Assembly (NCBI RefSeq): GCF_963921235.1
Contig: NC_086097.1
Span: forward strand, 7,316,001-7,380,000
Origin: Mobula hypostoma
Lineage: Eukaryota
Reading direction: 5' to 3'
Length of the DNA: 64,000 nucleotides
The translations under genes and the position numbers were made by a program. A model generated the notes under the pieces. That model had not been told where the DNA came from, searched no databases, and saw only the letters and a program-made list of their open reading frames with translations. Each line of letters begins with the position of its first letter. The stretch's first letter is position 1. Below are positions 1 to 64,000 of the stretch, piece after piece.

Positions 1-116
1 ATTGGTACCTATATGTACCACGACCTCTGGCTCCTCACCCTCCCACTTCAGGATATCTTGGACACGATCAGAAATATCCCGGACCCTGGCACCAGGGAGG
101 CAAACTACCATCCGGG
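1..116 (-). mobile_element. CR1 LINE ORF1 (SGNH esterase) fragment
   Basis: Minus strand reads RMVVCLPGARVRDISDRVQDILKWEGEEPEVVVHIGTN, matching the CR1 ORF1 blocks at about 22950 and 32210. Confidence 0.85.
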
Positions 117-128
117 CAATACCAGGGA

Positions 129-2539
129 GGCAATACAACCATAATCTATAACCGATCTAATCATAGCTAGATATATTAAGTACATAGTTTCCCATCCTGC
201 TCTCCAGTCGCATCCAGCAATACTTCTCATAACATTTAAAACTTTCTGACACTTTTCAGTTGTTTTATCTTCATGAACCCTCCAAGTAAGTCTTTCATCA
301 AACCAGACACCTAAAAACTTGAATACCTTAATTCTTTCTAGCGGAGAATCATATAGACACAATTCACAATCAGGAATCTTTCTTCTAAAGCCAAAAATCA
401 TATATTTGGACTTAGAAGCAGAAATCCTGAAACCCCATTCATTAGCCCAGTTTTCAAATGATCTTAAAGCCTTTTGTACCTGCCTTAATATATACTTGAT
501 GATTCTTCCTCTTTTCCAGATTGCACCATCGTCTGCAAACAATGATTTGCCAAATCTTGTCCCTACCTGATCAAAGATATCATTTATCATGACATTAAAA
601 AGAACTGGACTAATGATGCTTCCTTGAGGGGTACCATTACCTATTTTAACTGACTTGGAGCTTGTTTCGCCTATTCTTACTTGAATTGTCCTTTCCTTAA
701 GGAAATCTTTGATCCAATTAAACATTCCATCTCTAATTCCCGCATCATAGTTTAATTCATAAACCATCCTTCCATCGTGATTCATATGCTCTTTCAATAT
801 CTAGAAATACACTTACCATTACTTCTCTATTTTGAAATGCTTTTTTAATATCATGATCTAAAAGGGCAACAGATTCCATTGTTGATCTTCCAGTTCTAAA
901 ACGATTTTGATAGGCAGCAAAATGTCCCTTATTTTCCAAAAAATATACAAGTCTGTTGGTGACCATTCATTCCATAGTTTTACAAAGCACTGACATTAAA
1001 GCTGTAGGCCGATACGAACTAGGACTAGACGCGTCCTTACCTGGCTTTAAAACTGGAACAACCACTGCATGCTTCCATTCAACTGGTAATTTTCCTTCTT
1101 TCCACACTGAATTAAACAATGCTAGAATCTCTATTAATACAGAGACGTCTAAATGCTTAAGCAATTCATAAAACAGTCCATCCCTACCAGGAGAAGTGTT
1201 TGAACCTGATTGGACAGGTTCCTGCAATTCCTGAAGGGAGAAAAACAAATTTATGGAGCTATTATCATCCAAACTCCTGTCCAATTTCCAACTTTCCTTT
1301 AACATAATTTCCTTTCTCAAATTACCTAACTCTCCAGAACTGTGTAATGCTTGGAACACCTCTACAAACATATCAGCCTTTTCCTCATTGGTTACAACTT
1401 CAATATCTCCTTCCAGCAAAGCTGGGATAGATGGCTTCCTATACATCCCTGACATTCTGCGAATGATCATCCATGGCTGTTTTATAGGTGTCTCAGGGCT
1501 CAGGGTTCCACAAAATCTTCTCCAACTATCCCTCTTTGGATTTTTAATTACTTTCCTTGCTACTGCTCTTTCCTTTTTATACTCCATAACATTATCTAAT
1601 ACTGGGTACTTTCTTAATTTCCTGCAAGCTTTATTTCTGTTTCTCACAGCTATATCACAATTTTTATTCCACCACAGAACTAATGCTTGAGCCTTGAGTA
1701 CATTCCGTAGCGGAATAGTCAACTGAGCAACTTTATGAATTATAGAACAGAGGGATTCATTCCAGTCATCTATGGAGCCCTTGCTATTAATCTCTTTTAT
1801 TATATCCACAGCTTTCTCCTGGTACCCATCCCAATGGGCCAAAAAAAATTGTACCTAGCAGACCTCTCCTCAACTTCTACTATCAAATTTCTACCAAATC
1901 TACATAATATAGGATAATGATCACTTCCTAGTGTGTATCTGTCCATAACATCCCATTCCCCAACCCTAGCTAAGTTTGAGGAAGTGATAGACAAGTCTAA
2001 GTGACTACAAGTATGCTTTACAATATTAAGTCTTGTAGGCCTTCTGTCATTTAGCAGTACCATGTTGTATTTATCTAGAAACTCCTCTACTACCACTCCA
2101 TTACTATCTTTACTTTCACTACCCCATATGGGATTATGGGCATTGAAATCTCCAATCCAGATTACTGGGGATTTTACCTTATTCATAATTTCATCAAGAT
2201 CTGATATCATCATATTACATGGATTATAAAAGTTAACCAAAGTTGTTCGACCACGAGAGCTCCAAACCTCCACAGCCACAATTTCAAGGTTAGATTTAAA
2301 ATCAAGTCTTCTAAACTTGAGTCTGTTTTTATGAAAGTTGCACACCCTCCACCAGATTTACCTGTTCTGTCAGCTCTCAAACTATCATATCCAGGGATCA
2401 CAAAATCTAAATGAGGCTTTAATCATGTCTCCTGTATACAGATCAAATCAGGCTTGACTTTAAAATTTCCAACCAATCTTTTTAATTCTTGACCATTTGC
2501 AGATAAACTTCTTGCATTCTATTGTAATATTAAAAACAT
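129..2539 (-). pseudogene. ORF2 (APE endonuclease + reverse transcriptase) of the I/Nimb LINE, fragmented
   Basis: Starts MFLILQ*NARSL at 2539. ORF pieces 2210-2401, 1800-2345, 967-1842, 757-966 and 105-797 are colinear EN and RT segments. Breaks off after RSVIDYGCI. Confidence 0.85.
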
Positions 2540-2549
2540 CCAAATACTA

Positions 2550-3739
2550 ATTATTGGCCTCTTCATCCACATAAAACTCCTCCGTACTCTTTGATCTTGA
2601 CAACTGGGAAGTATTGAGTGATTGTTTGTCTGTCATATACTTGTAATTTTTCCAGCAAAATCTGTTTTATATCAAGGAATCGCTCTGCAGCTCCAACAAC
2701 TACTTTTATCATATCCGACCTCTTGGCTGTAGTTTTAGCCCCGACCTGTACATCAACAACAAACGCTAAAAAAAGACTCTTTAGTCATCAACATGTCTGA
2801 AGGAACATAGTTGGAGAACTCGGAATGAACTGACTCCCATCATTCCAATCTTTTCTTTACTTATCCTTTGCTCTCTATCAACTTTCTTTACTGCTTCAGC
2901 ATATGATATTTTTTGCTGGATACTAACAACCTGAATCTGCTTTGCCTTACTAAAATACTCACATCCTCTGAACGCCACTACATGGTCCCCTCCACAGTTA
3001 CTGCATTTAGGCACCGCTGCCTTACATGCTTTAATATCATGATCCTCTCCACATTTCATACATCTTCTTTTACCTCGACATGAACCAGCAACGTGTCCAA
3101 ATCTCTGGCAATTATAACAGCATAAGGGAGGCCTAATATATTCTCTAACTTGATAAGACATGCTCCCAAGATAGACTCTAGTTGGAAGAACATCACCTGC
3201 AAAAACCAGAAGAACAGGGGGATCCCAATTACCACCTTCTCTCGATTTTAATCATTTGGCTTCAATCACTGGACCACCTTTAATATTGTCCAAAGTTTCC
3301 TTTTCAGTTATGCCAGACCAAATACCATACACTACCCCCTTAACTCCCTTTCTTTTGGAGTAATACACTCCACGTTCACAACTAATTTTCCCACCATTTT
3401 AGCACTGTTATATTGGTCAATATCTTTGCATCAAATTTTCAGCAATCCACTAGACAAAATCCTGGCCTGGAATCCTTTACCTATTTGGTTCTATAATGCT
3501 GCTGCCACTTTCAAAGGATTAAGGGCTCTACATCCTCCTTCTCCTTCCTTCTGACCTGTAATTTTATACAGAACTATAAATTCCTCCAATTCACTCATTT
3601 TCCTCAATTTGTTATTCCCCATTACTTCAGGTCTTTCACGTGATGCACCCCTTTTTTGGCTACCCTTACTTCTGGAGTATTCCACAGTCTCCTGCCCTCC
3701 CCCTTCAATCTCAAACCCCCCTCTCCCTTTTGCAGCCAT
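2550..3739 (-). pseudogene. ORF1 (gag-like, three zinc knuckles) of the I/Nimb LINE, frameshifted
   Basis: CYNCQRFGHVAGSC, CMKCGEDHDIKAC and CSNCGGDHVVAFRGC, followed by ISYAEAVK, in ORF 2781-3161. Confidence 0.8.
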
Positions 3740-3915
3740 AGGCTACAAACTAACCCTTTCTAAGCTACTCGGCTCCTCCACGCCAAAGTCCCCACCCACT
3801 CAATCAACAGCCCCAACTGCCAGTCTGGCCCGACCCCAACTCAGCCAGCAGTTCAACTCTTCCCTTCCATATCCACCCGGCAACCACCAAGTCACTGAAC
3901 CTCTTCACCACTTTA

Positions 3916-4008
3916 TGCATTGAGTTGCTGCCAAGCGATTGGCTGTTTAGATATTTGCATTGATAAGCTGGTGTGCAGGTGTACCTAATAAACTGGCCAC
4001 TGAGTGTA
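3916..4008. mobile_element. Tc1-like transposon terminal repeat fragment
   Basis: Ends GGTGTACCTAATAAACTGGCCACTGAGTG-TA; same terminus type as the element at 51044-51952. Confidence 0.65.
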
Positions 4009-4239
4009 GATATTTATGCAGTAAAATACCTACAGCCCTCCACATGAGAAAATGACAAACAATTAGTCAAACTGGTGGGTTGTAAAGAGCACTTTAAAGG
4101 AGGAAAAGGAGGTGGGAAAGGGGAATGAATTGATCAGCAATTTCACAGCTTACCTGCATGGCACTTGAAGACTTAGGAAATCCTCTCAATTAAATTCCAA
4201 GAAGGACAAAATTGGCGGAAAGCAGAGTCTCAGATCAGT

Positions 4240-4830
4240 GTAAATTCTGAGGGCTCTTTTGGTTGGGGTTGACAATGGATGTTGCTTCCTAGCTGCCTAG
4301 ATACCAAAGCAGTACAATATGGAGAGCAAGCTGTTGCCCATGAGGTGGTCTCCCCTTCTCCATGCAGTTGATGAATCCAAAGGAATGAAAAACCAATAGA
4401 ATTTGGGACCAGTGGCACTGCAGGAGTGGCTTGTCAGCATTGAAGTCAATGTGGGACTGCCTTAGGGACTCCAGCTCAGGATTTTTCCCATGGAGCTTAC
4501 TCGCAGAGCCTTCTCAATGAGTAGGTATAACTACAAGGCAGCGGAGTTTTGAATTCAGAGTTTCCCTTCTCTTTGATGAGCTGCCAACAACAGCTGATGA
4601 GCCACATCTGACCCAGGGATTGGTTTTAAGGCACCGGTGACCTGCCTTTTCCCCTTCTCCTGAAAGGGTTCCACCGAGCTTAGTAGCTAAGCCACACATG
4701 AAGACCAGGAGCTGGACTTGGTTGTCAGAGGCCATTTGAAACACACATCATTGGGAACATTAAATAGGTAGTGGGAGCTTATCCCCATTAGCACCCTTTG
4801 CACCTCACTGGCTACGATAACCCAAGGTAT
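4240..4830 (-). mobile_element. Non-coding interspersed repeat, probably an RTE-related non-autonomous element
   Basis: Its 5' part recurs on the + strand at 52885-53003 (TAAGCTCCCACTACCTAT...AACCAAGTCCAGCTCCTG). Family assignment is from recall. Confidence 0.45.
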
Positions 4831-4949
4831 AAAACTGATGGATAGTATAGGGGGAGGGGAGGGTGTGAACATGCAATAAACTCAAAGCTTAATGTTAAGA
4901 ATTTTAAATTGTGCAGTGACCCTATGTATATTGGCAATCTTCATTTAAC

Positions 4950-5250
4950 TATTTAGAGATACAGCCTTGTAACAGGCGGTTCCAGCTCAACGAGCCCACA
5001 CCACCCAAATATGCCTGTGACCAGTTAACCTAGTAACCCATATGCCTAAGTGACCAGTTATCCTACTAACCCATACACCTAAGTGACCAGTTAACTGAGT
5101 AACCCGTATGTCTTTGGAATGCTGCAGGAAATCAGAGCAGAGTGATGAACCCACACAATCAGGAAGAGAACGTACAATCTCCAGACAGACAGCCGTGCGA
5201 ATTGAACCCGGATCACCGATACTGTAAAGCATTACACTATCTGCCAAGCT
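4950..5250 (-). mobile_element. tRNA-derived V-SINE with an internal ~33-bp tandem expansion
   Basis: B-box GGTTCAATTC and V-domain-like core. The unit CCCATATGCCTAAGTGACCAGTTAACCTAGTAA occurs about three times at 5005-5110. Confidence 0.7.
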
Positions 5251-5429
5251 ACTGTTTTGACCCCATTACAATAACCACCACTCTACTGTGCCACACAATT
5301 ATGATAACCGCCAAGCTACATATAGACATTATGAAGTTTGAAGATCGGCTCAAACAACAATTAAATTGTTTTATTACAGAATGAAGAATACCTTCAGCTG
5401 CAGGAAACTTGATGACCTTTAGAATATAG

Positions 5430-5720
5430 CAATTAGAACAACACTGTTTCAGCTCGGGGTGTTCTGAAGTTTGGAGCTCAATTCTAGCATCCTCTGTAAG
5501 AAACTTGTACTTCCTTCCTGTGAGCGTGTTGGTTTCCTCCAGGTGCTCCTGTTTTCTCCCACATTGGGAAGACGTACCAGTCAGTAGGTTCAATTGGTCT
5601 TTGTAAATTGTCCTGTGATTAGGCTAGTGTTAAATAAATGGATTGCTGGGTAGGGTGGCTCGTTGGGACAGAAGGGCCTGTTCCATGCTGTGTCCTTAAA
5701 TAAAATAAAATAAAATAAAA
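5430..5720 (+). mobile_element. V-SINE
   Basis: Core GGTTTCCTCCAGGTGCTCCTGTTTTCTCCCACA, CR1-like 3' part GAAGGGCCTGTTCCATGCTG, (TAAAA)n tail. Confidence 0.75.
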
Positions 5721-5924
5721 CTTTACACAATATGTGATTGATAATGCAATGGCCTGAACGTTTGGCATGATTTGCACGCATTGATTTTTGTGTGTGTTGC
5801 CTTTGAAACAAAGGATGCTGAAGTCACATTAAAGATGCAATATACTCTTGATTACCGCATTGATACTGTAAGAACAGAATATTCTTATTAGATTACTTAC
5901 TAATAAACCTAAAAAATACTTTGG

Positions 5925-6305
5925 TAATTTTCCCCCTTACCTCTTCTCTTCTCCTTACCATGGTGCCCCCTCTCCCTCCCTTTCTCTCATCATCCACTTT
6001 CCTCTCCTATCAGATTCCTTCTTCACAGACCCTTTACTTTTTCCAGCTATCACCTGCCAGCCTCTTACTTCAAATCCCCACCCCTCCCCAGCCACCTTTC
6101 TGGCAGCTTGTACTCCTTCCCCTTCCCTTCACCTTCTTGTTCTCGCTTCTTCTCCCCCTTCCCTTCTAGTCCTGATGTAAGGTCTCACCCTGAAACAATG
6201 ACTATTTATTCCTCTCCATAGATACTGCCTGACCTGCTGAGTTCCTCCAGCATTTTGTGTGTGTGTTGCTCTGGATTTCCAACATCTGCAGAATATCTTA
6301 TGCCT
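5925..6305 (+). mobile_element. Penelope-like element terminal (pLTR) fragment with degenerate hammerhead
   Basis: Pyrimidine-rich tract, then TAGTC-CTGATGTA...GAAAC-AAT-GACTA, then the shared 3' block. Colinear with 63480-63850. Confidence 0.75.
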
Positions 6306-7204
6306 ATGATATTCCTATAAAGGGATATTGCTATTTAATTATATTTGCATTTGCACAGTCTTCAGCACTGTGGGTGACCTTTCATTGATCCTGTTATAGT
6401 TATTACTCTATAGATTTGTAGAGTATGGCCATAAGAAAATTAATCTCAGGGTTGTATATGGTGACATATAAACTTTGATAATAAATTTACTTTGAACTTT
6501 GAATTTTAAAGCAGGGGTTCCCAACATTTTTTATGCCAAGGACCTATACCAGTAAGTAAGGTGTCTCTGGACACCAGGTTGGGAATTCTTGCTATAAAGG
6601 AATTTTAAGAAAAATCTAATACTCCTGGCACTGGAGAAGAGGATCTTCAAGATAATCTAATGTAAGAGTTCAACAGAATGGGACTGTTTGACCAGATAAA
6701 TAGAAAAATAGGATTTTTCCCATTGATGAGTTAGTAATAGAGGCCAGAAACTCAGCTCTAGTGTGAGAGAAGCATGTAGGAGGAGCTTTTAGTTATACAA
6801 AGTATTATTCAAATATGGTATGCATTAACACAAGTGTCTATTGAACCCAGGCCAATCTTGGTTGTTAAGAAGGAATTAAACATTTAGGAAATAAATTGCT
6901 TATTGATGATGATGGGAAAAAATCGGCACAGTGCAAAATAGATTGACCACCTGTATTGTCAATAATACAATAAATACACTACCACCAAAAAAAAAGCTAT
7001 TTCACCTCCCTGAATTCAAGAGAATTAAAGTGTAGGGAAAGATGCCTGGGAATGAAATTGGAAAAGAAAACTTCAGTAATGTGAGGCCAAACAACAGGAG
7101 AAAAATGTCTTTCTGTCCTGGAATTTCAAAGGATTTAATGTTGGTTAAACAATTATCACCCCTTGAAGGTGAGAGGGGGTGGGTTCAAAGGAGATGTGAG
7201 GGGT

Positions 7205-7366
7205 AAGTACCGCTCTTAGTCTGGTCTCTACCCTTTGATCTGTTTGGTATGGGTGACTCTACCAAGAGCCAAAGCATAAAGCCCTGACTCCAGCCAACAT
7301 AGCTCTCTGGATCATTGAGGCACACAAGCCTCCAAACTACAACAAGGTTGTGGTCCTCTTGGAGGT
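7205..7366 (-). mobile_element. RTE (BovB-like) 5' leader fragment
   Basis: GGACCACAACCTTGT...GGAGGCTTGTGTG...GAGAGCTATG...GTCACCCAT; homologous to 15144-15279. Confidence 0.7.
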
Positions 7367-7469
7367 GTCAGAGAGCGGTTGGAGGAGAATGGAAAGACAG
7401 TGTTGAGGGGATTTTTGAAAATGGTACAAATATTGTTGCCAAGACAATATCTATGCCTTACATGGAGCA

Positions 7470-8553
7470 AGTTTCGTGTATGCACGGTTGAAGGCAGTCA
7501 GAATCTAGGTTGTAGGTGGTTTTCTGAAAGAGCTGCAACACTGTTGTCATCTGCGTATTGGAACTCGATGAGGGAACTCATGGATGTCTTTGTTTTGGAT
7601 TTGAGACGGGCAAGATTGAAAAGTCTGTCATCTGTTCTGTAGACAATTCCGATTCCTGGGGGTAGGTTGTCCTTGATAATGTGGATGATTGTCGCAGTGA
7701 AGATGGTGAACAAAGTTGGGGCAATCACGCATCCCTGTTTTACTCCTGATCTAACTTGAAAAGTCTCACAGTTACTGTTGCTGACCATGACTGTGGCAAG
7801 CATGCCATTGTGGAGGAGTCTCAGGATTCGAATGTACTTTTCAGGGCATCCATAGGTGGATAGGACATCCCATAGGAGTTCCCTTGATACCGAGTCAAAG
7901 GCTTTGGTGAGGTCAATGAATGCCATGTACAAAGGTTGAAATTGTTCATGACATTTTTCTTGTAGTTGTCGCATTGTGAAGATCATGTTGATTGCTCCAC
8001 TTGATGGTCTAAAACCGGCTTGTGTCTCCGGAAGGATCTTCTCAGCTAAAGGCTTGAGCCAGTTGTTCATGATGCAGGTGAAGATATTTCCTGCTGTTGC
8101 TAACAGGGAAAGATGGAGCAGTCATGTTGTTTGGATGAAAAACGAACGTCTGCCGAAACAAATCTTCTACTCCCAGCTTAAAGAAGGCAAACGTAAAAGA
8201 GGCGGACAACAGAAGAGATTCAAAGACGTCTTAAAAGCCAACATGAAGAAATGTAACATCGACATCAACAATTGGGAAACCAATGCCAAGGACAGGAAAC
8301 TCTGGCAAGCCATCATCTGAGAAGGAACAGCAACTTTCGAAGCCAACAGATGTGCAGAATTAGAAGAAAAGAGAAGAAAACAGAAAGAGAGGCAGCAACA
8401 ACCAAAGCCCGATCTGCCATCTGGAACCACCTGTCCTGAATGCGGAAGAACTTTCAGAGCCAAGATTGGGCTCATAAGCCACTTGAGAGCCTATAAATAG
8501 ACCAACAGAATGAAGACCATCATCCTTGACCTCGAGGGATAGCCACGACGACG
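7470..8553 (+). mobile_element. RTE-clade LINE, 5'-truncated with 5' inversion
   Basis: RT core (QAGFRP, FIDLTKAFD, GVKQGC, QYADD) lies on the minus strand at 7470-8110. The C-terminus (RWSSHVV...CPECGRTF...SHLR) and (ACG)n tail lie on the plus strand at 8111-8553. TSD ACATGGAGCA at 7460-7469 and 8554-8563. Confidence 0.9.
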
Positions 8554-9074
8554 ACATGGAGCAGGATCATTTTATAGCTAAAAGTAACAGTACTTTTTGA
8601 AGTTGGCAAAGCCAATATCACATTTCGGCTGGTGCAATTAATTGAACAGCGATTAACTGAGAGCAGGTGACCATCTGCATCTGTGCAACTTGCTGCAACG
8701 TATTAAACTTCAATATGAAGGGGCAGGAGGAGCATTTTTTAAATGGCAAAGATCAAAGGTTTGAGTCCAATAAAAGTGCAGCTGTGCAATATAAATGCTT
8801 TATTTGCACCAATAAATTGGGAAGGGTGGAAGTGTGATTTAATTAATTGGACTGAGCTCAAAGTTATGAGGTCTTTGTTTTTATCTGAGGTATTCAGGTG
8901 AAGTTGCAGGGCCTGGGTATGACTCAGAAAAAAAATACAAGGAGGAACTTGAGATAAATAAAAAACAGGTCAGTCCTTTAATCATCACCAGATGTGGGGA
9001 GAGTGGCAAGGAGCTACACTGGGCTGAGGGCCTACAAAAGTGGAGTATGTATACAAATTGGAGAGATCAGGACT

Positions 9075-12000
9075 TAGAGTCCCAGAGTCATAGAGAAGAA
9101 CAGCACAGAAACATACCCTTCAGCCCATCTAGTCCATACCAACACCATTTAAACTGCCATCAATTTGCACTCATACCATAGCCCTCTATACCCTTACCAT
9201 TTATCTATCTAGCCAAATTTTTCTAAAGGTTGAAATTGAGTTTGCATGCAACACTTGTGCTGGCAGCTCATTCCACACATTCAGGGCCCTCTGAGTGAAG
9301 AAGTTTCCCCTCATGCTCCCCTTCAATTTTTCACCTTTAAGACCATAAGACCAAAAGACTATCAGATGTAGTAGAAGAATTAGACCATTTGGCTCATCCA
9401 GACTGCTCTGCCATTTCATCATGGCTGATCAAATTTTCCTCTCGGTCCCATTCTCCTGCCTTCTTCCCGCACCCCTTCACACCCTGAATAATCAACAATC
9501 TATCAACCTCTGCCTTAAATATACATAAAAACTTAGCCTCCACAGCTGCTTGTGACAAAGAATTCCACAGATTCACCATCACCGGCTAAAGAAATTTCTC
9601 CTCATCTCCATTCTAAAAGAACGTCCCTCAGTTCTGTGTCATCTGGTCTTAGAATTTCCCACCATAGGAAACATCCTCTCCACACCCACTCTATAAAGGT
9701 CTTTCACCATTCAATAGGTTTCAATGAGATCACCCCTCATTGTTCTGAATTCTTGTGAATATAGGCCCAGAACCATTAGATGCTCTTCTTATGAGAAGCT
9801 AATCAATCCTGGAATCATTTTCCTGAATGTCCGTTGAACCCTCTCCGGTTTCAGCACATCCTTTCCAATGGGCCCAAAACTGCTCACAATATTCCAAGTG
9901 AGGGCTCACCAGTGCTTTACAAAGTTTCAACATTACACCTTTGCTTTTATATTCTTGAAAACAATGCTAACATTGCATTTGCCTTCCTTATCACACACTC
10001 AACCTGCAAATTAACCTTTAGGTAATACTCAAGGACTCCCAGACCCCTTTGCACCTCAGTTTTTCTCTTCATTTAGAGAATAGTTAACCCTTTAATTTCT
10101 TTTACCAAAGTGCATGACCACTGAGTTCCCAACACTGTATTCCATCTGCCACTTCCTCGTCCATTCTCCTAATCTATCTAAATCCTTCTGTAGCTTCTCT
10201 ACTTCCGCAGAGCTACCAGGCCTTCATTTATCTTCATATCATCAGCAAACATTACAACAAAGCCATCAATTGAATTCATATTGCAATTTGAGAGAAGCAC
10301 AAGTCACATGTATCAATATCACAATGGGATAAAGGGAATTACAGAGGCATGAAAGAGTTGCTTGCCCAGGTGGATTGGAGAAGGGTACTTGCAGGTTGAC
10401 AACGGAACAGAGATGACTGAAGTTTCTGGGAATAGTTCACAAGGAGCAGGATAGATCTATTCCACAGAAGAATTTCACAAATGGCATGTGTAGGCAACCG
10501 TGGCTCACAAGGGAAATTAAGCACTGCATAAAAGCCAAGGAAAGGGCATATAAGGTTGCAAATGTGTGTGGGAAGTTGGGTAATTGGGAAGCTTTTAAAA
10601 TCCAACAAATGAATGAAAGGGTTAACATATGAGGAGAACTTGGCAGTTTTGGCCTGTACTCAGTGGGGATCTCATAGAAACCTACCAAACGTTGAAAGGA
10701 CTAGATAGGGTGGATGTGGAGAGGATTTTTCTTAAGCCAGGGATATGCTGAACCATAGGGCAGAGCCTCAAAAATGACAGGAAACCTTTTAGAACGGAGG
10801 TAATGAGGAATTTTTCCTAACCAGAAAGTTGTGAATCTGTGTAATGCTCTGCCACAGACTGCGTGGAGGCCAAGAGGTAAACTTAAGGGGGAAATTGATA
10901 ATTTATGATCGGTCTGGATATCAAAGGATATGGCAGGTGCATGGGATTGAATGGGATCCAGAATCATCCATGATGGAATGACGAAGCAGACTCGATGGGC
11001 TGAATGGCCCAATTTTTCTCCTATGTTTAAGGTATTTTACTCTAAATCACCATTCAAATCATTGACATATAAGGTAAAAAGATTCTGTCCCAATATAGTC
11101 CCCTGTGGAACATCAACTGTCACTGGCAGCTAGCCAGAAAAGGCTCCCTTTATTTCCGTTCTTTCCCTTTTTCCAATTACTGACTGCTTTATCCATGTCA
11201 GAATCTTTCCTCTAATACCAGCCTCATCTGTGGGACCTTGTCAACGGCCTTCTGAAAATCCAAGTGCACAACATCAACCAATTCCCCTTTGTCTATCATG
11301 CTTGTTATTTCTTCGAAGAATTCCAACAGATTTGTCAGGCAAGGTTTTCCTTTGAGAAAATCATGTTGACTACAGCCTATTTTATCATGTGCTTCCAAGT
11401 ACCCTGGGACCTCATCTTAATAATCGACTCCAGCATCTTCCCAACCACTGAGGGCAGACTAACTGACGTATAGTTTCCTTTCTTCTGCCTCTTTCCCTTC
11501 TTGAAGAGTGGAGTGATATTTCAATTTTCCTGTCTTCTGGAACCATTCCAGAATCTTGAACGATCATTACTAATACCTTCATGTCCTATTCTCCACCTCT
11601 TTCAGAACTCTGGGATGTGCACCATCTAGTCCAGGTGACTTATCTACCTTCAGGCCTTTCAGTTTTCCAAGAACCCTCTCTCTAGTTATGGTAACTTCAC
11701 ACACTTCATGCGTCTTGACACCTGAATCTTCCACCATACTGCCTTTATCTTCCATAGTGATGCAAAATACTTATTCAGTTCATTTCTTATTATTTGTCCC
11801 CCATTTCTACCTCTCCAGTATCGTTTTCCATCAGTCAAATATCCACTCTTGCCTCTCTTTTACACTTTAGGTATCTGAAGAAACTTTTGGTATTCTCTTT
11901 CATATTATCAGCTGGTTGACTTTTGTATTCAATCTTTACCTTCTTAATGACTGTGTTCGTTGCCTTCTGTTGGTTGTTAAAAGCTCCCCAATCGTCCAAC

Positions 12001-13465
12001 TTCCCAATAATTTTTGCTCTATTATGTGCCCTCTCTTTGACTTTTATGCTGGCTTTTTTAACTTTTCTTGTTAGCCTTGGTTTTGTCACCTTTCCTTAAG
12101 AATACTTCTTCCTCTTTGACATGTATATATCCTGTACCTTTTGAATTGATTCCAGAAGTTCCAGCCATTGCTGCTCTGCTGTCATCTCTGCCAGTGTTCT
12201 TTACCAATCAATTCTGGGCAACTCCTCCTTATGGCTCTGTAATTCCCTTTACTCAGCTCTCATACTGATACATCTGACTTTAGCATCTCGTTCTCAAATT
12301 TCAAGGTGAATTTGACCATATTGTGATCAGTTGCCCTTAAGGGTTCTTTTACGTTAATGTCTCTGATCAATTCTGGCTCACTGCACAACCTTCAGTCTAG
12401 AGTAGCTGATCCTATTGTGGGCTGAACCGTGATCTGCTCTAAAAAGCCATCTCATAAGCACTCTAGAAATTCACCCTCCAGGAATCCAGCACCAACCTTA
12501 TTTTCCCAATCTACCTGCTTATAGAAGTCCCTGATGACTATTGTAACATTGTCCTTTTGGCAAGCATTTTCTATTTCTCATTGTAATTTGTAGGCCACAT
12601 CCTTACTACTGTTTTGGTGTCTGTATACAACTCCCATCAAGGTCTTTTTACCCTTGCAGTTCCTTAGCTCTATCCACAATAATTCAACACCTTCCGACCC
12701 TATGTCACACCTTTCTAAAGATATGATTTTTTTTTACCAACAGAGCAATGGCATCCCTCTGCCTTCCTGCCTATCCTTTCAAAAAACAGCTATTATCTTT
12801 CAGCCATGATTCAGTAATACCTGCCAACCTGCAACTGTGTTGCAAATTCATCTGCCTTATTCCATATACTGCACACATTCAGACACAAAACTTTCAGTCC
12901 TGTATTCACCCTCTTCGAATTTGTCCATCTCTGGTTGTAGTCCCAACCAACCCCCATGAAAAAGGCCTGCTTGCATTTATCTATAACCCTCATAACTTTG
13001 TTGACCTCTATCAAATCTTGTCTCAATCTTTTATATTCCAAGGAATAAAGTCTTAACCTATTCAAACTTTCCTCTCATGTTCCCCTTAAACTTTTCATAT
13101 TTTACCCTTAACCCATAACCTCTTGATGTAGTCCCAGTTGAAAAGGCCTATCTATACCCCTCATAATTTTATATACCTCTAGCAAATCACCTCTCTCTCT
13201 TCTACATTGTAAAGAACACTGTCCTGACATATTCAATCTTTCCTTATAACTCAGATCCTCCAGACCAGGCAACATCCTTGTAAATTTTCTCCGCAATCTT
13301 TCAGCCTTATTTATATCTTTCCTGGAGTCAGGTGACCAAAACTGCACACAATACTCAGAAATAGGCCTCATCAATTTCTCATACAACTTCAACCTAACAT
13401 CCCATCTCCTGTTCTTAATACTTTGATTTATGAAGGCTAATGTGCCAAGAGCTTTCTTTGTGACC
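9075..13465 (-). mobile_element. Stack of decayed CR1 LINEs, main copy about 9340-12910 (ORF2 and 3' UTR)
   Basis: CR1 motifs CLTNLLEFFEE, HLDFQKA, KVLCLNV and YCVQFWSP. Separate 3'-end fragments at 9075-9340, 12910-13070 and 13070-13465. Confidence 0.85.
10272..11035 (+). mobile_element. Internally deleted CR1 inserted into the minus-strand CR1
   Basis: Post-EN region (PWLTREIK) joined near 10610 to the RT C-terminus and 3' UTR. The host CR1 resumes at about 11045. Confidence 0.7.
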
Positions 13466-14229
13466 TGATCTTCCTGGTTTCAGTCACAGTGAATATACAA
13501 TAAAATTCAATCTCTTGTACGTAACAGACCAGCAAAAGAACTTATCCCTTTGCTATAACCAAAGCCTAAGGGGGTTGATATTTCTGAGTTTTTCATTGGA
13601 TTTTCCATCAAAGTAGCAGTGTTCACTTGCAAGGATCCCTTTGGAAATTCAAAGCACTGGTTCAACCATTGAAGCAGCCAGCCCTGAAGAATGACTGCAC
13701 TGTTAGTATTGCTATTGTGATTTTTCATCAGGGAATGTCCACTTCCTTGTTACCCTTTGTGAAAAGCATCAACAACACTGGACCCTGTGTCACCCTACGT
13801 GACCTGGGAATTTCCAGAGCACCTCTCAGGAGGAGGAAGTTGTGGATTGAGCAGATAACTCAAAGTGCGCCAGCCACAGAGAAATTATTCCCAGCCTTCC
13901 AATAAGGCTTTCTTTCTTCCAGAGGCATCAGGAATCAGGACTCAGAATCAAGTTTAATATGACTGGTGGGTGTCATGTTGCTCTGTGGCAGCACTATATT
14001 GCAATACATAATAATTTTAAAGCTATAATTTAATAAGAAATACATAAAAATAAATTAACTAGGCAGAGTGAAAAGAGAGCAAAAATAGTGGGGTTGTGTA
14101 CACAGGTTCATTGTCCTTTCAAAAATCTGATAGTAGAGGGAAAGAAATTGTTCCTGAACTGTTGAATGTGTCTTCAGGTTCCTGTACCTCCTCCTTGATG
14201 GCAGCATGAGGATGGAAATTGAGGAAAGA

Positions 14230-14514
14230 GTGAGCAATACACACAAAATGCTGGACCAACTCAGCAGGCTAGGCAGCATCTATGGAAAAAAGTACAGTCG
14301 ATGTTTTGGCCTGATTTATAATTTAAATTTTTAATATTTACTAATTTTAACTATTTTTAATATCTTTAATATTTAATATTTGTAATCCAGGGAGTGTGGT
14401 GCAGAATCAAATATCGCTGTGATGATTGTACATTCTAGTACCAATTGTTTGGCGACAATAAAGTATAAAGTACAAAGTAAAGATTTCCAGCATCTGCAGA
14501 TTTTCTCTTGTTTG
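14230..14514. mobile_element. Fold-back Penelope-derived insertion, interrupted by a LINE 3' tail
   Basis: Inverted arm at 14234-14313 and direct 3' block at 14481-14514. TSD TGAGGAAAGA at 14220-14229 and 14515-14524. Confidence 0.7.
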
Positions 14515-14862
14515 TGAGGAAAGATTGAATAGGTTTCCACCCAAGGTTAAAAACCTACAAGTTGTTCTTGATCATATCAAATTAAATTTCAAGATTGTTT
14601 CATGTTATTACTTGTACAAGTGTAAGGAGAATGAAATATTTGTTACTCCAGATCCAATGCAGCACAAAAATACACAAAAATAAAGAACACAACAATAATA
14701 ACACAATAAATATATCTCATATGCGCAGATTGATTGTATGTCCATAAAGTGATACTGGGCAGAGGAGTGCCTATACGTATTGTGGCTGACAGAAAATGAT
14801 AAAGTAGTGGTGGTGGGCGGTGTGGAGGTGTGGGTTCGTGGGTGGAGGTGTCAATCAGCCTT

Positions 14863-15290
14863 CGTCGTCGTCATTGTGGCTATCGCTCAAGGTTGAGGAT
14901 GATGGTCTTCGTTCTGAAGAAGTGGCCCACACAGTGAAGATGCCTGTGCATGTATTCGTTTAACATGTACTTGATGTTGCACTCCAAGAAGCGCACGATA
15001 CTTCATTAATCAGCCAACTGATTCCAATGGCATGGAAACCACGACGATTGGAGTTGATGGATTTGTTGCAGCCTTCATCTGCCTTCACAGCCGTTGAGTG
15101 CGAGATAACTTCATCCGCCTGTTCCACCGTTGAGGTCTTGGTTGGATTGTTCTTTGTCAGGGACCTCACCCTCGACCTTACCACCATGGGTGACCCTACC
15201 AGGAGCATAGCTCCAGACGGCATCGCTCTCGGGATCACAGGACCACACAAGCCTCTCCACCACGACAAGGTGACAATCCACGGAGAAGAC
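14863..15290 (-). mobile_element. Non-autonomous bipartite RTE element (5' leader fused to RTE 3' end)
   Basis: TSD ATCAGCCTT at 14854-14862 and 15291-15299. (GAC)n tail; the 3' end matches the RTE 3' UTR at 8510-8553. Sits inside a decayed Rex1-like 3' fragment. Confidence 0.85.
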
Positions 15291-15609
15291 ATCAGCCTTA
15301 CTGCCTGGGGAAAGTGTCTGTTTTTGAGTCTGGTAGTCCTGGTGTGGGTACTTCATAGCCTCCACCCTGATGGGAGTGGGACAAACAGTCTATGAGTAGG
15401 GTGAGTAGTATCCTTCATGATGTTACTGGCCTTTTTCCAGCATCTTTCTGTATATACGTCCTTGATGGCAGGTATACTGCTGCTGGTGATGCACCACACT
15501 GCAGTTTCTTCACCATGCAGTGATGCAGCTTGTTATGATCCTCTCTGATCCAATGTTCCTCTCCGCAACTTGTGGCACATTGGGCAGCAACCTTTTCCCA
15601 TTACCTTAG

Positions 15610-16550
15610 TGTAACACCTGTATAGCATCAGTCTTATTGTGTGTGACTAGTCATTGCACTCTTTTGAGAAAACCTCATTCCACTAGGTGTTAGTAGGTCA
15701 TCAGAAGGTTCAAGGTATCAGAAGGATGCAGTCAATAGAAATCACACACTTCTGGAAATAAGTTTTGTTTATAAGAAAGGAAAAAATATGTACAAAATAT
15801 TTACATAAGCAAGAACAATTCAAAATTCCAACATTCTGTTTAGGTTCCAAATCTCAGATATCAACAAAAGCCATTTTCCTGCTTAGTTAGGATCAGTGAT
15901 ATTCATTAAACTTCCCTAGTCAGTTAGAAAACCAAATATAATTCCTATTCTCAAGTACTATAGTTAACTTCAGTTTCAGTTCCAGGCAGTATATCTACAA
16001 GTTTAAATTCAAATTTAAAAATTATATGTACACAGTTTAGCTCTTTTCATGACAATTCTCCAACATCACAAATCTTAAACGAAGTAAATCTCATTCAGTA
16101 ACTTAACAAAGTCTTTGCAAAAATAGTCAGTTCCTGCAGAAAATCAAATTTGGATTCTTCGAATAAAAAAAAACTCATACATTAACCATATTCAACCTCT
16201 GCGTCATTACGCATTTCGTTCCCTAACTGGTCCTTCATCACCATCTTGTTTTCTCACCATCTTGTTTCTTGATTCATTGGAATGAAATAATTTATCATCC
16301 ACAGAAAGTCAATTCACAAACTTGTACCAAAACCAAATCGCTTGGTCAGTTTTACAGAACTAATTCCTGACTACACAGCAAGGATTTTAGACACTGGTCT
16401 CTGCTGATATTGTCTCATTATAGCTGTTGCATGTTATAGCTGTAGCTCCAATAAATCTTTTATAGCTGTTGTCTCTCCCCCAGGGGGTTTCACCCTGATG
16501 GTTTTAAGTTAGTAGGGTAAAGATACTCACTATTAATTCCACTCTTAACA
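15610..16550. repeat. Possible solo LTR or unclassified repeat
   Basis: TGT...ACA bounded, AT-rich, with short internal direct repeats (TCACCATCTTGTTT x2, TATAGCTGT x3). No TSD found. Confidence 0.3.
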
Positions 16551-16579
16551 GTTCTTGTCTTCAGATTCTATAACTGTAT

Positions 16580-17172
16580 AACCATATAACAATTACAGCA
16601 CGGAAACAGGCCATCTTGGCCCTTCTAGTCCGTGCCGAACTCTTGCTCTCACCTAGTCCCACCGAGCTGCATTCATCCCATCACCCTCCATTCCTTTCCT
16701 GTCCATATAGTTGTCTAATTTAACTTTAAACAACAACATCGAACCTGCCTCAACCACTTCTGCTGGAAGCTCATTCCACACAGCTACCACTCTCCGAATA
16801 AAGAAGTTCCCCCTCATGTTACCCCTAAACTTTAACTCTCAACTCATGTCCTCTTGTTTGAATCTCCCATACTCTCAATGGAAAAAGCCTATCCACGTCA
16901 ACTCTATTTTTTCCCCTCATAATTTTAAATACCTCTATCAAGTCCCCCCTCAGCCTTCTACGTTCAAAAGAATAAAGACCCAACCTGTTCAACCTTTCTC
17001 TGTAACTTAGGTGATGAAACCCAGGTAACATTCCAGTAAATCTCTGTACTCCCTCTATTTTGTTGACATCTTTCCTATAATTCGGTGACCAAAACTGTAC
17101 ACAGTACTCCAAATTTGGCCTCACCAATGCCTTGTACAATTTTAACATTACACCCCAACTCCTATACTCAAT
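16580..17172 (-). mobile_element. CR1 3' fragment, relatively young
   Basis: ORF 16825-17148 MLKLYKALVRPNLEYCVQFWSP plus CR1 3' UTR. Confidence 0.9.
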
Positions 17173-17244
17173 GAATTTTGTATTTATCTTGTCTATTTTT
17201 ATTATAGTTTATGGTATGCTTTATGTATTGCATTGAAAACTAAT

Positions 17245-17553
17245 CGTTGTTGCGTTCCTCTCCTTGTCTGTCCTGTGTCCAGCCTCGCATAGCATTTCTT
17301 TTCATATTCTCTTTTTTTTTAATTGGTAAACCTTGTTTTCATCCCTCCACAGGTAGAACTTTCTAACATTACAACCTTGGGCTTAATTAACCTGGGTTAC
17401 ACCAGCATTTGTCGGTTTCCTCACGAGGCTGAGCTGCCAGCACAATGCTCAACCCAGCACGGATGGAGAGCGTGGAAGGGCCAGCTGGATTTGAACCCGG
17501 GACCACTCACCATGAACACTGGTGCGGGTGCCACACCTACACCACAAGCCGGC
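17245..17553 (-). mobile_element. tRNA-derived SINE (not V-SINE)
   Basis: Starts GCCGGCTTGTGGTGTAG, B-box GGTTCAAATCC, ends ...GAGGAACGCAACAACG. Confidence 0.6.
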
Positions 17554-17649
17554 CTAGGATGCTCTCTACTGTGCATGTATTTGGTGATCTCTGAATATGT
17601 TAGTAATTACCATAATTTATAAATGTACTGATAGAGGGTCCTTACTTAA

Positions 17650-18990
17650 GGCATAGGAGCAGAAGTAGACCATATGGACCATTCAGCCTGCTCCACCATT
17701 CAATCATGGCTGATTTATTTTTGCTCTCAACCCCATTCTCCTGCCTTTTCCCCATAACCTTTGACACTATCACTAATCAAGAACTTATCAACCTCTGCTT
17801 TAAACATATCCAATGATTTGGCCTCCACAGCTGATTGTGACAATGAATTCCACAGATTCCCTGCCCTCTGGCTAAAGGAAGACCCTCTCATCTCTGTTCT
17901 CCCTAGTCTGAGTCTGCGTCTTCTGGCCCTAGACTTCCTCATTATAGGAAACACCCTCTCCAAATTCACTCTGTCTAAGCCTTTAAATATTCAATAGGTT
18001 TCAATAAAATCCCCCCATCATTCTTCGAAACTCCAGTGAGTGCAGGCACAGAGCCATCAACTGCTCCAATGCAAACACCTAATTCTTAGATAAGGAACCC
18101 AAAACTGTTCAAAATACTCTGAAAATCATATGACCAATGCCTTATAAAGCCTCAGCATTACTTCCTTGCTTTTAGTCATAGTCATGGTCATACTTTATTG
18201 ATCCCGGGGGAAATTGGTTTTCGTTACAGTTGCTCCATAAATAATAAATAGTAATAGAACCATAAATAGTTAAATAGTAATATGTAAATTATGCCAGTAA
18301 ATTATGAAATAAGTCCAGGACCAGCCTATTGGCTCAGGATGTCTGACCCTCCAAGGGAGGAGTTGTAAAGTTTGATGGCCACAGGCAGGAATGACTTCCT
18401 ATGACGCTCAGTGTTGCATCTCGGTGGAATGAGTCTCTGGCTGAATGTACTCCTGTGCCCACCCAGTACATTATGTAGTGGACGAGAGACATTGACCAAG
18501 ATGGCATGCAACTTTTATATTGTAGTTCTCTAAGAGTGAATGGTAACATTGCATTTGCCTTCCTTACCACCAACTCAACCTGCAAGGTAGCATTTAGGGA
18601 ATCCCGAACTAGGACTCCCAAATCCCCTTGCACTACTGATTTGCTCCCTGTTTAGAAAATTCCTTCAACCAAAGTGCATGACCATGCAATTCTCTACACT
18701 TTATCCCATCTGCCACTTCTTTGCCCATTCCGCTAATCGGTCTAAGTTTTACTGCACGCTCCCTGCTTCAACACTACCTATCCCTCCATACCGCCGGCTA
18801 ACCTGGCCACAAACCCATCAGTTCAGACATCCTGATTATTGACATTTAATGTGAAAAGAAGCGGTCCCAACACAAAACCTATGGGACACCGCTGGTCTTT
18901 AGCAGCCAACCAGAAAAGGCCCCCTTTATTCCCAGTCTTTGCCTGCTGCCAATCAGCCAGTGCTCAATCCATGCGAGAATGTTTCCTGTA
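17650..18990 (-). mobile_element. Decayed CR1 (RT to 3' UTR), interrupted by a Rex1 fragment
   Basis: CR1 C-terminal motifs (DLGVLV, NLWNSLSQ). The host sequence is continuous across 18175-18512. Confidence 0.8.
18175..18512 (-). mobile_element. Rex1/Babar LINE 3' end
   Basis: RLIPPRCNTERHRKSFLPVAIKLYN and (GACTAT)n tail; near-identical to 43540-43893. Confidence 0.8.
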
Positions 18991-19127
18991 ATTAGTAGCT
19001 AATGTATTTGAGAATATATCCAATTGCTGATGGCCAGGCAAATTGATAACATACCACACCAACTTTAAATCCAAGACAAGAGAAAACCAGTCAGTTTCCC
19101 ATCTGTGCTTGTCCTCCCATTGGCACC

Positions 19128-19132
19128 TTATT

Positions 19133-19175
<43 letters not shown>

Positions 19176-19430
19176 TTATTTATTTATTTATTTATTTATT
19201 AAGCGATACAGTACAGTAACAAGTACTTCCAGCTCAGTGAGCCATGCCATCCATTTACACCCATGCGTAATTAACCTACTAACCCATGTGTCTTTGGAAT
19301 GAGGGAGGAAACTGGGGGACCTGGAAGAAACACACGTGGTCAGTGTGGGGGAGCATAGAAACTGCTTACAGGCAGTGGTGGGAATTGAATACAGGTCTCT
19401 GGCACTGTAATAGCATTATGCTAGCTGCTG
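19128..19430 (-). mobile_element. V-SINE with (TATC)n/(TATT)n tail microsatellite
   Basis: V-core on the minus strand; compound tetranucleotide repeat at 19128-19200. Confidence 0.65.
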
Positions 19431-19649
19431 CCCAAAGGTGATTCCCAAAGATTTCAGTAGGAAAGTGTTTTTAAATGCTATTGAACCCTCCAGTACTGCT
19501 GAGAAAACTGCTAGCATGGTAGAGAAAATTAAACAGTGTCATTCAAGGTGGGAACCTGCAAATTGTGATTGCTTAAATTTGCTGTTCTGTGCAATATAAA
19601 TATGCTCACAATTACCATCATTTAAAAATGTTGTCTTACAAAGCATCAT

Positions 19650-20730
19650 TGAGTCAAAGAGTCAGAGAATGCTACAGCACAGAAACAGGCCTTTCAGCCC
19701 ATCTAGTCTGTGCGGAACCATTTAATCTGCCTTGTCCCATTGACCTGGAGCTGGACACAGCCCTCCATATCCCTACTATCAATGTACTTATCCAATTTTC
19801 CCTTAATTGTTGAAATCGAACCCACATCCACCACTCATTCCACTCTTTCACCATCTTTCATGTGAAGAACTTCTCCATAATATTGCCCTTAAACATTTCA
19901 CCTTTCACCCTTGAACCATGACCTCTAGTTCTAGTCTCACCCATCCTCAGTGGAAAAAGCCTGTTTTCATTTCTCCTGTCCATACCCCTCATAATGTTGA
20001 CTACCTCTATCAGACCTCCCCTTATTGTCCTACGCTCTAGAGAATAAAGTTCTAACCTATTCAACTCTTTGCTTTAACTCAGGTCCTCAAGTCCTGGTTA
20101 CATCCTATTAAAATTTCTCTGTAATCTTTCAATTGGGACTAGGCGCAGTGGATGACCAGGACATCCTCTCTGTCTTGTCCTGCTCTACACGTTCCACGAC
20201 GCTTGCAGAGACCGACTTCTTGACCGTTGGACCTTCCATTGGTCTCGTCCGCTCAATCCACCGGAGTCTGTCTTCACATGCTGGGATAGACAACTCCTTA
20301 TCTCACCGAGGGTTTGAGACCCGTCGGATACCGTCACCTAGTTTAGCCGGCTTGTTTGAAGCCGTTGCCTGGGGTATCGCATACAAACAGCTACGGAGAG
20401 CCATAAGTGAGAGCTGAGTGCCAGGTGGGGACCAAAGGTGGGCTAACCACCTTGAAAAGGATGCGACATGTTCCCCCACCAGAGGTGCTACCCTTCCCTA
20501 ACTCCCGATACACCCCAACAGTGATCAGAAAAGCACAGAGAGTATCAGTGGTCTGTTACAACAAATGTCTTATGCAATTTCAACATAACATCTCATCTCC
20601 TGGACTCAGTACTTTGACTTATGAAGGCCAATATGCCAAAAGCTTTCGGTACAACCCTATCTACCTGTGACGTCACTTTGAAGGAATTATGGATCCATAT
20701 TCGCAGATCCCATTGTTCTACTGCACTCAT
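19650..20730 (-). mobile_element. CR1 3' fragment, interrupted by an RTE-derived element
   Basis: LELYSLERR...FPL...TRGH motifs. Confidence 0.8.
20133..20516 (-). mobile_element. RTE-related non-autonomous element, 5' part
   Basis: 20134-20330 is near-identical to 54364-54560. A diverged relative lies on the + strand at 58080-58575. Confidence 0.7.
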
Positions 20731-21024
20731 CCTATGAGGAGTGGAAGGTGCTTTGTGGCTAGTTCAATGCAGGCACTATATGTCTGGGAAAACTTGCACT
20801 AACCGTTAAATGTAAAAACACTTTATGACTCAGAGTACTAACAATTGATGTGATGTAGCGATACAAACACTGATCATCGCATTATAGATTTGCCTTTACC
20901 CTATCCATTTGCTGCCTGACCTGCCGAGTTCCTTCAGCATTTAGTATGTGATGCATTATAGGTTTCCTCATTTTAACTATTTCAGACTCTACAGTTATAA
21001 GTATCTATAAATACTTGCCCCTAT

Positions 21025-21360
21025 TTATTTTATTTAGAGATACAGCACGTGCCAGGCCCTTCCAGCCCAATGAGCCATGCCGCCAAGCAACCCACTGATT
21101 TAACTCTAGCATAATCACAGGGCATTTTACAATGACCAACTAACCGACTAACCAGTTTGTCTTTTGGACTGTGGAAGGAAGCTGGAGCACCAGGAGGAAA
21201 CACACACACATATGGGAAGAATTCTCACCATTTCTTATAGAAGACGCCGAAATTGAACTTAAATTAATTGAACAATTAATCAACTAACCGGTATTTCCTT
21301 TAGACTGTGAGAGGAAGCTGGAACACCTGGAGGAAAACACGGACATGTGGGAAGAACACT
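21025..21360 (-). mobile_element. V-SINE fragments (two)
   Basis: Two copies of the V-core GACTGTG...GAAGCTGGA.CACC.GGAGGAAA. Confidence 0.65.
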
Positions 21361-21977
21361 CAAGATGTTGAGTCGGAGTATAGAGAGGAAGTGGAGCAGC
21401 TGGTGGCTCGGGGCAAGAAGAATAACCTCAGTCTGAATGTGGAGAAGACCAAAGAAATCATTGTAGATATCAGGAAGGTAGAAATGAACCATCCACTTCT
21501 GTGAATACATGGCTCCTTCACAGAGAGAGTTAAGTGCACTAAGTTCCTGGGAATTCACATCACAGATGAGCTCACGTGATTCCCTTAATATCACCTTCCT
21601 GAACCAGAAGGCACAGCAGCACCTCCACTTCCTAAGGAGTTTAAGGCAAGCAAGGCTCTTCCCTACCGTCTTAACTGTGTCTTACCAGAGCATAATTGAG
21701 AGCATTCTGACAAGCTTTATCTCCGTCTGGTATGGAAGCAGTTGACCAGAAGTCTTTACAATGGACTGTGAAAACAGCTGAGAGGATCACAGGGGTCTCT
21801 CTACCATCCATCGGGAACATTTATCTGGAACACTGTATACACAACACCCTTAGTATTATCAAGGAACCCACACATCTATCCAGCATTCTCTTTATCTTTC
21901 TACCATCAAGCAGGAGACTCCAATGCATAAAGACTAGAGTGGTCAAGATGGCAAACAGATTCTTTCCTCAGGCCATT
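21361..21977 (+). mobile_element. Rex1/Babar LINE RT C-terminal fragment
   Basis: NNLSLNVEKTKEIIVDIR, KAQQHLHFLRSL, IESILT...WYG, FFPQAIR. Confidence 0.85.
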
Positions 21978-22267
21978 AGAAGGAGATGAGTTACTAACTT
22001 CAAACTTTCTGCATAATCACTCAAAGAGTTGACCTGCATGTGCATGTAACGAGAGCTGTATAACTCATCTCCTTCTACCTTTGGCCACAAACCTATCAAT
22101 CACCCCTGCTGTGGACACTTTCTGGAGGTCCAAGACCTGTATGCTCCACGACCGCTGGACTAAGTGCGTAAATGTAGGAGGGGACTATGTTGAAAAATAA
22201 ATGTGCTAGGTTTTCTAAAATTGGCTCCTTCTACCTTTGGCCACGAACGTATCAATCACCCCTCATA
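21977..22267 (+). mobile_element. mariner-derived MITE
   Basis: Transposase C-terminus DRWTKCVNVGGDYVEK* at 22150-22200. Right TIR ...ATCAATCACCCCTCA-TA, with an internal TIR copy at about 22062-22106. Left TIR truncated. Confidence 0.75.
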
Positions 22268-22457
22268 TGTAACCAGAGATTCATCTTCTTGCAAGCAGCC
22301 ACAAAACAATGAACTGCCATAGATCCCGTTGAAAGAAAACATGGAACACCCAATGCGCAAAAATACCAAATTGCGCAAGTGGCGGAAAACGAGGTAATAA
22401 CACACAGAACGTTAAATATCAAACTGCAGAGTATCAAGACAGTTTAGAAATCTATCT

Positions 22458-23390
22458 ATGTATATACCTCATGTGAGATGTGGCCGTCTTAGGGGAACTC
22501 CCCGCTCCCGCAGAGTCACATCTGCCAGAAGTGCATGCTGCTGGGCGAACTGGAAGACAATGTAAGGAATCTGGAGCAGGAGCTGGATGACCTTCGACTT
22601 ATAAGGGAGAATGAGGCTGTCATAGATGAGAGCTACAGGGAGGTAGTCACACCTAGGCTGTCAGAAGCAGGTCGCTAGGTGACAGTCAGAGGGGGGAAAG
22701 TGAAGGTGAGCAGACAGGTAGTGCAGAGCACCCCTGTAGCCATTCCCCTGAATAATAATTTTACCATCCTAGATACTGTTGACGGGAACGACCGACCAGG
22801 TGTGAGCCACGGTGGCAGGGCCTCTGGCACTGAGTCTGACCCTGTGGTGCAGAAGGGTGGGATGGAGAAGAGGAGAGCTGTCGTCATTGGAGACTCTATA
22901 GTCAGGGGAGCAGACAGGAGATTTTGTGGAAGTGAGAAGGACACCCATATGGTTTGTTGCCTCCTGGGTGCCAGGGTCCGGGCTGTCTCTGACCGGGTGC
23001 ACGACATCCTGGTACGAGAGGGAAAGCAACCAGAAGTCGTGATACATGTTTGCACCAACGACATAGGCAAGAAGAGGGATGAGGTCCTGAAGTGTGAGTT
23101 TCGGGAATTAAGCAGAAGGCTGAAGAACAGGACCTCAAGGGTGGCGTTCTCAGGATTGCTGCCAGTGCTACGTGATAGTGATAGTAAGAATTGGAGGGGA
23201 TGGCAGTTGAATGCGTGGCTGAGGAGTTGGTGCAGGGAGCAGGGTTTTAGGTTTTTGGATCATTGAGATCTCTTCTGGGGAAGGTGGGACTTGTACGGAT
23301 TGGATGGGTTGCACCTGAACTCGAGGGGGAGCAATATCCTTGCAGGTAGGTTTGCCAGCATGGCTCGAGAGGGTTTAAACGAATTTGCAA
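22458..23390 (+). pseudogene. CR1 ORF1: zinc finger/coiled coil + SGNH esterase
   Basis: HICQKC...LEQELDDLRL, then VVIGDSIVRG, VIHVCTND and DGLHLN. In-frame stops near 22676 and 23264. Confidence 0.9.
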
Positions 23391-23519
23391 GGGGGATGGG
23401 ACCCAGAGCGATAGAGCAGTGAAAGAAGTGCATAGAGTAAAGCCAGATCTAACATATAGAGAGGCTTTGAGGAAAGAGAAGCAGAATAAAGGGTGTAAAG
23501 GTAGGAAGATAGAAGGGCT

Positions 23520-26304
23520 AAAGTGAGTGTACTTCAATACAAGAAGCATCAGGAACAAAGGTGATGAACTGAGAGCTTGGATACCTACATGGAATTATGA
23601 TGTAGTGGCCATTACAGAGACTTGGCTGGCACCAGGGCAGGAATGGATTCTCAATATTCCTGGATTTCAGTGCTTTAAAAGGGATAGAGAGGGTGGAAAA
23701 AGGGGAGGAAGGGTGGCATTACTGGCCAGGGATGCTATTACAGCTACAGAAAGGGTGGGTAATGTAGCAGGATCCTCTTTTGAGTCGGTATGGGTGGAAG
23801 TCAGGAACAGGAACGGAGCAGTTACACTATTGGGAGTATTCTATAGGCCCCAAGGTAGCAGCAGAGATAACGAGGAGCAGAATGGGAGGCAGATTTTGGA
23901 AAGGTGCAAAAGTAACAGGGTTGTTATCATGGGTGACTTTAACTTCCCTAATATTGATTGGCACCTGATTAGTTCCAAGGGTTTAGATGGGGCAGAGTTT
24001 GTTAAGTGAGTCCAGGATGGATTCCTGTCACAGTATGTGGACAGTCCAACTAGGGGGAATGCCATACTAGATCTAGTATTAGGTAACGAACCAGGTCAGG
24101 TCACAGATCTCTCAGTCGGTGAGCATCTGGGGGACAGTGACTACCACTCCCTGGCCTTTAGCATTATCATGGAAAAGGATAGAATCAGAGATGACAGGAA
24201 AAATTTTAATTGGGGAAGGGCAAATTATGAGGCTATACGGCTAGAACTTGCGGGTGTGAATTAGGATGATATTTTTGCAGGGAAATGTACGACGGATATG
24301 TGGTCGATGTTTAGAGATCTCTTGCGGGATGTTAGGGATAAATTTGTCCTGGTGAGGAAGATAAAGAATGGTAGGGTGAAGGAACCATGGGTGACAAGTG
24401 AGGTGGAAAATCTAGTCAGGTGGAAGAAGGCAGCATACATGAGGTTTAGGAAGCATGGATCAGATGGGTCTATTGAGGAATATAGGGTAGCAAGAAAGCA
24501 GCTTAAGAAGGGGCTGAGAAGAGCAAAAAGGGGGCATGAGAAGGCCTTGGCAAAGAGGGTAAAGGAAAACCCCAAGGTATTCTTCAATTATGTGAAGAAC
24601 AAAAGAATGACGGGAGTGAAGGTAGAACCGATTAGAGATAAAGGTGGGAAGATGTGCCTGGAGGCTGTGGAAGTGAGCGACGTCCTCAATGAATACTTCT
24701 CTTCGGTAATCACCAATGTGAGGGAACTTGATGATGGTGAGGACAATATGAGTGAGGTTGATGTTCTGGAGCATGTTTATATTAAGGGAGAGGAGGTGTT
24801 GGAGTTATTAAAATACATTAGGATAGATAAGTCCCCGGGACCAAACGGAATATTCCCCAGGCTGCTCCACGAGGCGAGGGAAGAGATGACTGAGCCACTG
24901 GCTAGGATCTTTATGTCTTCGTTGTCCACGGGAATGGTACCAGAGGATTGGAGGGAGGCGAATGTTGTCCCCTTGTTCAAAGCGGATAGTAGGGATAGTC
25001 CGGGTAATTATAGACCAGTGAGCCTTACGTCTGTGGTGGGAAAGCTGTTGGAAAAGATTCTTAGAGGTAGGACTTCTGGGCATTTAGAGAATCATGATCT
25101 GATCAGGAACAGTCAGCATGGCTTTGTGAAGGGAAGATTGTGTCTAACAAGCGTGATAGAGTTCTTTGAGGAGGTGACTAGGCATATAGATGAGGCTAGT
25201 GCAGAGAATATGATCTATATGGATTTTAGCAAGGTATTTGACAAGGTTCCACACGGTAAGCTTATTCAGAAAGTTAGAAGGCATGGGATCCAGGGAAATT
25301 TGGCCAGGTGGATTCAGAATTGGCTTGCCTGCAGAAGGCAGAGGGTCATGGTGAAGGGAGTACATTCGGATTGGAGGGTTGTGGCTAGTGGTGTCCCACA
25401 AGGATCTGTTCTGGGACCTCTACTTTTCATGATTTTTATTAATGACCTGCATGTGGGGGTAGAAGGGTGGGTTGGCAAGTTAGCAGACGACACAAAGGTT
25501 GGTGGTGTTGTATATAGTGTAGAGGATTGTCAAAGATTGCAGGGAGATATTGATAGGTTGCAGAAGTGGGCTGAGAAGTGGCAGATGTTCAACCCGGAGA
25601 AGTGTGAGATGGTACACTTTGGAAGGAGAAATTCAAAGGCAGAGTACAAAGTAAATGGCAGGATACTTAGTGTGGAGGAGCAGCGGGATCTGGGGGTACA
25701 TGTCCACAGATCCCTGAAAGTTGCCTCACAGGTGGATAGGGTAGTTAAGAAAGCTTATGGGGTGTTAGCTTTCACAAGTAGAGGAATAGAGTTTAAGAGT
25801 CGTGAGGTAATGATGCAGCTCTATAAAACTCTGGTTGGACCACACTTGGAGAACTGTGTCCAGTTCTGGTCACCTCACTATAGGAAGGATGTGGAAGCAT
25901 TGGAAAGGGTACAGAGGAGATTCACCAGGATGCTGCCTGGTTTAAAGAGTATGCATTATGATCAGAGATTAAGTTAGCTAGGGCTTTACTCTTTGGAGAG
26001 AAGGAGGATGAGAGGAGACATGATAGAGGTATACAAGATATTATAAGGAATAGATAGAGTGGATAGCCAGCGCCTCTTCCCCAGGGCACCACTGCACAAT
26101 ACAAGAGGACATGGCTTTAAGGTAAGGGGTGGGAAGTTCAAGGAGGATATTAGAGGAAGGTCTTTTACTCAGAGAGTGGTTGGTGCGTGGAATACACTGC
26201 CTGAGTCACTGGTGGAGGCAGATACACTAGTGAAATGGAAGAGACTACTAGACAGGTATATGGAGGAATTTATGGTGCGGGGTTATATGAGAGGCAAGGT
26301 TTGA
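23520..26304 (+). pseudogene. CR1 ORF2: APE endonuclease + reverse transcriptase
   Basis: AITETWL, MGDFN, KSPGPNG, YRPVSLTS, GVPQGSVLGP, LADD. Premature stops near 24007, 24262, 25975 and 26044. Confidence 0.93.
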
Positions 26305-26894
26305 GGGCCAGCACAACAATGTGGGTCGAAGGGCCTGTACTGTGCTGTATCGTTCTATGTTCTATGTTCTATTTTATATAACCAATCTGAGAATATAAGT
26401 TATCTTATGTATTTATATTTTTTTATTATTATTGTGTTCATCATGTTTGTAGTGACAAAACTGAATCAAAATCAAAACAAAACAATTGCCACCAGCCTGT
26501 AACCATCACGGGGTTGTTATACTTGCATGACTCAGCCTCAACTCCAACGTAATGATTGTTCCAAAGTGTCAAATCCTTTATTCATTTCTTTATCAGCAAT
26601 TACCAAACATACAATCTTGAAGCAATGAGCTTAAAGCATACCCAAATGTAAGTTAAACATTATTCAGCGATATTAAGTGGTCAACAAAGACATGACCTCC
26701 GCCAGCACCAAGCCACAAATTGCCACAAATATTTATCTTATTCCTTTCTCTTTTACCACGCAGCCCCCCCCCAACACACTAAATAGACTAGTGACCATAA
26801 TAAACACAGAATACCTGTATCCTACAATATTATCCGTTATTTTGTGCTGCAACGGATCTGGGGACAATAACTCGGTTGTCCTTTACACTTGATT

Positions 26895-29357
26895 CAAAAG
26901 GTGTTGGAGTCTTTTATTAAGGATAAGGTTTCAGTGAACTTGGAGATTAATGATAAAATGAGTCGAAGCCAGCATAGTTTCTGAGAAAGGAAATTTTGCC
27001 CGACAAATCTGTTAGAGTTCTTTGAGGAAGTACCAAGCAGGGTGGACAATGGAGACAAAGATATTACTTTAAACAATCTTGAATCTTGAATCAATCTTGG
27101 GAGGGCACCTGTATAGTTTATATTTATAGACAGGAGCACTCAACTCTGCCAAGTTGCATAGCTGGAATGATTTAAATCCATGTCTTATTAAATTGGAGAG
27201 AAGAGTATTACATTGCCTGAAAATACAAAGAAAATTCCAACACATTCCATGTGGATTGGAAGAGGATACTGGTTGGGATGACAGCAGAGCAGAGGTGGTT
27301 GAAGTTTCTGGGAATATTTCAGAAGACACAGGATAGCTATGTCCCACAGAAGAAGATCTCAACTGACAACCGTGACTGACAAAGGAAGTTAAGAACTGCA
27401 CAAAAGCCAAGGAAAGGACATATTAGATATCAAAATGTGACTAGGAAGTTGGATGACTGGGAAGCTTTTAAAATCCAACAGAAGGCAATTGAAAAAGCTA
27501 TAAGAATGGAAAGGATGAAATATGAGGGCAATCTAGCCAATAACATAAAGCAGGATACTAAACATTTTTTCAGCTATATGATGAGTAAAAAGGAGGTGAG
27601 AGTTGATATTGGACCACTGGAAAGTGATGCTGGTGAGGTAGTATAGGGGGACAAAGAAATGGCAGATGAATTTAATGAGTACTTTGCATCAGTCTTCACT
27701 TGGAAGACACTAGCAGTGTGCCAGAGGTCTATGAGTGTCAGGGAGCAGGAAGGAGTGACATTGCTATTGCAAAGGAGAAGTGCCAGCAAACACAAAGGTC
27801 TTAAGATGGATAAGTCACCTAGAGAGAGGTTGCTGATGAGATAACATGCATTGGTCATGATCTTTCAAGAATCATTTGATTTTGGCATGTTCTCAGAGGA
27901 AAATTGTAAATGTCACCCCACTTTTTAAGAAGGGGGGAAGGCAAAAGAAAGGAAATGATAGGCCAATTAGCTTGCCCTCAGTGGTTGGGATAGCGTTGGA
28001 GTCTATTATCAAGGATGAGGTTTTGGGGAACTTGGAGATTAATGATAAAATAGGTGAAAATCAGCTTGGTTTCTAAGAAGAAAAATCTTGCCTAACAAAT
28101 CTGTTGGAGTTCTTTGAGGAAGTAACAAGCAAGGTGGACAAAAGAGTGGCAGTGGGTGTCATTTACTTGGATTTTTAAAAGGCATTTGATAAGGTGCTAC
28201 ACATGAGGCTGTTTAACAAGATAAAAATCCTGTGGCGTTACAGCAAAGATACTGGCTTAGATAGAGGAATGGCTGACAAACAGGAGGCAACGAGTGAGAA
28301 TAAAGGGAATCTTTTCTGGCTGGCTGCCAGTGACAAGTGGATTTCCTCAGGGGTCAGTATTAGGACTGCTACTTTTCACGTTGTTTGTCAATGCTTTCGA
28401 TAATGGAATTGACAGCATTGTGGCAAAGTTTGCGGATGATACAAAGATAGGTAGTGGGGTAGGTAGTGCTGAGGAAGCAATGAGATTGCAGCAGGACTTA
28501 GACAAATTGGAAGAATGGATAAAATAGTGGCAGATGGAATATAGTGTTGGGGAATGTATGATAATGCATTTTGGTAAAAGGAACAATTGTGCAGACTATT
28601 ATCTAAATGGGGAGAAAAGTCGAACATCAAAAGTGCAGAGGGACTTAGGAGCCCTCGTGCAAGATTCCCAGAAGGTTCATTTACAGGCTGAGCCTGAGGT
28701 AAAGAAAGCAAAAGCAACGTTGGCATTTATTTCAAGGGGAATAGTATATAAAGGCAAAGGAATAATGCTGAGCCTTTATAAGACACTAGATAGGCCACAT
28801 TTGCAGTACTGTTCTCAGTGCTGGGCCATATTTCAGAAAGGATGTGTTGTCATTGGAGAAAGTCCAGAAGAGGTTCATGAGGATGATTCTGGGAATGAAG
28901 GGGTGAAGATATGAGATGCATCAGGCAGCTTTATGCCTGTAGTCACTGGAATTTAGAAGAATACTGGGTGATCTCATAGAAACCTACTGAATTTTTAAAG
29001 GACTAGATAGGGTGGATGTGGAGAGGATGTTTCCTGTGGTGACGGTATCCAGAACTAGAAGGCACTGCCTTAAAGTTGAGGGGTGATCTTTTAGAACAGA
29101 GGTAAGGAGGATTTTTTTTAGCCAGAGAGTAGTGAATCTGTGGAATGCTCTGCTACAGACAGTGTTGGAAGCCAAAACTTTGGATACACTTAAGGAGGAA
29201 GTTGATCGTTTCCTGATCGGTCAGGGTATCGTAGAATATGATGAGGACGCAGGTATTTGGGGTTGAGAGGGATGCAAGAACAGCCATGATGGAGTGGTTG
29301 AGCAGACTCAATGTGCTGAATGGCCTAATTTTGATCATATGTCTTATGGTCTTATGG
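26895..29357 (+). mobile_element. Decayed CR1 ORF2 and 3' UTR
   Basis: NVTPLFKKG, GFPQGSVLG, KFADDTKIG and (TCTTATGG)n tail. A duplicated RT piece sits at 26895-27060. Confidence 0.88.
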
Positions 29358-29839
29358 CATCGGAATAAATGAGTTAAGTCTCAAACAATTCCTCAAAGCT
29401 ATGGAAAAAACACGTCCTTCCTTGGAGATCTTCCCTACCGGGAAAATTCAGCAGAGTTATCACAGTAACATTTTGGTTGCTTTCCAAGATCCATGTTCCC
29501 TCTCATGTAGATTTATCACTGTTATTTTCATCATCAACACCGCCAGGAGCTATATCCCAGAGCTCCATACCTAGTGCATAGCACACAAAATGCAGCATCT
29601 ATGAAAACGAATAAATTCTTTGTTCACCAGTACCTATTCGGAAAGAATCACCAGCACACAAACTGTAGGAAGAGAAAGGCTATCAGTGTTTAAGCTTTGA
29701 GACGCTTTGTCTGACCAGCATTTTCTGTTTTATTTTCTATTTCTGGCATCTGCGTTATTTTTGTCTTTCACTTGTTTTTGTTTCGTTCCAATAAAATTTC
29801 AGGGGTTTGACAATCTAATTGTCTGTCCCTCCACAGATA

Positions 29840-32800
29840 CCATAAGACCATAAGATATAGGAACAGAATTCGGCCATTTGGTCCAGTGAGACTGCTATAC
29901 CATTTTATCATGATTGATCCAATTTTCTTCTCAGCCCCATATTCCTGCCTTTTCTATGTATCCCTTCATACCCTGACCGATCAAGAATGTATCACCTTTT
30001 GCCTTAAATATACGAAAGACTTGGCCTCCACAGCTGCCTGTGGCAAAGAATTCCACAGTTTCTCCACCCTCTTGCTAAAGAAATTTTTCCTCATCTCTGT
30101 ACTAAAAGGACGCCCCTCTATTCTGAGACTGTGTCCTCTGGTCTTAGACTCTCCCACCATGGCAACCATTCACTGCATATCCAATCAATCAAGACCTTTC
30201 AGCATTTGATAAGTTTCAATCATCTCAGCTGTCATTCCTCTGAATTCTTGCAAATACAGGCCCAGAGCCATCAAACATTCTTCATATGACAAGCCATTCA
30301 ATCCTGGAATCATTCTCTTGAAATTCCTTTGAACCCTCTCCAATTTCAACACATTATTTCTAGGATAAGGGGCCCAAACGTGCTCTGAACACTCCAAGTG
30401 AAGCCTCACCAGTGCTATATAATGCTTAAACATTATATCCCTGCTTTTATATTCCCGTCTTCTTGAAATTAATACTGACATTGCATTTGTCTTCCTCACC
30501 ACAGACTGAACCTGCAAGCTAAAATTTAGGAAATCCTGCACAAGGGCTCACAAGTCCCATTGTGTCTAAGCTTTTTTGTATTTTCTCTCCACTTAGAAAC
30601 GGTCAACCCTTTCATTTCTTTGACCAAAGCACATGACCATACACTTCCTGACAGTGTATTCCATCTGCTATTTCTTTGACCATTTTTCTAATATGTCTAA
30701 GTCCTTCTGTAGCCTCTCTACTTCCTCAGAACTACCTGTCCCTCCACCTATCTTCATATCATTGGCAAACTTTGCAACAAAGCCATCAATTCTATCTTCC
30801 AAATCATTGACATATAACATCAAAAAAATAGGTCCCAACACCGAGCCCTGTGGAACATCACTAGTCACTGGCAGCCAGCTTGAAAATGATCCCTTTGTTC
30901 CCACTTTTTGCCTCTTGCTAATCAGCCACTGTTTCATCCATGCTAGAATCTTTCTTGTAATACCATGGGCTCATAGCTTGTTAAGCAGCTTCATGTGTGA
31001 CACTATGTCAAAGGCCTTCTGCAAATTCAAGTACAGAACATCAACCAATTCTCTTTTGTTTATCCTTCTTGTTATTTATTCATAGATTTCCAACAGCTTT
31101 TTCATGCAAGATAGTCCCTTGAGGAAACCATGCTGACTGTGGCCTGTTTTATTATGTGCTTCCATGTACCCTGACATTGTCCTTAATAATTGTCTCCATC
31201 ATTGTCCCAACCACTGAGGTCAGACTAAATGGCTTATAGTTTCCTTTCTTCTGCCTCACTCCCTTCTTGAAGAGTGGAGTAACATTTGCAATGTTTCACT
31301 CTTCCGGAACCATTCCAGAATCTTCAAAGATCATAACTAATGCCTCCATAATTGCTTCAACTACCTCTTTCAAAACACTGGGGTGTACACCATCTGGTCC
31401 AGGTGACTCGTGCGTGGCCTATCAGCGGCGTCAACAGAGCTCTACCAAGAGGTATTTCTCGCAGGTTGGCGGCGGTTATTTAAAAAGGGAGCTTTGAGGG
31501 CATTTGTCCATTGTTTGGGGCCTATCAGCGGTGTCAACAGAGCTCTAGAACTAAATAAAACTGCAGAAGGGATAAGCAGAGCGGCCATTGTCGGGAGTAG
31601 AACAGTGGTTAGAGTAGAAGCGTCAGGCTTCGGCTCAAATGAGGCTTTGGCTCGGAAGAGGCGTCGGCTCTGTGTAAAGCATCTGTTAAAGTTTCCTTTT
31701 TGTTTTTTTTCCCTCTCCTACTGTACCATTTAAACAGCTGTGGTGCGTTCTTCGTACTTGACGTTGGGGAACTGGGAGATCCAGAGTCTCCCAGGGAACC
31801 ACATCTATGTGAAGTGCATCTGGCTGCATCTCCTTAAAGACCATATTAGTGATCTGGAGCAGCAAATGGATGACCTTCAGCTTGTACAGGAAAGCCAGGA
31901 TATAATTAATCACAGTTACAGGGAAGTAGTCACCCTGAAGTTGCAGGAGGTGAGTCAGGAGAAATGGAAACAGGCAGTTAGAGCAGAGCACCCCTGTGGC
32001 CATTCCCCTCAAAAACAAGTATACCACTTTGAATACTTTTGTGGGGGATGATCTCCTGGGAGAATGCCATGGCGACCGGGTTACAGGCACTGAGCATGGG
32101 TCCGTGGTGCAGAAGGGAAAGAGACAGAAGAAGGGAGCAGTGCTGATAGGGTACACAATAGCGAGGGGAACAGACATGAGAATCTGTGAATGTGAACGGG
32201 ACACCCGGATGGTATGTTGCTTCCCAGGTGCCAGGGTCAGGGATGTCTCAGATGGCATCCGCAACATTTTGGAGAGGGAGGGGAAGCAACCAGATGTTTT
32301 GGTACATATTGGTGCCAATGACATAGAAAGGAAAAGCAACGAGGTCCTGAAAAGGGAAATTAGAGAGCTAGGTAGAAAGCTGAGAAGCACGACCTCCCGG
32401 GTAGTAACTTCTGGATTGCTGCCTGTGCCACTGTCTCGTGGACAGGTTTGTTAGAGCTGTTGGGGAGGGTTAAAAGTAACTTGGCAGTGGGGTGGAAACT
32501 GGAGTGAAGGGACTCAGGATAGGGGAGATGGTAAAAAAGTAAACATAGTGTGCAGTTGGATTGTCAAGAAGGGCAGGCAGCTGATGGGACTTAGTTGCAG
32601 CCGGCAAGCTGAGTATCAAATCATTAGGGATGCAGAATCAGAAAGGATAGCAAATATGGTACTCAAGTTGTTGTATCTAAATGTGCGTAGTGTAAGAAAT
32701 AAGGTGGATGATCTTGTTGCAATATTACAGATTGCCAGGTATGATGTTGTGGCCATCACTGAATCATGGCTGAAGGATGGTTGTAGTTGGGAGCTGAATG

Positions 32801-33800
32801 TCCAAGGTTACACATTATGTTGGAGAGATGGGAAGGTAGGCAGACGGGGTAGTGTGGCTGTACTGGTAAAGAATGGCATCAAATCAGTAGAAAGATGTGA
32901 CAAAGGATCAGAAAATGTTGAATCCTTGTGGGTTGAGTTAAGAAACTGCAAGGGTAAAAGGACCCTGCTGACAGTTATACACAGGCCACCCAACAGTGGT
33001 TGGGAGGTGGACCATAGATTACAACAGGAAATAGAAATAGCGAGTCAAAAGGGCAATGTTATGGCAGTCATGAGAGATTTTAACATGCAGGTCAATTGGG
33101 AGAATCAGGTTGATAATAGATCAAGTTGATAATATGATGCTGTGACTTTATAAGGCACAGGTGAGGCCTCACCTTGAGTATTATGAACAGTTTTGGGACC
33201 CTCATCTTAGAAAATATGTGCTGACATTGGAGAGAGTCTAGAGGAAGTTCACAAGAATGATTCCAGGAAGGAAAGATTATCATAGGAGGAACATTTGATG
33301 GCCCTGGGTCTGTACTCGCTGGAATTCAGAAGGATGAGGAGGGATCTTAATGAAATCTTTTGAATGTCAATAGGCCTAGATGGAGTAGATTTGGAAAGGA
33401 TGTTTCCCATGGTGGGAGAGTCTATGACAAGAGGGCACAACCTCAGGATAGAGGGGCGCCCTTTCAAAACAGAGATGCGGAGAAATTTCTTTCACCAAAG
33501 GGTGGTGATTTTGTGGAATTTGTTGCCACATACAGCTGTGGAGGCCATGTTGTCGGGTGTGTTTAAGACAGAGATTAGTAGGTTTTTGATTGGACATGGC
33601 ATCAAGAGTTATGGGAAGAAGGCCAGGAGCTGGATTTGAGGAAGAGATTGAAAAAAAGGATCAGCCATGATTGAGTGGCAGAGCAGACTCAATGGGCCAG
33701 ATTGTCTTGTGGTCTATTGGACTTATCTACCTTCAGAGCTTTCACTTTCCAATGAACCTTCTCCCTACTAATGGTAACTTCACACCCTTCATGCCCCCTA
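29840..33800 (-). mobile_element. Decayed CR1 host copy (29840-31409, resuming 33720-33800)
   Basis: VPQGSVLGP, KFANDMKIG and an (ACCATAAG)n tail at 29840. The KSPGPD coding sequence is split by an insertion with a GACT duplication. Confidence 0.85.
31410..33719 (+). mobile_element. CR1 with both ends and a large internal deletion
   Basis: 5' UTR with a repeated GGCCTATCAGCGG.GTCAACAGAGCTCTA, then esterase ORF1 and EN (AITESWL). At about 33125 it jumps to the RT C-terminus and 3' UTR. Confidence 0.85.
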
Positions 33801-35209
33801 TCACTTATAACTTCTACTATAATGACAGCGTCTTTCACACGGATACTTTCTGACCTGTTGAATATTTTCAGCCGCATCTGCTTTGTTTTAATTTACCAGC
33901 AGTTGTTTGTTTTTTTCTGATTTTTCACTTACTGATCATTCATTTCTGTTCTCTCTTTGGATTAAATAAAACCATACGACGATAGGATGAGAATTAGGCC
34001 ATATGGCCCATCAGATGTGCTCATCCATTGCATCATGGCTGATTTATTATCCTTCTCAACCCCATTCTCCTGCCTACAACCCATAAACTTGGATGCACTG
34101 ACTAATCAAGAACCTATCAAACTTCTGCTTTAAATATACCCAAAGACCTGGCCTCCACAGCCATCTGTGAAAATGAATTCCACAGATTCACCATTCCCTG
34201 ACTAAAGAAATTCCTTCTCATAAGACATAGGAGCAAAATTAGGCCATTCAGCCCAGCGAGTCTGCTCCACCATTCCATCTTGCCTGATCCCAGATCCCAC
34301 CCAACCCCATACGTATACCTCCTCACCATGTACTTTGATGTTCTGACCAATCAGAAAACTATCAATTTTTGCTTTAAATATGCCCATGGTCTTGGCCTTC
34401 ACTGCAGTCTGTGGCACAACATTCCACAGATTCATTACTCTCTGGGTTAAAAATTCCTCCTTCCTTCCATTCTAAAGGGATGTTCCTCAATTTTGAGGCT
34501 GTGCCCTCTGGTTCTGGATACTCCCACCATAGAAACATCCTCTCCATATCCACCCTATCTAGTCCTTACAGCATTTGGTAGGTTTCTATGAGATCCCCCA
34601 ACATTCTTCTAAATTCCAGTGAGTACAGGCCTAAAGCAGCCAAACTTTCCTCACATGTTAACCCCTTCGTTCCCAGGATCAAGCTCGTGAATCTCCTCAG
34701 GACTCTCACCAGAATCATCCTCATGAACCCCCTATACTCTCTCCAATGACAACACATCCTTTCTGAGATATCGGGCCCAAAACTGTTGACAATATTCCAA
34801 GTGCGGCTTGACTAGTGTCAAGGCTCAGCATGATCTAATTGCTTCTATATTCCATTCCCCTTGAAGTGAATGACAACATTGCATTTGCCTTCTTTACCAC
34901 ACACTCAACCTGTAAATTAACCTTCTGGGAGTTGAGCACAAGGACGTCTGAGTCCCTTTGCACCTCAGATGTTTGAACCTTCTCCCCTTTTGGATAATAG
35001 TCTGCACTGTTGTTCCTTATACCAAAATGCATTATCCTCAGCACTATCTACTCCTCCACCTTTCTTCATATCGTCCGCAAACTTTGCCACAAAGCCATCA
35101 ATTCCATCACCGAAAGCATTGATAAACAATGTGAGAAGTAGCAGACCAAATTCTGACCCCCTGAGGAACACCATTAGTCACTGGCAGCCAACCAGAAAAG
35201 GCTCACTTT

Positions 35210-35657
35210 AATGCTCCTCCTCCCCTTCACACCCCATCCCTTATTTATTTATTTGTTTATTTATTTATTTATTTTATATATATTTCCCCCTTTTTTTCTC
35301 TCTCTCTTTTTTCTCTCTCTGTCCCTCTCACTATAACTCCTTGCCTGCTCTCCACCCACCGGGCTCCCCTCCCCACTTCTCTTTCTCCCCAGGCTTCCTG
35401 TCCCATGATCCTCTCCCTCCTCCAGCTCTTAGATCCACCCCGCCCCTACTGTCTTCTCCTATCATTTCGGATCTCCCCCACCCCTTCCCACTTACAAATC
35501 TCTTACTATCTCTTCTTTCAGTTAGTCCTGATGAAGGGTCTCGGCCTGAAACGTCGACTGTACCTTTTCCTATAGATGCTGCCTGGCCTGATGCGTTCAC
35601 CAGCATTTTTTGTGTCTGTTGCATGAATTTCCAGCATCTGCAGATTTCCTCGTGTCT
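35210..35657 (+). mobile_element. Penelope-derived pLTR insertion within CR1
   Basis: Pyrimidine tract, hammerhead and 3' block; closely similar to the reverse complement of 59838-60246. Confidence 0.85.
35523..35560 (+). ncRNA. Minimal type I hammerhead ribozyme, intact core
   Basis: TAGTC-CTGATGA-AGGGTCTCGGCCT-GAAA-CG-TC/GACTG. Stem I is TAGTC:GACTG, stem II is a hairpin, and palindromic ACGT replaces stem III. Predicted cut after C35555. Confidence 0.8.
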
Positions 35658-36471
35658 GAGTCACTTTATTCTCACTCGTTGCCTCCTGCCTGTTAGCTAT
35701 TCCTCTATCTATTCCAGTATCTTTTCCTGTAACGTGATTGTTAAACAACTTCATATGTGGCACCTTATCAAATGCCTTTTGAAAAAACAAGTAAATGACA
35801 TCCACTGCCTCTCCTTTGTCCACCCTGCTTGTTACTTCCTCAAAGAACTCTAACTGATTTGTCAGGCAAGATTTCTCTTCACAGAAACTATACTAACTTT
35901 GACTTTAATTTATCATTTGTGTTCAAGTACCTCAAAATATCTTTCTTAATAATGGACTCCAAATCTTTCCCATCTCTGTTCTAAATATACATCCGTTTAT
36001 TCTGAGGGTATGTCCCCTGGTCCCAGACTCCTCAGCTATCGGAAGCACCCACTCTATCCTAGGCCTGACTGAAATTGAAGGGAAAGCACTGATAGAGGGA
36101 AAAACAAAATAACAATTGATTCAGGAGGTTGAATTTTTATTTTAAATATTTTAAAGAAGCTCCCATTGCTTTTCTTTATTTGGTCTCATGTTCTGAACTT
36201 TAAAAGAATGTGCACATTGCTGCCAATTTTGGAGTTTACCATCAATCATTTTTTGGCCCCCAGGTTTTTCTTGATGCCTGATGTAATTTCTGAGTTTTGA
36301 TGGACATCTTGGCCAAACTGGGTAAAGACAACAGATTTCATTCCTTGAAAATTACCAGAGGGCATGCATTTAAGGTGTGATGTGTCGGGCAAGTTTTTCA
36401 TTTTGTTTGTTTACTTAGAAACACAGCGTGGAACAGACCCTACCAGCCCAGCAAATCACAGTACCCAGTTA

Positions 36472-36772
36472 TAGGCATCCGTTAGTCTCATGAGACCACG
36501 GATTTGCACCTTGGAAGGTTTCCAGGGCGCAGGCCTGGGCAAGGTTGTGTGGAAGACCAGCAGTTGCCCATGCTGTAAGTCTCCCCTCTCCACGCCACCG
36601 ATGGTGTCCAAGGGAAGGGCACTAGGACCCATACAGCTTGGCACTGGTGTTGTGGCAGAGCAATGTGTGGTTAAGTGCCTTGTTCAAGGACACAACACGC
36701 TGCCTCGGCCAAGGCTCGAACTAGTGACCTTCAGATCACTAGACCGATGCCTTAACCACTTGGCCACACGCC
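36472..36772 (-). mobile_element. tRNA-derived SINE nested in a V-SINE (about 36410-36990)
   Basis: A-box TGGCCAAGTGG, B-box GTTCGAGCC, body GTGTCCTTGAACAAGGCACTTAACC, 3' end GAGACTAACGGATGCC. Confidence 0.75.
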
Positions 36773-37304
36773 AACACTGCCCAGTAAACCACCAATTTAA
36801 CCCGAGCCTAATCATGGGATAATTTACAATGACCAATTAACCTACTGACCGTTACGTCTTTGGACTGTGGGAGAAAAATGGAGCAGCCGGAAGAAACCAA
36901 TGCGCTCACGGTAAGGGCGTACAAAGTTCTTACACAGGGCTTTGGAACGGAGCTCCAATGCCCCAAGCTGTAATAACATTGCACTGGACTATGTTCTATG
37001 TTACGGAACGAGCTTGCTTTTGCTTTACAATAATTCAGTGGTTCCATGGTCACTTTGGCCAATACTCTTCTGTAATTGATTAGCCAGGGTATCAAAGGGT
37101 ATGGGGTGAATGCAGGGGGTGGGGATGACTGGAAGAATTGGATCAGCTCATAATTGAATGGTGAAGCAGACTCAATAGGCCGAATGGCCTACTTCTGCTC
37201 CTATACCTTATGGCCTTAATCATAGATTCATTCAATTCCTTGAGTTTAAATTCCCCAACTGCTGTGGTGCAATCCAAACTCAGGCCTCGAGCTCCATAGG
37301 CTAT

Positions 37305-37592
37305 TTATTTTTATTTATTTTATTACTTTATAGATAGGTAGATTGTGGAATGGACCCCTCAGTACAGCAAGCCACTCTGCCCAGCAACTCACTTATTTAA
37401 CTCTTTATCAACACTAACCAATTAACCTGCGAACCGGTACGTATTTGGACTGTGGGCAGAAACGGGAGCACCTGGAGCAAATCAATATGCTCTCAGGAAT
37501 GACATAGAAAGCTCTTACAGACAACACTGGAATAGAACTCCCAACTCCGATGCCCCGAGCTGTTATAGTGTTGTGCTAACCACTATGCTACC
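37305..37592 (-). mobile_element. V-SINE
   Basis: V-core TTTGGACTGTGGGCAGAAACGGGAGCACCTGGAG with a T-rich tail on the + strand. Confidence 0.65.
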
Positions 37593-38289
37593 AAGTGTGA
37601 AGGGTTTCTGCGCGGGTGGTGGTGGCAAAGATCATTAATTTGTTCAAAGGCTTTTAGTTAGGAACATGAGTGTGCAGGAAATGAAGGGATATGAGACATT
37701 GTGCAAGTTGAATGGATTAATTTAGTTGGGTATTTGATTACTAATTTAATTATTTTGGCACAACATTGTGGGTCGAAGGACTGTTCCTGTGGTGCTGTGT
37801 ATGATAGTGAAGTGGATTAATAGAGGAGTTGTTGAATTCAGTCCAGACACCAAAACATGCCTGGTACGAGGGTTATTCCTCAAGTTTATAGTGGACTTCT
37901 TTTATGACAATGCAGTTTGGCACAACTTGATGGGTCAGAAAGGAATGAAGAATATGTCAATGTGGAGTAGAGAATGAGTTTGTAAATGTGGTGGGAGCAA
38001 ACGATGTTGGGAATAGTGAGGGTGGAGCGCTGAGGGTGGGGTGTGGGCGGGTGGCAGAGAAGGACTGCCAGGCGTGGGGGTGCTGACGTGGGTGTCGACA
38101 TACTGAGCCCTGAGACACCAGGCCAGCTTATTTGATTCCAAACAATTGGTTTATTGATCATTACAGAATGTCTCTCTGGTGTATCCCACTCCCTCCCCTC
38201 TCCCTTTCCCTTTCCCCAACCATGATTCCCATCTTCCTGCCCCCTTCCCACTCTCTGCCTGCAATAGAGACTCATATCAGAGTTTTTTG

Positions 38290-38765
38290 AATTTTTTAAA
38301 ATTGAATTGACTTTATTTCTTGCATCCTTCACACACGATGAGTAAAAATCTTTATGTTACATCTCCATCCAAATGTGCAATGTGCAATCATAGTAATTTA
38401 TAAAAAATTATAATAAATAGAACAGTCAATGTAACATAGAAGTCACTCAAATCAGTCTGATGGCCTGGTAGAAGAAGCTTATCCCGGAGCTTGTTGGTCC
38501 TAGATTTTAAGCTGCGGTACCATTTCCCGGATGGTAGCAGCTGGAATAGATTGTGGTTGGGGTGACTCAGGTCCTCAATGATCCTTCCGGCCCTTTTTTC
38601 ACACCTGTCTCTGTAAGTGTCCTGAATAGTGGGAAGTTCACAACTACAGATGCGCTGGGCTGTCCACACCACTCTCTGTGGAATCCTGCCTTTGAGGGAG
38701 GTACAGTTCCCATACCAGGCAGTGATGCAGCCAGTCCAGATGCTGTCAGTTGTGCCCCAGTAGAA
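38290..38765 (-). mobile_element. Rex1/Babar 3' fragment
   Basis: TGCITAWYGNC...LQLLPSGKWYRSL-type C-terminus in ORF 38388-38831. Confidence 0.8.
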
Positions 38766-38889
38766 AGGTTTATGACACTCACATATGTCATGAAATGTGT
38801 TTTTTTTAGGCAGCAGTACGGCGCAATACATAAAATTACTACAGTGCTGTGCAAAAGTATTAGGTGTCCTGGCTATATATGTGCTGGTT

Positions 38890-39919
38890 TAAGATGGTGT
38901 TTGTGACGCCCAGTGACTTCTTACGGGTGGCAAACAAAACAAAGAATATAACTAAATACTTTATTGACAACACATTCTTGTCAAACTTACAATCAGTGCA
39001 AACAATGGAGAGGCGAACGAAGGAGAGAATTGAACCGTACAGTTGTGAGGCAAAGTATAGGTGAGGTCAAGGCATATTCGAGGCCAAGTCAGGGTGAGGT
39101 TGAAACATATTTGAAGCAAAATCAGAGCGAGCGGAGTGGAGCAAAGTCTGAGTGGAGGAGAGATGGATTCGAGGCCCGTCCACCTAAACCAACAGAAAGG
39201 TTTGATTGATCTATGTGCCAGGCTGATTTGGAAAGGTTGGGTATGGGCTAAAACATGGCGGTAGGGGTCCAGGCCCAGAGCACACCAATGTGATAAGCCC
39301 GGGCCCCAGTGTGAGGAATGACCCAATGTTTCAATGATGCAAACGCTGGGCCAGATGGATTGAAAAGGTAGGGTGTCAGGATAAGAGGCGAGGGTTAGGC
39401 CATTCCGTTTGCTGCTCCACAACGTTTACTCAGCTCTGTGCTGAACTGAGGCTGAGGCTGTGGCCTAGTCTGGATTCTCCAGGTCTGTATCTGAATGTCT
39501 GTGATGTATACTCGGCTTTGCGCTGAACTGAGGCTGAGGCTGTGGCCTACTCTGGATTCTCCGGGTCTGTGTCTGAATGTCTGTGATGTATACTCGGCTT
39601 TGCACTGAACTGAGGCTGAGGCTGTGGCCTACTCTGGATTCTCCAGGTCTGTGTTTAAATGCTCCACAATGTTTACTCAGCTCTTGCTGAACTGAGGCTG
39701 TGGCTGCATGTCTGTGTCTTCGTGTCTGTAGACTCACTTTTGCTCTAAATGTTATTTGTTTACTTTCATTGCTTGCATGATTTGCTTCTTTTCTCTTTGT
39801 ACATTGGGTTCTTGATGGTCTTATATAGGTTCTTTTGGGTTTCTTTGTTTTGTGGCTGCCTGTAAGGAGACAAAGCTCACGGTTGTATACCTACAATGAT
39901 AATAAATGTACTTTGAACT
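38890..39919 (+). mobile_element. Non-autonomous LINE-derived element (Rex1/L2-like ends)
   Basis: Begins AAGATGGTG and ends TGATAATAAATGTACTTTGAACT, like the tail at 6478-6503. No coding remnant. Confidence 0.45.
39441..39705 (+). repeat. 82-bp tandem repeat, about 3.2 units
   Basis: CTGAACTGAGGCTG starts at 39441, 39523, 39605 and 39687. Confidence 0.9.
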
Positions 39920-40597
39920 GCCCTTAAGGCTTCTGCACAGTATTGTAGGTCATAGTACAATACAGTACAGGCCCTTCGGTCCACAATGTTGTGCTGATCT
40001 TTTAACCTAACACACAATCTCAGCCTTCCCTCTCATATTGCTCATAAACTTCAATTTTCCTTCATCCACGTGCCTACATAAGAGTCTTTTAAATGCCCCA
40101 AATGTATTTGCCTCTCCCACCACCCCTGGCAGGGCATTCCAGGTACCATCACTCTCTGTTTAAAACAAAACTACCCCTGACATCTTATTATTCTTAACTC
40201 GAGACTTGGCCCATCCTTGCAGAGAATGGATAAGAGCATGTTATTTTGACACTGTCCAAGGAAACATCATGGCATCATTGAGTCACAGGACTCAACAGCA
40301 AAGAAACAGGCCCTTTGGCCCATCTAGCTCATGCCTGGTCCCATCAACCTGCGCTTGGACCATAACCTAGACATCAATGACCAAAAGCCATCAGACTTCT
40401 AAGTGGGCAATGAATATTACCTCAATATTTTTAGGGCTTTTTTGCACAAATTCAAGTTTTAATAATATATTTCTTAATTGTAATCTCTTATTATTAATAT
40501 GATATTATATTGTAATGCACTGCTGCCACAAAACAACAAATTTTATGACATATGCCAGCGATATTAAACATGACATGAGGAAATCTCCTGACGAAGG

Positions 40598-42095
40598 CGG
40601 GAGACGAGAGGAGAAGATGGCGGTGCACCTGCGTGTGTGCAGCTCCCCAATGAAAATTGATATCGTATCTGTTAAATAGGGGCCGTGGACAATTCTGATT
40701 TGATGGAGAATGGACGTCAAAGGGGATAGGTTGGGTGAGTGGGCAAACTCATGGCAGATGCAATTTAATGTGGATAAATGTGAAGTTATCCACTTTGGTG
40801 GCAAAAATAGGAAAACAGATTATTATCTGAATGGTGGCCGATTAGGAAAAGGGGAGGTGCAACGAGACCTGGGTGTCATTATACACCAGTCATTGAAAGT
40901 GGGCATGCAGGTACAGCAGGCGGTGAAAAAGGCGAACGGTATGCTGGCATTTATAGCGAGAGGATTCGAGTACAGGAGCAGGGAGGTACTACTGCAGTTG
41001 TACAAGGCCTTGGTGAGACCACACCTGGAGTATTGTGTGCAGTTTTGGTCCCCTAATCTGAGGAAAGACATCTTTGCCATAGAGGGAGTACAAAGAAGGT
41101 TCACCAGATTGATTCCTGGGATGGCAGGTCTTTCATATGAAGAAAGACTGGATGAACTGGGCTTGTACTCGTTGGAATTTAGAAGATTGAGGGGGGATCT
41201 GATTGAAACGTATAAGATCCTAAAGGGATTGGACAGGCTAGATGCGGGAAGATTGTTCCCGATGTTGGGGAGGTCCAGAACGAGGGGTCATAGTTTGAGG
41301 ATAGAGGGGAAGCCTTTTAGGACCGAGATTAGGAAAAACTTCTTCACACAGAGAGTGGTGAATCTGTGGAATTCTCTGCCACAGCAAACTGTTGAGGCCA
41401 GTTCATTAGCTATGTTTAAAAGGAAGTTAGATATGGCCCTTGTGGCTACAGGGGTCAGTGGGTATGGAGGGAAGGCTGGGTTCTGAGTTGGATGATCAGC
41501 CATGATCATAATAAATGGCGGTGCAGGCTCGAAGGGCCGAATGGCCTACTCCTGCACCTATTTTCTATGTTTCTATGTTTCTAAAGCACAGAGGAACATC
41601 CGGAGAAATTTCTGAAACGCCCGTTCGCTGCTGTCGTTACTGTGTGGTCGGAAATCTTTTGGAGGGTAGGCCTCAAAATCCCCGGCCTTGCTTGCTTTTG
41701 GCAACCGAGAAGGAGGTCGAATCGCTCGGACAGAGATGGCGCTCAGTACTCGGTGTTGGAGAGCTGATCAGAGCTCGAAGTTTTCGGATGAATCAGAGTC
41801 GGACTGTGGTCGGCATGGCAGGGAGATTTTTTTCTTCCTTCTCCTGTCTGTGTGAGATGTGGGACATTTGAGAAACTTTGAACTTTACTGTGCTCACTGA
41901 CTTCTTCATCAAGTTATGGTATTGTTACACTGTTTGTAACTATATGTTATAATTATGTGGTTTTGTCAGTTTTTTCAGTCTTGGTTTGTCCTGTGTTTTG
42001 CGATATCACACCGGAGGAAATAATATATCATTTCTTAATGCATGCATTACTAAATGACAATAAAAGAGGACTACATGTCTTCATAATCATATCAT
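40598..42095 (+). mobile_element. CpG-rich non-autonomous LINE-derived element (~630 bp excluding the nested CR1)
   Basis: AAGATGGCGG near the 5' end, AATAAA and an ATCAT-type tail. AAGG duplicated at 40594-40597 and 42096-42099. Confidence 0.6.
40723..41582 (+). mobile_element. Young 5'-truncated CR1 with uninterrupted RT C-terminal frame
   Basis: Open frame to the stop at 41486, (TTTCTATG)n tail, AAAG at 40719-40722 and 41583-41586. Confidence 0.92.
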
Positions 42096-42835
42096 AAGGG
42101 TCCCGGCCCTAAACATCGACTGTTTTTTTTCTGTGGTTCTGTCTGGCCTGCTGCATTCCACCAGCATTCTGTGGATATTAAACCTGATTCTGATTCAGAG
42201 TCAGATTTGGATTCCTTCCTCTCTGGTCCCTCATGTCAATCTGGGGAATTCTAGAGATGAATTTCCAGCAACAAGTTCTATGCGGTACGTTAGGAAGGCC
42301 AGAGTAGAAACGTCAGTCATCTTCAGGAAACAAACTGACAGAAACAGTATCAGTCAAACTGTCATGATTTGCAGGCATTCTATATTCCCATTTAATGTAC
42401 GTAACATTACCCTATCACATCCCCTGGCAGGTACTGCACCGATGGAACTGCTGAGCTTTTGCTATCTTTGTTTCAGATTCCAAGCCATTGTGGGTTTCTT
42501 TCTTGTTCATTACAGTGCTTGCCTAGTCCTCTGGGAGCAAATGCAAGTCCTGGCACTCTTCCCATGGAATTTCCGCACTCGGGCAGATTCTGTAAACAAA
42601 ATCTCCCATAGTTTTCAGATTGCAGGAAGATGTCTTTTGTCATTTGAACCTAAATCGGACACTGTGGGAAGTAAGAACAAGATATATCAGAGCATGGTAA
42701 TTGTTCACAATTATTTACATTTTGGAAAATGCTTCCTTGCATTAACATTTATATTTCATATTTTTTTGAGAAGTCTGAAAAATTAAAATGATCAGTTCAA
42801 GTTATTCCCTGAGGCCGTAAAGGGGGAATAATGAT

Positions 42836-42887
<52 letters not shown>

Positions 42888-42908
42888 TTGTGTGTGTGCG
42901 TGCGCGTG
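42836..42908. repeat. (TG)n microsatellite
   Basis: Direct reading. Confidence 0.95.
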
Positions 42909-43539
42909 CATTTAGGTACGTCACAACCGCGGCAGTGCCATGAAGTCAGGGCACTCTCGCAGGCGGGCAGCTGAAAGAAGATGACAATCTCACACGTGAG
43001 AACGCACACATTCCACCTAATTAGGGTTTCTTTGTAGTTGCATTTAATTCTATTCCTTTTGTTTCAGTCTTGTCAAGTCTTGATTGAAGCACAACAATGA
43101 CAACACTCCTGCTTATCTTAGTCCACATTCTGGGCAAGAAATTAATGATTTTGACAGATGTTGTTAAAGGAGTGATACTAATTTAGTTCTAGGTCTCTGC
43201 TTTTGAGCGGCAGTGATGGTGTTAGTTTTTAGTTAGCAGCCCTGTTGGCCTAGTGTTTATTATTTTCCTTTGTTCTGTACAGATCTTATTAAGACTCAGT
43301 AAACTGTACATTCTGTGACTCTCTGTCCATACTTAACCATCACAGAACTCCTATCAAGATACACATGCATTCGATGCATTAATCTGTGCTTGTGAATATG
43401 TGTTTAGATGTGCCCGTGTATAGGTCTGTATCTCTGTGTGTTTATGAGAAAATGAAAACTAATTTCATAAAACTATTCACAGGTTGCTTTAGCTTACTAT
43501 AATCTTGTATTATCACTTGCAGACTGGAAATTACTGGAA

Positions 43540-43893
43540 ACATAGTCATAGTCATAGTCGTACTTTATTAATCCCGGGGGAAATTGGTTTCCGTTACAGT
43601 TGCTCCATAAATAACAAATAGTAATAGAACCATAAATAGTTAAATAGTAATATGTAAATTATGCCAGTAAATTATGAAATAAGTCCAGGACCAGCCTATT
43701 GGCTCAGGGTGTCTGACTCTCCAAGGGAGGAGTTGTAAAGTTTGATGGCCACAGGCAGGAATGACTTCCTATGACGCTCTGTGCTGCATCTCGGTGGAAT
43801 GAGTCTCTGGCTGAATGTACTCCTGTGCCCAACCAGTCCATTATGTAGTGGATGGGAGACATTGTCCAAGATGGCATGCAACTTAGACAGCAT
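43540..43893 (-). mobile_element. Rex1/Babar LINE 3' end
   Basis: Near-identical to 18175-18512; (GACTAT)n tail. Confidence 0.82.
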
Positions 43894-43995
43894 CCATCAT
43901 ATCCATCATCCATGTTTTGAACTGCTAACTTTTCCTTGCCATCACTAGACTTCTCAAAAGTGAGAGCAAGAGGAAATACCTGCCCACTTTCCATG

Positions 43996-44258
43996 GGGTG
44001 GCCCAGTAGCACGGTAGTTAGCATGAGGCTTTACAGTACAGGCGACCCAGGTTGAATTTCAGCCACTGCCTTTAAAGAGTGTGTAGGTATTCTCCGTGAC
44101 TGCATGGGTTTCCTCCAGGATCTCTGCTTTCCTCCCACAGTTCAAAGACTTACTGATTAGTAGATTAATTGGTCATTGTAAATTGTCCCCTGATTGGGCT
44201 GAGATTAAAACTGGGGGATTGCCTATTCTGCACTGTATCTCAAAAGATAAATAAATAA
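43996..44258 (+). mobile_element. V-SINE
   Basis: tRNA-like head, V-core GGGTTTCCTCCAGG...TTTCCTCCCACAG, (TAAA)n tail. Confidence 0.7.
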
Positions 44259-44323
44259 TCAAGGAGCTCCTATAGATGGAGGACATAAAAAAGGGAAGAA
44301 TAAACTAAACATGTTGACAGATT

Positions 44324-44493
44324 AACACATACAAAATGCTGGAGGAATGCAGCAGGTCAGGCAGCATCTATGGAAATGAATAAACAGTTAACAGTTGACT
44401 GTTTATTCATTTCTATAGATGCTGTCTGACCAGTTGAGTTCCTCCAGCATTTTATGTGTGTTGCTCTGGATTTCAAGCATCTGCAGAATCTCT
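44324..44493. mobile_element. Fold-back (palindromic) Penelope-derived insertion
   Basis: 69-bp inverted arms at 44324-44392 and 44394-44462. Flanking direct repeat TGTTGACAGATT at 44312-44323 and 44494-44505. Confidence 0.85.
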
Positions 44494-44940
44494 TGTTGAC
44501 AGATTGGTGGGTGATTTTGTGAGATTTGGGAAGATTGAAAAGAATATTATTTTGTGACTGACTGTGTGTCTCGAACTTGACCTGTCAGTGCTTGAGTCTC
44601 GAAATAGGTGACGGGAAGAGGAAAAAGTGGCAAAGCATTCTGTTCCCCAGCTCTGCAATCCATCACTTTGATAAGTGTGCTCATAAAGACAAAACACCAA
44701 CTAAGACATCTGAGCTGATACAGGATAAAACACCTTATTGCACTTTCGATGACAATTCTGTCTGAGTGGTCATACACTTCACTTCAGCTATGTTGTGCCC
44801 ACGGCTAGACATCTTTCAAAGGATTGTAGAATTCCTTTAAGAATGGCAATTTTGATTCAACTTCCACAAATCATGCCAAGCCGAGCACAGGCTTCCAAGA
44901 AGGTTGAGTGCACCTTGTCACAATAAATAATTTGGAGGTA

Positions 44941-45075
44941 AAGCCCTGTCGAATGGTCTCGCCCCAAAACATCGAGTGTATTATCTTTCCACAGAAGCTG
45001 CCTGGCCTGCTGAGTTCCTCCAGCAATTTGTGTTCATTGCTCAGATTTCCAGCATCTGCAGATTTTCTCTTGTTC
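44941..45075 (+). mobile_element. Short Penelope-derived insertion, degenerate hammerhead
   Basis: Shared 3' block; TSD GAGGTA at 44935-44940 and 45076-45081. Confidence 0.75.
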
Positions 45076-45246
45076 GAGGTAGAGGCGATTATTTTGTTCA
45101 GGCTTTGGACGTCTTTCCGAAAACACACACCAACCCATGAACCCATCCGATGCAGAAAATGGTTGTAAGTTGCAAGTATCCTCAGCCTGTTGAACAAAGT
45201 GTTCATGTCATTTTGTGATGGACAGCACTCAGTAAACACACTCTTT

Positions 45247-45251
45247 ACACA

Positions 45252-45292
<41 letters not shown>
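45247..45292. repeat. (CA)n microsatellite
   Basis: Direct reading. Confidence 0.95.
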
Positions 45293-45297
<5 letters not shown>

Positions 45298-45391
45298 TTG
45301 CCTATTTATTCTGCTGTCGTCACACTGAATATGCACACTTGAATGTTGTCTCTGATTTAGTCTCAAAACGGGTTCTAAACTGAGTTTATAT

Positions 45392-45543
45392 AACTCTTCC
45401 TTCAGTTAGTCCTGACAAAGGGTCTCGGCCTGAAACGTCGACTGCACCTCTTCCTACAGATGCTGCTTGGCCTGCTGCGTTCACCAGCAACTTTGATGTA
45501 TGTTGCTTGAATTTCCAGCATCTGCAGAATTCCTGTTGTTTGC
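45392..45543 (+). mobile_element. Short Penelope-derived insertion with hammerhead (45407-45444, core CTGACAA)
   Basis: TSD GTTTATAT at 45384-45391 and 45544-45551. All stems intact, one core substitution. Confidence 0.85.
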
Positions 45544-45819
45544 GTTTATATGGTCGGATTGCTTTTATGGTATTTTTCCTGCCATACACAGAAAAATATT
45601 CCATTTCTTTAGTAATGGGAATGGGTAAATGTGTATATGTTTTTTGTATACTGTATTTGAGTTAGATGCTTCTGCTTGTTTTGTAATTTGATTGTAATTA
45701 CATTGTGGGGTGCATCATACTGTGATTCATGTGTAGTCTAAGATAACTATGATGTTAATTAAAGATGGTATGTCCTGATGTGTGAGAAAAGGAGCCGATC
45801 ACCCTTAGTCAGGAAGAAA

Positions 45820-46430
45820 GATAGGTAGATAGATAGATAGATATACTTTATTGATCCAGAGGGAAATTGGGTTTCGTTACAGCCACACCAACCAAGAATA
45901 GAGCATAAATATAGCAATACAAAAAAACACAAACAATCAAACAACAAAATGCAAACTATGCCAGATGGAAAAAAGTCCAGGACCAGTCTATTGGCTCAGG
46001 GTGTCTGACCCTCCATGGGAGGAGCTGCAAGTTTGATAGCCAGAGGCAGGAACAACCTCCTGTGCCGCCCAGTGTTGAATCTCAGTGGAATATGGCCGAA
46101 GTCCAACAGTAAAAAGTTCAATATCTGGTCTACAAACACGTTCCTCGATCATAATATGACCTGGATTGCACCATCTGTTGTTAACCAGAACAGTAAGCAC
46201 CCAACTCCTTTACGCTTACTGCTCTCAGTGCACTTCCGGTCAGCTGAAACGGTTTGGAAGCCGTCCATGGAGAAGTTTTGATCGGGTATGTCCTCGTGCA
46301 GCCCCGTTCCAGTGAAACACATAACACTGCACTCCCGAAATGTTCTCTGATGCCTGGCTAGTGCCGTGAACTCATCCATTTTATTACCCACCGAACTCCT
46401 CTTCTCCATAAGTCTCTGTTGTCTCGAGAT
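45820..46430 (-). mobile_element. Internally deleted Rex1/Babar element (EN N-terminus fused to 3' end)
   Basis: NKMDE...VMCFT...VNNRWC...LRPY joins at about 46085 to a 3' end like that at 18326-18430; (TATC)n tail. Confidence 0.8.
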
Positions 46431-46749
46431 CAGGACTATCAGGAGTTCACACTGGTTAAAAATAGTATGGAGCTATGTATTGTGCTTTCTGGTAGATACC
46501 TTTTTGTAAATATTGGTGGTCCTCACTATTTTATCCAAATTTTGTAAGTTTGATTTTTGATGTATCTAATAAAAACCCTTACCCTAAAGAACTGAGTGAC
46601 TCCAGACATTTTTTCCTTTCGTCATAACTCACGTATCTAACAATTTCCTTGCCTTTATTTGTTTTCAGTTGCACAGATTGTTTCTCAGAACAAGTTACAT
46701 TAAAATTCAGTTGAACGAAGCTAGGTGTGAAATGCATGAGAAACGTCAG

Positions 46750-47155
46750 ATGGCTCTGGGCCAGAGTTCAGAAGAATGAAAGGGGATCTCACTGAAATCT
46801 ATCGAATTTTGAAAGATCGAGATAGAGTGGATGTGGAGAGGATATTTCCCATAGTGGAGGAATCTGGGACCAGAGGACACAGCCTCAGAACAGGGGGGCG
46901 TCCATTTAGAACAGAGATGAGGAAGAACTTTTTCATCCAGAGGGTAGTGAATCTATGGGGGCCAAGTCACTGAGTATATTTAAAGCAGAGGTTGATAGGT
47001 TATTGATCAGTCCAAGTCATCAAAGGTTGTTGGGATAAGACTGGAGAATGGACTTGAGAGGGATAATAAATCAGCCATGATGGAATGGTGGAACAGACTC
47101 AATGGACTGAATGGCCTAATTCTGGCCAATGTTTTATGGTCTCATAGTCTTAAGT
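46750..47155 (+). mobile_element. CR1 3' fragment
   Basis: GDLTEIYRIL...TRGHSL...NFFIQRVVNLW. Confidence 0.85.
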
Positions 47156-47591
47156 CTTGTACTCTCTGAGTGAAGTGAGTAACCACAGAGGATAGTAAAA
47201 CCACCGAGAGGATCACTGCAGTCTCCTTTCTCCTTATTTGTGACGTTTACTGCGAGCGTTGTATACAAAAGTCCTAAAGCATTGTTGAGGGTCCCTACCA
47301 CCCACCCCATAATCTCTTTGACCCATTACTGTCAGGCAGGAAGTACAGGAGCATCAGAACTAGCACTGCCACACTGCAGAACAGCTTCTTCCCTCAGGCT
47401 GCGAGACTAATGAATATCTTGACACCACTGAGGTCTCGTCACTAAAATTGTAAGCTGTTTACTGTTTACCTAATCTGCACACTTCACATGCATTTTGAAT
47501 TATATTGTATCAATTTATTTGTGGTAATATTTTGTTTTATATGCTGTGTGTGATCATGGCCCAGAGGAACTTTGTTTCATTTGGTTGTATA

Positions 47592-49217
47592 CAGTGCCTA
47601 TAAAACGTATTTACCCTCCCCCCCCTTCGAAGTTTTTATGTTTTATTGTTTTACAACATTGAATCACAGTGGATTTAATTTGGCTTTTGCTTACACTGAT
47701 AAATTGATCAAAAGAAAAAGAATCTTTTGTGTCAAAGTGAAAACAGATCTCCACAAAGTGATTTAAATTAATTAGAAATATAAAACACAAAATAATTGAT
47801 TGCATAAGTATTCACCCCCTTTAAAATGATTCAACAAATCATCACTGATGCAGCCAATTGGTTTTAGAAGTCACAGAACTACTTAAATGGGGATTATAGT
47901 GTGCAGTCAAGGTATTTTGATTGATTACAATCAATTGAATATACACATTGACTGCACACTATAAATATACACCTACCTGTATCTGGAAGGTCAAGTTGCT
48001 GGTGAGTCAGTATCCTGGCAAAAGCTACACCATGATGACAAAAGAACACTCAGAGTAACTCTGAAAAAAGATTGTTGAAAAGCACAAGTCAGAAGACGGA
48101 TACAAGAAAATTTCCAAGTCACTTAACATCCCTTGGAGAACAGTTTAGTGAATCATTGAGAAACGGAAAGAATATAGCACTGCTGTAAATCTGACTAGAG
48201 CAGGCCTCACAATCTGAGTGACCATGTAAAAAGGAGTCTAGTGAGGGAAGCCACTGGAAGTTCTCTGGAGGAGTTACAAGCTTCAGTGGCTGAGGTGGGA
48301 GAGACTGCACATACAACAACAGTTGCCAAGGTGCTTCACCAGTCGTAGCTTTATGGAAGAGTAGCAAAGAGAAAGCCACTGTTTAAAAAAAACTTAAATG
48401 AAATCCCAGATAGAGTTTGCCAGAAGGCATGTGGGAGACTCTGAAGTTAGGTGGAAGAAGGTTCTATGGTCTGATGAAATCAGAATTTTTAGCTATCAGA
48501 CTAAACACGTCATCAAAAACACACCTTCCCTACCATGAAGTATGGTGATTGGTGCATCATTTTGTAAGAATACTTCATTGCAGCAGTCCCTGGAAGGCTT
48601 GTGAAGGGTAGGGGGTAAAATGAATGCAGCAAAACACAGGGAAATTCTGAAGGAAAACCTGATGCAGTCTCCAAGAGAACTGCAACTTGGGAGAAGATTT
48701 GTTTTCCGGCAAGAAAATGACCCTGGGCAGAAAGCCAAAGCTACACAGGAATGGCTTAAAAACAACAAAGTTAATGTCGTGGAGTGGCCAAGTCAGAGTC
48801 TAGACCTCAATCCACTTGAGAATTTGTGGCTGGACTTGAAAAGGGCTGTTCACCCATGATCCCCATGCAATCTGACAGAGCTTGAGCAGTTCTGTAACGA
48901 AGAATGGGGAAAAATGTAGTGTCAGATGTGCAAAGCTGATAGAGACCTATCCACACAGACTCAAGGGTTGGAATTGCTGCTGAAGGTGTAGCTACTAGAT
49001 ACTGATTTGAAGGGGATGAACACCCAGACCATCAATTATTTTGTGTATTATAATTGAAATTAATTTGGATCATTTTGTAGAGATCTATTTTCACTATGAC
49101 ACAAAAGTATCCTTTTCTGTTGATCAGTGTCAAAAAATCTAAATGAAAACCACTGTGATTCAATGTTGTAAAATAATAAGACATGAAAGTTTCCATGAAT
49201 ACAATTTATTGGCACTG
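47592..49217 (+). mobile_element. Full-length Tc1 transposon with long TIRs, dead transposase (about 48032-49006)
   Basis: TA-CAGTGCC...GGCACTG-TA with inverted repeats of roughly 200 bp. Motifs GYKKISK, VLWSDE, FRQENDP and WPSQSLDLNPLENLW. Confidence 0.92.
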
Positions 49218-49440
49218 TAAGTGTACTGCCAAGTGGCAATAAACTTAAGCATGAATTTGAACTTGGCAGGGATATCCAGGTACTATGGATATTTGAAGTT
49301 TCCTTAGAATGGGGACTGGAATGCATTGCCTGGGGTGGTGGTAGAGGCAGATACATTAGGGACTGGAAATAATTCGGGAAATGTAAAGATTAGGTTGATG
49401 ATGGTTAGGTTGAGTTGTTCTCTGATCTTGACCATTTACT

Positions 49441-49482
49441 TGCAAACGTTTCATCACCATGTGAGGAGACATCATCAGCACG
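49441..49482 (-). ncRNA. Second-family minimal hammerhead ribozyme (degenerate)
   Basis: Minus strand CTGATGA-T-GTCTCC-TCACAT-GGTGAT-GAAA-CG-TT/TGCA, inside a ~250-bp insert that interrupts a CR1 3' end. Confidence 0.6.
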
Positions 49483-51043
49483 CTGTTAATTGTGGTGCGT
49501 CCTCCGAACGCTTGGCCTTTGTATACTTTTCAATCAGCTGATTAGTTGCTATTTCCGAAACTCAAACGTGACACGGGGAGGAAATCTCGTCGTTAATTGG
49601 TTGTGTGGCAAACTCCATGAGTTGTCATCTGGAATTTTGCAGGCATTGGGGACTTCAAAGAGATGGTTAGGAAGGCACTTTTTTGTGAGGGAAATAGAGG
49701 GATATGGATATTGTGTAGGCAGAAGGGATTCAGTTAGTTGGCCATTTGGTTATTTATTTATTTGGGTTGGCATAAGATTATAGGCCAAAGGGCCCGTCCC
49801 TGTGTAGTACTGTTCTATGTTCTAACTGCTCCTGCCCATCCAGTGTAATCCTATTACTTTCATGCAGCAGACTATTTTTTGTTGACGTGTGTGGTTCTGA
49901 TGGGAGCATTCTCCTCTTCAGCTTCACAACTGGTCTATTTATGTGCCTTTTCCCCACCTTTCTGTGTCCTCTCCAATTTATTTAGCATTGCTAATTTATT
50001 CAGCAATGTGAGAAATTTGAACTGAGGTGACCTTGGGGTAGAATTTGATGGTTGTAGAGGTGAGGTCAGTGGAAAGGAGGATTAACCAGGCTGTAAAGAG
50101 CTCTATTATCAGCAGTGAAAAGGTGGCAGAGAGGAGGGCAGGGAGAGTGGGAAGAGACAGTGTGCAGATAACAGTTCATATAACCGGAAACTGGGTAGAT
50201 GACTCCCAGGAACAATCATAGAAGCAGGAATTTTAATGATCCTGATTATCTTTCCTTTAAATATAACAATTGGATAGGTTATCATTGGCTTGGCTGATAC
50301 TTGCTGCCCACTTGACATCAACGTTTAGTTCTCATATTTTCTCATTCAGCCATGTGTATACGCTAGCTCACAGGACAGTTTCTTCAACCCCATCCTGTCA
50401 TTCCCCTGCTACGTATTTTTCTCCGTATTTTCATCGAAGTGGCACAGTAGCGCATCAGCTATTTAAGTGGAGTGTAAACTTTGACAACGAGCGCTCCAAC
50501 CGGAATCATTTGTGTGCTCTCCACTTGTTTTCCTGGAGCTCCAGTTTCCCCCCAACATCCCAAAATATGCCAGGTGGCAGATATAGAGTTATCCATTCTA
50601 ATCAAGGTGACCTTTTCCTCCCCCTTTCTCATGACCTGCCCATCACCTACCTCTGATTCCTCCACCTCCTTCCCTTTCTTCCATGGTTCAGTGTCCTCGC
50701 CTATCAGAATCCTTCTTCTTCAGCCCTTTACCTCTTTCACCTATGACCATCCAGCTTCTTACATCACCCTCCCTCTCACCTACCCACCTTCCCCCTCAAC
50801 TGCTCTCACTTAAGACCATAAGATATAGGAGCAGGGAGTACACACTGTGCAAATACATAAAGAAGGAAATAAGAAGAATAAATAAAGCAATAATATTGCA
50901 AACATGAGGTGACGAGTCCTTGGACTGAATGCGTAGGTTGTGGGATTATTTCAATGATGGGGTAAGTGAAGCTGAGTGACGAAAGTACAAATTAAACGTG
51001 GAACAAGCAATGTGGGGGATGTCCTCAATGAATACTTCTCTAT

Positions 51044-51952
51044 TACACTCAGTACCTAACTTTATTAGGTACATCCTTTACCTAATAAAGTGCCCACTAA
51101 TTATATATTTGTGGTCTTCTGCTGCCACTTTATTAGGTACACCTGTATATCTGTTTATTGATGTAAATATCTAATCATGTGTCAGCAATTCAATGCATGT
51201 TGTGGTTGTTAAGAGGTTCAGTTGTTTTACAGACCAAATATGAGAATGTTATCTATGTGACGTTGACCGCGGAGTGATTGTTGATGCCAGTCAGGGTGAT
51301 TTGAGTATATCAGGGACTACTGACTTCTAGCAATTTTTTTTCGGAGATACAATGTGGGACAGGCACCGCCCTGTAGCTCGTCGATTTAACCTTAGTCTAA
51401 ACACAGGACAATTTACAATGACCATTTAACTTACTAACCGGCATGTCACTTGACTGTGGGAAGAAACCGGACCATCCGGAGGAAACCCATGCGGTCACGG
51501 GGAAAACATACAAACTCCTTTCAGGAAAGTGGCAGAATTGAACTCTGAGCTCCGACACCCCCCCGCCCCCACTATAATAACATTGTGCGAAATGCTCTGC
51601 GGCTGTGGTGCTCCAACAAACGATTTTCTCACACAGCAGTCTCTCGGATTTACAGAGAATGGCACAAAAATCCAAAAAAAGAGACATCGAGTGAGCAGCG
51701 GTTCTGTAGGCAAAAGTGCCTCGTTAATGAGAGAGGTCGCAGAGGAATGGGTGGACTGGTTCAAGCTGACATGAAGGAGACAGTAACCCAGAAAACCACG
51801 TGTTACAACAGTGGTGTACAGAAGAGCATCTCTGAATGCAAAGCACGTAGTGCCCATATTGGATGGGCTACAGCAGCAGAAGACCACAAGCATACTCTCA
51901 GGGGCCACTACATTAGCCACAGGCAGTAGCTAATAAGGTGACCATTGAGTGT
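51044..51952 (+). mobile_element. Tc1-derived non-autonomous element with a V-SINE inserted (about 51335-51605)
   Basis: TA-CACTCAGT...TTTATTAGGTACA and TAATAAGGTGACCATTGAGTG ends; transposase N-terminal remnants (SRIYREW...KTSSE). Confidence 0.7.
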
Positions 51953-51981
51953 GGACACACCATTGCAAGCAGCCTTAGTAG

Positions 51982-52840
51982 TACATAGAACATAGAACAT
52001 GACCATAATTCCATAAGGCATAGGAGCAGAATTAGGCCATTCAGCCCATCGAGTCTGCTCCATCATTCGAATATGGCTGATCCTGGATCTCATTCAACCC
52101 CATACACCTGCATTCTCTCCATATCCTTTGATGACCCGACTGATCGTAGAACGTAGAGGAGTACAGCACAGGAACAGGCCATTCAGCCCACAATGTTGTG
52201 CCGAGCCAGCTAAAAAAACAAATCAAAAACACCTAAGTACTCAGTGGGACTAGGCAGAAAATAGTTCGGCACAGCCAAGAAGAGCCAAAAGCCCTGTTTC
52301 TGTGCTGTAGTTTTTCTATGGTTTCTGTGGTTTCTACTAACCCTTCTATCTATACCATGTCCCTATCCCTTCATCTATCTTACCGCCAAATGACTATCCA
52401 AATATCTTTTTAATGCCTCTGAAGTGTTTGCCTCTACCAGCATACCAGGCAGCGCATTCTAGGCATCCACAACTCTTTAAGCAAAAAACTTACCCCTCAC
52501 TTCCCCTTTGAACCTACCCCCTCTCACCTTCAATGCATGCCCTCTGGTAATAAACAGTGAAACCCTGGGAAACAGATGCATTCTGTTCACTCTATCTATG
52601 CCTCTTATAACCTTATAAACCACGATCAGATCTCCCCTCAGCCTCAGGCATTCCAGAGAAAACAACCCAATATTATCCAGCCTCTTGTGATAGCACATCC
52701 CCTCTAAACCAGGCAGCACCCTAGTGAATCTCTTCTGCACCCTCTCCAAAGCCTCAACATCCTTCCTATAGTGGGGTGACCAGAACTGTATGTGTATGCA
52801 ATACTCCAGATGTGGCCTAACCACATAATTTGCAACATAA
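51982..52840 (-). mobile_element. Stacked CR1 3' ends
   Basis: Several CR1 tails in series (one + strand tail at about 52245-52335) and ORF 52477-52824 VRPHLEYC. Confidence 0.8.
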
Positions 52841-53266
52841 GGAAAAAAGGCGTAGAATACGTTCTACTCAACTGCTTAGACTAATAGGTTCCTTAAGGTT
52901 GTTATAGCCAGGGGTGATAATGAGATTAAGCTCCCACTACCTATTAAATGCTCCCAATGGCATGCACCTCAAATAGCCTCTGATAACCAAGTCCAGCTCC
53001 TGCATACTAGTCCATAAGGTATCCTGATCTACTTATAATACATGTGGAGGAATTGATACAATGATATCACACCAGACACAATCTTTGAGAGACAGAGTTA
53101 AATTTCACAAAGTACAATTCAAGCCCAATCTATAATTGTACTAAAATGTATCAGCAAAGATTCAGAGACATTCAAAAAGTGTTTGCACCTGAAATATGTC
53201 AGTATTGTCTTACTTATATTTGTGACAGAGAGCACTACATAGCCCCACTCCATACATATGCACATT

Positions 53267-53269
<3 letters not shown>

Positions 53270-53313
<44 letters not shown>

Positions 53314-53438
53314 ACACAGACACACACACACAGACACACACAAACACACACACCCACACACACACGCACACAGACACAGACACACACACACAGACACACA
53401 CAAACACACACACATATACACATACAAGTACAGACACA

Positions 53439-53484
<46 letters not shown>

Positions 53485-53497
53485 CACACACAAACAC
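53270..53497. repeat. Compound (CA)n microsatellite with a 60-bp higher-order unit
   Basis: CACACGCACACAGACACAGACACACACACACAGACACACACAAACACACA at 53301 and 53361. Confidence 0.92.
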
Positions 53498-53755
53498 ATT
53501 TGCCTTGTCATTTTGCAATTGTGCTGAGCATATGCTCTTCAATGTCTTCCCTGGTATATCTCATATCAGGCCCTAAAGGGTTTGGCTTTCCCGCCATACA
53601 CATGTCTTTATAGGGATGTGTAAATGTGTATATGTTGCTTGTATACAGTATTTAAGGTAGATATTTCTGTTTATTTTTAATATGATTGTATTGTGGGGTG
53701 CAGCATATTCTAGTCTGAAGTTAACTTAGAGGGTAATTGAAGATGGTATGCCCTG

Positions 53756-55730
53756 ATGAACAACAGATGGTGTAATCTCAGTCACATTTCCGTGAAAGAA
53801 CAAATCTGTAGTTTGGACATCAAAATGCTTGCTGTGAGCTTGCGTCCATTTTATCTACCGTATGAGTTCAGCTACGCCATATTGCTCATTGTTTACATTC
53901 CACCTTCCCGACGCAGTCCCGATGTTGCATGTGATGTCATACACACTACCATCGGAAGGCTCCACCCCAATGCGTTCATTGCAGTATCAGAAGGCTTCAA
54001 CTATGTTTCTCTCTCGACAACCCTAACCACCTTTGATCAGTTTGTCAAGTGTCACACAAGAGAAAATAAAACTCTGGATCTCTTGTATGTAAATGCTAAA
54101 GATGCATACAGCTCCACAGCTCTCCCCCCACTTGCAAGATCAGATCACAACCTGGTTCTCCTCATTCCCTTGGATAAGCCCAAAGTTGTTGTTGTTGTTC
54201 GTCCATCGTACGTCGATGAGGACCTCGACTCCATTATTGATGGTGTCGAGACTAGCGCGTGATTTGGATTTAAGTGAGGGAGAGTTGCGCAGTGTCAGCC
54301 TTACTCTCTCTTCCCAATTCCCATCTGGATCCAGTGGCAAGACAGAGTCGAGACGGCTGGAGATGGGACTAGGTGCAGTGGATGACCAGGACGTCTTCTG
54401 TGTCTTGTCCTGCTCTACACGTTCCACGACGCTTGCGGAGACCGCCTTCTTGACCGTTGGACTTTCCATTGGTCTCATCCGCTCAATCCGCCGGAGTCTG
54501 TCTTCACATGCTGGGATAGACAACTCCCTATCTCACCGAGGGTTTGAGACCCATCAGCTACCCAAAGTACAGCAACTAGCTACCACCAAATTGGTAAAGA
54601 AAAGGTCTCCAGAGGCCAACAAGGCCTTGAGGGGGTGGTTTGAGGTTACTGATTGGAATGTGCTTTGTGAACCATACCAGGAGGACATTAACAGACTCAC
54701 TGCTTGCATCATTGGCTACACCAACTTCCCAACCACAAAAAGAGGGCATTTAGATCAGGAGACGAGGAGGGAGTAAAACATGTGGAGAGGGAGCTAGAAG
54801 AGAAGATCAAGGTGGCTAAAGAGCAATATAGAAGAGAGCAGGAGAACAAGCTTGGGCAGAGTAGCTCACGGGAGGTGTGGAGAGACATGAGGAACATCAC
54901 TGGCTTCAGTCAGCCTAGCTGTAGAGCCTCAGAATGCAGCTGTGAATGGGCAAATGAGTTAAACCAATTCTTCAATAGGTTTGAAATTGCCCGTCTGTTC
55001 ACACACCTCTCAGCACACCAGTCCAGGTGCAAAGGCACCCAATGCTCCCTCAGCACCAATAACTCCCCTCCTCCCTCTTCCCCCTTCCAGTTCAACTCAT
55101 GGTTGAACAACACAGGCTACCACTGTGTTCAGCCCATCCTTGCCCTGCACCTACCTTCCACACCTCTACATACTAACTGCTATCGTCCCGATCTTCACCT
55201 CCCCCAACCCCTACCTTCCACCAACTCCCCAGTCATCATAGACTCAACTTCTCTGGGGTAACTCAGGCATGGCAAAGCATTGGGACTGGATGGTGTGAAC
55301 TCCAGGGTCCTGAACGAGTGTGCTAAGCAGCTGTGTGGGGTTCTCCAGCAGCACTTCAATATGAGATTCAGCCTGGAAAGAGTTCCGACTGTGTGGAAAA
55401 CATCATGCGTGGTCTCAGTACCCAAGAAGGGCCAATCAGAAGTCCTGAATGACAATCGTCTAGTGGCCCTGACCTCACACATCATGAAGACCCTGGAGAG
55501 GCTGGTCCTGACTCAGCTCCGACCCCTGGTCAGATCAACCCTCGATCTCCTGCAGTTTCCCTACCAGGAGCACATTGGAGTCGATGATGCTGTCATTTAC
55601 CTTCTGAGCAAAGTCTACTCCCATATGGCAGCACTGTGAGGATCATGTTTTTTTGATTTCCCAAGTGCCTTCAATACCATACAGCCTGCATTGCTGGGGG
55701 AAAAGCTCCTTTAAATGCAGGTTGGCACTT
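53756..55730 (+). mobile_element. Rex1/Babar LINE fragment (EN, linker, RT N-terminus)
   Basis: NNRWC, LRPFYLPYEF, VYIPP, SDHNLVLL, WKTSCVVSVPK, VALTSHIMKTLERLVL. Confidence 0.88.
54187..54560 (-). mobile_element. 5'-truncated RTE-related non-autonomous element with (CAA)n tail
   Basis: TSD CCCAAAGT at 54179-54186 and 54561-54568; shares about 200 bp with 20134-20330. Confidence 0.8.
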
Positions 55731-56180
55731 TCATAGAACATAAAACATAGAAGTTTACAGCACATTACAGGCCCTTCAGCTCACAATGTTCTGCTAACCG
55801 TGCAACAACTCTAGAAACCCTCCAGCAGGACTTGAAACGGCCGGAAACGTCAACTGTGCTTTTTCCCATAGATGCTGCCTGGCCCATTTCGTTCCTTCAG
55901 CAGTTTGTGTGTGTTGCTCGGATTTCCAGCATCTGCAGATTTTCCCTTGTTTGTGACAGAAATAAAGTAGTCATTTGCTAGATTTTCTCCACAATCATGT
56001 TGCTTTATGATTGCAATAAAGTGTCACTTTATGGACATACAATCAATCTATGCATAGGAGCTATCTTATGCACCACTCCCATCAGAGAGAAGGCTACATA
56101 GTATCCACACTGGGATTACCAAACTCAAAAACAGTTACTTTCCCAAAGCAGTAAGGCTGATCAACACACCCACCTATTAA

Positions 56181-56644
56181 AGCCCAATTTATGCTTCTGT
56201 GTCAAATGTACGCCATAGGTATGGCATAGCCGCGTACCCTATGCTGTACTCTACGCCAAAACCCACGCCATAGCCTAACGCGCACCGCTCCCAAAATGTA
56301 ACTACGCGTTGCGGTGACGCAGAACGCAACAACTGTGATAGGTCCGCTTGGTAGCATCGCATTTCCTCCTACGCATTTCCGGTTGCTTCTTCTTCTCCGC
56401 CATTTCAGAATGAAGAAGGAAGAGAGAAGAAGAATGTGAGTTGGAGAACTCCAACATGATACGCTCAGTTTCAATCGCCATTGTTTGAAGTACAGGAAGA
56501 AACTCAACACAGTGGCATAGAAGCCCTACCGCCAACTAGCGTTATGGCGGTGAATTGCCAATACACAAACATAAATGCTCACAACGGCGTAGGCCACTTG
56601 CGTAGGCTACGGCGTAGCCCATAAACACAAGTAAAAATCAGCCT
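56181..56644. mobile_element. PIF/Harbinger-type MITE
   Basis: TAA at 56178-56180 and 56645-56647. Imperfect TIRs AGCCCAATTTATGCTTCTGTGT and AGGCTGATTTTTACTTGTGT. Subterminal TACGCC/GGCGTA repeats; CpG-rich. Confidence 0.75.
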
Positions 56645-56649
56645 TAACT

Positions 56650-57490
56650 CCACCACTACTTTATCATTTCCTGTCAGTCACTTTATGTACAGGTACAGGA
56701 GCCTGAAGGCACACATGCAACGATTCAGGAACAGCTTCTTCCCCTCTGCCATCTAATTTCTGAATGGACAATGGACCCATGAACACCACCACACCACTTC
56801 TCTTATTTCTATTTTGCGCTACTTATTTAACCTAAATAATTAATATACACATATACTCACTGTAATTCAGTTTTTTTTCTTTTCTATTATTATGTATTGC
56901 TTTGTACTGCTGCCACAAAGTTAACAAATTTCACGGCATATGCCAGTGATATTAACTCTGATTCTGATTTTGATTTCTGTGCCCAGCATCACATTATGGA
57001 CACACAATCAATCTATGTGTATAAGCTATCTTATGTATCTGCATTTATTGTGTTTTATTTTTATTATTGTGCTCTTCATCTTATTGTGTTTTCTTTGTGC
57101 TGCATCGGATCTGGAGTAGCAATTATTACATTCTCCTTTACACTTGTGAACTGGAAATGATGTTAAACACTTGAATCTTGAATCCTTTACAGCTTTGCTT
57201 GACGCTTTGCTATGGTTGAGGTACTGGCTCCCAGGACTACCATGCATACCTTATCATTTCCTGTCAGAGTCATCCAATGTACAAACTTTGTACAAAGACT
57301 CCTGTGCCTAGTGTCACTTTATGGACATACAATCAATCTATGTATAGAAGCTATCTTATTGTATTTTTTTTTATTATTGTGCTACTTATTATGTTTTTCG
57401 TGCTGATTCAGATCTGGACTGACAATTATTTTGTTCTGCTTTACACTTGTGTACTGGAAATAACATTAAACATTAAATGACCTTAAACAA
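56650..57490 (+). mobile_element. Cluster of Rex1-like 3' tails
   Basis: Repeated CACTTTATGGACATACAATCAATCTATG blocks, an RFRNSFFPSAI remnant, and TCTTGAA/TTCTGA tails. Confidence 0.6.
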
Positions 57491-58079
57491 TAAACAATCT
57501 CAGAGCTTTCACTTATACAAGTACAGCAATCCCAGACTAAGAGGGCAGAATGCAACTTTAACATCCCATGTATCCCTCTGCATGTTTTTGATACAATCTT
57601 TGTGGTTGCTTGCTTGAGGGAGATAGAGGACTGGAAGTAATTATTGGAGGACCAAGGTTTAATGATACACTGACCTCGCTCTTTTATTCCTTGACTTTTT
57701 CACTCATAGAAGATCAGCTGCTCAGTGCTCTGGTCTCTTTCCCCTTGGGCATGTAATGATTGAGGACAATCTTGCTTTCGTTCATGCCACATCACTCTTT
57801 ATGACACCTCAGGGCTCTGTGGCTACGGGACATGACTTGACTTTCCTATCGTTTCTCCATTTCGTTCTGGCCAGGCAGTAAAAGCAGTCAGCGAGCGGGG
57901 GTGGGGAAGAGGAGTAGACTGGAGCGAGGTCAAGTTATTCGGCTGCTCATGAAGCAATATTTATTGATCTTGGAGGACCTCCACAGACATGATTATTTAT
58001 TTTGTTTAGAGACACGGCAAGGAAAAGGCCCCATCAGCCCAACGAGGCATGCCACTTGGCAATCCACATACTAAACACT

Positions 58080-58575
58080 AAAGGGCTGCATGGGAGGGAT
58101 AGCACCCCTGATGAAGGGGCTTGTGGTGTCCCTTCTGGGACAGCTCCCTCACCTTTGGTCCCTACTGGACATTCAGTTCTCACCTGTGGCTCCAAGTAGC
58201 TGTTCGCATGCGACGGCGGCTACAACCAGGGACATCGCTTCGACAGGCCAGCTAAACCAGGTGGGGGTAGCCGTCAGGTTTCATATCTGGTGAGACAGGG
58301 ACATGCCTGCCCCAGAATGTGAAATCAACTCTGATGGACAGAGAGGACAAGACCTACAGTGAGATTCAACGGCCAGGAAGGCAGTTCTGTAACACTCCGT
58401 GGAGAGCGAACATCATGATAAGGCACAGAAGTCATGCCCCTCCACTGCAACCAAGGAAGACCCTAGTTTGTGGTTTGTGATGACTACTCGTACCACTGGA
58501 CCCAGTTCTGCAATGTCAAGAGAGTGGAACTGCCCCAGCGCAACTTTAAAAATTCTCCTACTCAGGTTTCCTGTC
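58080..58575 (+). mobile_element. RTE-related 5' leader, diverged relative of 20133-20516
   Basis: Shared blocks TAGCACC, CACCTTTGGTCCC, TAGCTGTT, GCTAAAC.AGGTG, CAACGG.CA.GAAG and TCCACTGC, in the same order. Confidence 0.6.
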
Positions 58576-58874
58576 ACTGTGAGATAGAGCAGACAATCTC
58601 CAATCACAGGAATTCTCCTGAACATTCTGTCACAGCACACAGTCCTATAATAGCTTTACCCTGAGACTCAGGTGATCTCTACACAGTGACAGAGTCTGCA
58701 TTTTCATCCAGACTCAGTCTGCGAGTCAGTCAATGATGCGCCAGATGGGTCTCAGCTCAAGTCATACATTGTATGTAATTATCAAGGTTAATTATGGGAA
58801 CAGACTGAGCATTTTATAGCTTACCTGGATTCTGAGCCTAGGGAATGAGATAACGTGCCTTGGCTGAAATGGAA

Positions 58875-59020
58875 CACACAGAAAATGCTGGCGGAATTCA
58901 GCAGGTCGGGCAAGTCTATAAAAATGAATAAACACTCATCGTTTCGGGCCGAGACCATTCATGGCGACTGGTCAGGATGGTGGAGAAAGCCAGACTAAGA
59001 AGGTGGAAGAAGGGGAAAAA
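58875..59020 (-). mobile_element. Penelope-derived pLTR fragment, degenerate hammerhead
   Basis: Reverse complement of GGTCTCGGCCCGAAACG plus the shared 3' block. Confidence 0.7.
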
Positions 59021-62000
59021 GGAGCAGGGATCAGGGATTCAGATTTCTGGATAAATATGACCTCTTCTAGGGCAGGTGGGATCTGTACAAAAGGGACAGA
59101 TTGCACTTGAATCTAAGGGGGACCAATATTCTTGTGAGCAGGTTTACTAGAGCTGGTGGGAGTGGTTTAAACTAATATGTCAGGGAGATGGGAACCAGTA
59201 TGATAGAGCTGAGGATAAGCCAGCAGGTTTACAAGTCGAGGATGAGTGTAACATCAATGTCAGGAAGGACAACCCAATGACTGAGCACAAATGCAGACAG
59301 CGCGAAGAGATAAATTGTACCATGGATGCAAAGTTCAAAAGGGCAAAGAATGCAGGTCTGAAGGTGCTGTACTTAAATGCGTGTAGCATTTGGAATAAGG
59401 TGGACGAACTTGTGGTGTAATTAGAGATTGGTCAGTATGACGTTGTGCACATCACTGAATCTTGGCTGAAAGAAGGCCGTAGTTGGGAGCTTAACATCAA
59501 AGGATATAATTTGTATCGAAAGGACGGGCAGGAAGGCACAAGCAGTGGTGTGGCTCTGTTGGTAAGAGATGGACTTACATCTCTATAAAGAGGTGACATA
59601 GGGTCAGAGAATGTTGAATCTTTGTGGGTGGAGTGAAGAATTTGCAAGGGTGAAAAAACCATTATGGGAATCATATCTAGGCCTCCAAATAATAGCCAAG
59701 ATGTAGGGTTTAAATTGCAAAGGGAGCTGGAAAAAGCATGTAATAGGGTAATGACACAACTGTAATGGGGACTTGAATATGAAGGGGAATTGGGAAAAAT
59801 CGGATTGGTGTTGGATCGCAAAAGAGGGAATTTGTTGCAGCACACACAAAATGCTGGTGGAACGTAGCAGGCCAGGCAGCATCTATAGGAAGAAGTACAG
59901 TCGACGTTTCGGACCTAGACCCTTCGTCGGGACTAACTGAAAGCAGAGATAGTAAGAGATTTGAAAGTGGGAGGGGGAGAGGGAGATCAGAAATGATAGG
60001 AGAAGACAGGAGGGGGAGGGATGGAGCTAAGAGCTGGACAGGTGATTGGCAAAAGGGATACAGTGCTGTAGAAGGGAGAGGATCATGGGACGGGAGGCCA
60101 AGGGGGAAAGAAAGGGGGAGGGGAGCCCAGACGAAGATGGAGATCAAGCAAGGAGTTATAGTGAGAGGGACAGAGGGAGAGAAAAAAGGGGAAAAAATAA
60201 AAAATAGTAAATAAATAAATAAGGGATAGAGTAAGAAGGGGAGGAACCTACAAGATGGCTTTTTAGAGCAGCCTGTGCATGAGCCTACGTAGGGAAAGGC
60301 TATCTTAGATTGGTGTTGTGTAATTACCCAGATCTTATTAGGGAGCTTACTCAGAAGGAATGTTTAGGAGGCAGTGTTCATGATATGATTGAATTCACAC
60401 TGCAGTGTGAGAGGGAGAAGCATAACTCACATCAATCAGTGTTAGAATGGAATAAAAGGAATTACAGAGGCATGACAGAGGAACTTGTCCAAGTGGATTA
60501 GAGAAGGACACTGCCGAGTGTGACAGCAGAGCAGAGCTGGCCGGAGTTTCTGGGAATAGTTCATAAAGAGCAGAACAGATATGTCCACAGAGGAAGAAGT
60601 TCTCAAATGGCAGGGGCAGGCAACCATGGCTGGCAAGAGAAGTTAAGGATAGCATAAAAACCAAGGAAAGGGCATATAAGGTAGCAAAAGTGAGTGGGAA
60701 GTTAGATGATTGGGAAGTTTTAAAAATTCAACAAAAGGCAACTGAAAAAATAATAAGAAAGGAAAAGATAAAATATGAGGGCACACTAGCCAATAAAATG
60801 AAGCAGGACACCAAAAGATTTTTCAGTTATATAAAGAGTAAAAGAGAGGTGGGAGTTGATGTTGAACCACTGGAAAATGATGCTGGTGAGGTAGTAATGG
60901 GGGATAAAGATGAACTTAATGGGTACTTTGCATCTGTCTTCAGCATGGAAGACACCAGCAGTGTGTCATCAGTGTCCGAGAGCTGGAATGAGTGAAATTG
61001 GAAAAAGTGACAGTTAACTCAAAGATCTTAAGCTGGATAAGTCACCTGGACCAGTCGGACTACATCCCAGAATCCTGAAAGAGATTGCTGAAGCGATAAC
61101 GATGCTTTGGTCATGAATTTTCAAGAATCAATTGATTCTGGCATGGTCCTGGAGGACTGGAAAATTGCAAATGTCACTCCACTCTTTAAGAAGGGAGGAA
61201 GTCAAAAGGAAGGAAATTATAGGCTACTTAAGCTAACCTCAATGGTTGGAAAGTGTTGAAGTCTATTATTTAGGGTGAGGTTTTGGGGTACTTGGAAAAT
61301 AATGATAAAATAAGTCAAAGTCAGCATGGTTTATGTGAAGGGAAATGTTGCCTGACAAATCTGTTAGAGTTCTTTGAGGAAGTAACAAGCAATCTGAACA
61401 AAGAAGAGGGAGTGGATGTCATTTACTTGGATTTCAGAAGGCATTTGATAAAGTGCTACACATGAGGCTGCTTAAGAAGATAAAATCCTATGACATTACA
61501 GGAACAATACTGGCATGGATTGAGGAAAGTCTGACAGTCAGGAGGGAGCAAGCGGGAATAAAAGGGGCCTTTTCTAGTTGGCTGTCAATGGCTATTAGTG
61601 TTCCTTAGGGGTCATATTGGGACTGCTATTTTTCACATTATTTGTCAATGATTGGGATAATGAAATTGATGGCTTTGTGGCAAAGTTTGCAGATGATACG
61701 AAGATAGGTGGAGAGTTAGATAGTGCTGAGCAAGCAATGCAGTTGCAGCAGGACTTGGACAAATTGGAAGAATGGGTAAAAAAGTGGCAGATGGAATACA
61801 GTGTTGGGAAATGTATGATAATGTATTTTGTTAAAAGGAACAATGGTGCAGGCTATTATCTAGATGGGGAGAAGGCTCAAACATCAGAGGTGCAGTGGGA
61901 CTTAGGAGTCCTCATGCAAGACTTCCAGGAGGTTAACTTACAAGTTGAGTCTGTGGTAAAGAAGGCAAATACAATGTTGGCATTTATTTCAAGGGGAGTA

Positions 62001-62610
62001 GAATGTAGAAGCAAGGAGATAGTGCTGAGCCTTTATAAGACACTAGTCAGGCCACATTTGGAGTATTGTCAACAGCTTGGGCCCCATATCTCAGAAAGGA
62101 TGTGTTGTCATTGGTGAGAGTCCAGAGGAGTTTCATGAGCTTGATTCTGGAAATGAAGGGGTTAACATATGAGCAGCATTTGGCATCTCTGGGCTATACT
62201 CACTGGAATTTAGAAGAATGCATGGGGATATCATTGAAACCTCCCAAATTTTGGAAGGGCTAGATAGAGGGGATGTGGAGAGGATGTTTCCTATGGTGGG
62301 CTGCCCAGAACTAGAGGGCACAGCCTCAAAATTGAGGGGTGACCCTTTAGAACAGGGGTAAGGAGGATTTTTTTAGCCAGAGGTTAGTAAATCTGTGGAA
62401 TGCTCTGCCACAGACTGCAGCAGAGACCAGGTCCGTGCATGTATTTAAGGCAGAAGTTGATTGTTTGCTGACCGGTCAGGACATCAAAGGATATGGGAGG
62501 AAGGCAGGTGCATGGGGTTGAGTGGGTTCCTGATCAACCATAATGGAAAGGCGGAGCAGACCCAATGGGTTGAATAGCATAATTCTGCTCCCATGTCTTA
62601 AGGTCTTATA
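59020..62610 (+). mobile_element. Long decayed CR1 (ORF1 end, whole ORF2, 3' UTR)
   Basis: KVLYLNA, ITESWL, KSPGP, CLTNLLEFFEE, KFADDTKIG; interrupted at 59838-60246. Confidence 0.9.
59838..60246 (-). mobile_element. Penelope-derived pLTR insertion with hammerhead (59898-59935, core CCGACGA)
   Basis: TAGTC-CCGACGA-AGGGTCTAGGTCC-GAAACGTC/GACTG on the minus strand; splits the CR1 endonuclease. Confidence 0.85.
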
Positions 62611-62689
62611 GACGATTTAGAAGGTAATAGGTAAAGCCAGGTGAGTAGGGGGAGATGTAGTGAGAAGCTGGGAAGTGATAACAGCATGA

Positions 62690-63850
62690 TAATTCTTGAC
62701 TGTGTCTCTTCCCACTCTGTCTCTTATAAAAGTGCTATTCCGTTTTCTCAGTTCCACCGTCTCCGCCGCATCTATTCCCAACATGAGTTTTCCTCTCCAG
62801 AACATCAGGGATGTCCTCCTTCTTTAAATCGGGGTTTCCCTTCATTCACCATTTTTGCTGCCCTCACTCACGTCTCCTCTATTTCCTGGACATCCGTGCT
62901 CAGCCCATCTTCCTGCTGACTAACAGTGATCAAGTTTACCACCTTTGTATCCAATATGTCATTTCCACAGCTTCTACCATCTACAAAGAGATATTACTAC
63001 CAAACGCATCTTTACCTCCCCCACTTCCCACCTACTGCACATTTTCAGCAGGGACTGCTGCTTCCGTCATTCCCTTGTCCATTCATCCCTCCCCACTAAT
63101 CTCCTTTCCAGCAATTATCCCTGCCAACAGCCAAAGTGCCATATCTGCTCATTCACCTCCTTCCTCACCTCCATTCAGGATCCCAAGCAGTCCTTCCCGG
63201 TAAGGCAACACTTCCCTGCGAATTTGCTGGAGTCATCTATTGTATCTGGTGCTCTCGATGCAACCTTCTCTACACTGGTGAGAAATTGTCCAGTACCTAT
63301 GCTCCATTCAATAAAAGCAGAATTTCCTGGTAGACAACCATTTTGATCCTATTCCTATTCCCATTGTAAAATGTCAGTCCGTGGCCTCCTCTCGTGCCAC
63401 TCTCAGAGTGGAGGAGCAACACATCATATTCCCTCTGGATAGCCTCCAGCCTAATGGCATGACCATCAATTTCTCCTTCAGGTGAAAATATTTTTTCCTC
63501 CCTCTTCCCCACTCTGGCTCCTTACCTCTTCTCCTCACCTGCCTATTTCCTCTTCCTGGTGCCCCTCCTTCTTCCTAGCCCATTCTCCTCTCCTATCAGA
63601 TTCTTCCTTCCCCACCCCTTTATCTTTCCCACCCTCCCAGCTTCATCCATCTCCTTCTAATGATCCTCCTTTCCTTCCATTCCTTTTTATTCTGGCATAT
63701 TCCCACTTCCTTTTCAGTCCTGATGAAGGGTCCTGGCCTGAAAAGTCAACTGTTAATTAACTTCTGCAGATGCTGCTCAACCTGCTGAGTTCCTACAGCA
63801 TTTTGTGTGTATTGCTTTAGATTTCCACTATCTGTAGATTTCCAGTGTCT
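62690..63850 (+). mobile_element. Penelope-like element (Neptune-type) 3' part: RT thumb, Cys linker, GIY-YIG endonuclease, pLTR with hammerhead
   Basis: KSAIPFSQFHRLRRIYS, PCQQPKCHIC, CEFAGVIYCIWCSRCNLLYTGE; frameshifted. Followed by a pyrimidine tract and CAGTC-CTGATGA...GAAA at 63715-63752. Confidence 0.88.
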
Positions 63851-64000
63851 GGCTAAAGAAATTCATCCTTATCTGTGTTCTAAAGTACTGCAGTATCTCA
63901 GACAGGTTGCCTTGAAGTTACTTGCAATTTCAAGATGGAGGAGGAAAATAAATAATTCTACAATCCTGACAAAAGTGAGTTTGGGCCCGCTTCGCACATT

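What the first reader, a model, noticed from the sequence alone, without database searches (positions are those of the whole stretch)
35523..35560. Dispersed family of hammerhead-ribozyme mini-retroelements, with the parent Penelope element in the same window
Seen in sequence: the motif YAGTC-CTGAYGA-AGGGTCTCGGCC(C/T)-GAAACGTC-GACTG, or decayed versions, occurs at 6167, 35523, 40588/42096 (split), 44945, 45407, about 55840, about 58935(-), 59898(-) and 63715. It is always followed by the same ~110-bp 3' block. Stem I ends vary but still pair (TAGTC:GACTA at 6167, TAGTC:GACTG at 35523). At 63715 the unit lies directly downstream of a GIY-YIG Penelope ORF. Copies of 135-152 bp have their own TSDs and begin just upstream of the ribozyme. 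Established: Penelope-like elements carry minimal hammerheads with a palindromic stem III that cleave as dimers. Inference: this is a high-copy, ribozyme-headed, Penelope-mobilised short element, at roughly one copy per 6 kb here; a transcript crossing sense copies could self-cleave. The ribozyme class is known; whether this family is described I cannot tell.
Basis: partly seen in the sequence, partly recalled or inferred. Interest (0 to 1): 0.75.

Follow-up and report, generated by a model that had tools for sequence, protein, structure and literature searches.

The report
Truncated Penelope-element tails carrying minimal hammerheads
The short repeats headed by a hammerhead ribozyme motif are real and hugely abundant, but they are the usual dead-on-arrival tail ends of a young Penelope-like jumping gene, a known kind of element, rather than a separate family of mini-elements.

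Summary
The motif at 35523-35560 is a complete minimal type-I hammerhead with no helix III loop and an ACGU palindrome. About 12 related copies lie in the window. Genome-wide, the 33-nt motif has 101,181 matches at up to 2 mismatches, against 0 for the reversed control.

It is not a separate mini-element. The hammerhead lies about 300 nt after the GIY-YIG endonuclease stop and 166 nt before the next ORF's ATG, in a tandem (pseudo-LTR) Penelope-like element of Neptune type. The "110-bp block" runs from the hammerhead to two 3'-end sites, about +95 and +135, which match the published Penelope "tail" signature.

In 70 block-anchored copies the 5' ends range from +46 to beyond -1100, so they form a truncation series. 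Of these, 29 of 70 abut an inverted copy.

Three further results:
- About 17-24% of hammerhead-bearing copies start at -4 to -2.
- There is no pile-up at the cleavage site.
- In 39 of 39 fold-back pairs, one arm ends at each 3' site.

Cleavage was not tested. The kind is known, and this scan reached the same verdict on other shark-type genomes.

The parts
35523..35560 (+). Intact minimal type-I hammerhead. Helix I 5' strand 35523-35527 (TAGTC); core CUGAUGA 35528-35534; bulged A plus helix II/loop 35535-35547; GAAAC 35548-35552; GUC 35553-35555, with the predicted cut after C35555; helix I 3' strand 35556-35560 (GACTG). Helix III is only the ACGU palindrome.
   Evidence: the helix II pairing GGGU/GCCU and helix I also appear in the MFE fold
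35208..35674 (+). The whole insertion that holds the intact hammerhead: a 5'-truncated 3' end of the Penelope-like element, about -320 to +146. It comprises the 3' UTR, hammerhead, block and tail.
   Evidence: L006 is this copy: up to 320 nt shared upstream, 146 downstream; 35292-35661 against the reference
6167..6294 (+). Short decayed copy, -5..+118 (older block subfamily), core mutated
14233..14306 (-). Copy truncated inside the ribozyme, +21..+95
14483..14514 (+). Tail-only fragment, +99..+130
42096..42166 (+). Copy starting at +6 (decayed). The supposed other half at about 40588 is only an 11-13-nt match.
44314..44505. Fold-back (head-to-head) insertion. The inverted arm is 44325-44375 (blast +39..+89, ends at 3' site 1). 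The forward arm is 44410-44498 (blast +39..+126, ends at 3' site 2). Read by eye from the sequence printed, the arms begin further in, about +26 to +30, near the cleavage site. The pair is flanked by one 10-bp target duplication, TTGACAGATT.
44942..45074 (+). Short decayed copy starting at -4 (-4..+128)
45393..45551 (+). Young short copy, -19..+139, 95-97% identical to the reference. The core carries G8>A (CTGACAA). Candidate 8-nt target duplication GTTTATAT.
55838..55953 (+). Copy truncated inside the ribozyme, +14..+130
58876..58962 (-). Decayed copy
59837..60244 (-). 5'-truncated copy, -296..+94; core U4>C
62694..63846 (+). Old 5'-truncated Penelope-like fragment. 62694-63475 is the endonuclease-coding remnant (CQQPKCHIC ... 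VIYCIWCSRCNLLYTGEK, spread over three frames). Then comes the 3' UTR, and 63698-63846 holds the decayed hammerhead plus block.

Best explanation
The motif is the minimal, helix-III-less hammerhead that canonical Penelope-like elements (PLEs) carry in their pseudo-LTR. Here it belongs to a very abundant, young, Neptune-like PLE family in what earlier notes call a cartilaginous-fish genome.

Layout, shown by the sequence. In the element the hammerhead lies about 300 nt after the stop of the RT/GIY-YIG ORF and 166 nt before the ATG of the next unit. It therefore marks the unit junction of a tandem or pseudo-LTR transcript.

Origin of the short copies, inferred from the copies and from published in vitro work. 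New copies are made by target-primed reverse transcription. Synthesis starts inside the RNA at one of two sites, about +95 and +135, downstream of the hammerhead, and runs towards the 5' end. Most copies stop early, and half of the sampled copies end within about 40 nt of the hammerhead. About 40% are joined head-to-head to a second truncated copy inside a single target duplication. The dispersed 'mini-elements' are therefore dead-on-arrival by-products of the autonomous element, not a lineage of their own.

The hammerhead itself. Its presumed job is to cut multimeric or read-through transcripts at the unit junction, as a dimer or with help from the element's protein. That is inferred from the literature and was not tested here. 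The copies show that the RNAs used as templates were uncut at this site.

The class starting at -4 to -2. This discrete class is most simply read as run-off at an RNA 5' end. That would be a transcription start inside TTAGTCC, which fits the initiator consensus as I recall it. I put this at about 35% likely; no call tested it.
For: Motif anatomy.

Abundance:
- The 33-nt hammerhead at up to 2 mismatches gives 50,625 + 50,556 matches, reversed control 0.
- The 33-nt block anchor gives 71,235 + 70,923 matches, control 0.
- A 278-aa RT/linker fragment gives 139,256 first-look candidates. All 139 scored were 96-100% identical without stops, with open frames up to 1,102 aa.

Link to the PLE:
- Long copies read RYIDDC ... 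CKRNKCYTC ... GVIYCVRCSRCGLLYIGETRRRLGDRFAEH, then a stop about 300 nt before the hammerhead.
- Pfam GIY-YIG scores E 1.9e-4.
- L120 shows, in order, endonuclease end, UTR, hammerhead, block, tail and ATG at +166.

Truncation series in 70 block-anchored copies:
- 34 of 70 have 5' ends at -40 or further upstream; 23 of these reach -302 or beyond, into the ORF.
- 36 of 70 have 5' ends between -32 and +46.

3' ends: 45 of 70 fall at +84..+105, 25 of 70 at +128..+141, and none between.

Fold-backs:
- 29 of 70 and 20 of 48 copies abut an inverted arm.
- 20 of the 21 short fold-backs have one 9-17-bp duplication around the pair.
- 39 of 39 evaluable pairs have one arm ending at each 3' site.

Core conservation: 0 of 310 cells vary at 10 non-CpG core positions in 31 copies, against a minor-allele fraction of 0.04-0.07 in the flanks.

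Depth: the hammerhead plus block is about 500 times deeper than the ORF start in contigs of four runs.

Published matches:
- Minimal hammerheads in pLTRs, with solo motifs 'probably related to truncated PLEs' (PMC4209133, main text read).
- Two internal RT start sites and the 30-40-bp tail (PMC11167929, main text read).
- 5' truncation, an adjacent inverted copy, and a tail at one end as standard PLE features (PMC8557442, passages).
Against: - No Rfam hammerhead model matches. The whole window at gathering threshold gave 0 hits. Region 35450-35700 at E up to 10 gave only three unrelated weak hits. I recall that those models require a helix III hairpin, which would explain the miss.
- Self-cleavage was not tested, and thermodynamic folding does not single out the catalytic fold.
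- Covariation could not be tested. The 362-kb sample holds essentially one hammerhead sequence.
- The RT was seen only from its YIDD motif onward. No complete element was read, and Pfam GIY-YIG is just under its cut-off (22.1 against 22.6 bits).
- The 5'-end hotspot at -4 to -2 (24% of 76,317 copies) is not what simple random truncation predicts. It leaves room for a partly separate origin of that class.
Confidence: 0.88

Rival explanations
1. A true non-autonomous lineage. On this view, short hammerhead-headed units (SINE-like, or monomers of non-LTR retrozymes) have their own source copies and are transcribed on their own. The Penelope-like element's enzymes mobilise them in trans.
For: - There is a sharp 5'-end hotspot at -4/-3/-2. 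First-non-consensus counts are 8,089 / 6,375 / 3,671, against 1,813 and 1,593 at -5 and -6.
- 7 of 20 ends in -35..0 (HHR-anchored sample) and 4 of 36 ends (block-anchored sample) fall exactly at -3.
- These copies are mostly simple insertions: 1 of 11 is a fold-back, against 48 of 107 for the rest, p = 0.025.
- One tandem array has a 327-bp period and a mini copy in each unit (L121).
- A 2026 preprint argues that animal retrozymes are non-autonomous PLE derivatives and reports them in its one chondrichthyan (10.64898/2026.07.22.740005, abstract and Results read).
Against: - The short copies hold nothing that the autonomous element lacks.
- They share its two 3'-end sites and its block variants.
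- 5' ends on both sides of the hotspot form a continuum.
- The hotspot class is a minority, 17-24%.
- The L121 array repeats host flank along with the copy. It looks like a local duplication rather than a retrozyme unit.
Confidence: 0.09
2. The copy at 35523 is a working host ribozyme. On this view an intact hammerhead has been retained by selection at this locus, for instance to cut a host transcript.
For: It is the only one of 7 full-span window copies with an intact core.
Against: - The genome holds tens of thousands of exact copies (66,271 exact 23-mers), so an intact one here is expected from age alone.
- Minimal hammerheads are reported to be inactive as monomers (PMC4209133, text read).
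- No gene context or expression evidence was obtained.
Confidence: 0.02
3. It is a chance resemblance to a hammerhead within an unrelated repeat.
For: No Rfam hit.
Against: - All the defining sequence features are present.
- It sits in a PLE pseudo-LTR, exactly as published.
- Core positions are invariant while the flanks vary.
- The reversed-pattern control gives 0 matches against 101,181.
Confidence: 0.01

Closest known systems
Minimal hammerheads (min-HHR) in the pseudo-LTRs of metazoan Penelope-like elements (Cervera and De la Pena 2014, PMC4209133; main text read, supplements not seen)
   Same: - CUGANGA ... GAAA core.
- An extra nucleotide after A9.
- A G10.1-C11.1 pair (in the C variant).
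- A short helix I.
- No helix III loop, with a palindromic 15.2-16.2.
- Location in the pLTR.
- Most genomic motifs are solo pieces of truncated elements.
   Different: - Scale. Here there are 101,181 near-exact motifs of one sequence family. That paper reports about 4,000 in coelacanth and 9,000 in Xenopus.
- That paper stresses extreme sequence heterogeneity within a genome. This family is nearly uniform, like its D. virilis exception.
- No cartilaginous fish is named in its main text.
Poseidon element PAc of Anolis carolinensis: internal initiation of reverse transcription (Frangieh et al. 2024, PMC11167929; main text read)
   Same: - The hammerhead lies at the pLTR-ORF junction.
- Copies end at two adjacent internal sites 30-40 nt apart, the 'tail'.
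- Uncut RNA is the template.
- Both DNA strands can prime, which fits the fold-back copies.
   Different: - In PAc the ORF starts inside the hammerhead and the RT start sites lie 111-118 nt into the ORF. Here both sites lie in the 5' UTR and the ATG is at +166.
- This element has the CX4CX2C linker of the Neptune/Nematis clades, which Penelope/Poseidon lack (PMC8557442, passages).
- In vitro, no strand difference in start site was seen. Here each fold-back uses one of each site, 39 of 39.
General PLE insertion architecture (Craig, Yushenova, Rodriguez, Arkhipova 2021, PMC8557442; passages read)
   Same: - A high degree of 5' truncation.
- Partial tandems forming pLTRs.
- An inverted 5'-truncated copy adjacent at the 5' end.
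- A 30-40-bp tail, often at one end only.
- A hammerhead in the pLTR of canonical clades.
   Different: The copy number here exceeds the roughly 37,000 quoted there as exceptional for Naiads. That paper describes the tail rule qualitatively; here it is counted.
Non-LTR retrozymes and SINE-like hammerhead elements: Cervera and de la Pena 2020 (PMC7229834; abstract start seen in a search listing), Li et al. 2026 preprint (abstract and Results read), and Schistosoma SINE-like elements as described in PMC6765202 (passages)
   Same: They are short, non-coding units bearing a type-I hammerhead, and are thought to depend on PLE enzymes.
   Different: Retrozymes are tandem arrays whose RNA is cut at both ends and circularised. 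The copies here are dispersed solos or inverted pairs with target duplications and PLE 3'-end signatures. Only one tandem array was seen (L121).

Membership tests
Minimal hammerhead of Penelope-like elements | Catalytic core CUGANGA ... GAAA, with a cleavable NUH triplet | tested here: met
   CUGAUGA ... GAAAC GUC at 35528-35555. Most young genomic copies read CUGACGA.
Minimal hammerhead of Penelope-like elements | Type-I topology: helix I closed by the two ends (4-5 bp), and a helix II hairpin with an extra nucleotide after A9 and a G10.1-C11.1 pair | tested here: met
   UAGUC pairs with GACUG (5 pairs, one of them U-G). A bulged A is followed by GGGU/GCCY with loop CUCG. Position 11.1 is C in 43% and U in 57% of 31 copies, so the majority form has a G-U pair there.
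Minimal hammerhead of Penelope-like elements | No helix III loop; palindromic 15.2-16.2, so that two copies can build helix III together | tested here: met
   The sequence reads GAA-ACGU-C.
Minimal hammerhead of Penelope-like elements | Lies in the pseudo-LTR of a Penelope-like element | tested here: met
   L120 shows endonuclease stop at -301, hammerhead at 0, and next ORF ATG at +166.
Minimal hammerhead of Penelope-like elements | Compensatory changes in helices I and II across variants | tested here: inconclusive
   Only one sequence family was found in 362 kb. Variants are single decayed copies. The U-G to U-A change at 6167 is one-sided.
Minimal hammerhead of Penelope-like elements | Self-cleavage after C17, as a dimer or with the element's protein | not testable with these tools
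   No listed run is on record as RNA. Contigs cannot show RNA ends.
Rfam hammerhead families | Match to a curated covariance model | tested here: not met
   0 hits at gathering score, and no hammerhead hit at E up to 10 in 35450-35700. I recall that these models include a helix III hairpin, which this motif lacks.
Canonical endonuclease-positive Penelope-like element, Neptune-like | One ORF with the RT followed by a C-terminal GIY-YIG endonuclease that bears the CCHH cysteines between GIY and YIG | tested here: met
   RYIDDC ... VIYCVRCSRCGLLYIGET ... EH is in one frame in L056 and L078. Pfam GIY-YIG gives E 1.9e-4, 22.1 bits against a 22.6 cut-off. The RT upstream of YIDD was not read.
Canonical endonuclease-positive Penelope-like element, Neptune-like | CX2-5CxxC linker motif before the endonuclease (Neptune/Nematis, absent in Penelope/Poseidon) | tested here: met
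   CKRNKCYTC in the long copies and CQQPKCHIC in the window remnant. The criterion comes from PMC8557442 passages.
Canonical endonuclease-positive Penelope-like element, Neptune-like | Insertion signature: 5' truncation, partial tandem, adjacent inverted copy, 30-40-bp tail | tested here: met
Canonical endonuclease-positive Penelope-like element, Neptune-like | RT groups with PLE and telomerase RTs in a tree | not tested
SINE-like or retrozyme-like non-autonomous element | A unit with its own defined 5' end and sequence not shared with the autonomous partner, or tandem units cut at both ends | tested here: not met
   The 5' ends are continuous and no private sequence exists. A hotspot class does exist at -4 to -2, and one 327-bp tandem array was seen.

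The most novel reading that the evidence does not exclude
The more than 100,000 dead copies in this genome act as a fossil record that constrains how Penelope-like elements copy themselves. Three readings follow.

(a) Every fold-back insertion has one arm starting at the first 3' site and the other arm starting at the second, 39 of 39. Both arms would then be laid down in a single event from two neighbouring start sites. One option is that the two halves of a dimeric enzyme each prime from one of the two cut DNA strands. The other is that a hairpin intermediate is cut at a fixed offset.

(b) About a fifth of hammerhead-bearing copies begin at -4 to -2. That would fit a transcription start inside helix I. 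The element's mRNA would then begin with the ribozyme, and reverse transcription starting at the 5'-UTR copy of the start site would run off after 100-145 nt. The element would spawn SINE-like mini copies as a built-in by-product.

(c) Copies do not pile up at the cleavage site, so cut RNAs are not used as templates.
Probability: 0.3. Interest if true: 0.55.

Novelty: new member of a known kind. Interest (0 to 1): 0.35.

Why it matters
- Annotation. A genome with about 100,000 near-perfect hammerhead motifs will yield many false 'intronic ribozyme' calls unless they are recognised as tails of Penelope-like elements.
- Mechanism. The copies are numerous and young enough to read mechanistic rules at single-nucleotide resolution: two 3' start sites, one of each per fold-back, a 5' hotspot, and no pile-up at the cleavage site. 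Until now these rules rest on one in vitro system, an Anolis Poseidon element.
- The ribozyme's role. It bears on the open question of what the hammerhead does for these elements. Here the inserted copies come from uncut RNA.

Tried and rejected
- Rfam. The whole window at gathering score gave 0 hits. Region 35450-35700 at E up to 10 gave no hammerhead hit.
- Thermodynamic folding of monomer and dimer. The MFE keeps helix I and helix II but pairs GAUG with CGUC, and the dimer MFE is an extended duplex. This argues neither for nor against the catalytic fold.
- Covariation. It is untestable because the sample holds one sequence family.
- RNA evidence. No RNA holder was listed. The four runs laid were contigs of unknown kind, so they give no RNA ends.
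- A hairpin between the two 3' sites. z = -0.48, so no support.
- Spliced copies. The splice-acceptor-like run before helix I would predict an excess of copies starting at -6. The count there is at baseline (1,593).
- A Drosophila-type downstream promoter element after the putative start. Judged by eye on the sequence against the RGACGTGY element quoted in PMC2377424. No convincing match at the right distance, so I dropped it.
- Reading a complete element.
- The Lunse, Weinberg and Breaker paper on dimer cleavage is not held. I saw it only as a reference and as summarised in PMC6765202.
- The '40588/42096 split copy'. It rests on an 11-13-nt match only.
- Print search for this shark family. 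Searches found no description. Penelope is merely listed among whale-shark repeats (PMC8455134, one passage). Repbase and Dfam could not be consulted, so the family may well be catalogued there.

Full report
**Observation.** One search shows that 35523-35560 reads TAGTC CTGATGA AGGGTCTCGGCCT GAAAC GTC GACTG. That is a type-I hammerhead layout. It has a 5-bp helix I (UAGUC:GACUG), the CUGAUGA and GAAA core boxes, a helix II hairpin (bulged A, GGGU/GCCU, loop CUCG) and a GUC cleavage triplet. Helix III has no loop; the four letters ACGU are a palindrome. The 25-nt core pattern has 4 window matches at up to 3 mismatches and none in 100 shuffles. Of the 7 window copies that span the whole ribozyme, only 35523 keeps all core residues. 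The 'split' copy at 40588/42096 rests on an 11-13-nt match.

**Scale.** The window lies in a 3.48-Gb assembly. Earlier notes of this scan call it a cartilaginous fish; I did not test that.
- The 33-nt hammerhead has 50,625 forward and 50,556 reverse matches at up to 2 mismatches. The reversed-pattern control has none.
- A 33-nt anchor in the downstream block has 142,158 matches, control 0.

**What the unit belongs to.** I took 48 loci around exact hammerheads and 70 loci around exact block anchors.
- Long copies continue upstream into one reading frame that runs RYIDDC ... CKRNKCYTC ... GVIYCVRCSRCGLLYIGETRRRLGDRFAEH and stops about 300 nt before the hammerhead. Pfam GIY-YIG scores E 1.9e-4, 22.1 bits, just under its 22.6 cut-off.
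- The two cysteines between GIY and YIG, together with the CX2-5CxxC linker, are the marks of canonical endonuclease-positive Penelope-like elements of the Neptune/Nematis type (PMC8557442, passages).
- A 278-aa piece of this ORF finds 139,256 first-look candidates in the genome. All 139 scored were 96-100% identical without stops. Open frames reached 1,102 aa, with 1,043 aa recurring. The family is therefore young and may still be active.
- The 1-kb stretch just upstream of one 1,043-aa frame (L120) reads, in order: endonuclease end (stop at -301), UTR, hammerhead (0), block, tail, and the ORF's first ATG at +166.

This is the tandem, pseudo-LTR layout described for Penelope-like elements.

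**What the short copies are.** In the 70 block-anchored copies the 5' ends form a series.
- 34 of 70 lie at -40 or further upstream. Of these, 23 reach -302 or beyond, into the ORF, and six are cut by the locus edge, so those are lower bounds.
- 36 of 70 lie between -32 and +46.
- The 3' ends fall into two clusters, 45 of 70 at +84..+105 and 25 of 70 at +128..+141, with none between.

This matches the two adjacent internal reverse-transcription start sites and the optional 30-40-bp 'tail' shown in vitro for the Anolis Poseidon element (PMC11167929, main text read).

29 of 70 copies (one flag is a 35-nt match and probably spurious) and 20 of 48 copies abut an inverted, 5'-truncated arm. In 20 of the 21 short fold-backs, a single 9-17-bp duplication flanks the whole pair. 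Each pair is therefore one insertion event. The window has its own example at 44314-44505 with TTGACAGATT on both sides.

High 5' truncation, partial tandems, an adjacent inverted copy and a tail at one end are all listed as standard features of these elements (PMC8557442, passages). Cervera and De la Pena already noted that most genomic minimal hammerheads are solo motifs 'probably related to truncated PLEs' (PMC4209133, main text read).

Contigs of four public runs from four coded organisms give about 500 times more summed depth over the hammerhead plus block than over the ORF start. That is what massive 5' truncation predicts. These runs are contigs of unknown kind and say nothing about expression.

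**Is the hammerhead under constraint?** Among 31 young copies that extend at least 100 nt upstream, the 10 non-CpG core positions show no variant in 310 cells. The flanks have mean minor-allele fractions of 0.04-0.07. Position 11.1 is split, U 57% and C 43%. Covariation could not be assessed because the sample holds one sequence family. Rfam finds nothing, and folding is uninformative. Cleavage itself was not tested.

**Three quantitative points beyond the standard picture.**

*First, a 5'-end hotspot.* In the hammerhead-anchored sample, 7 of the 20 ends between -35 and 0 lie exactly at -3 (binomial p = 7e-7). In the independent block-anchored sample, 4 of 36 ends do (p = 0.001). Genome-wide, I counted exact matches in which the first base upstream is not the consensus base.

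| Inferred start | Copies |
|---|---|
| -6 | 1,593 |
| -5 | 1,813 |
| -4 | 8,089 |
| -3 | 6,375 |
| -2 | 3,671 |

For comparison, 66,271 copies carry the consensus A at -4. The base before -3 starts is T 36, C 32, G 32 in the 100 places listed. That looks like random flank, not point mutation. These three positions make up 24% of 76,317 copies, or 17% above the neighbouring baseline. The -3 class is rarely a fold-back: 1 of 11, against 48 of 107 for the rest (p = 0.025). Contigs from three other coded organisms also break at this position (loose ends at 592/593 of L120).

My preferred reading is run-off at an RNA 5' end. TTAGTCC fits the initiator consensus YYANWYY as I recall it, with A at -4. 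In D. virilis, Penelope has a TATA-less internal promoter and its start site in the pLTR (PMC2377424, passages). Reverse transcription starting at the 5'-UTR copy of the start site would then give units of 100-145 nt. No RNA data support this reading yet.

*Second, no pile-up at the cleavage site.* 0 of 70 sampled copies start at +28; the nearest start at +25 and +29. Genome-wide transversion proxies give 397 for a start at +27, 1,065 for +28 and 930 for +29. RNAs cut by the hammerhead were therefore not a favoured template. This agrees with the in vitro finding that uncut RNA is the substrate (PMC11167929).

*Third, a strict rule in fold-backs.* In 39 of 39 evaluable pairs, one arm ends at the first 3' site and the other at the second. 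Solos use the sites 45 to 28, with 2 elsewhere, so independent choice predicts 47% mixed pairs (p = 2e-13). From that count I dropped three partner-arm duplicates, arms under 40 nt or touching a locus edge, and one pair with an unclassifiable end. [quoted passage not shown] In about 12 of the 39 pairs the inner ends lie within 10 nt of each other, by my reading of the rows. That hints at a snap-back step in some events. Two models remain open: two neighbouring start sites used by a dimeric enzyme on the two cut strands, or a hairpin intermediate cut at a fixed offset. A stable hairpin between the two sites is not predicted (z = -0.48).

**Verdict.** It is wrong in treating the short copies as an element family of their own, and in taking the decayed fragment at 62694-63846 for the parent. 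The kind is already known, and this scan reached the same verdict on other shark-type genomes (e1-7788964, e1-7788970, e1-7788743). I found no paper describing this family in sharks. Repbase and Dfam could not be checked.

Noticed in passing
L121 (G000:C1:147388350-147389250): A tandem array with a 327-bp period, 2.4 copies at 99% identity. Each unit holds a -4..+96 mini copy with an intact-looking hammerhead plus about 220 bp of non-element sequence, itself a 122-bp duplication. Three hammerheads at regular spacing give the layout needed for double cleavage, as in retrozymes. It looks more like a local duplication, though.
   Followed up: partly
L120:550-595 and the equivalent window 35482-35527: A branch-point-like CTTAC/CTCAC, a pyrimidine run and CAG lie immediately 5' of helix I, so the stretch looks like a splice acceptor. 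In D. virilis Penelope an intron ends at the 5' end of helix I (PMC4209133). Copies starting at -6 are not enriched (1,593), so spliced copies are not evident.
   Followed up: partly
window 60500-62520 (+): A LINE reverse transcriptase (Pfam RVT_1 at 61599-62117) lies directly upstream of the old Penelope fragment. Its motifs, NVTPLFKKG ... FADDTKIGG ... VNLWNALPQ, look CR1/L2-like to me from memory. The two elements are separate.
   Followed up: no
window 105-2357 (-), 7498-8121 (-), 22679-25977 (+), 32455-33129 (+): There are further LINE remnants with AP-endonuclease and RVT_1 hits. The ORF at 22679-23266 gives a marginal GDSL-lipase-like hit (32.6 against 32.9 bits) ahead of the endonuclease and RT, which would fit an esterase-type ORF1.
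   Followed up: no
window 53089-55261 (+) and 40704-42786 (+): Several open frames of 170-260 aa have no Pfam hit at E up to 1. One set lies just upstream of the truncated copy at 55838, and the other between 40588 and 42096. Their nature is unknown.
   Followed up: no
position +19 of the hammerhead (35547 in the window): The base that should pair with G10.1 is U in 57% and C in 43% of 31 young copies. Other CpG sites vary by only 6-13%. It therefore looks like two source lineages rather than decay. The copy next to a long open frame (L120) has U.
   Followed up: partly
Read laying on L120, places 628 and 592/593: In two other coded organisms, contigs match through the hammerhead and then switch to a different block right after GACTG. 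That block resembles the older window copies at 6167, 44942 and 63698. This suggests the hammerhead is shared across subfamilies whose flanks differ.
   Followed up: no
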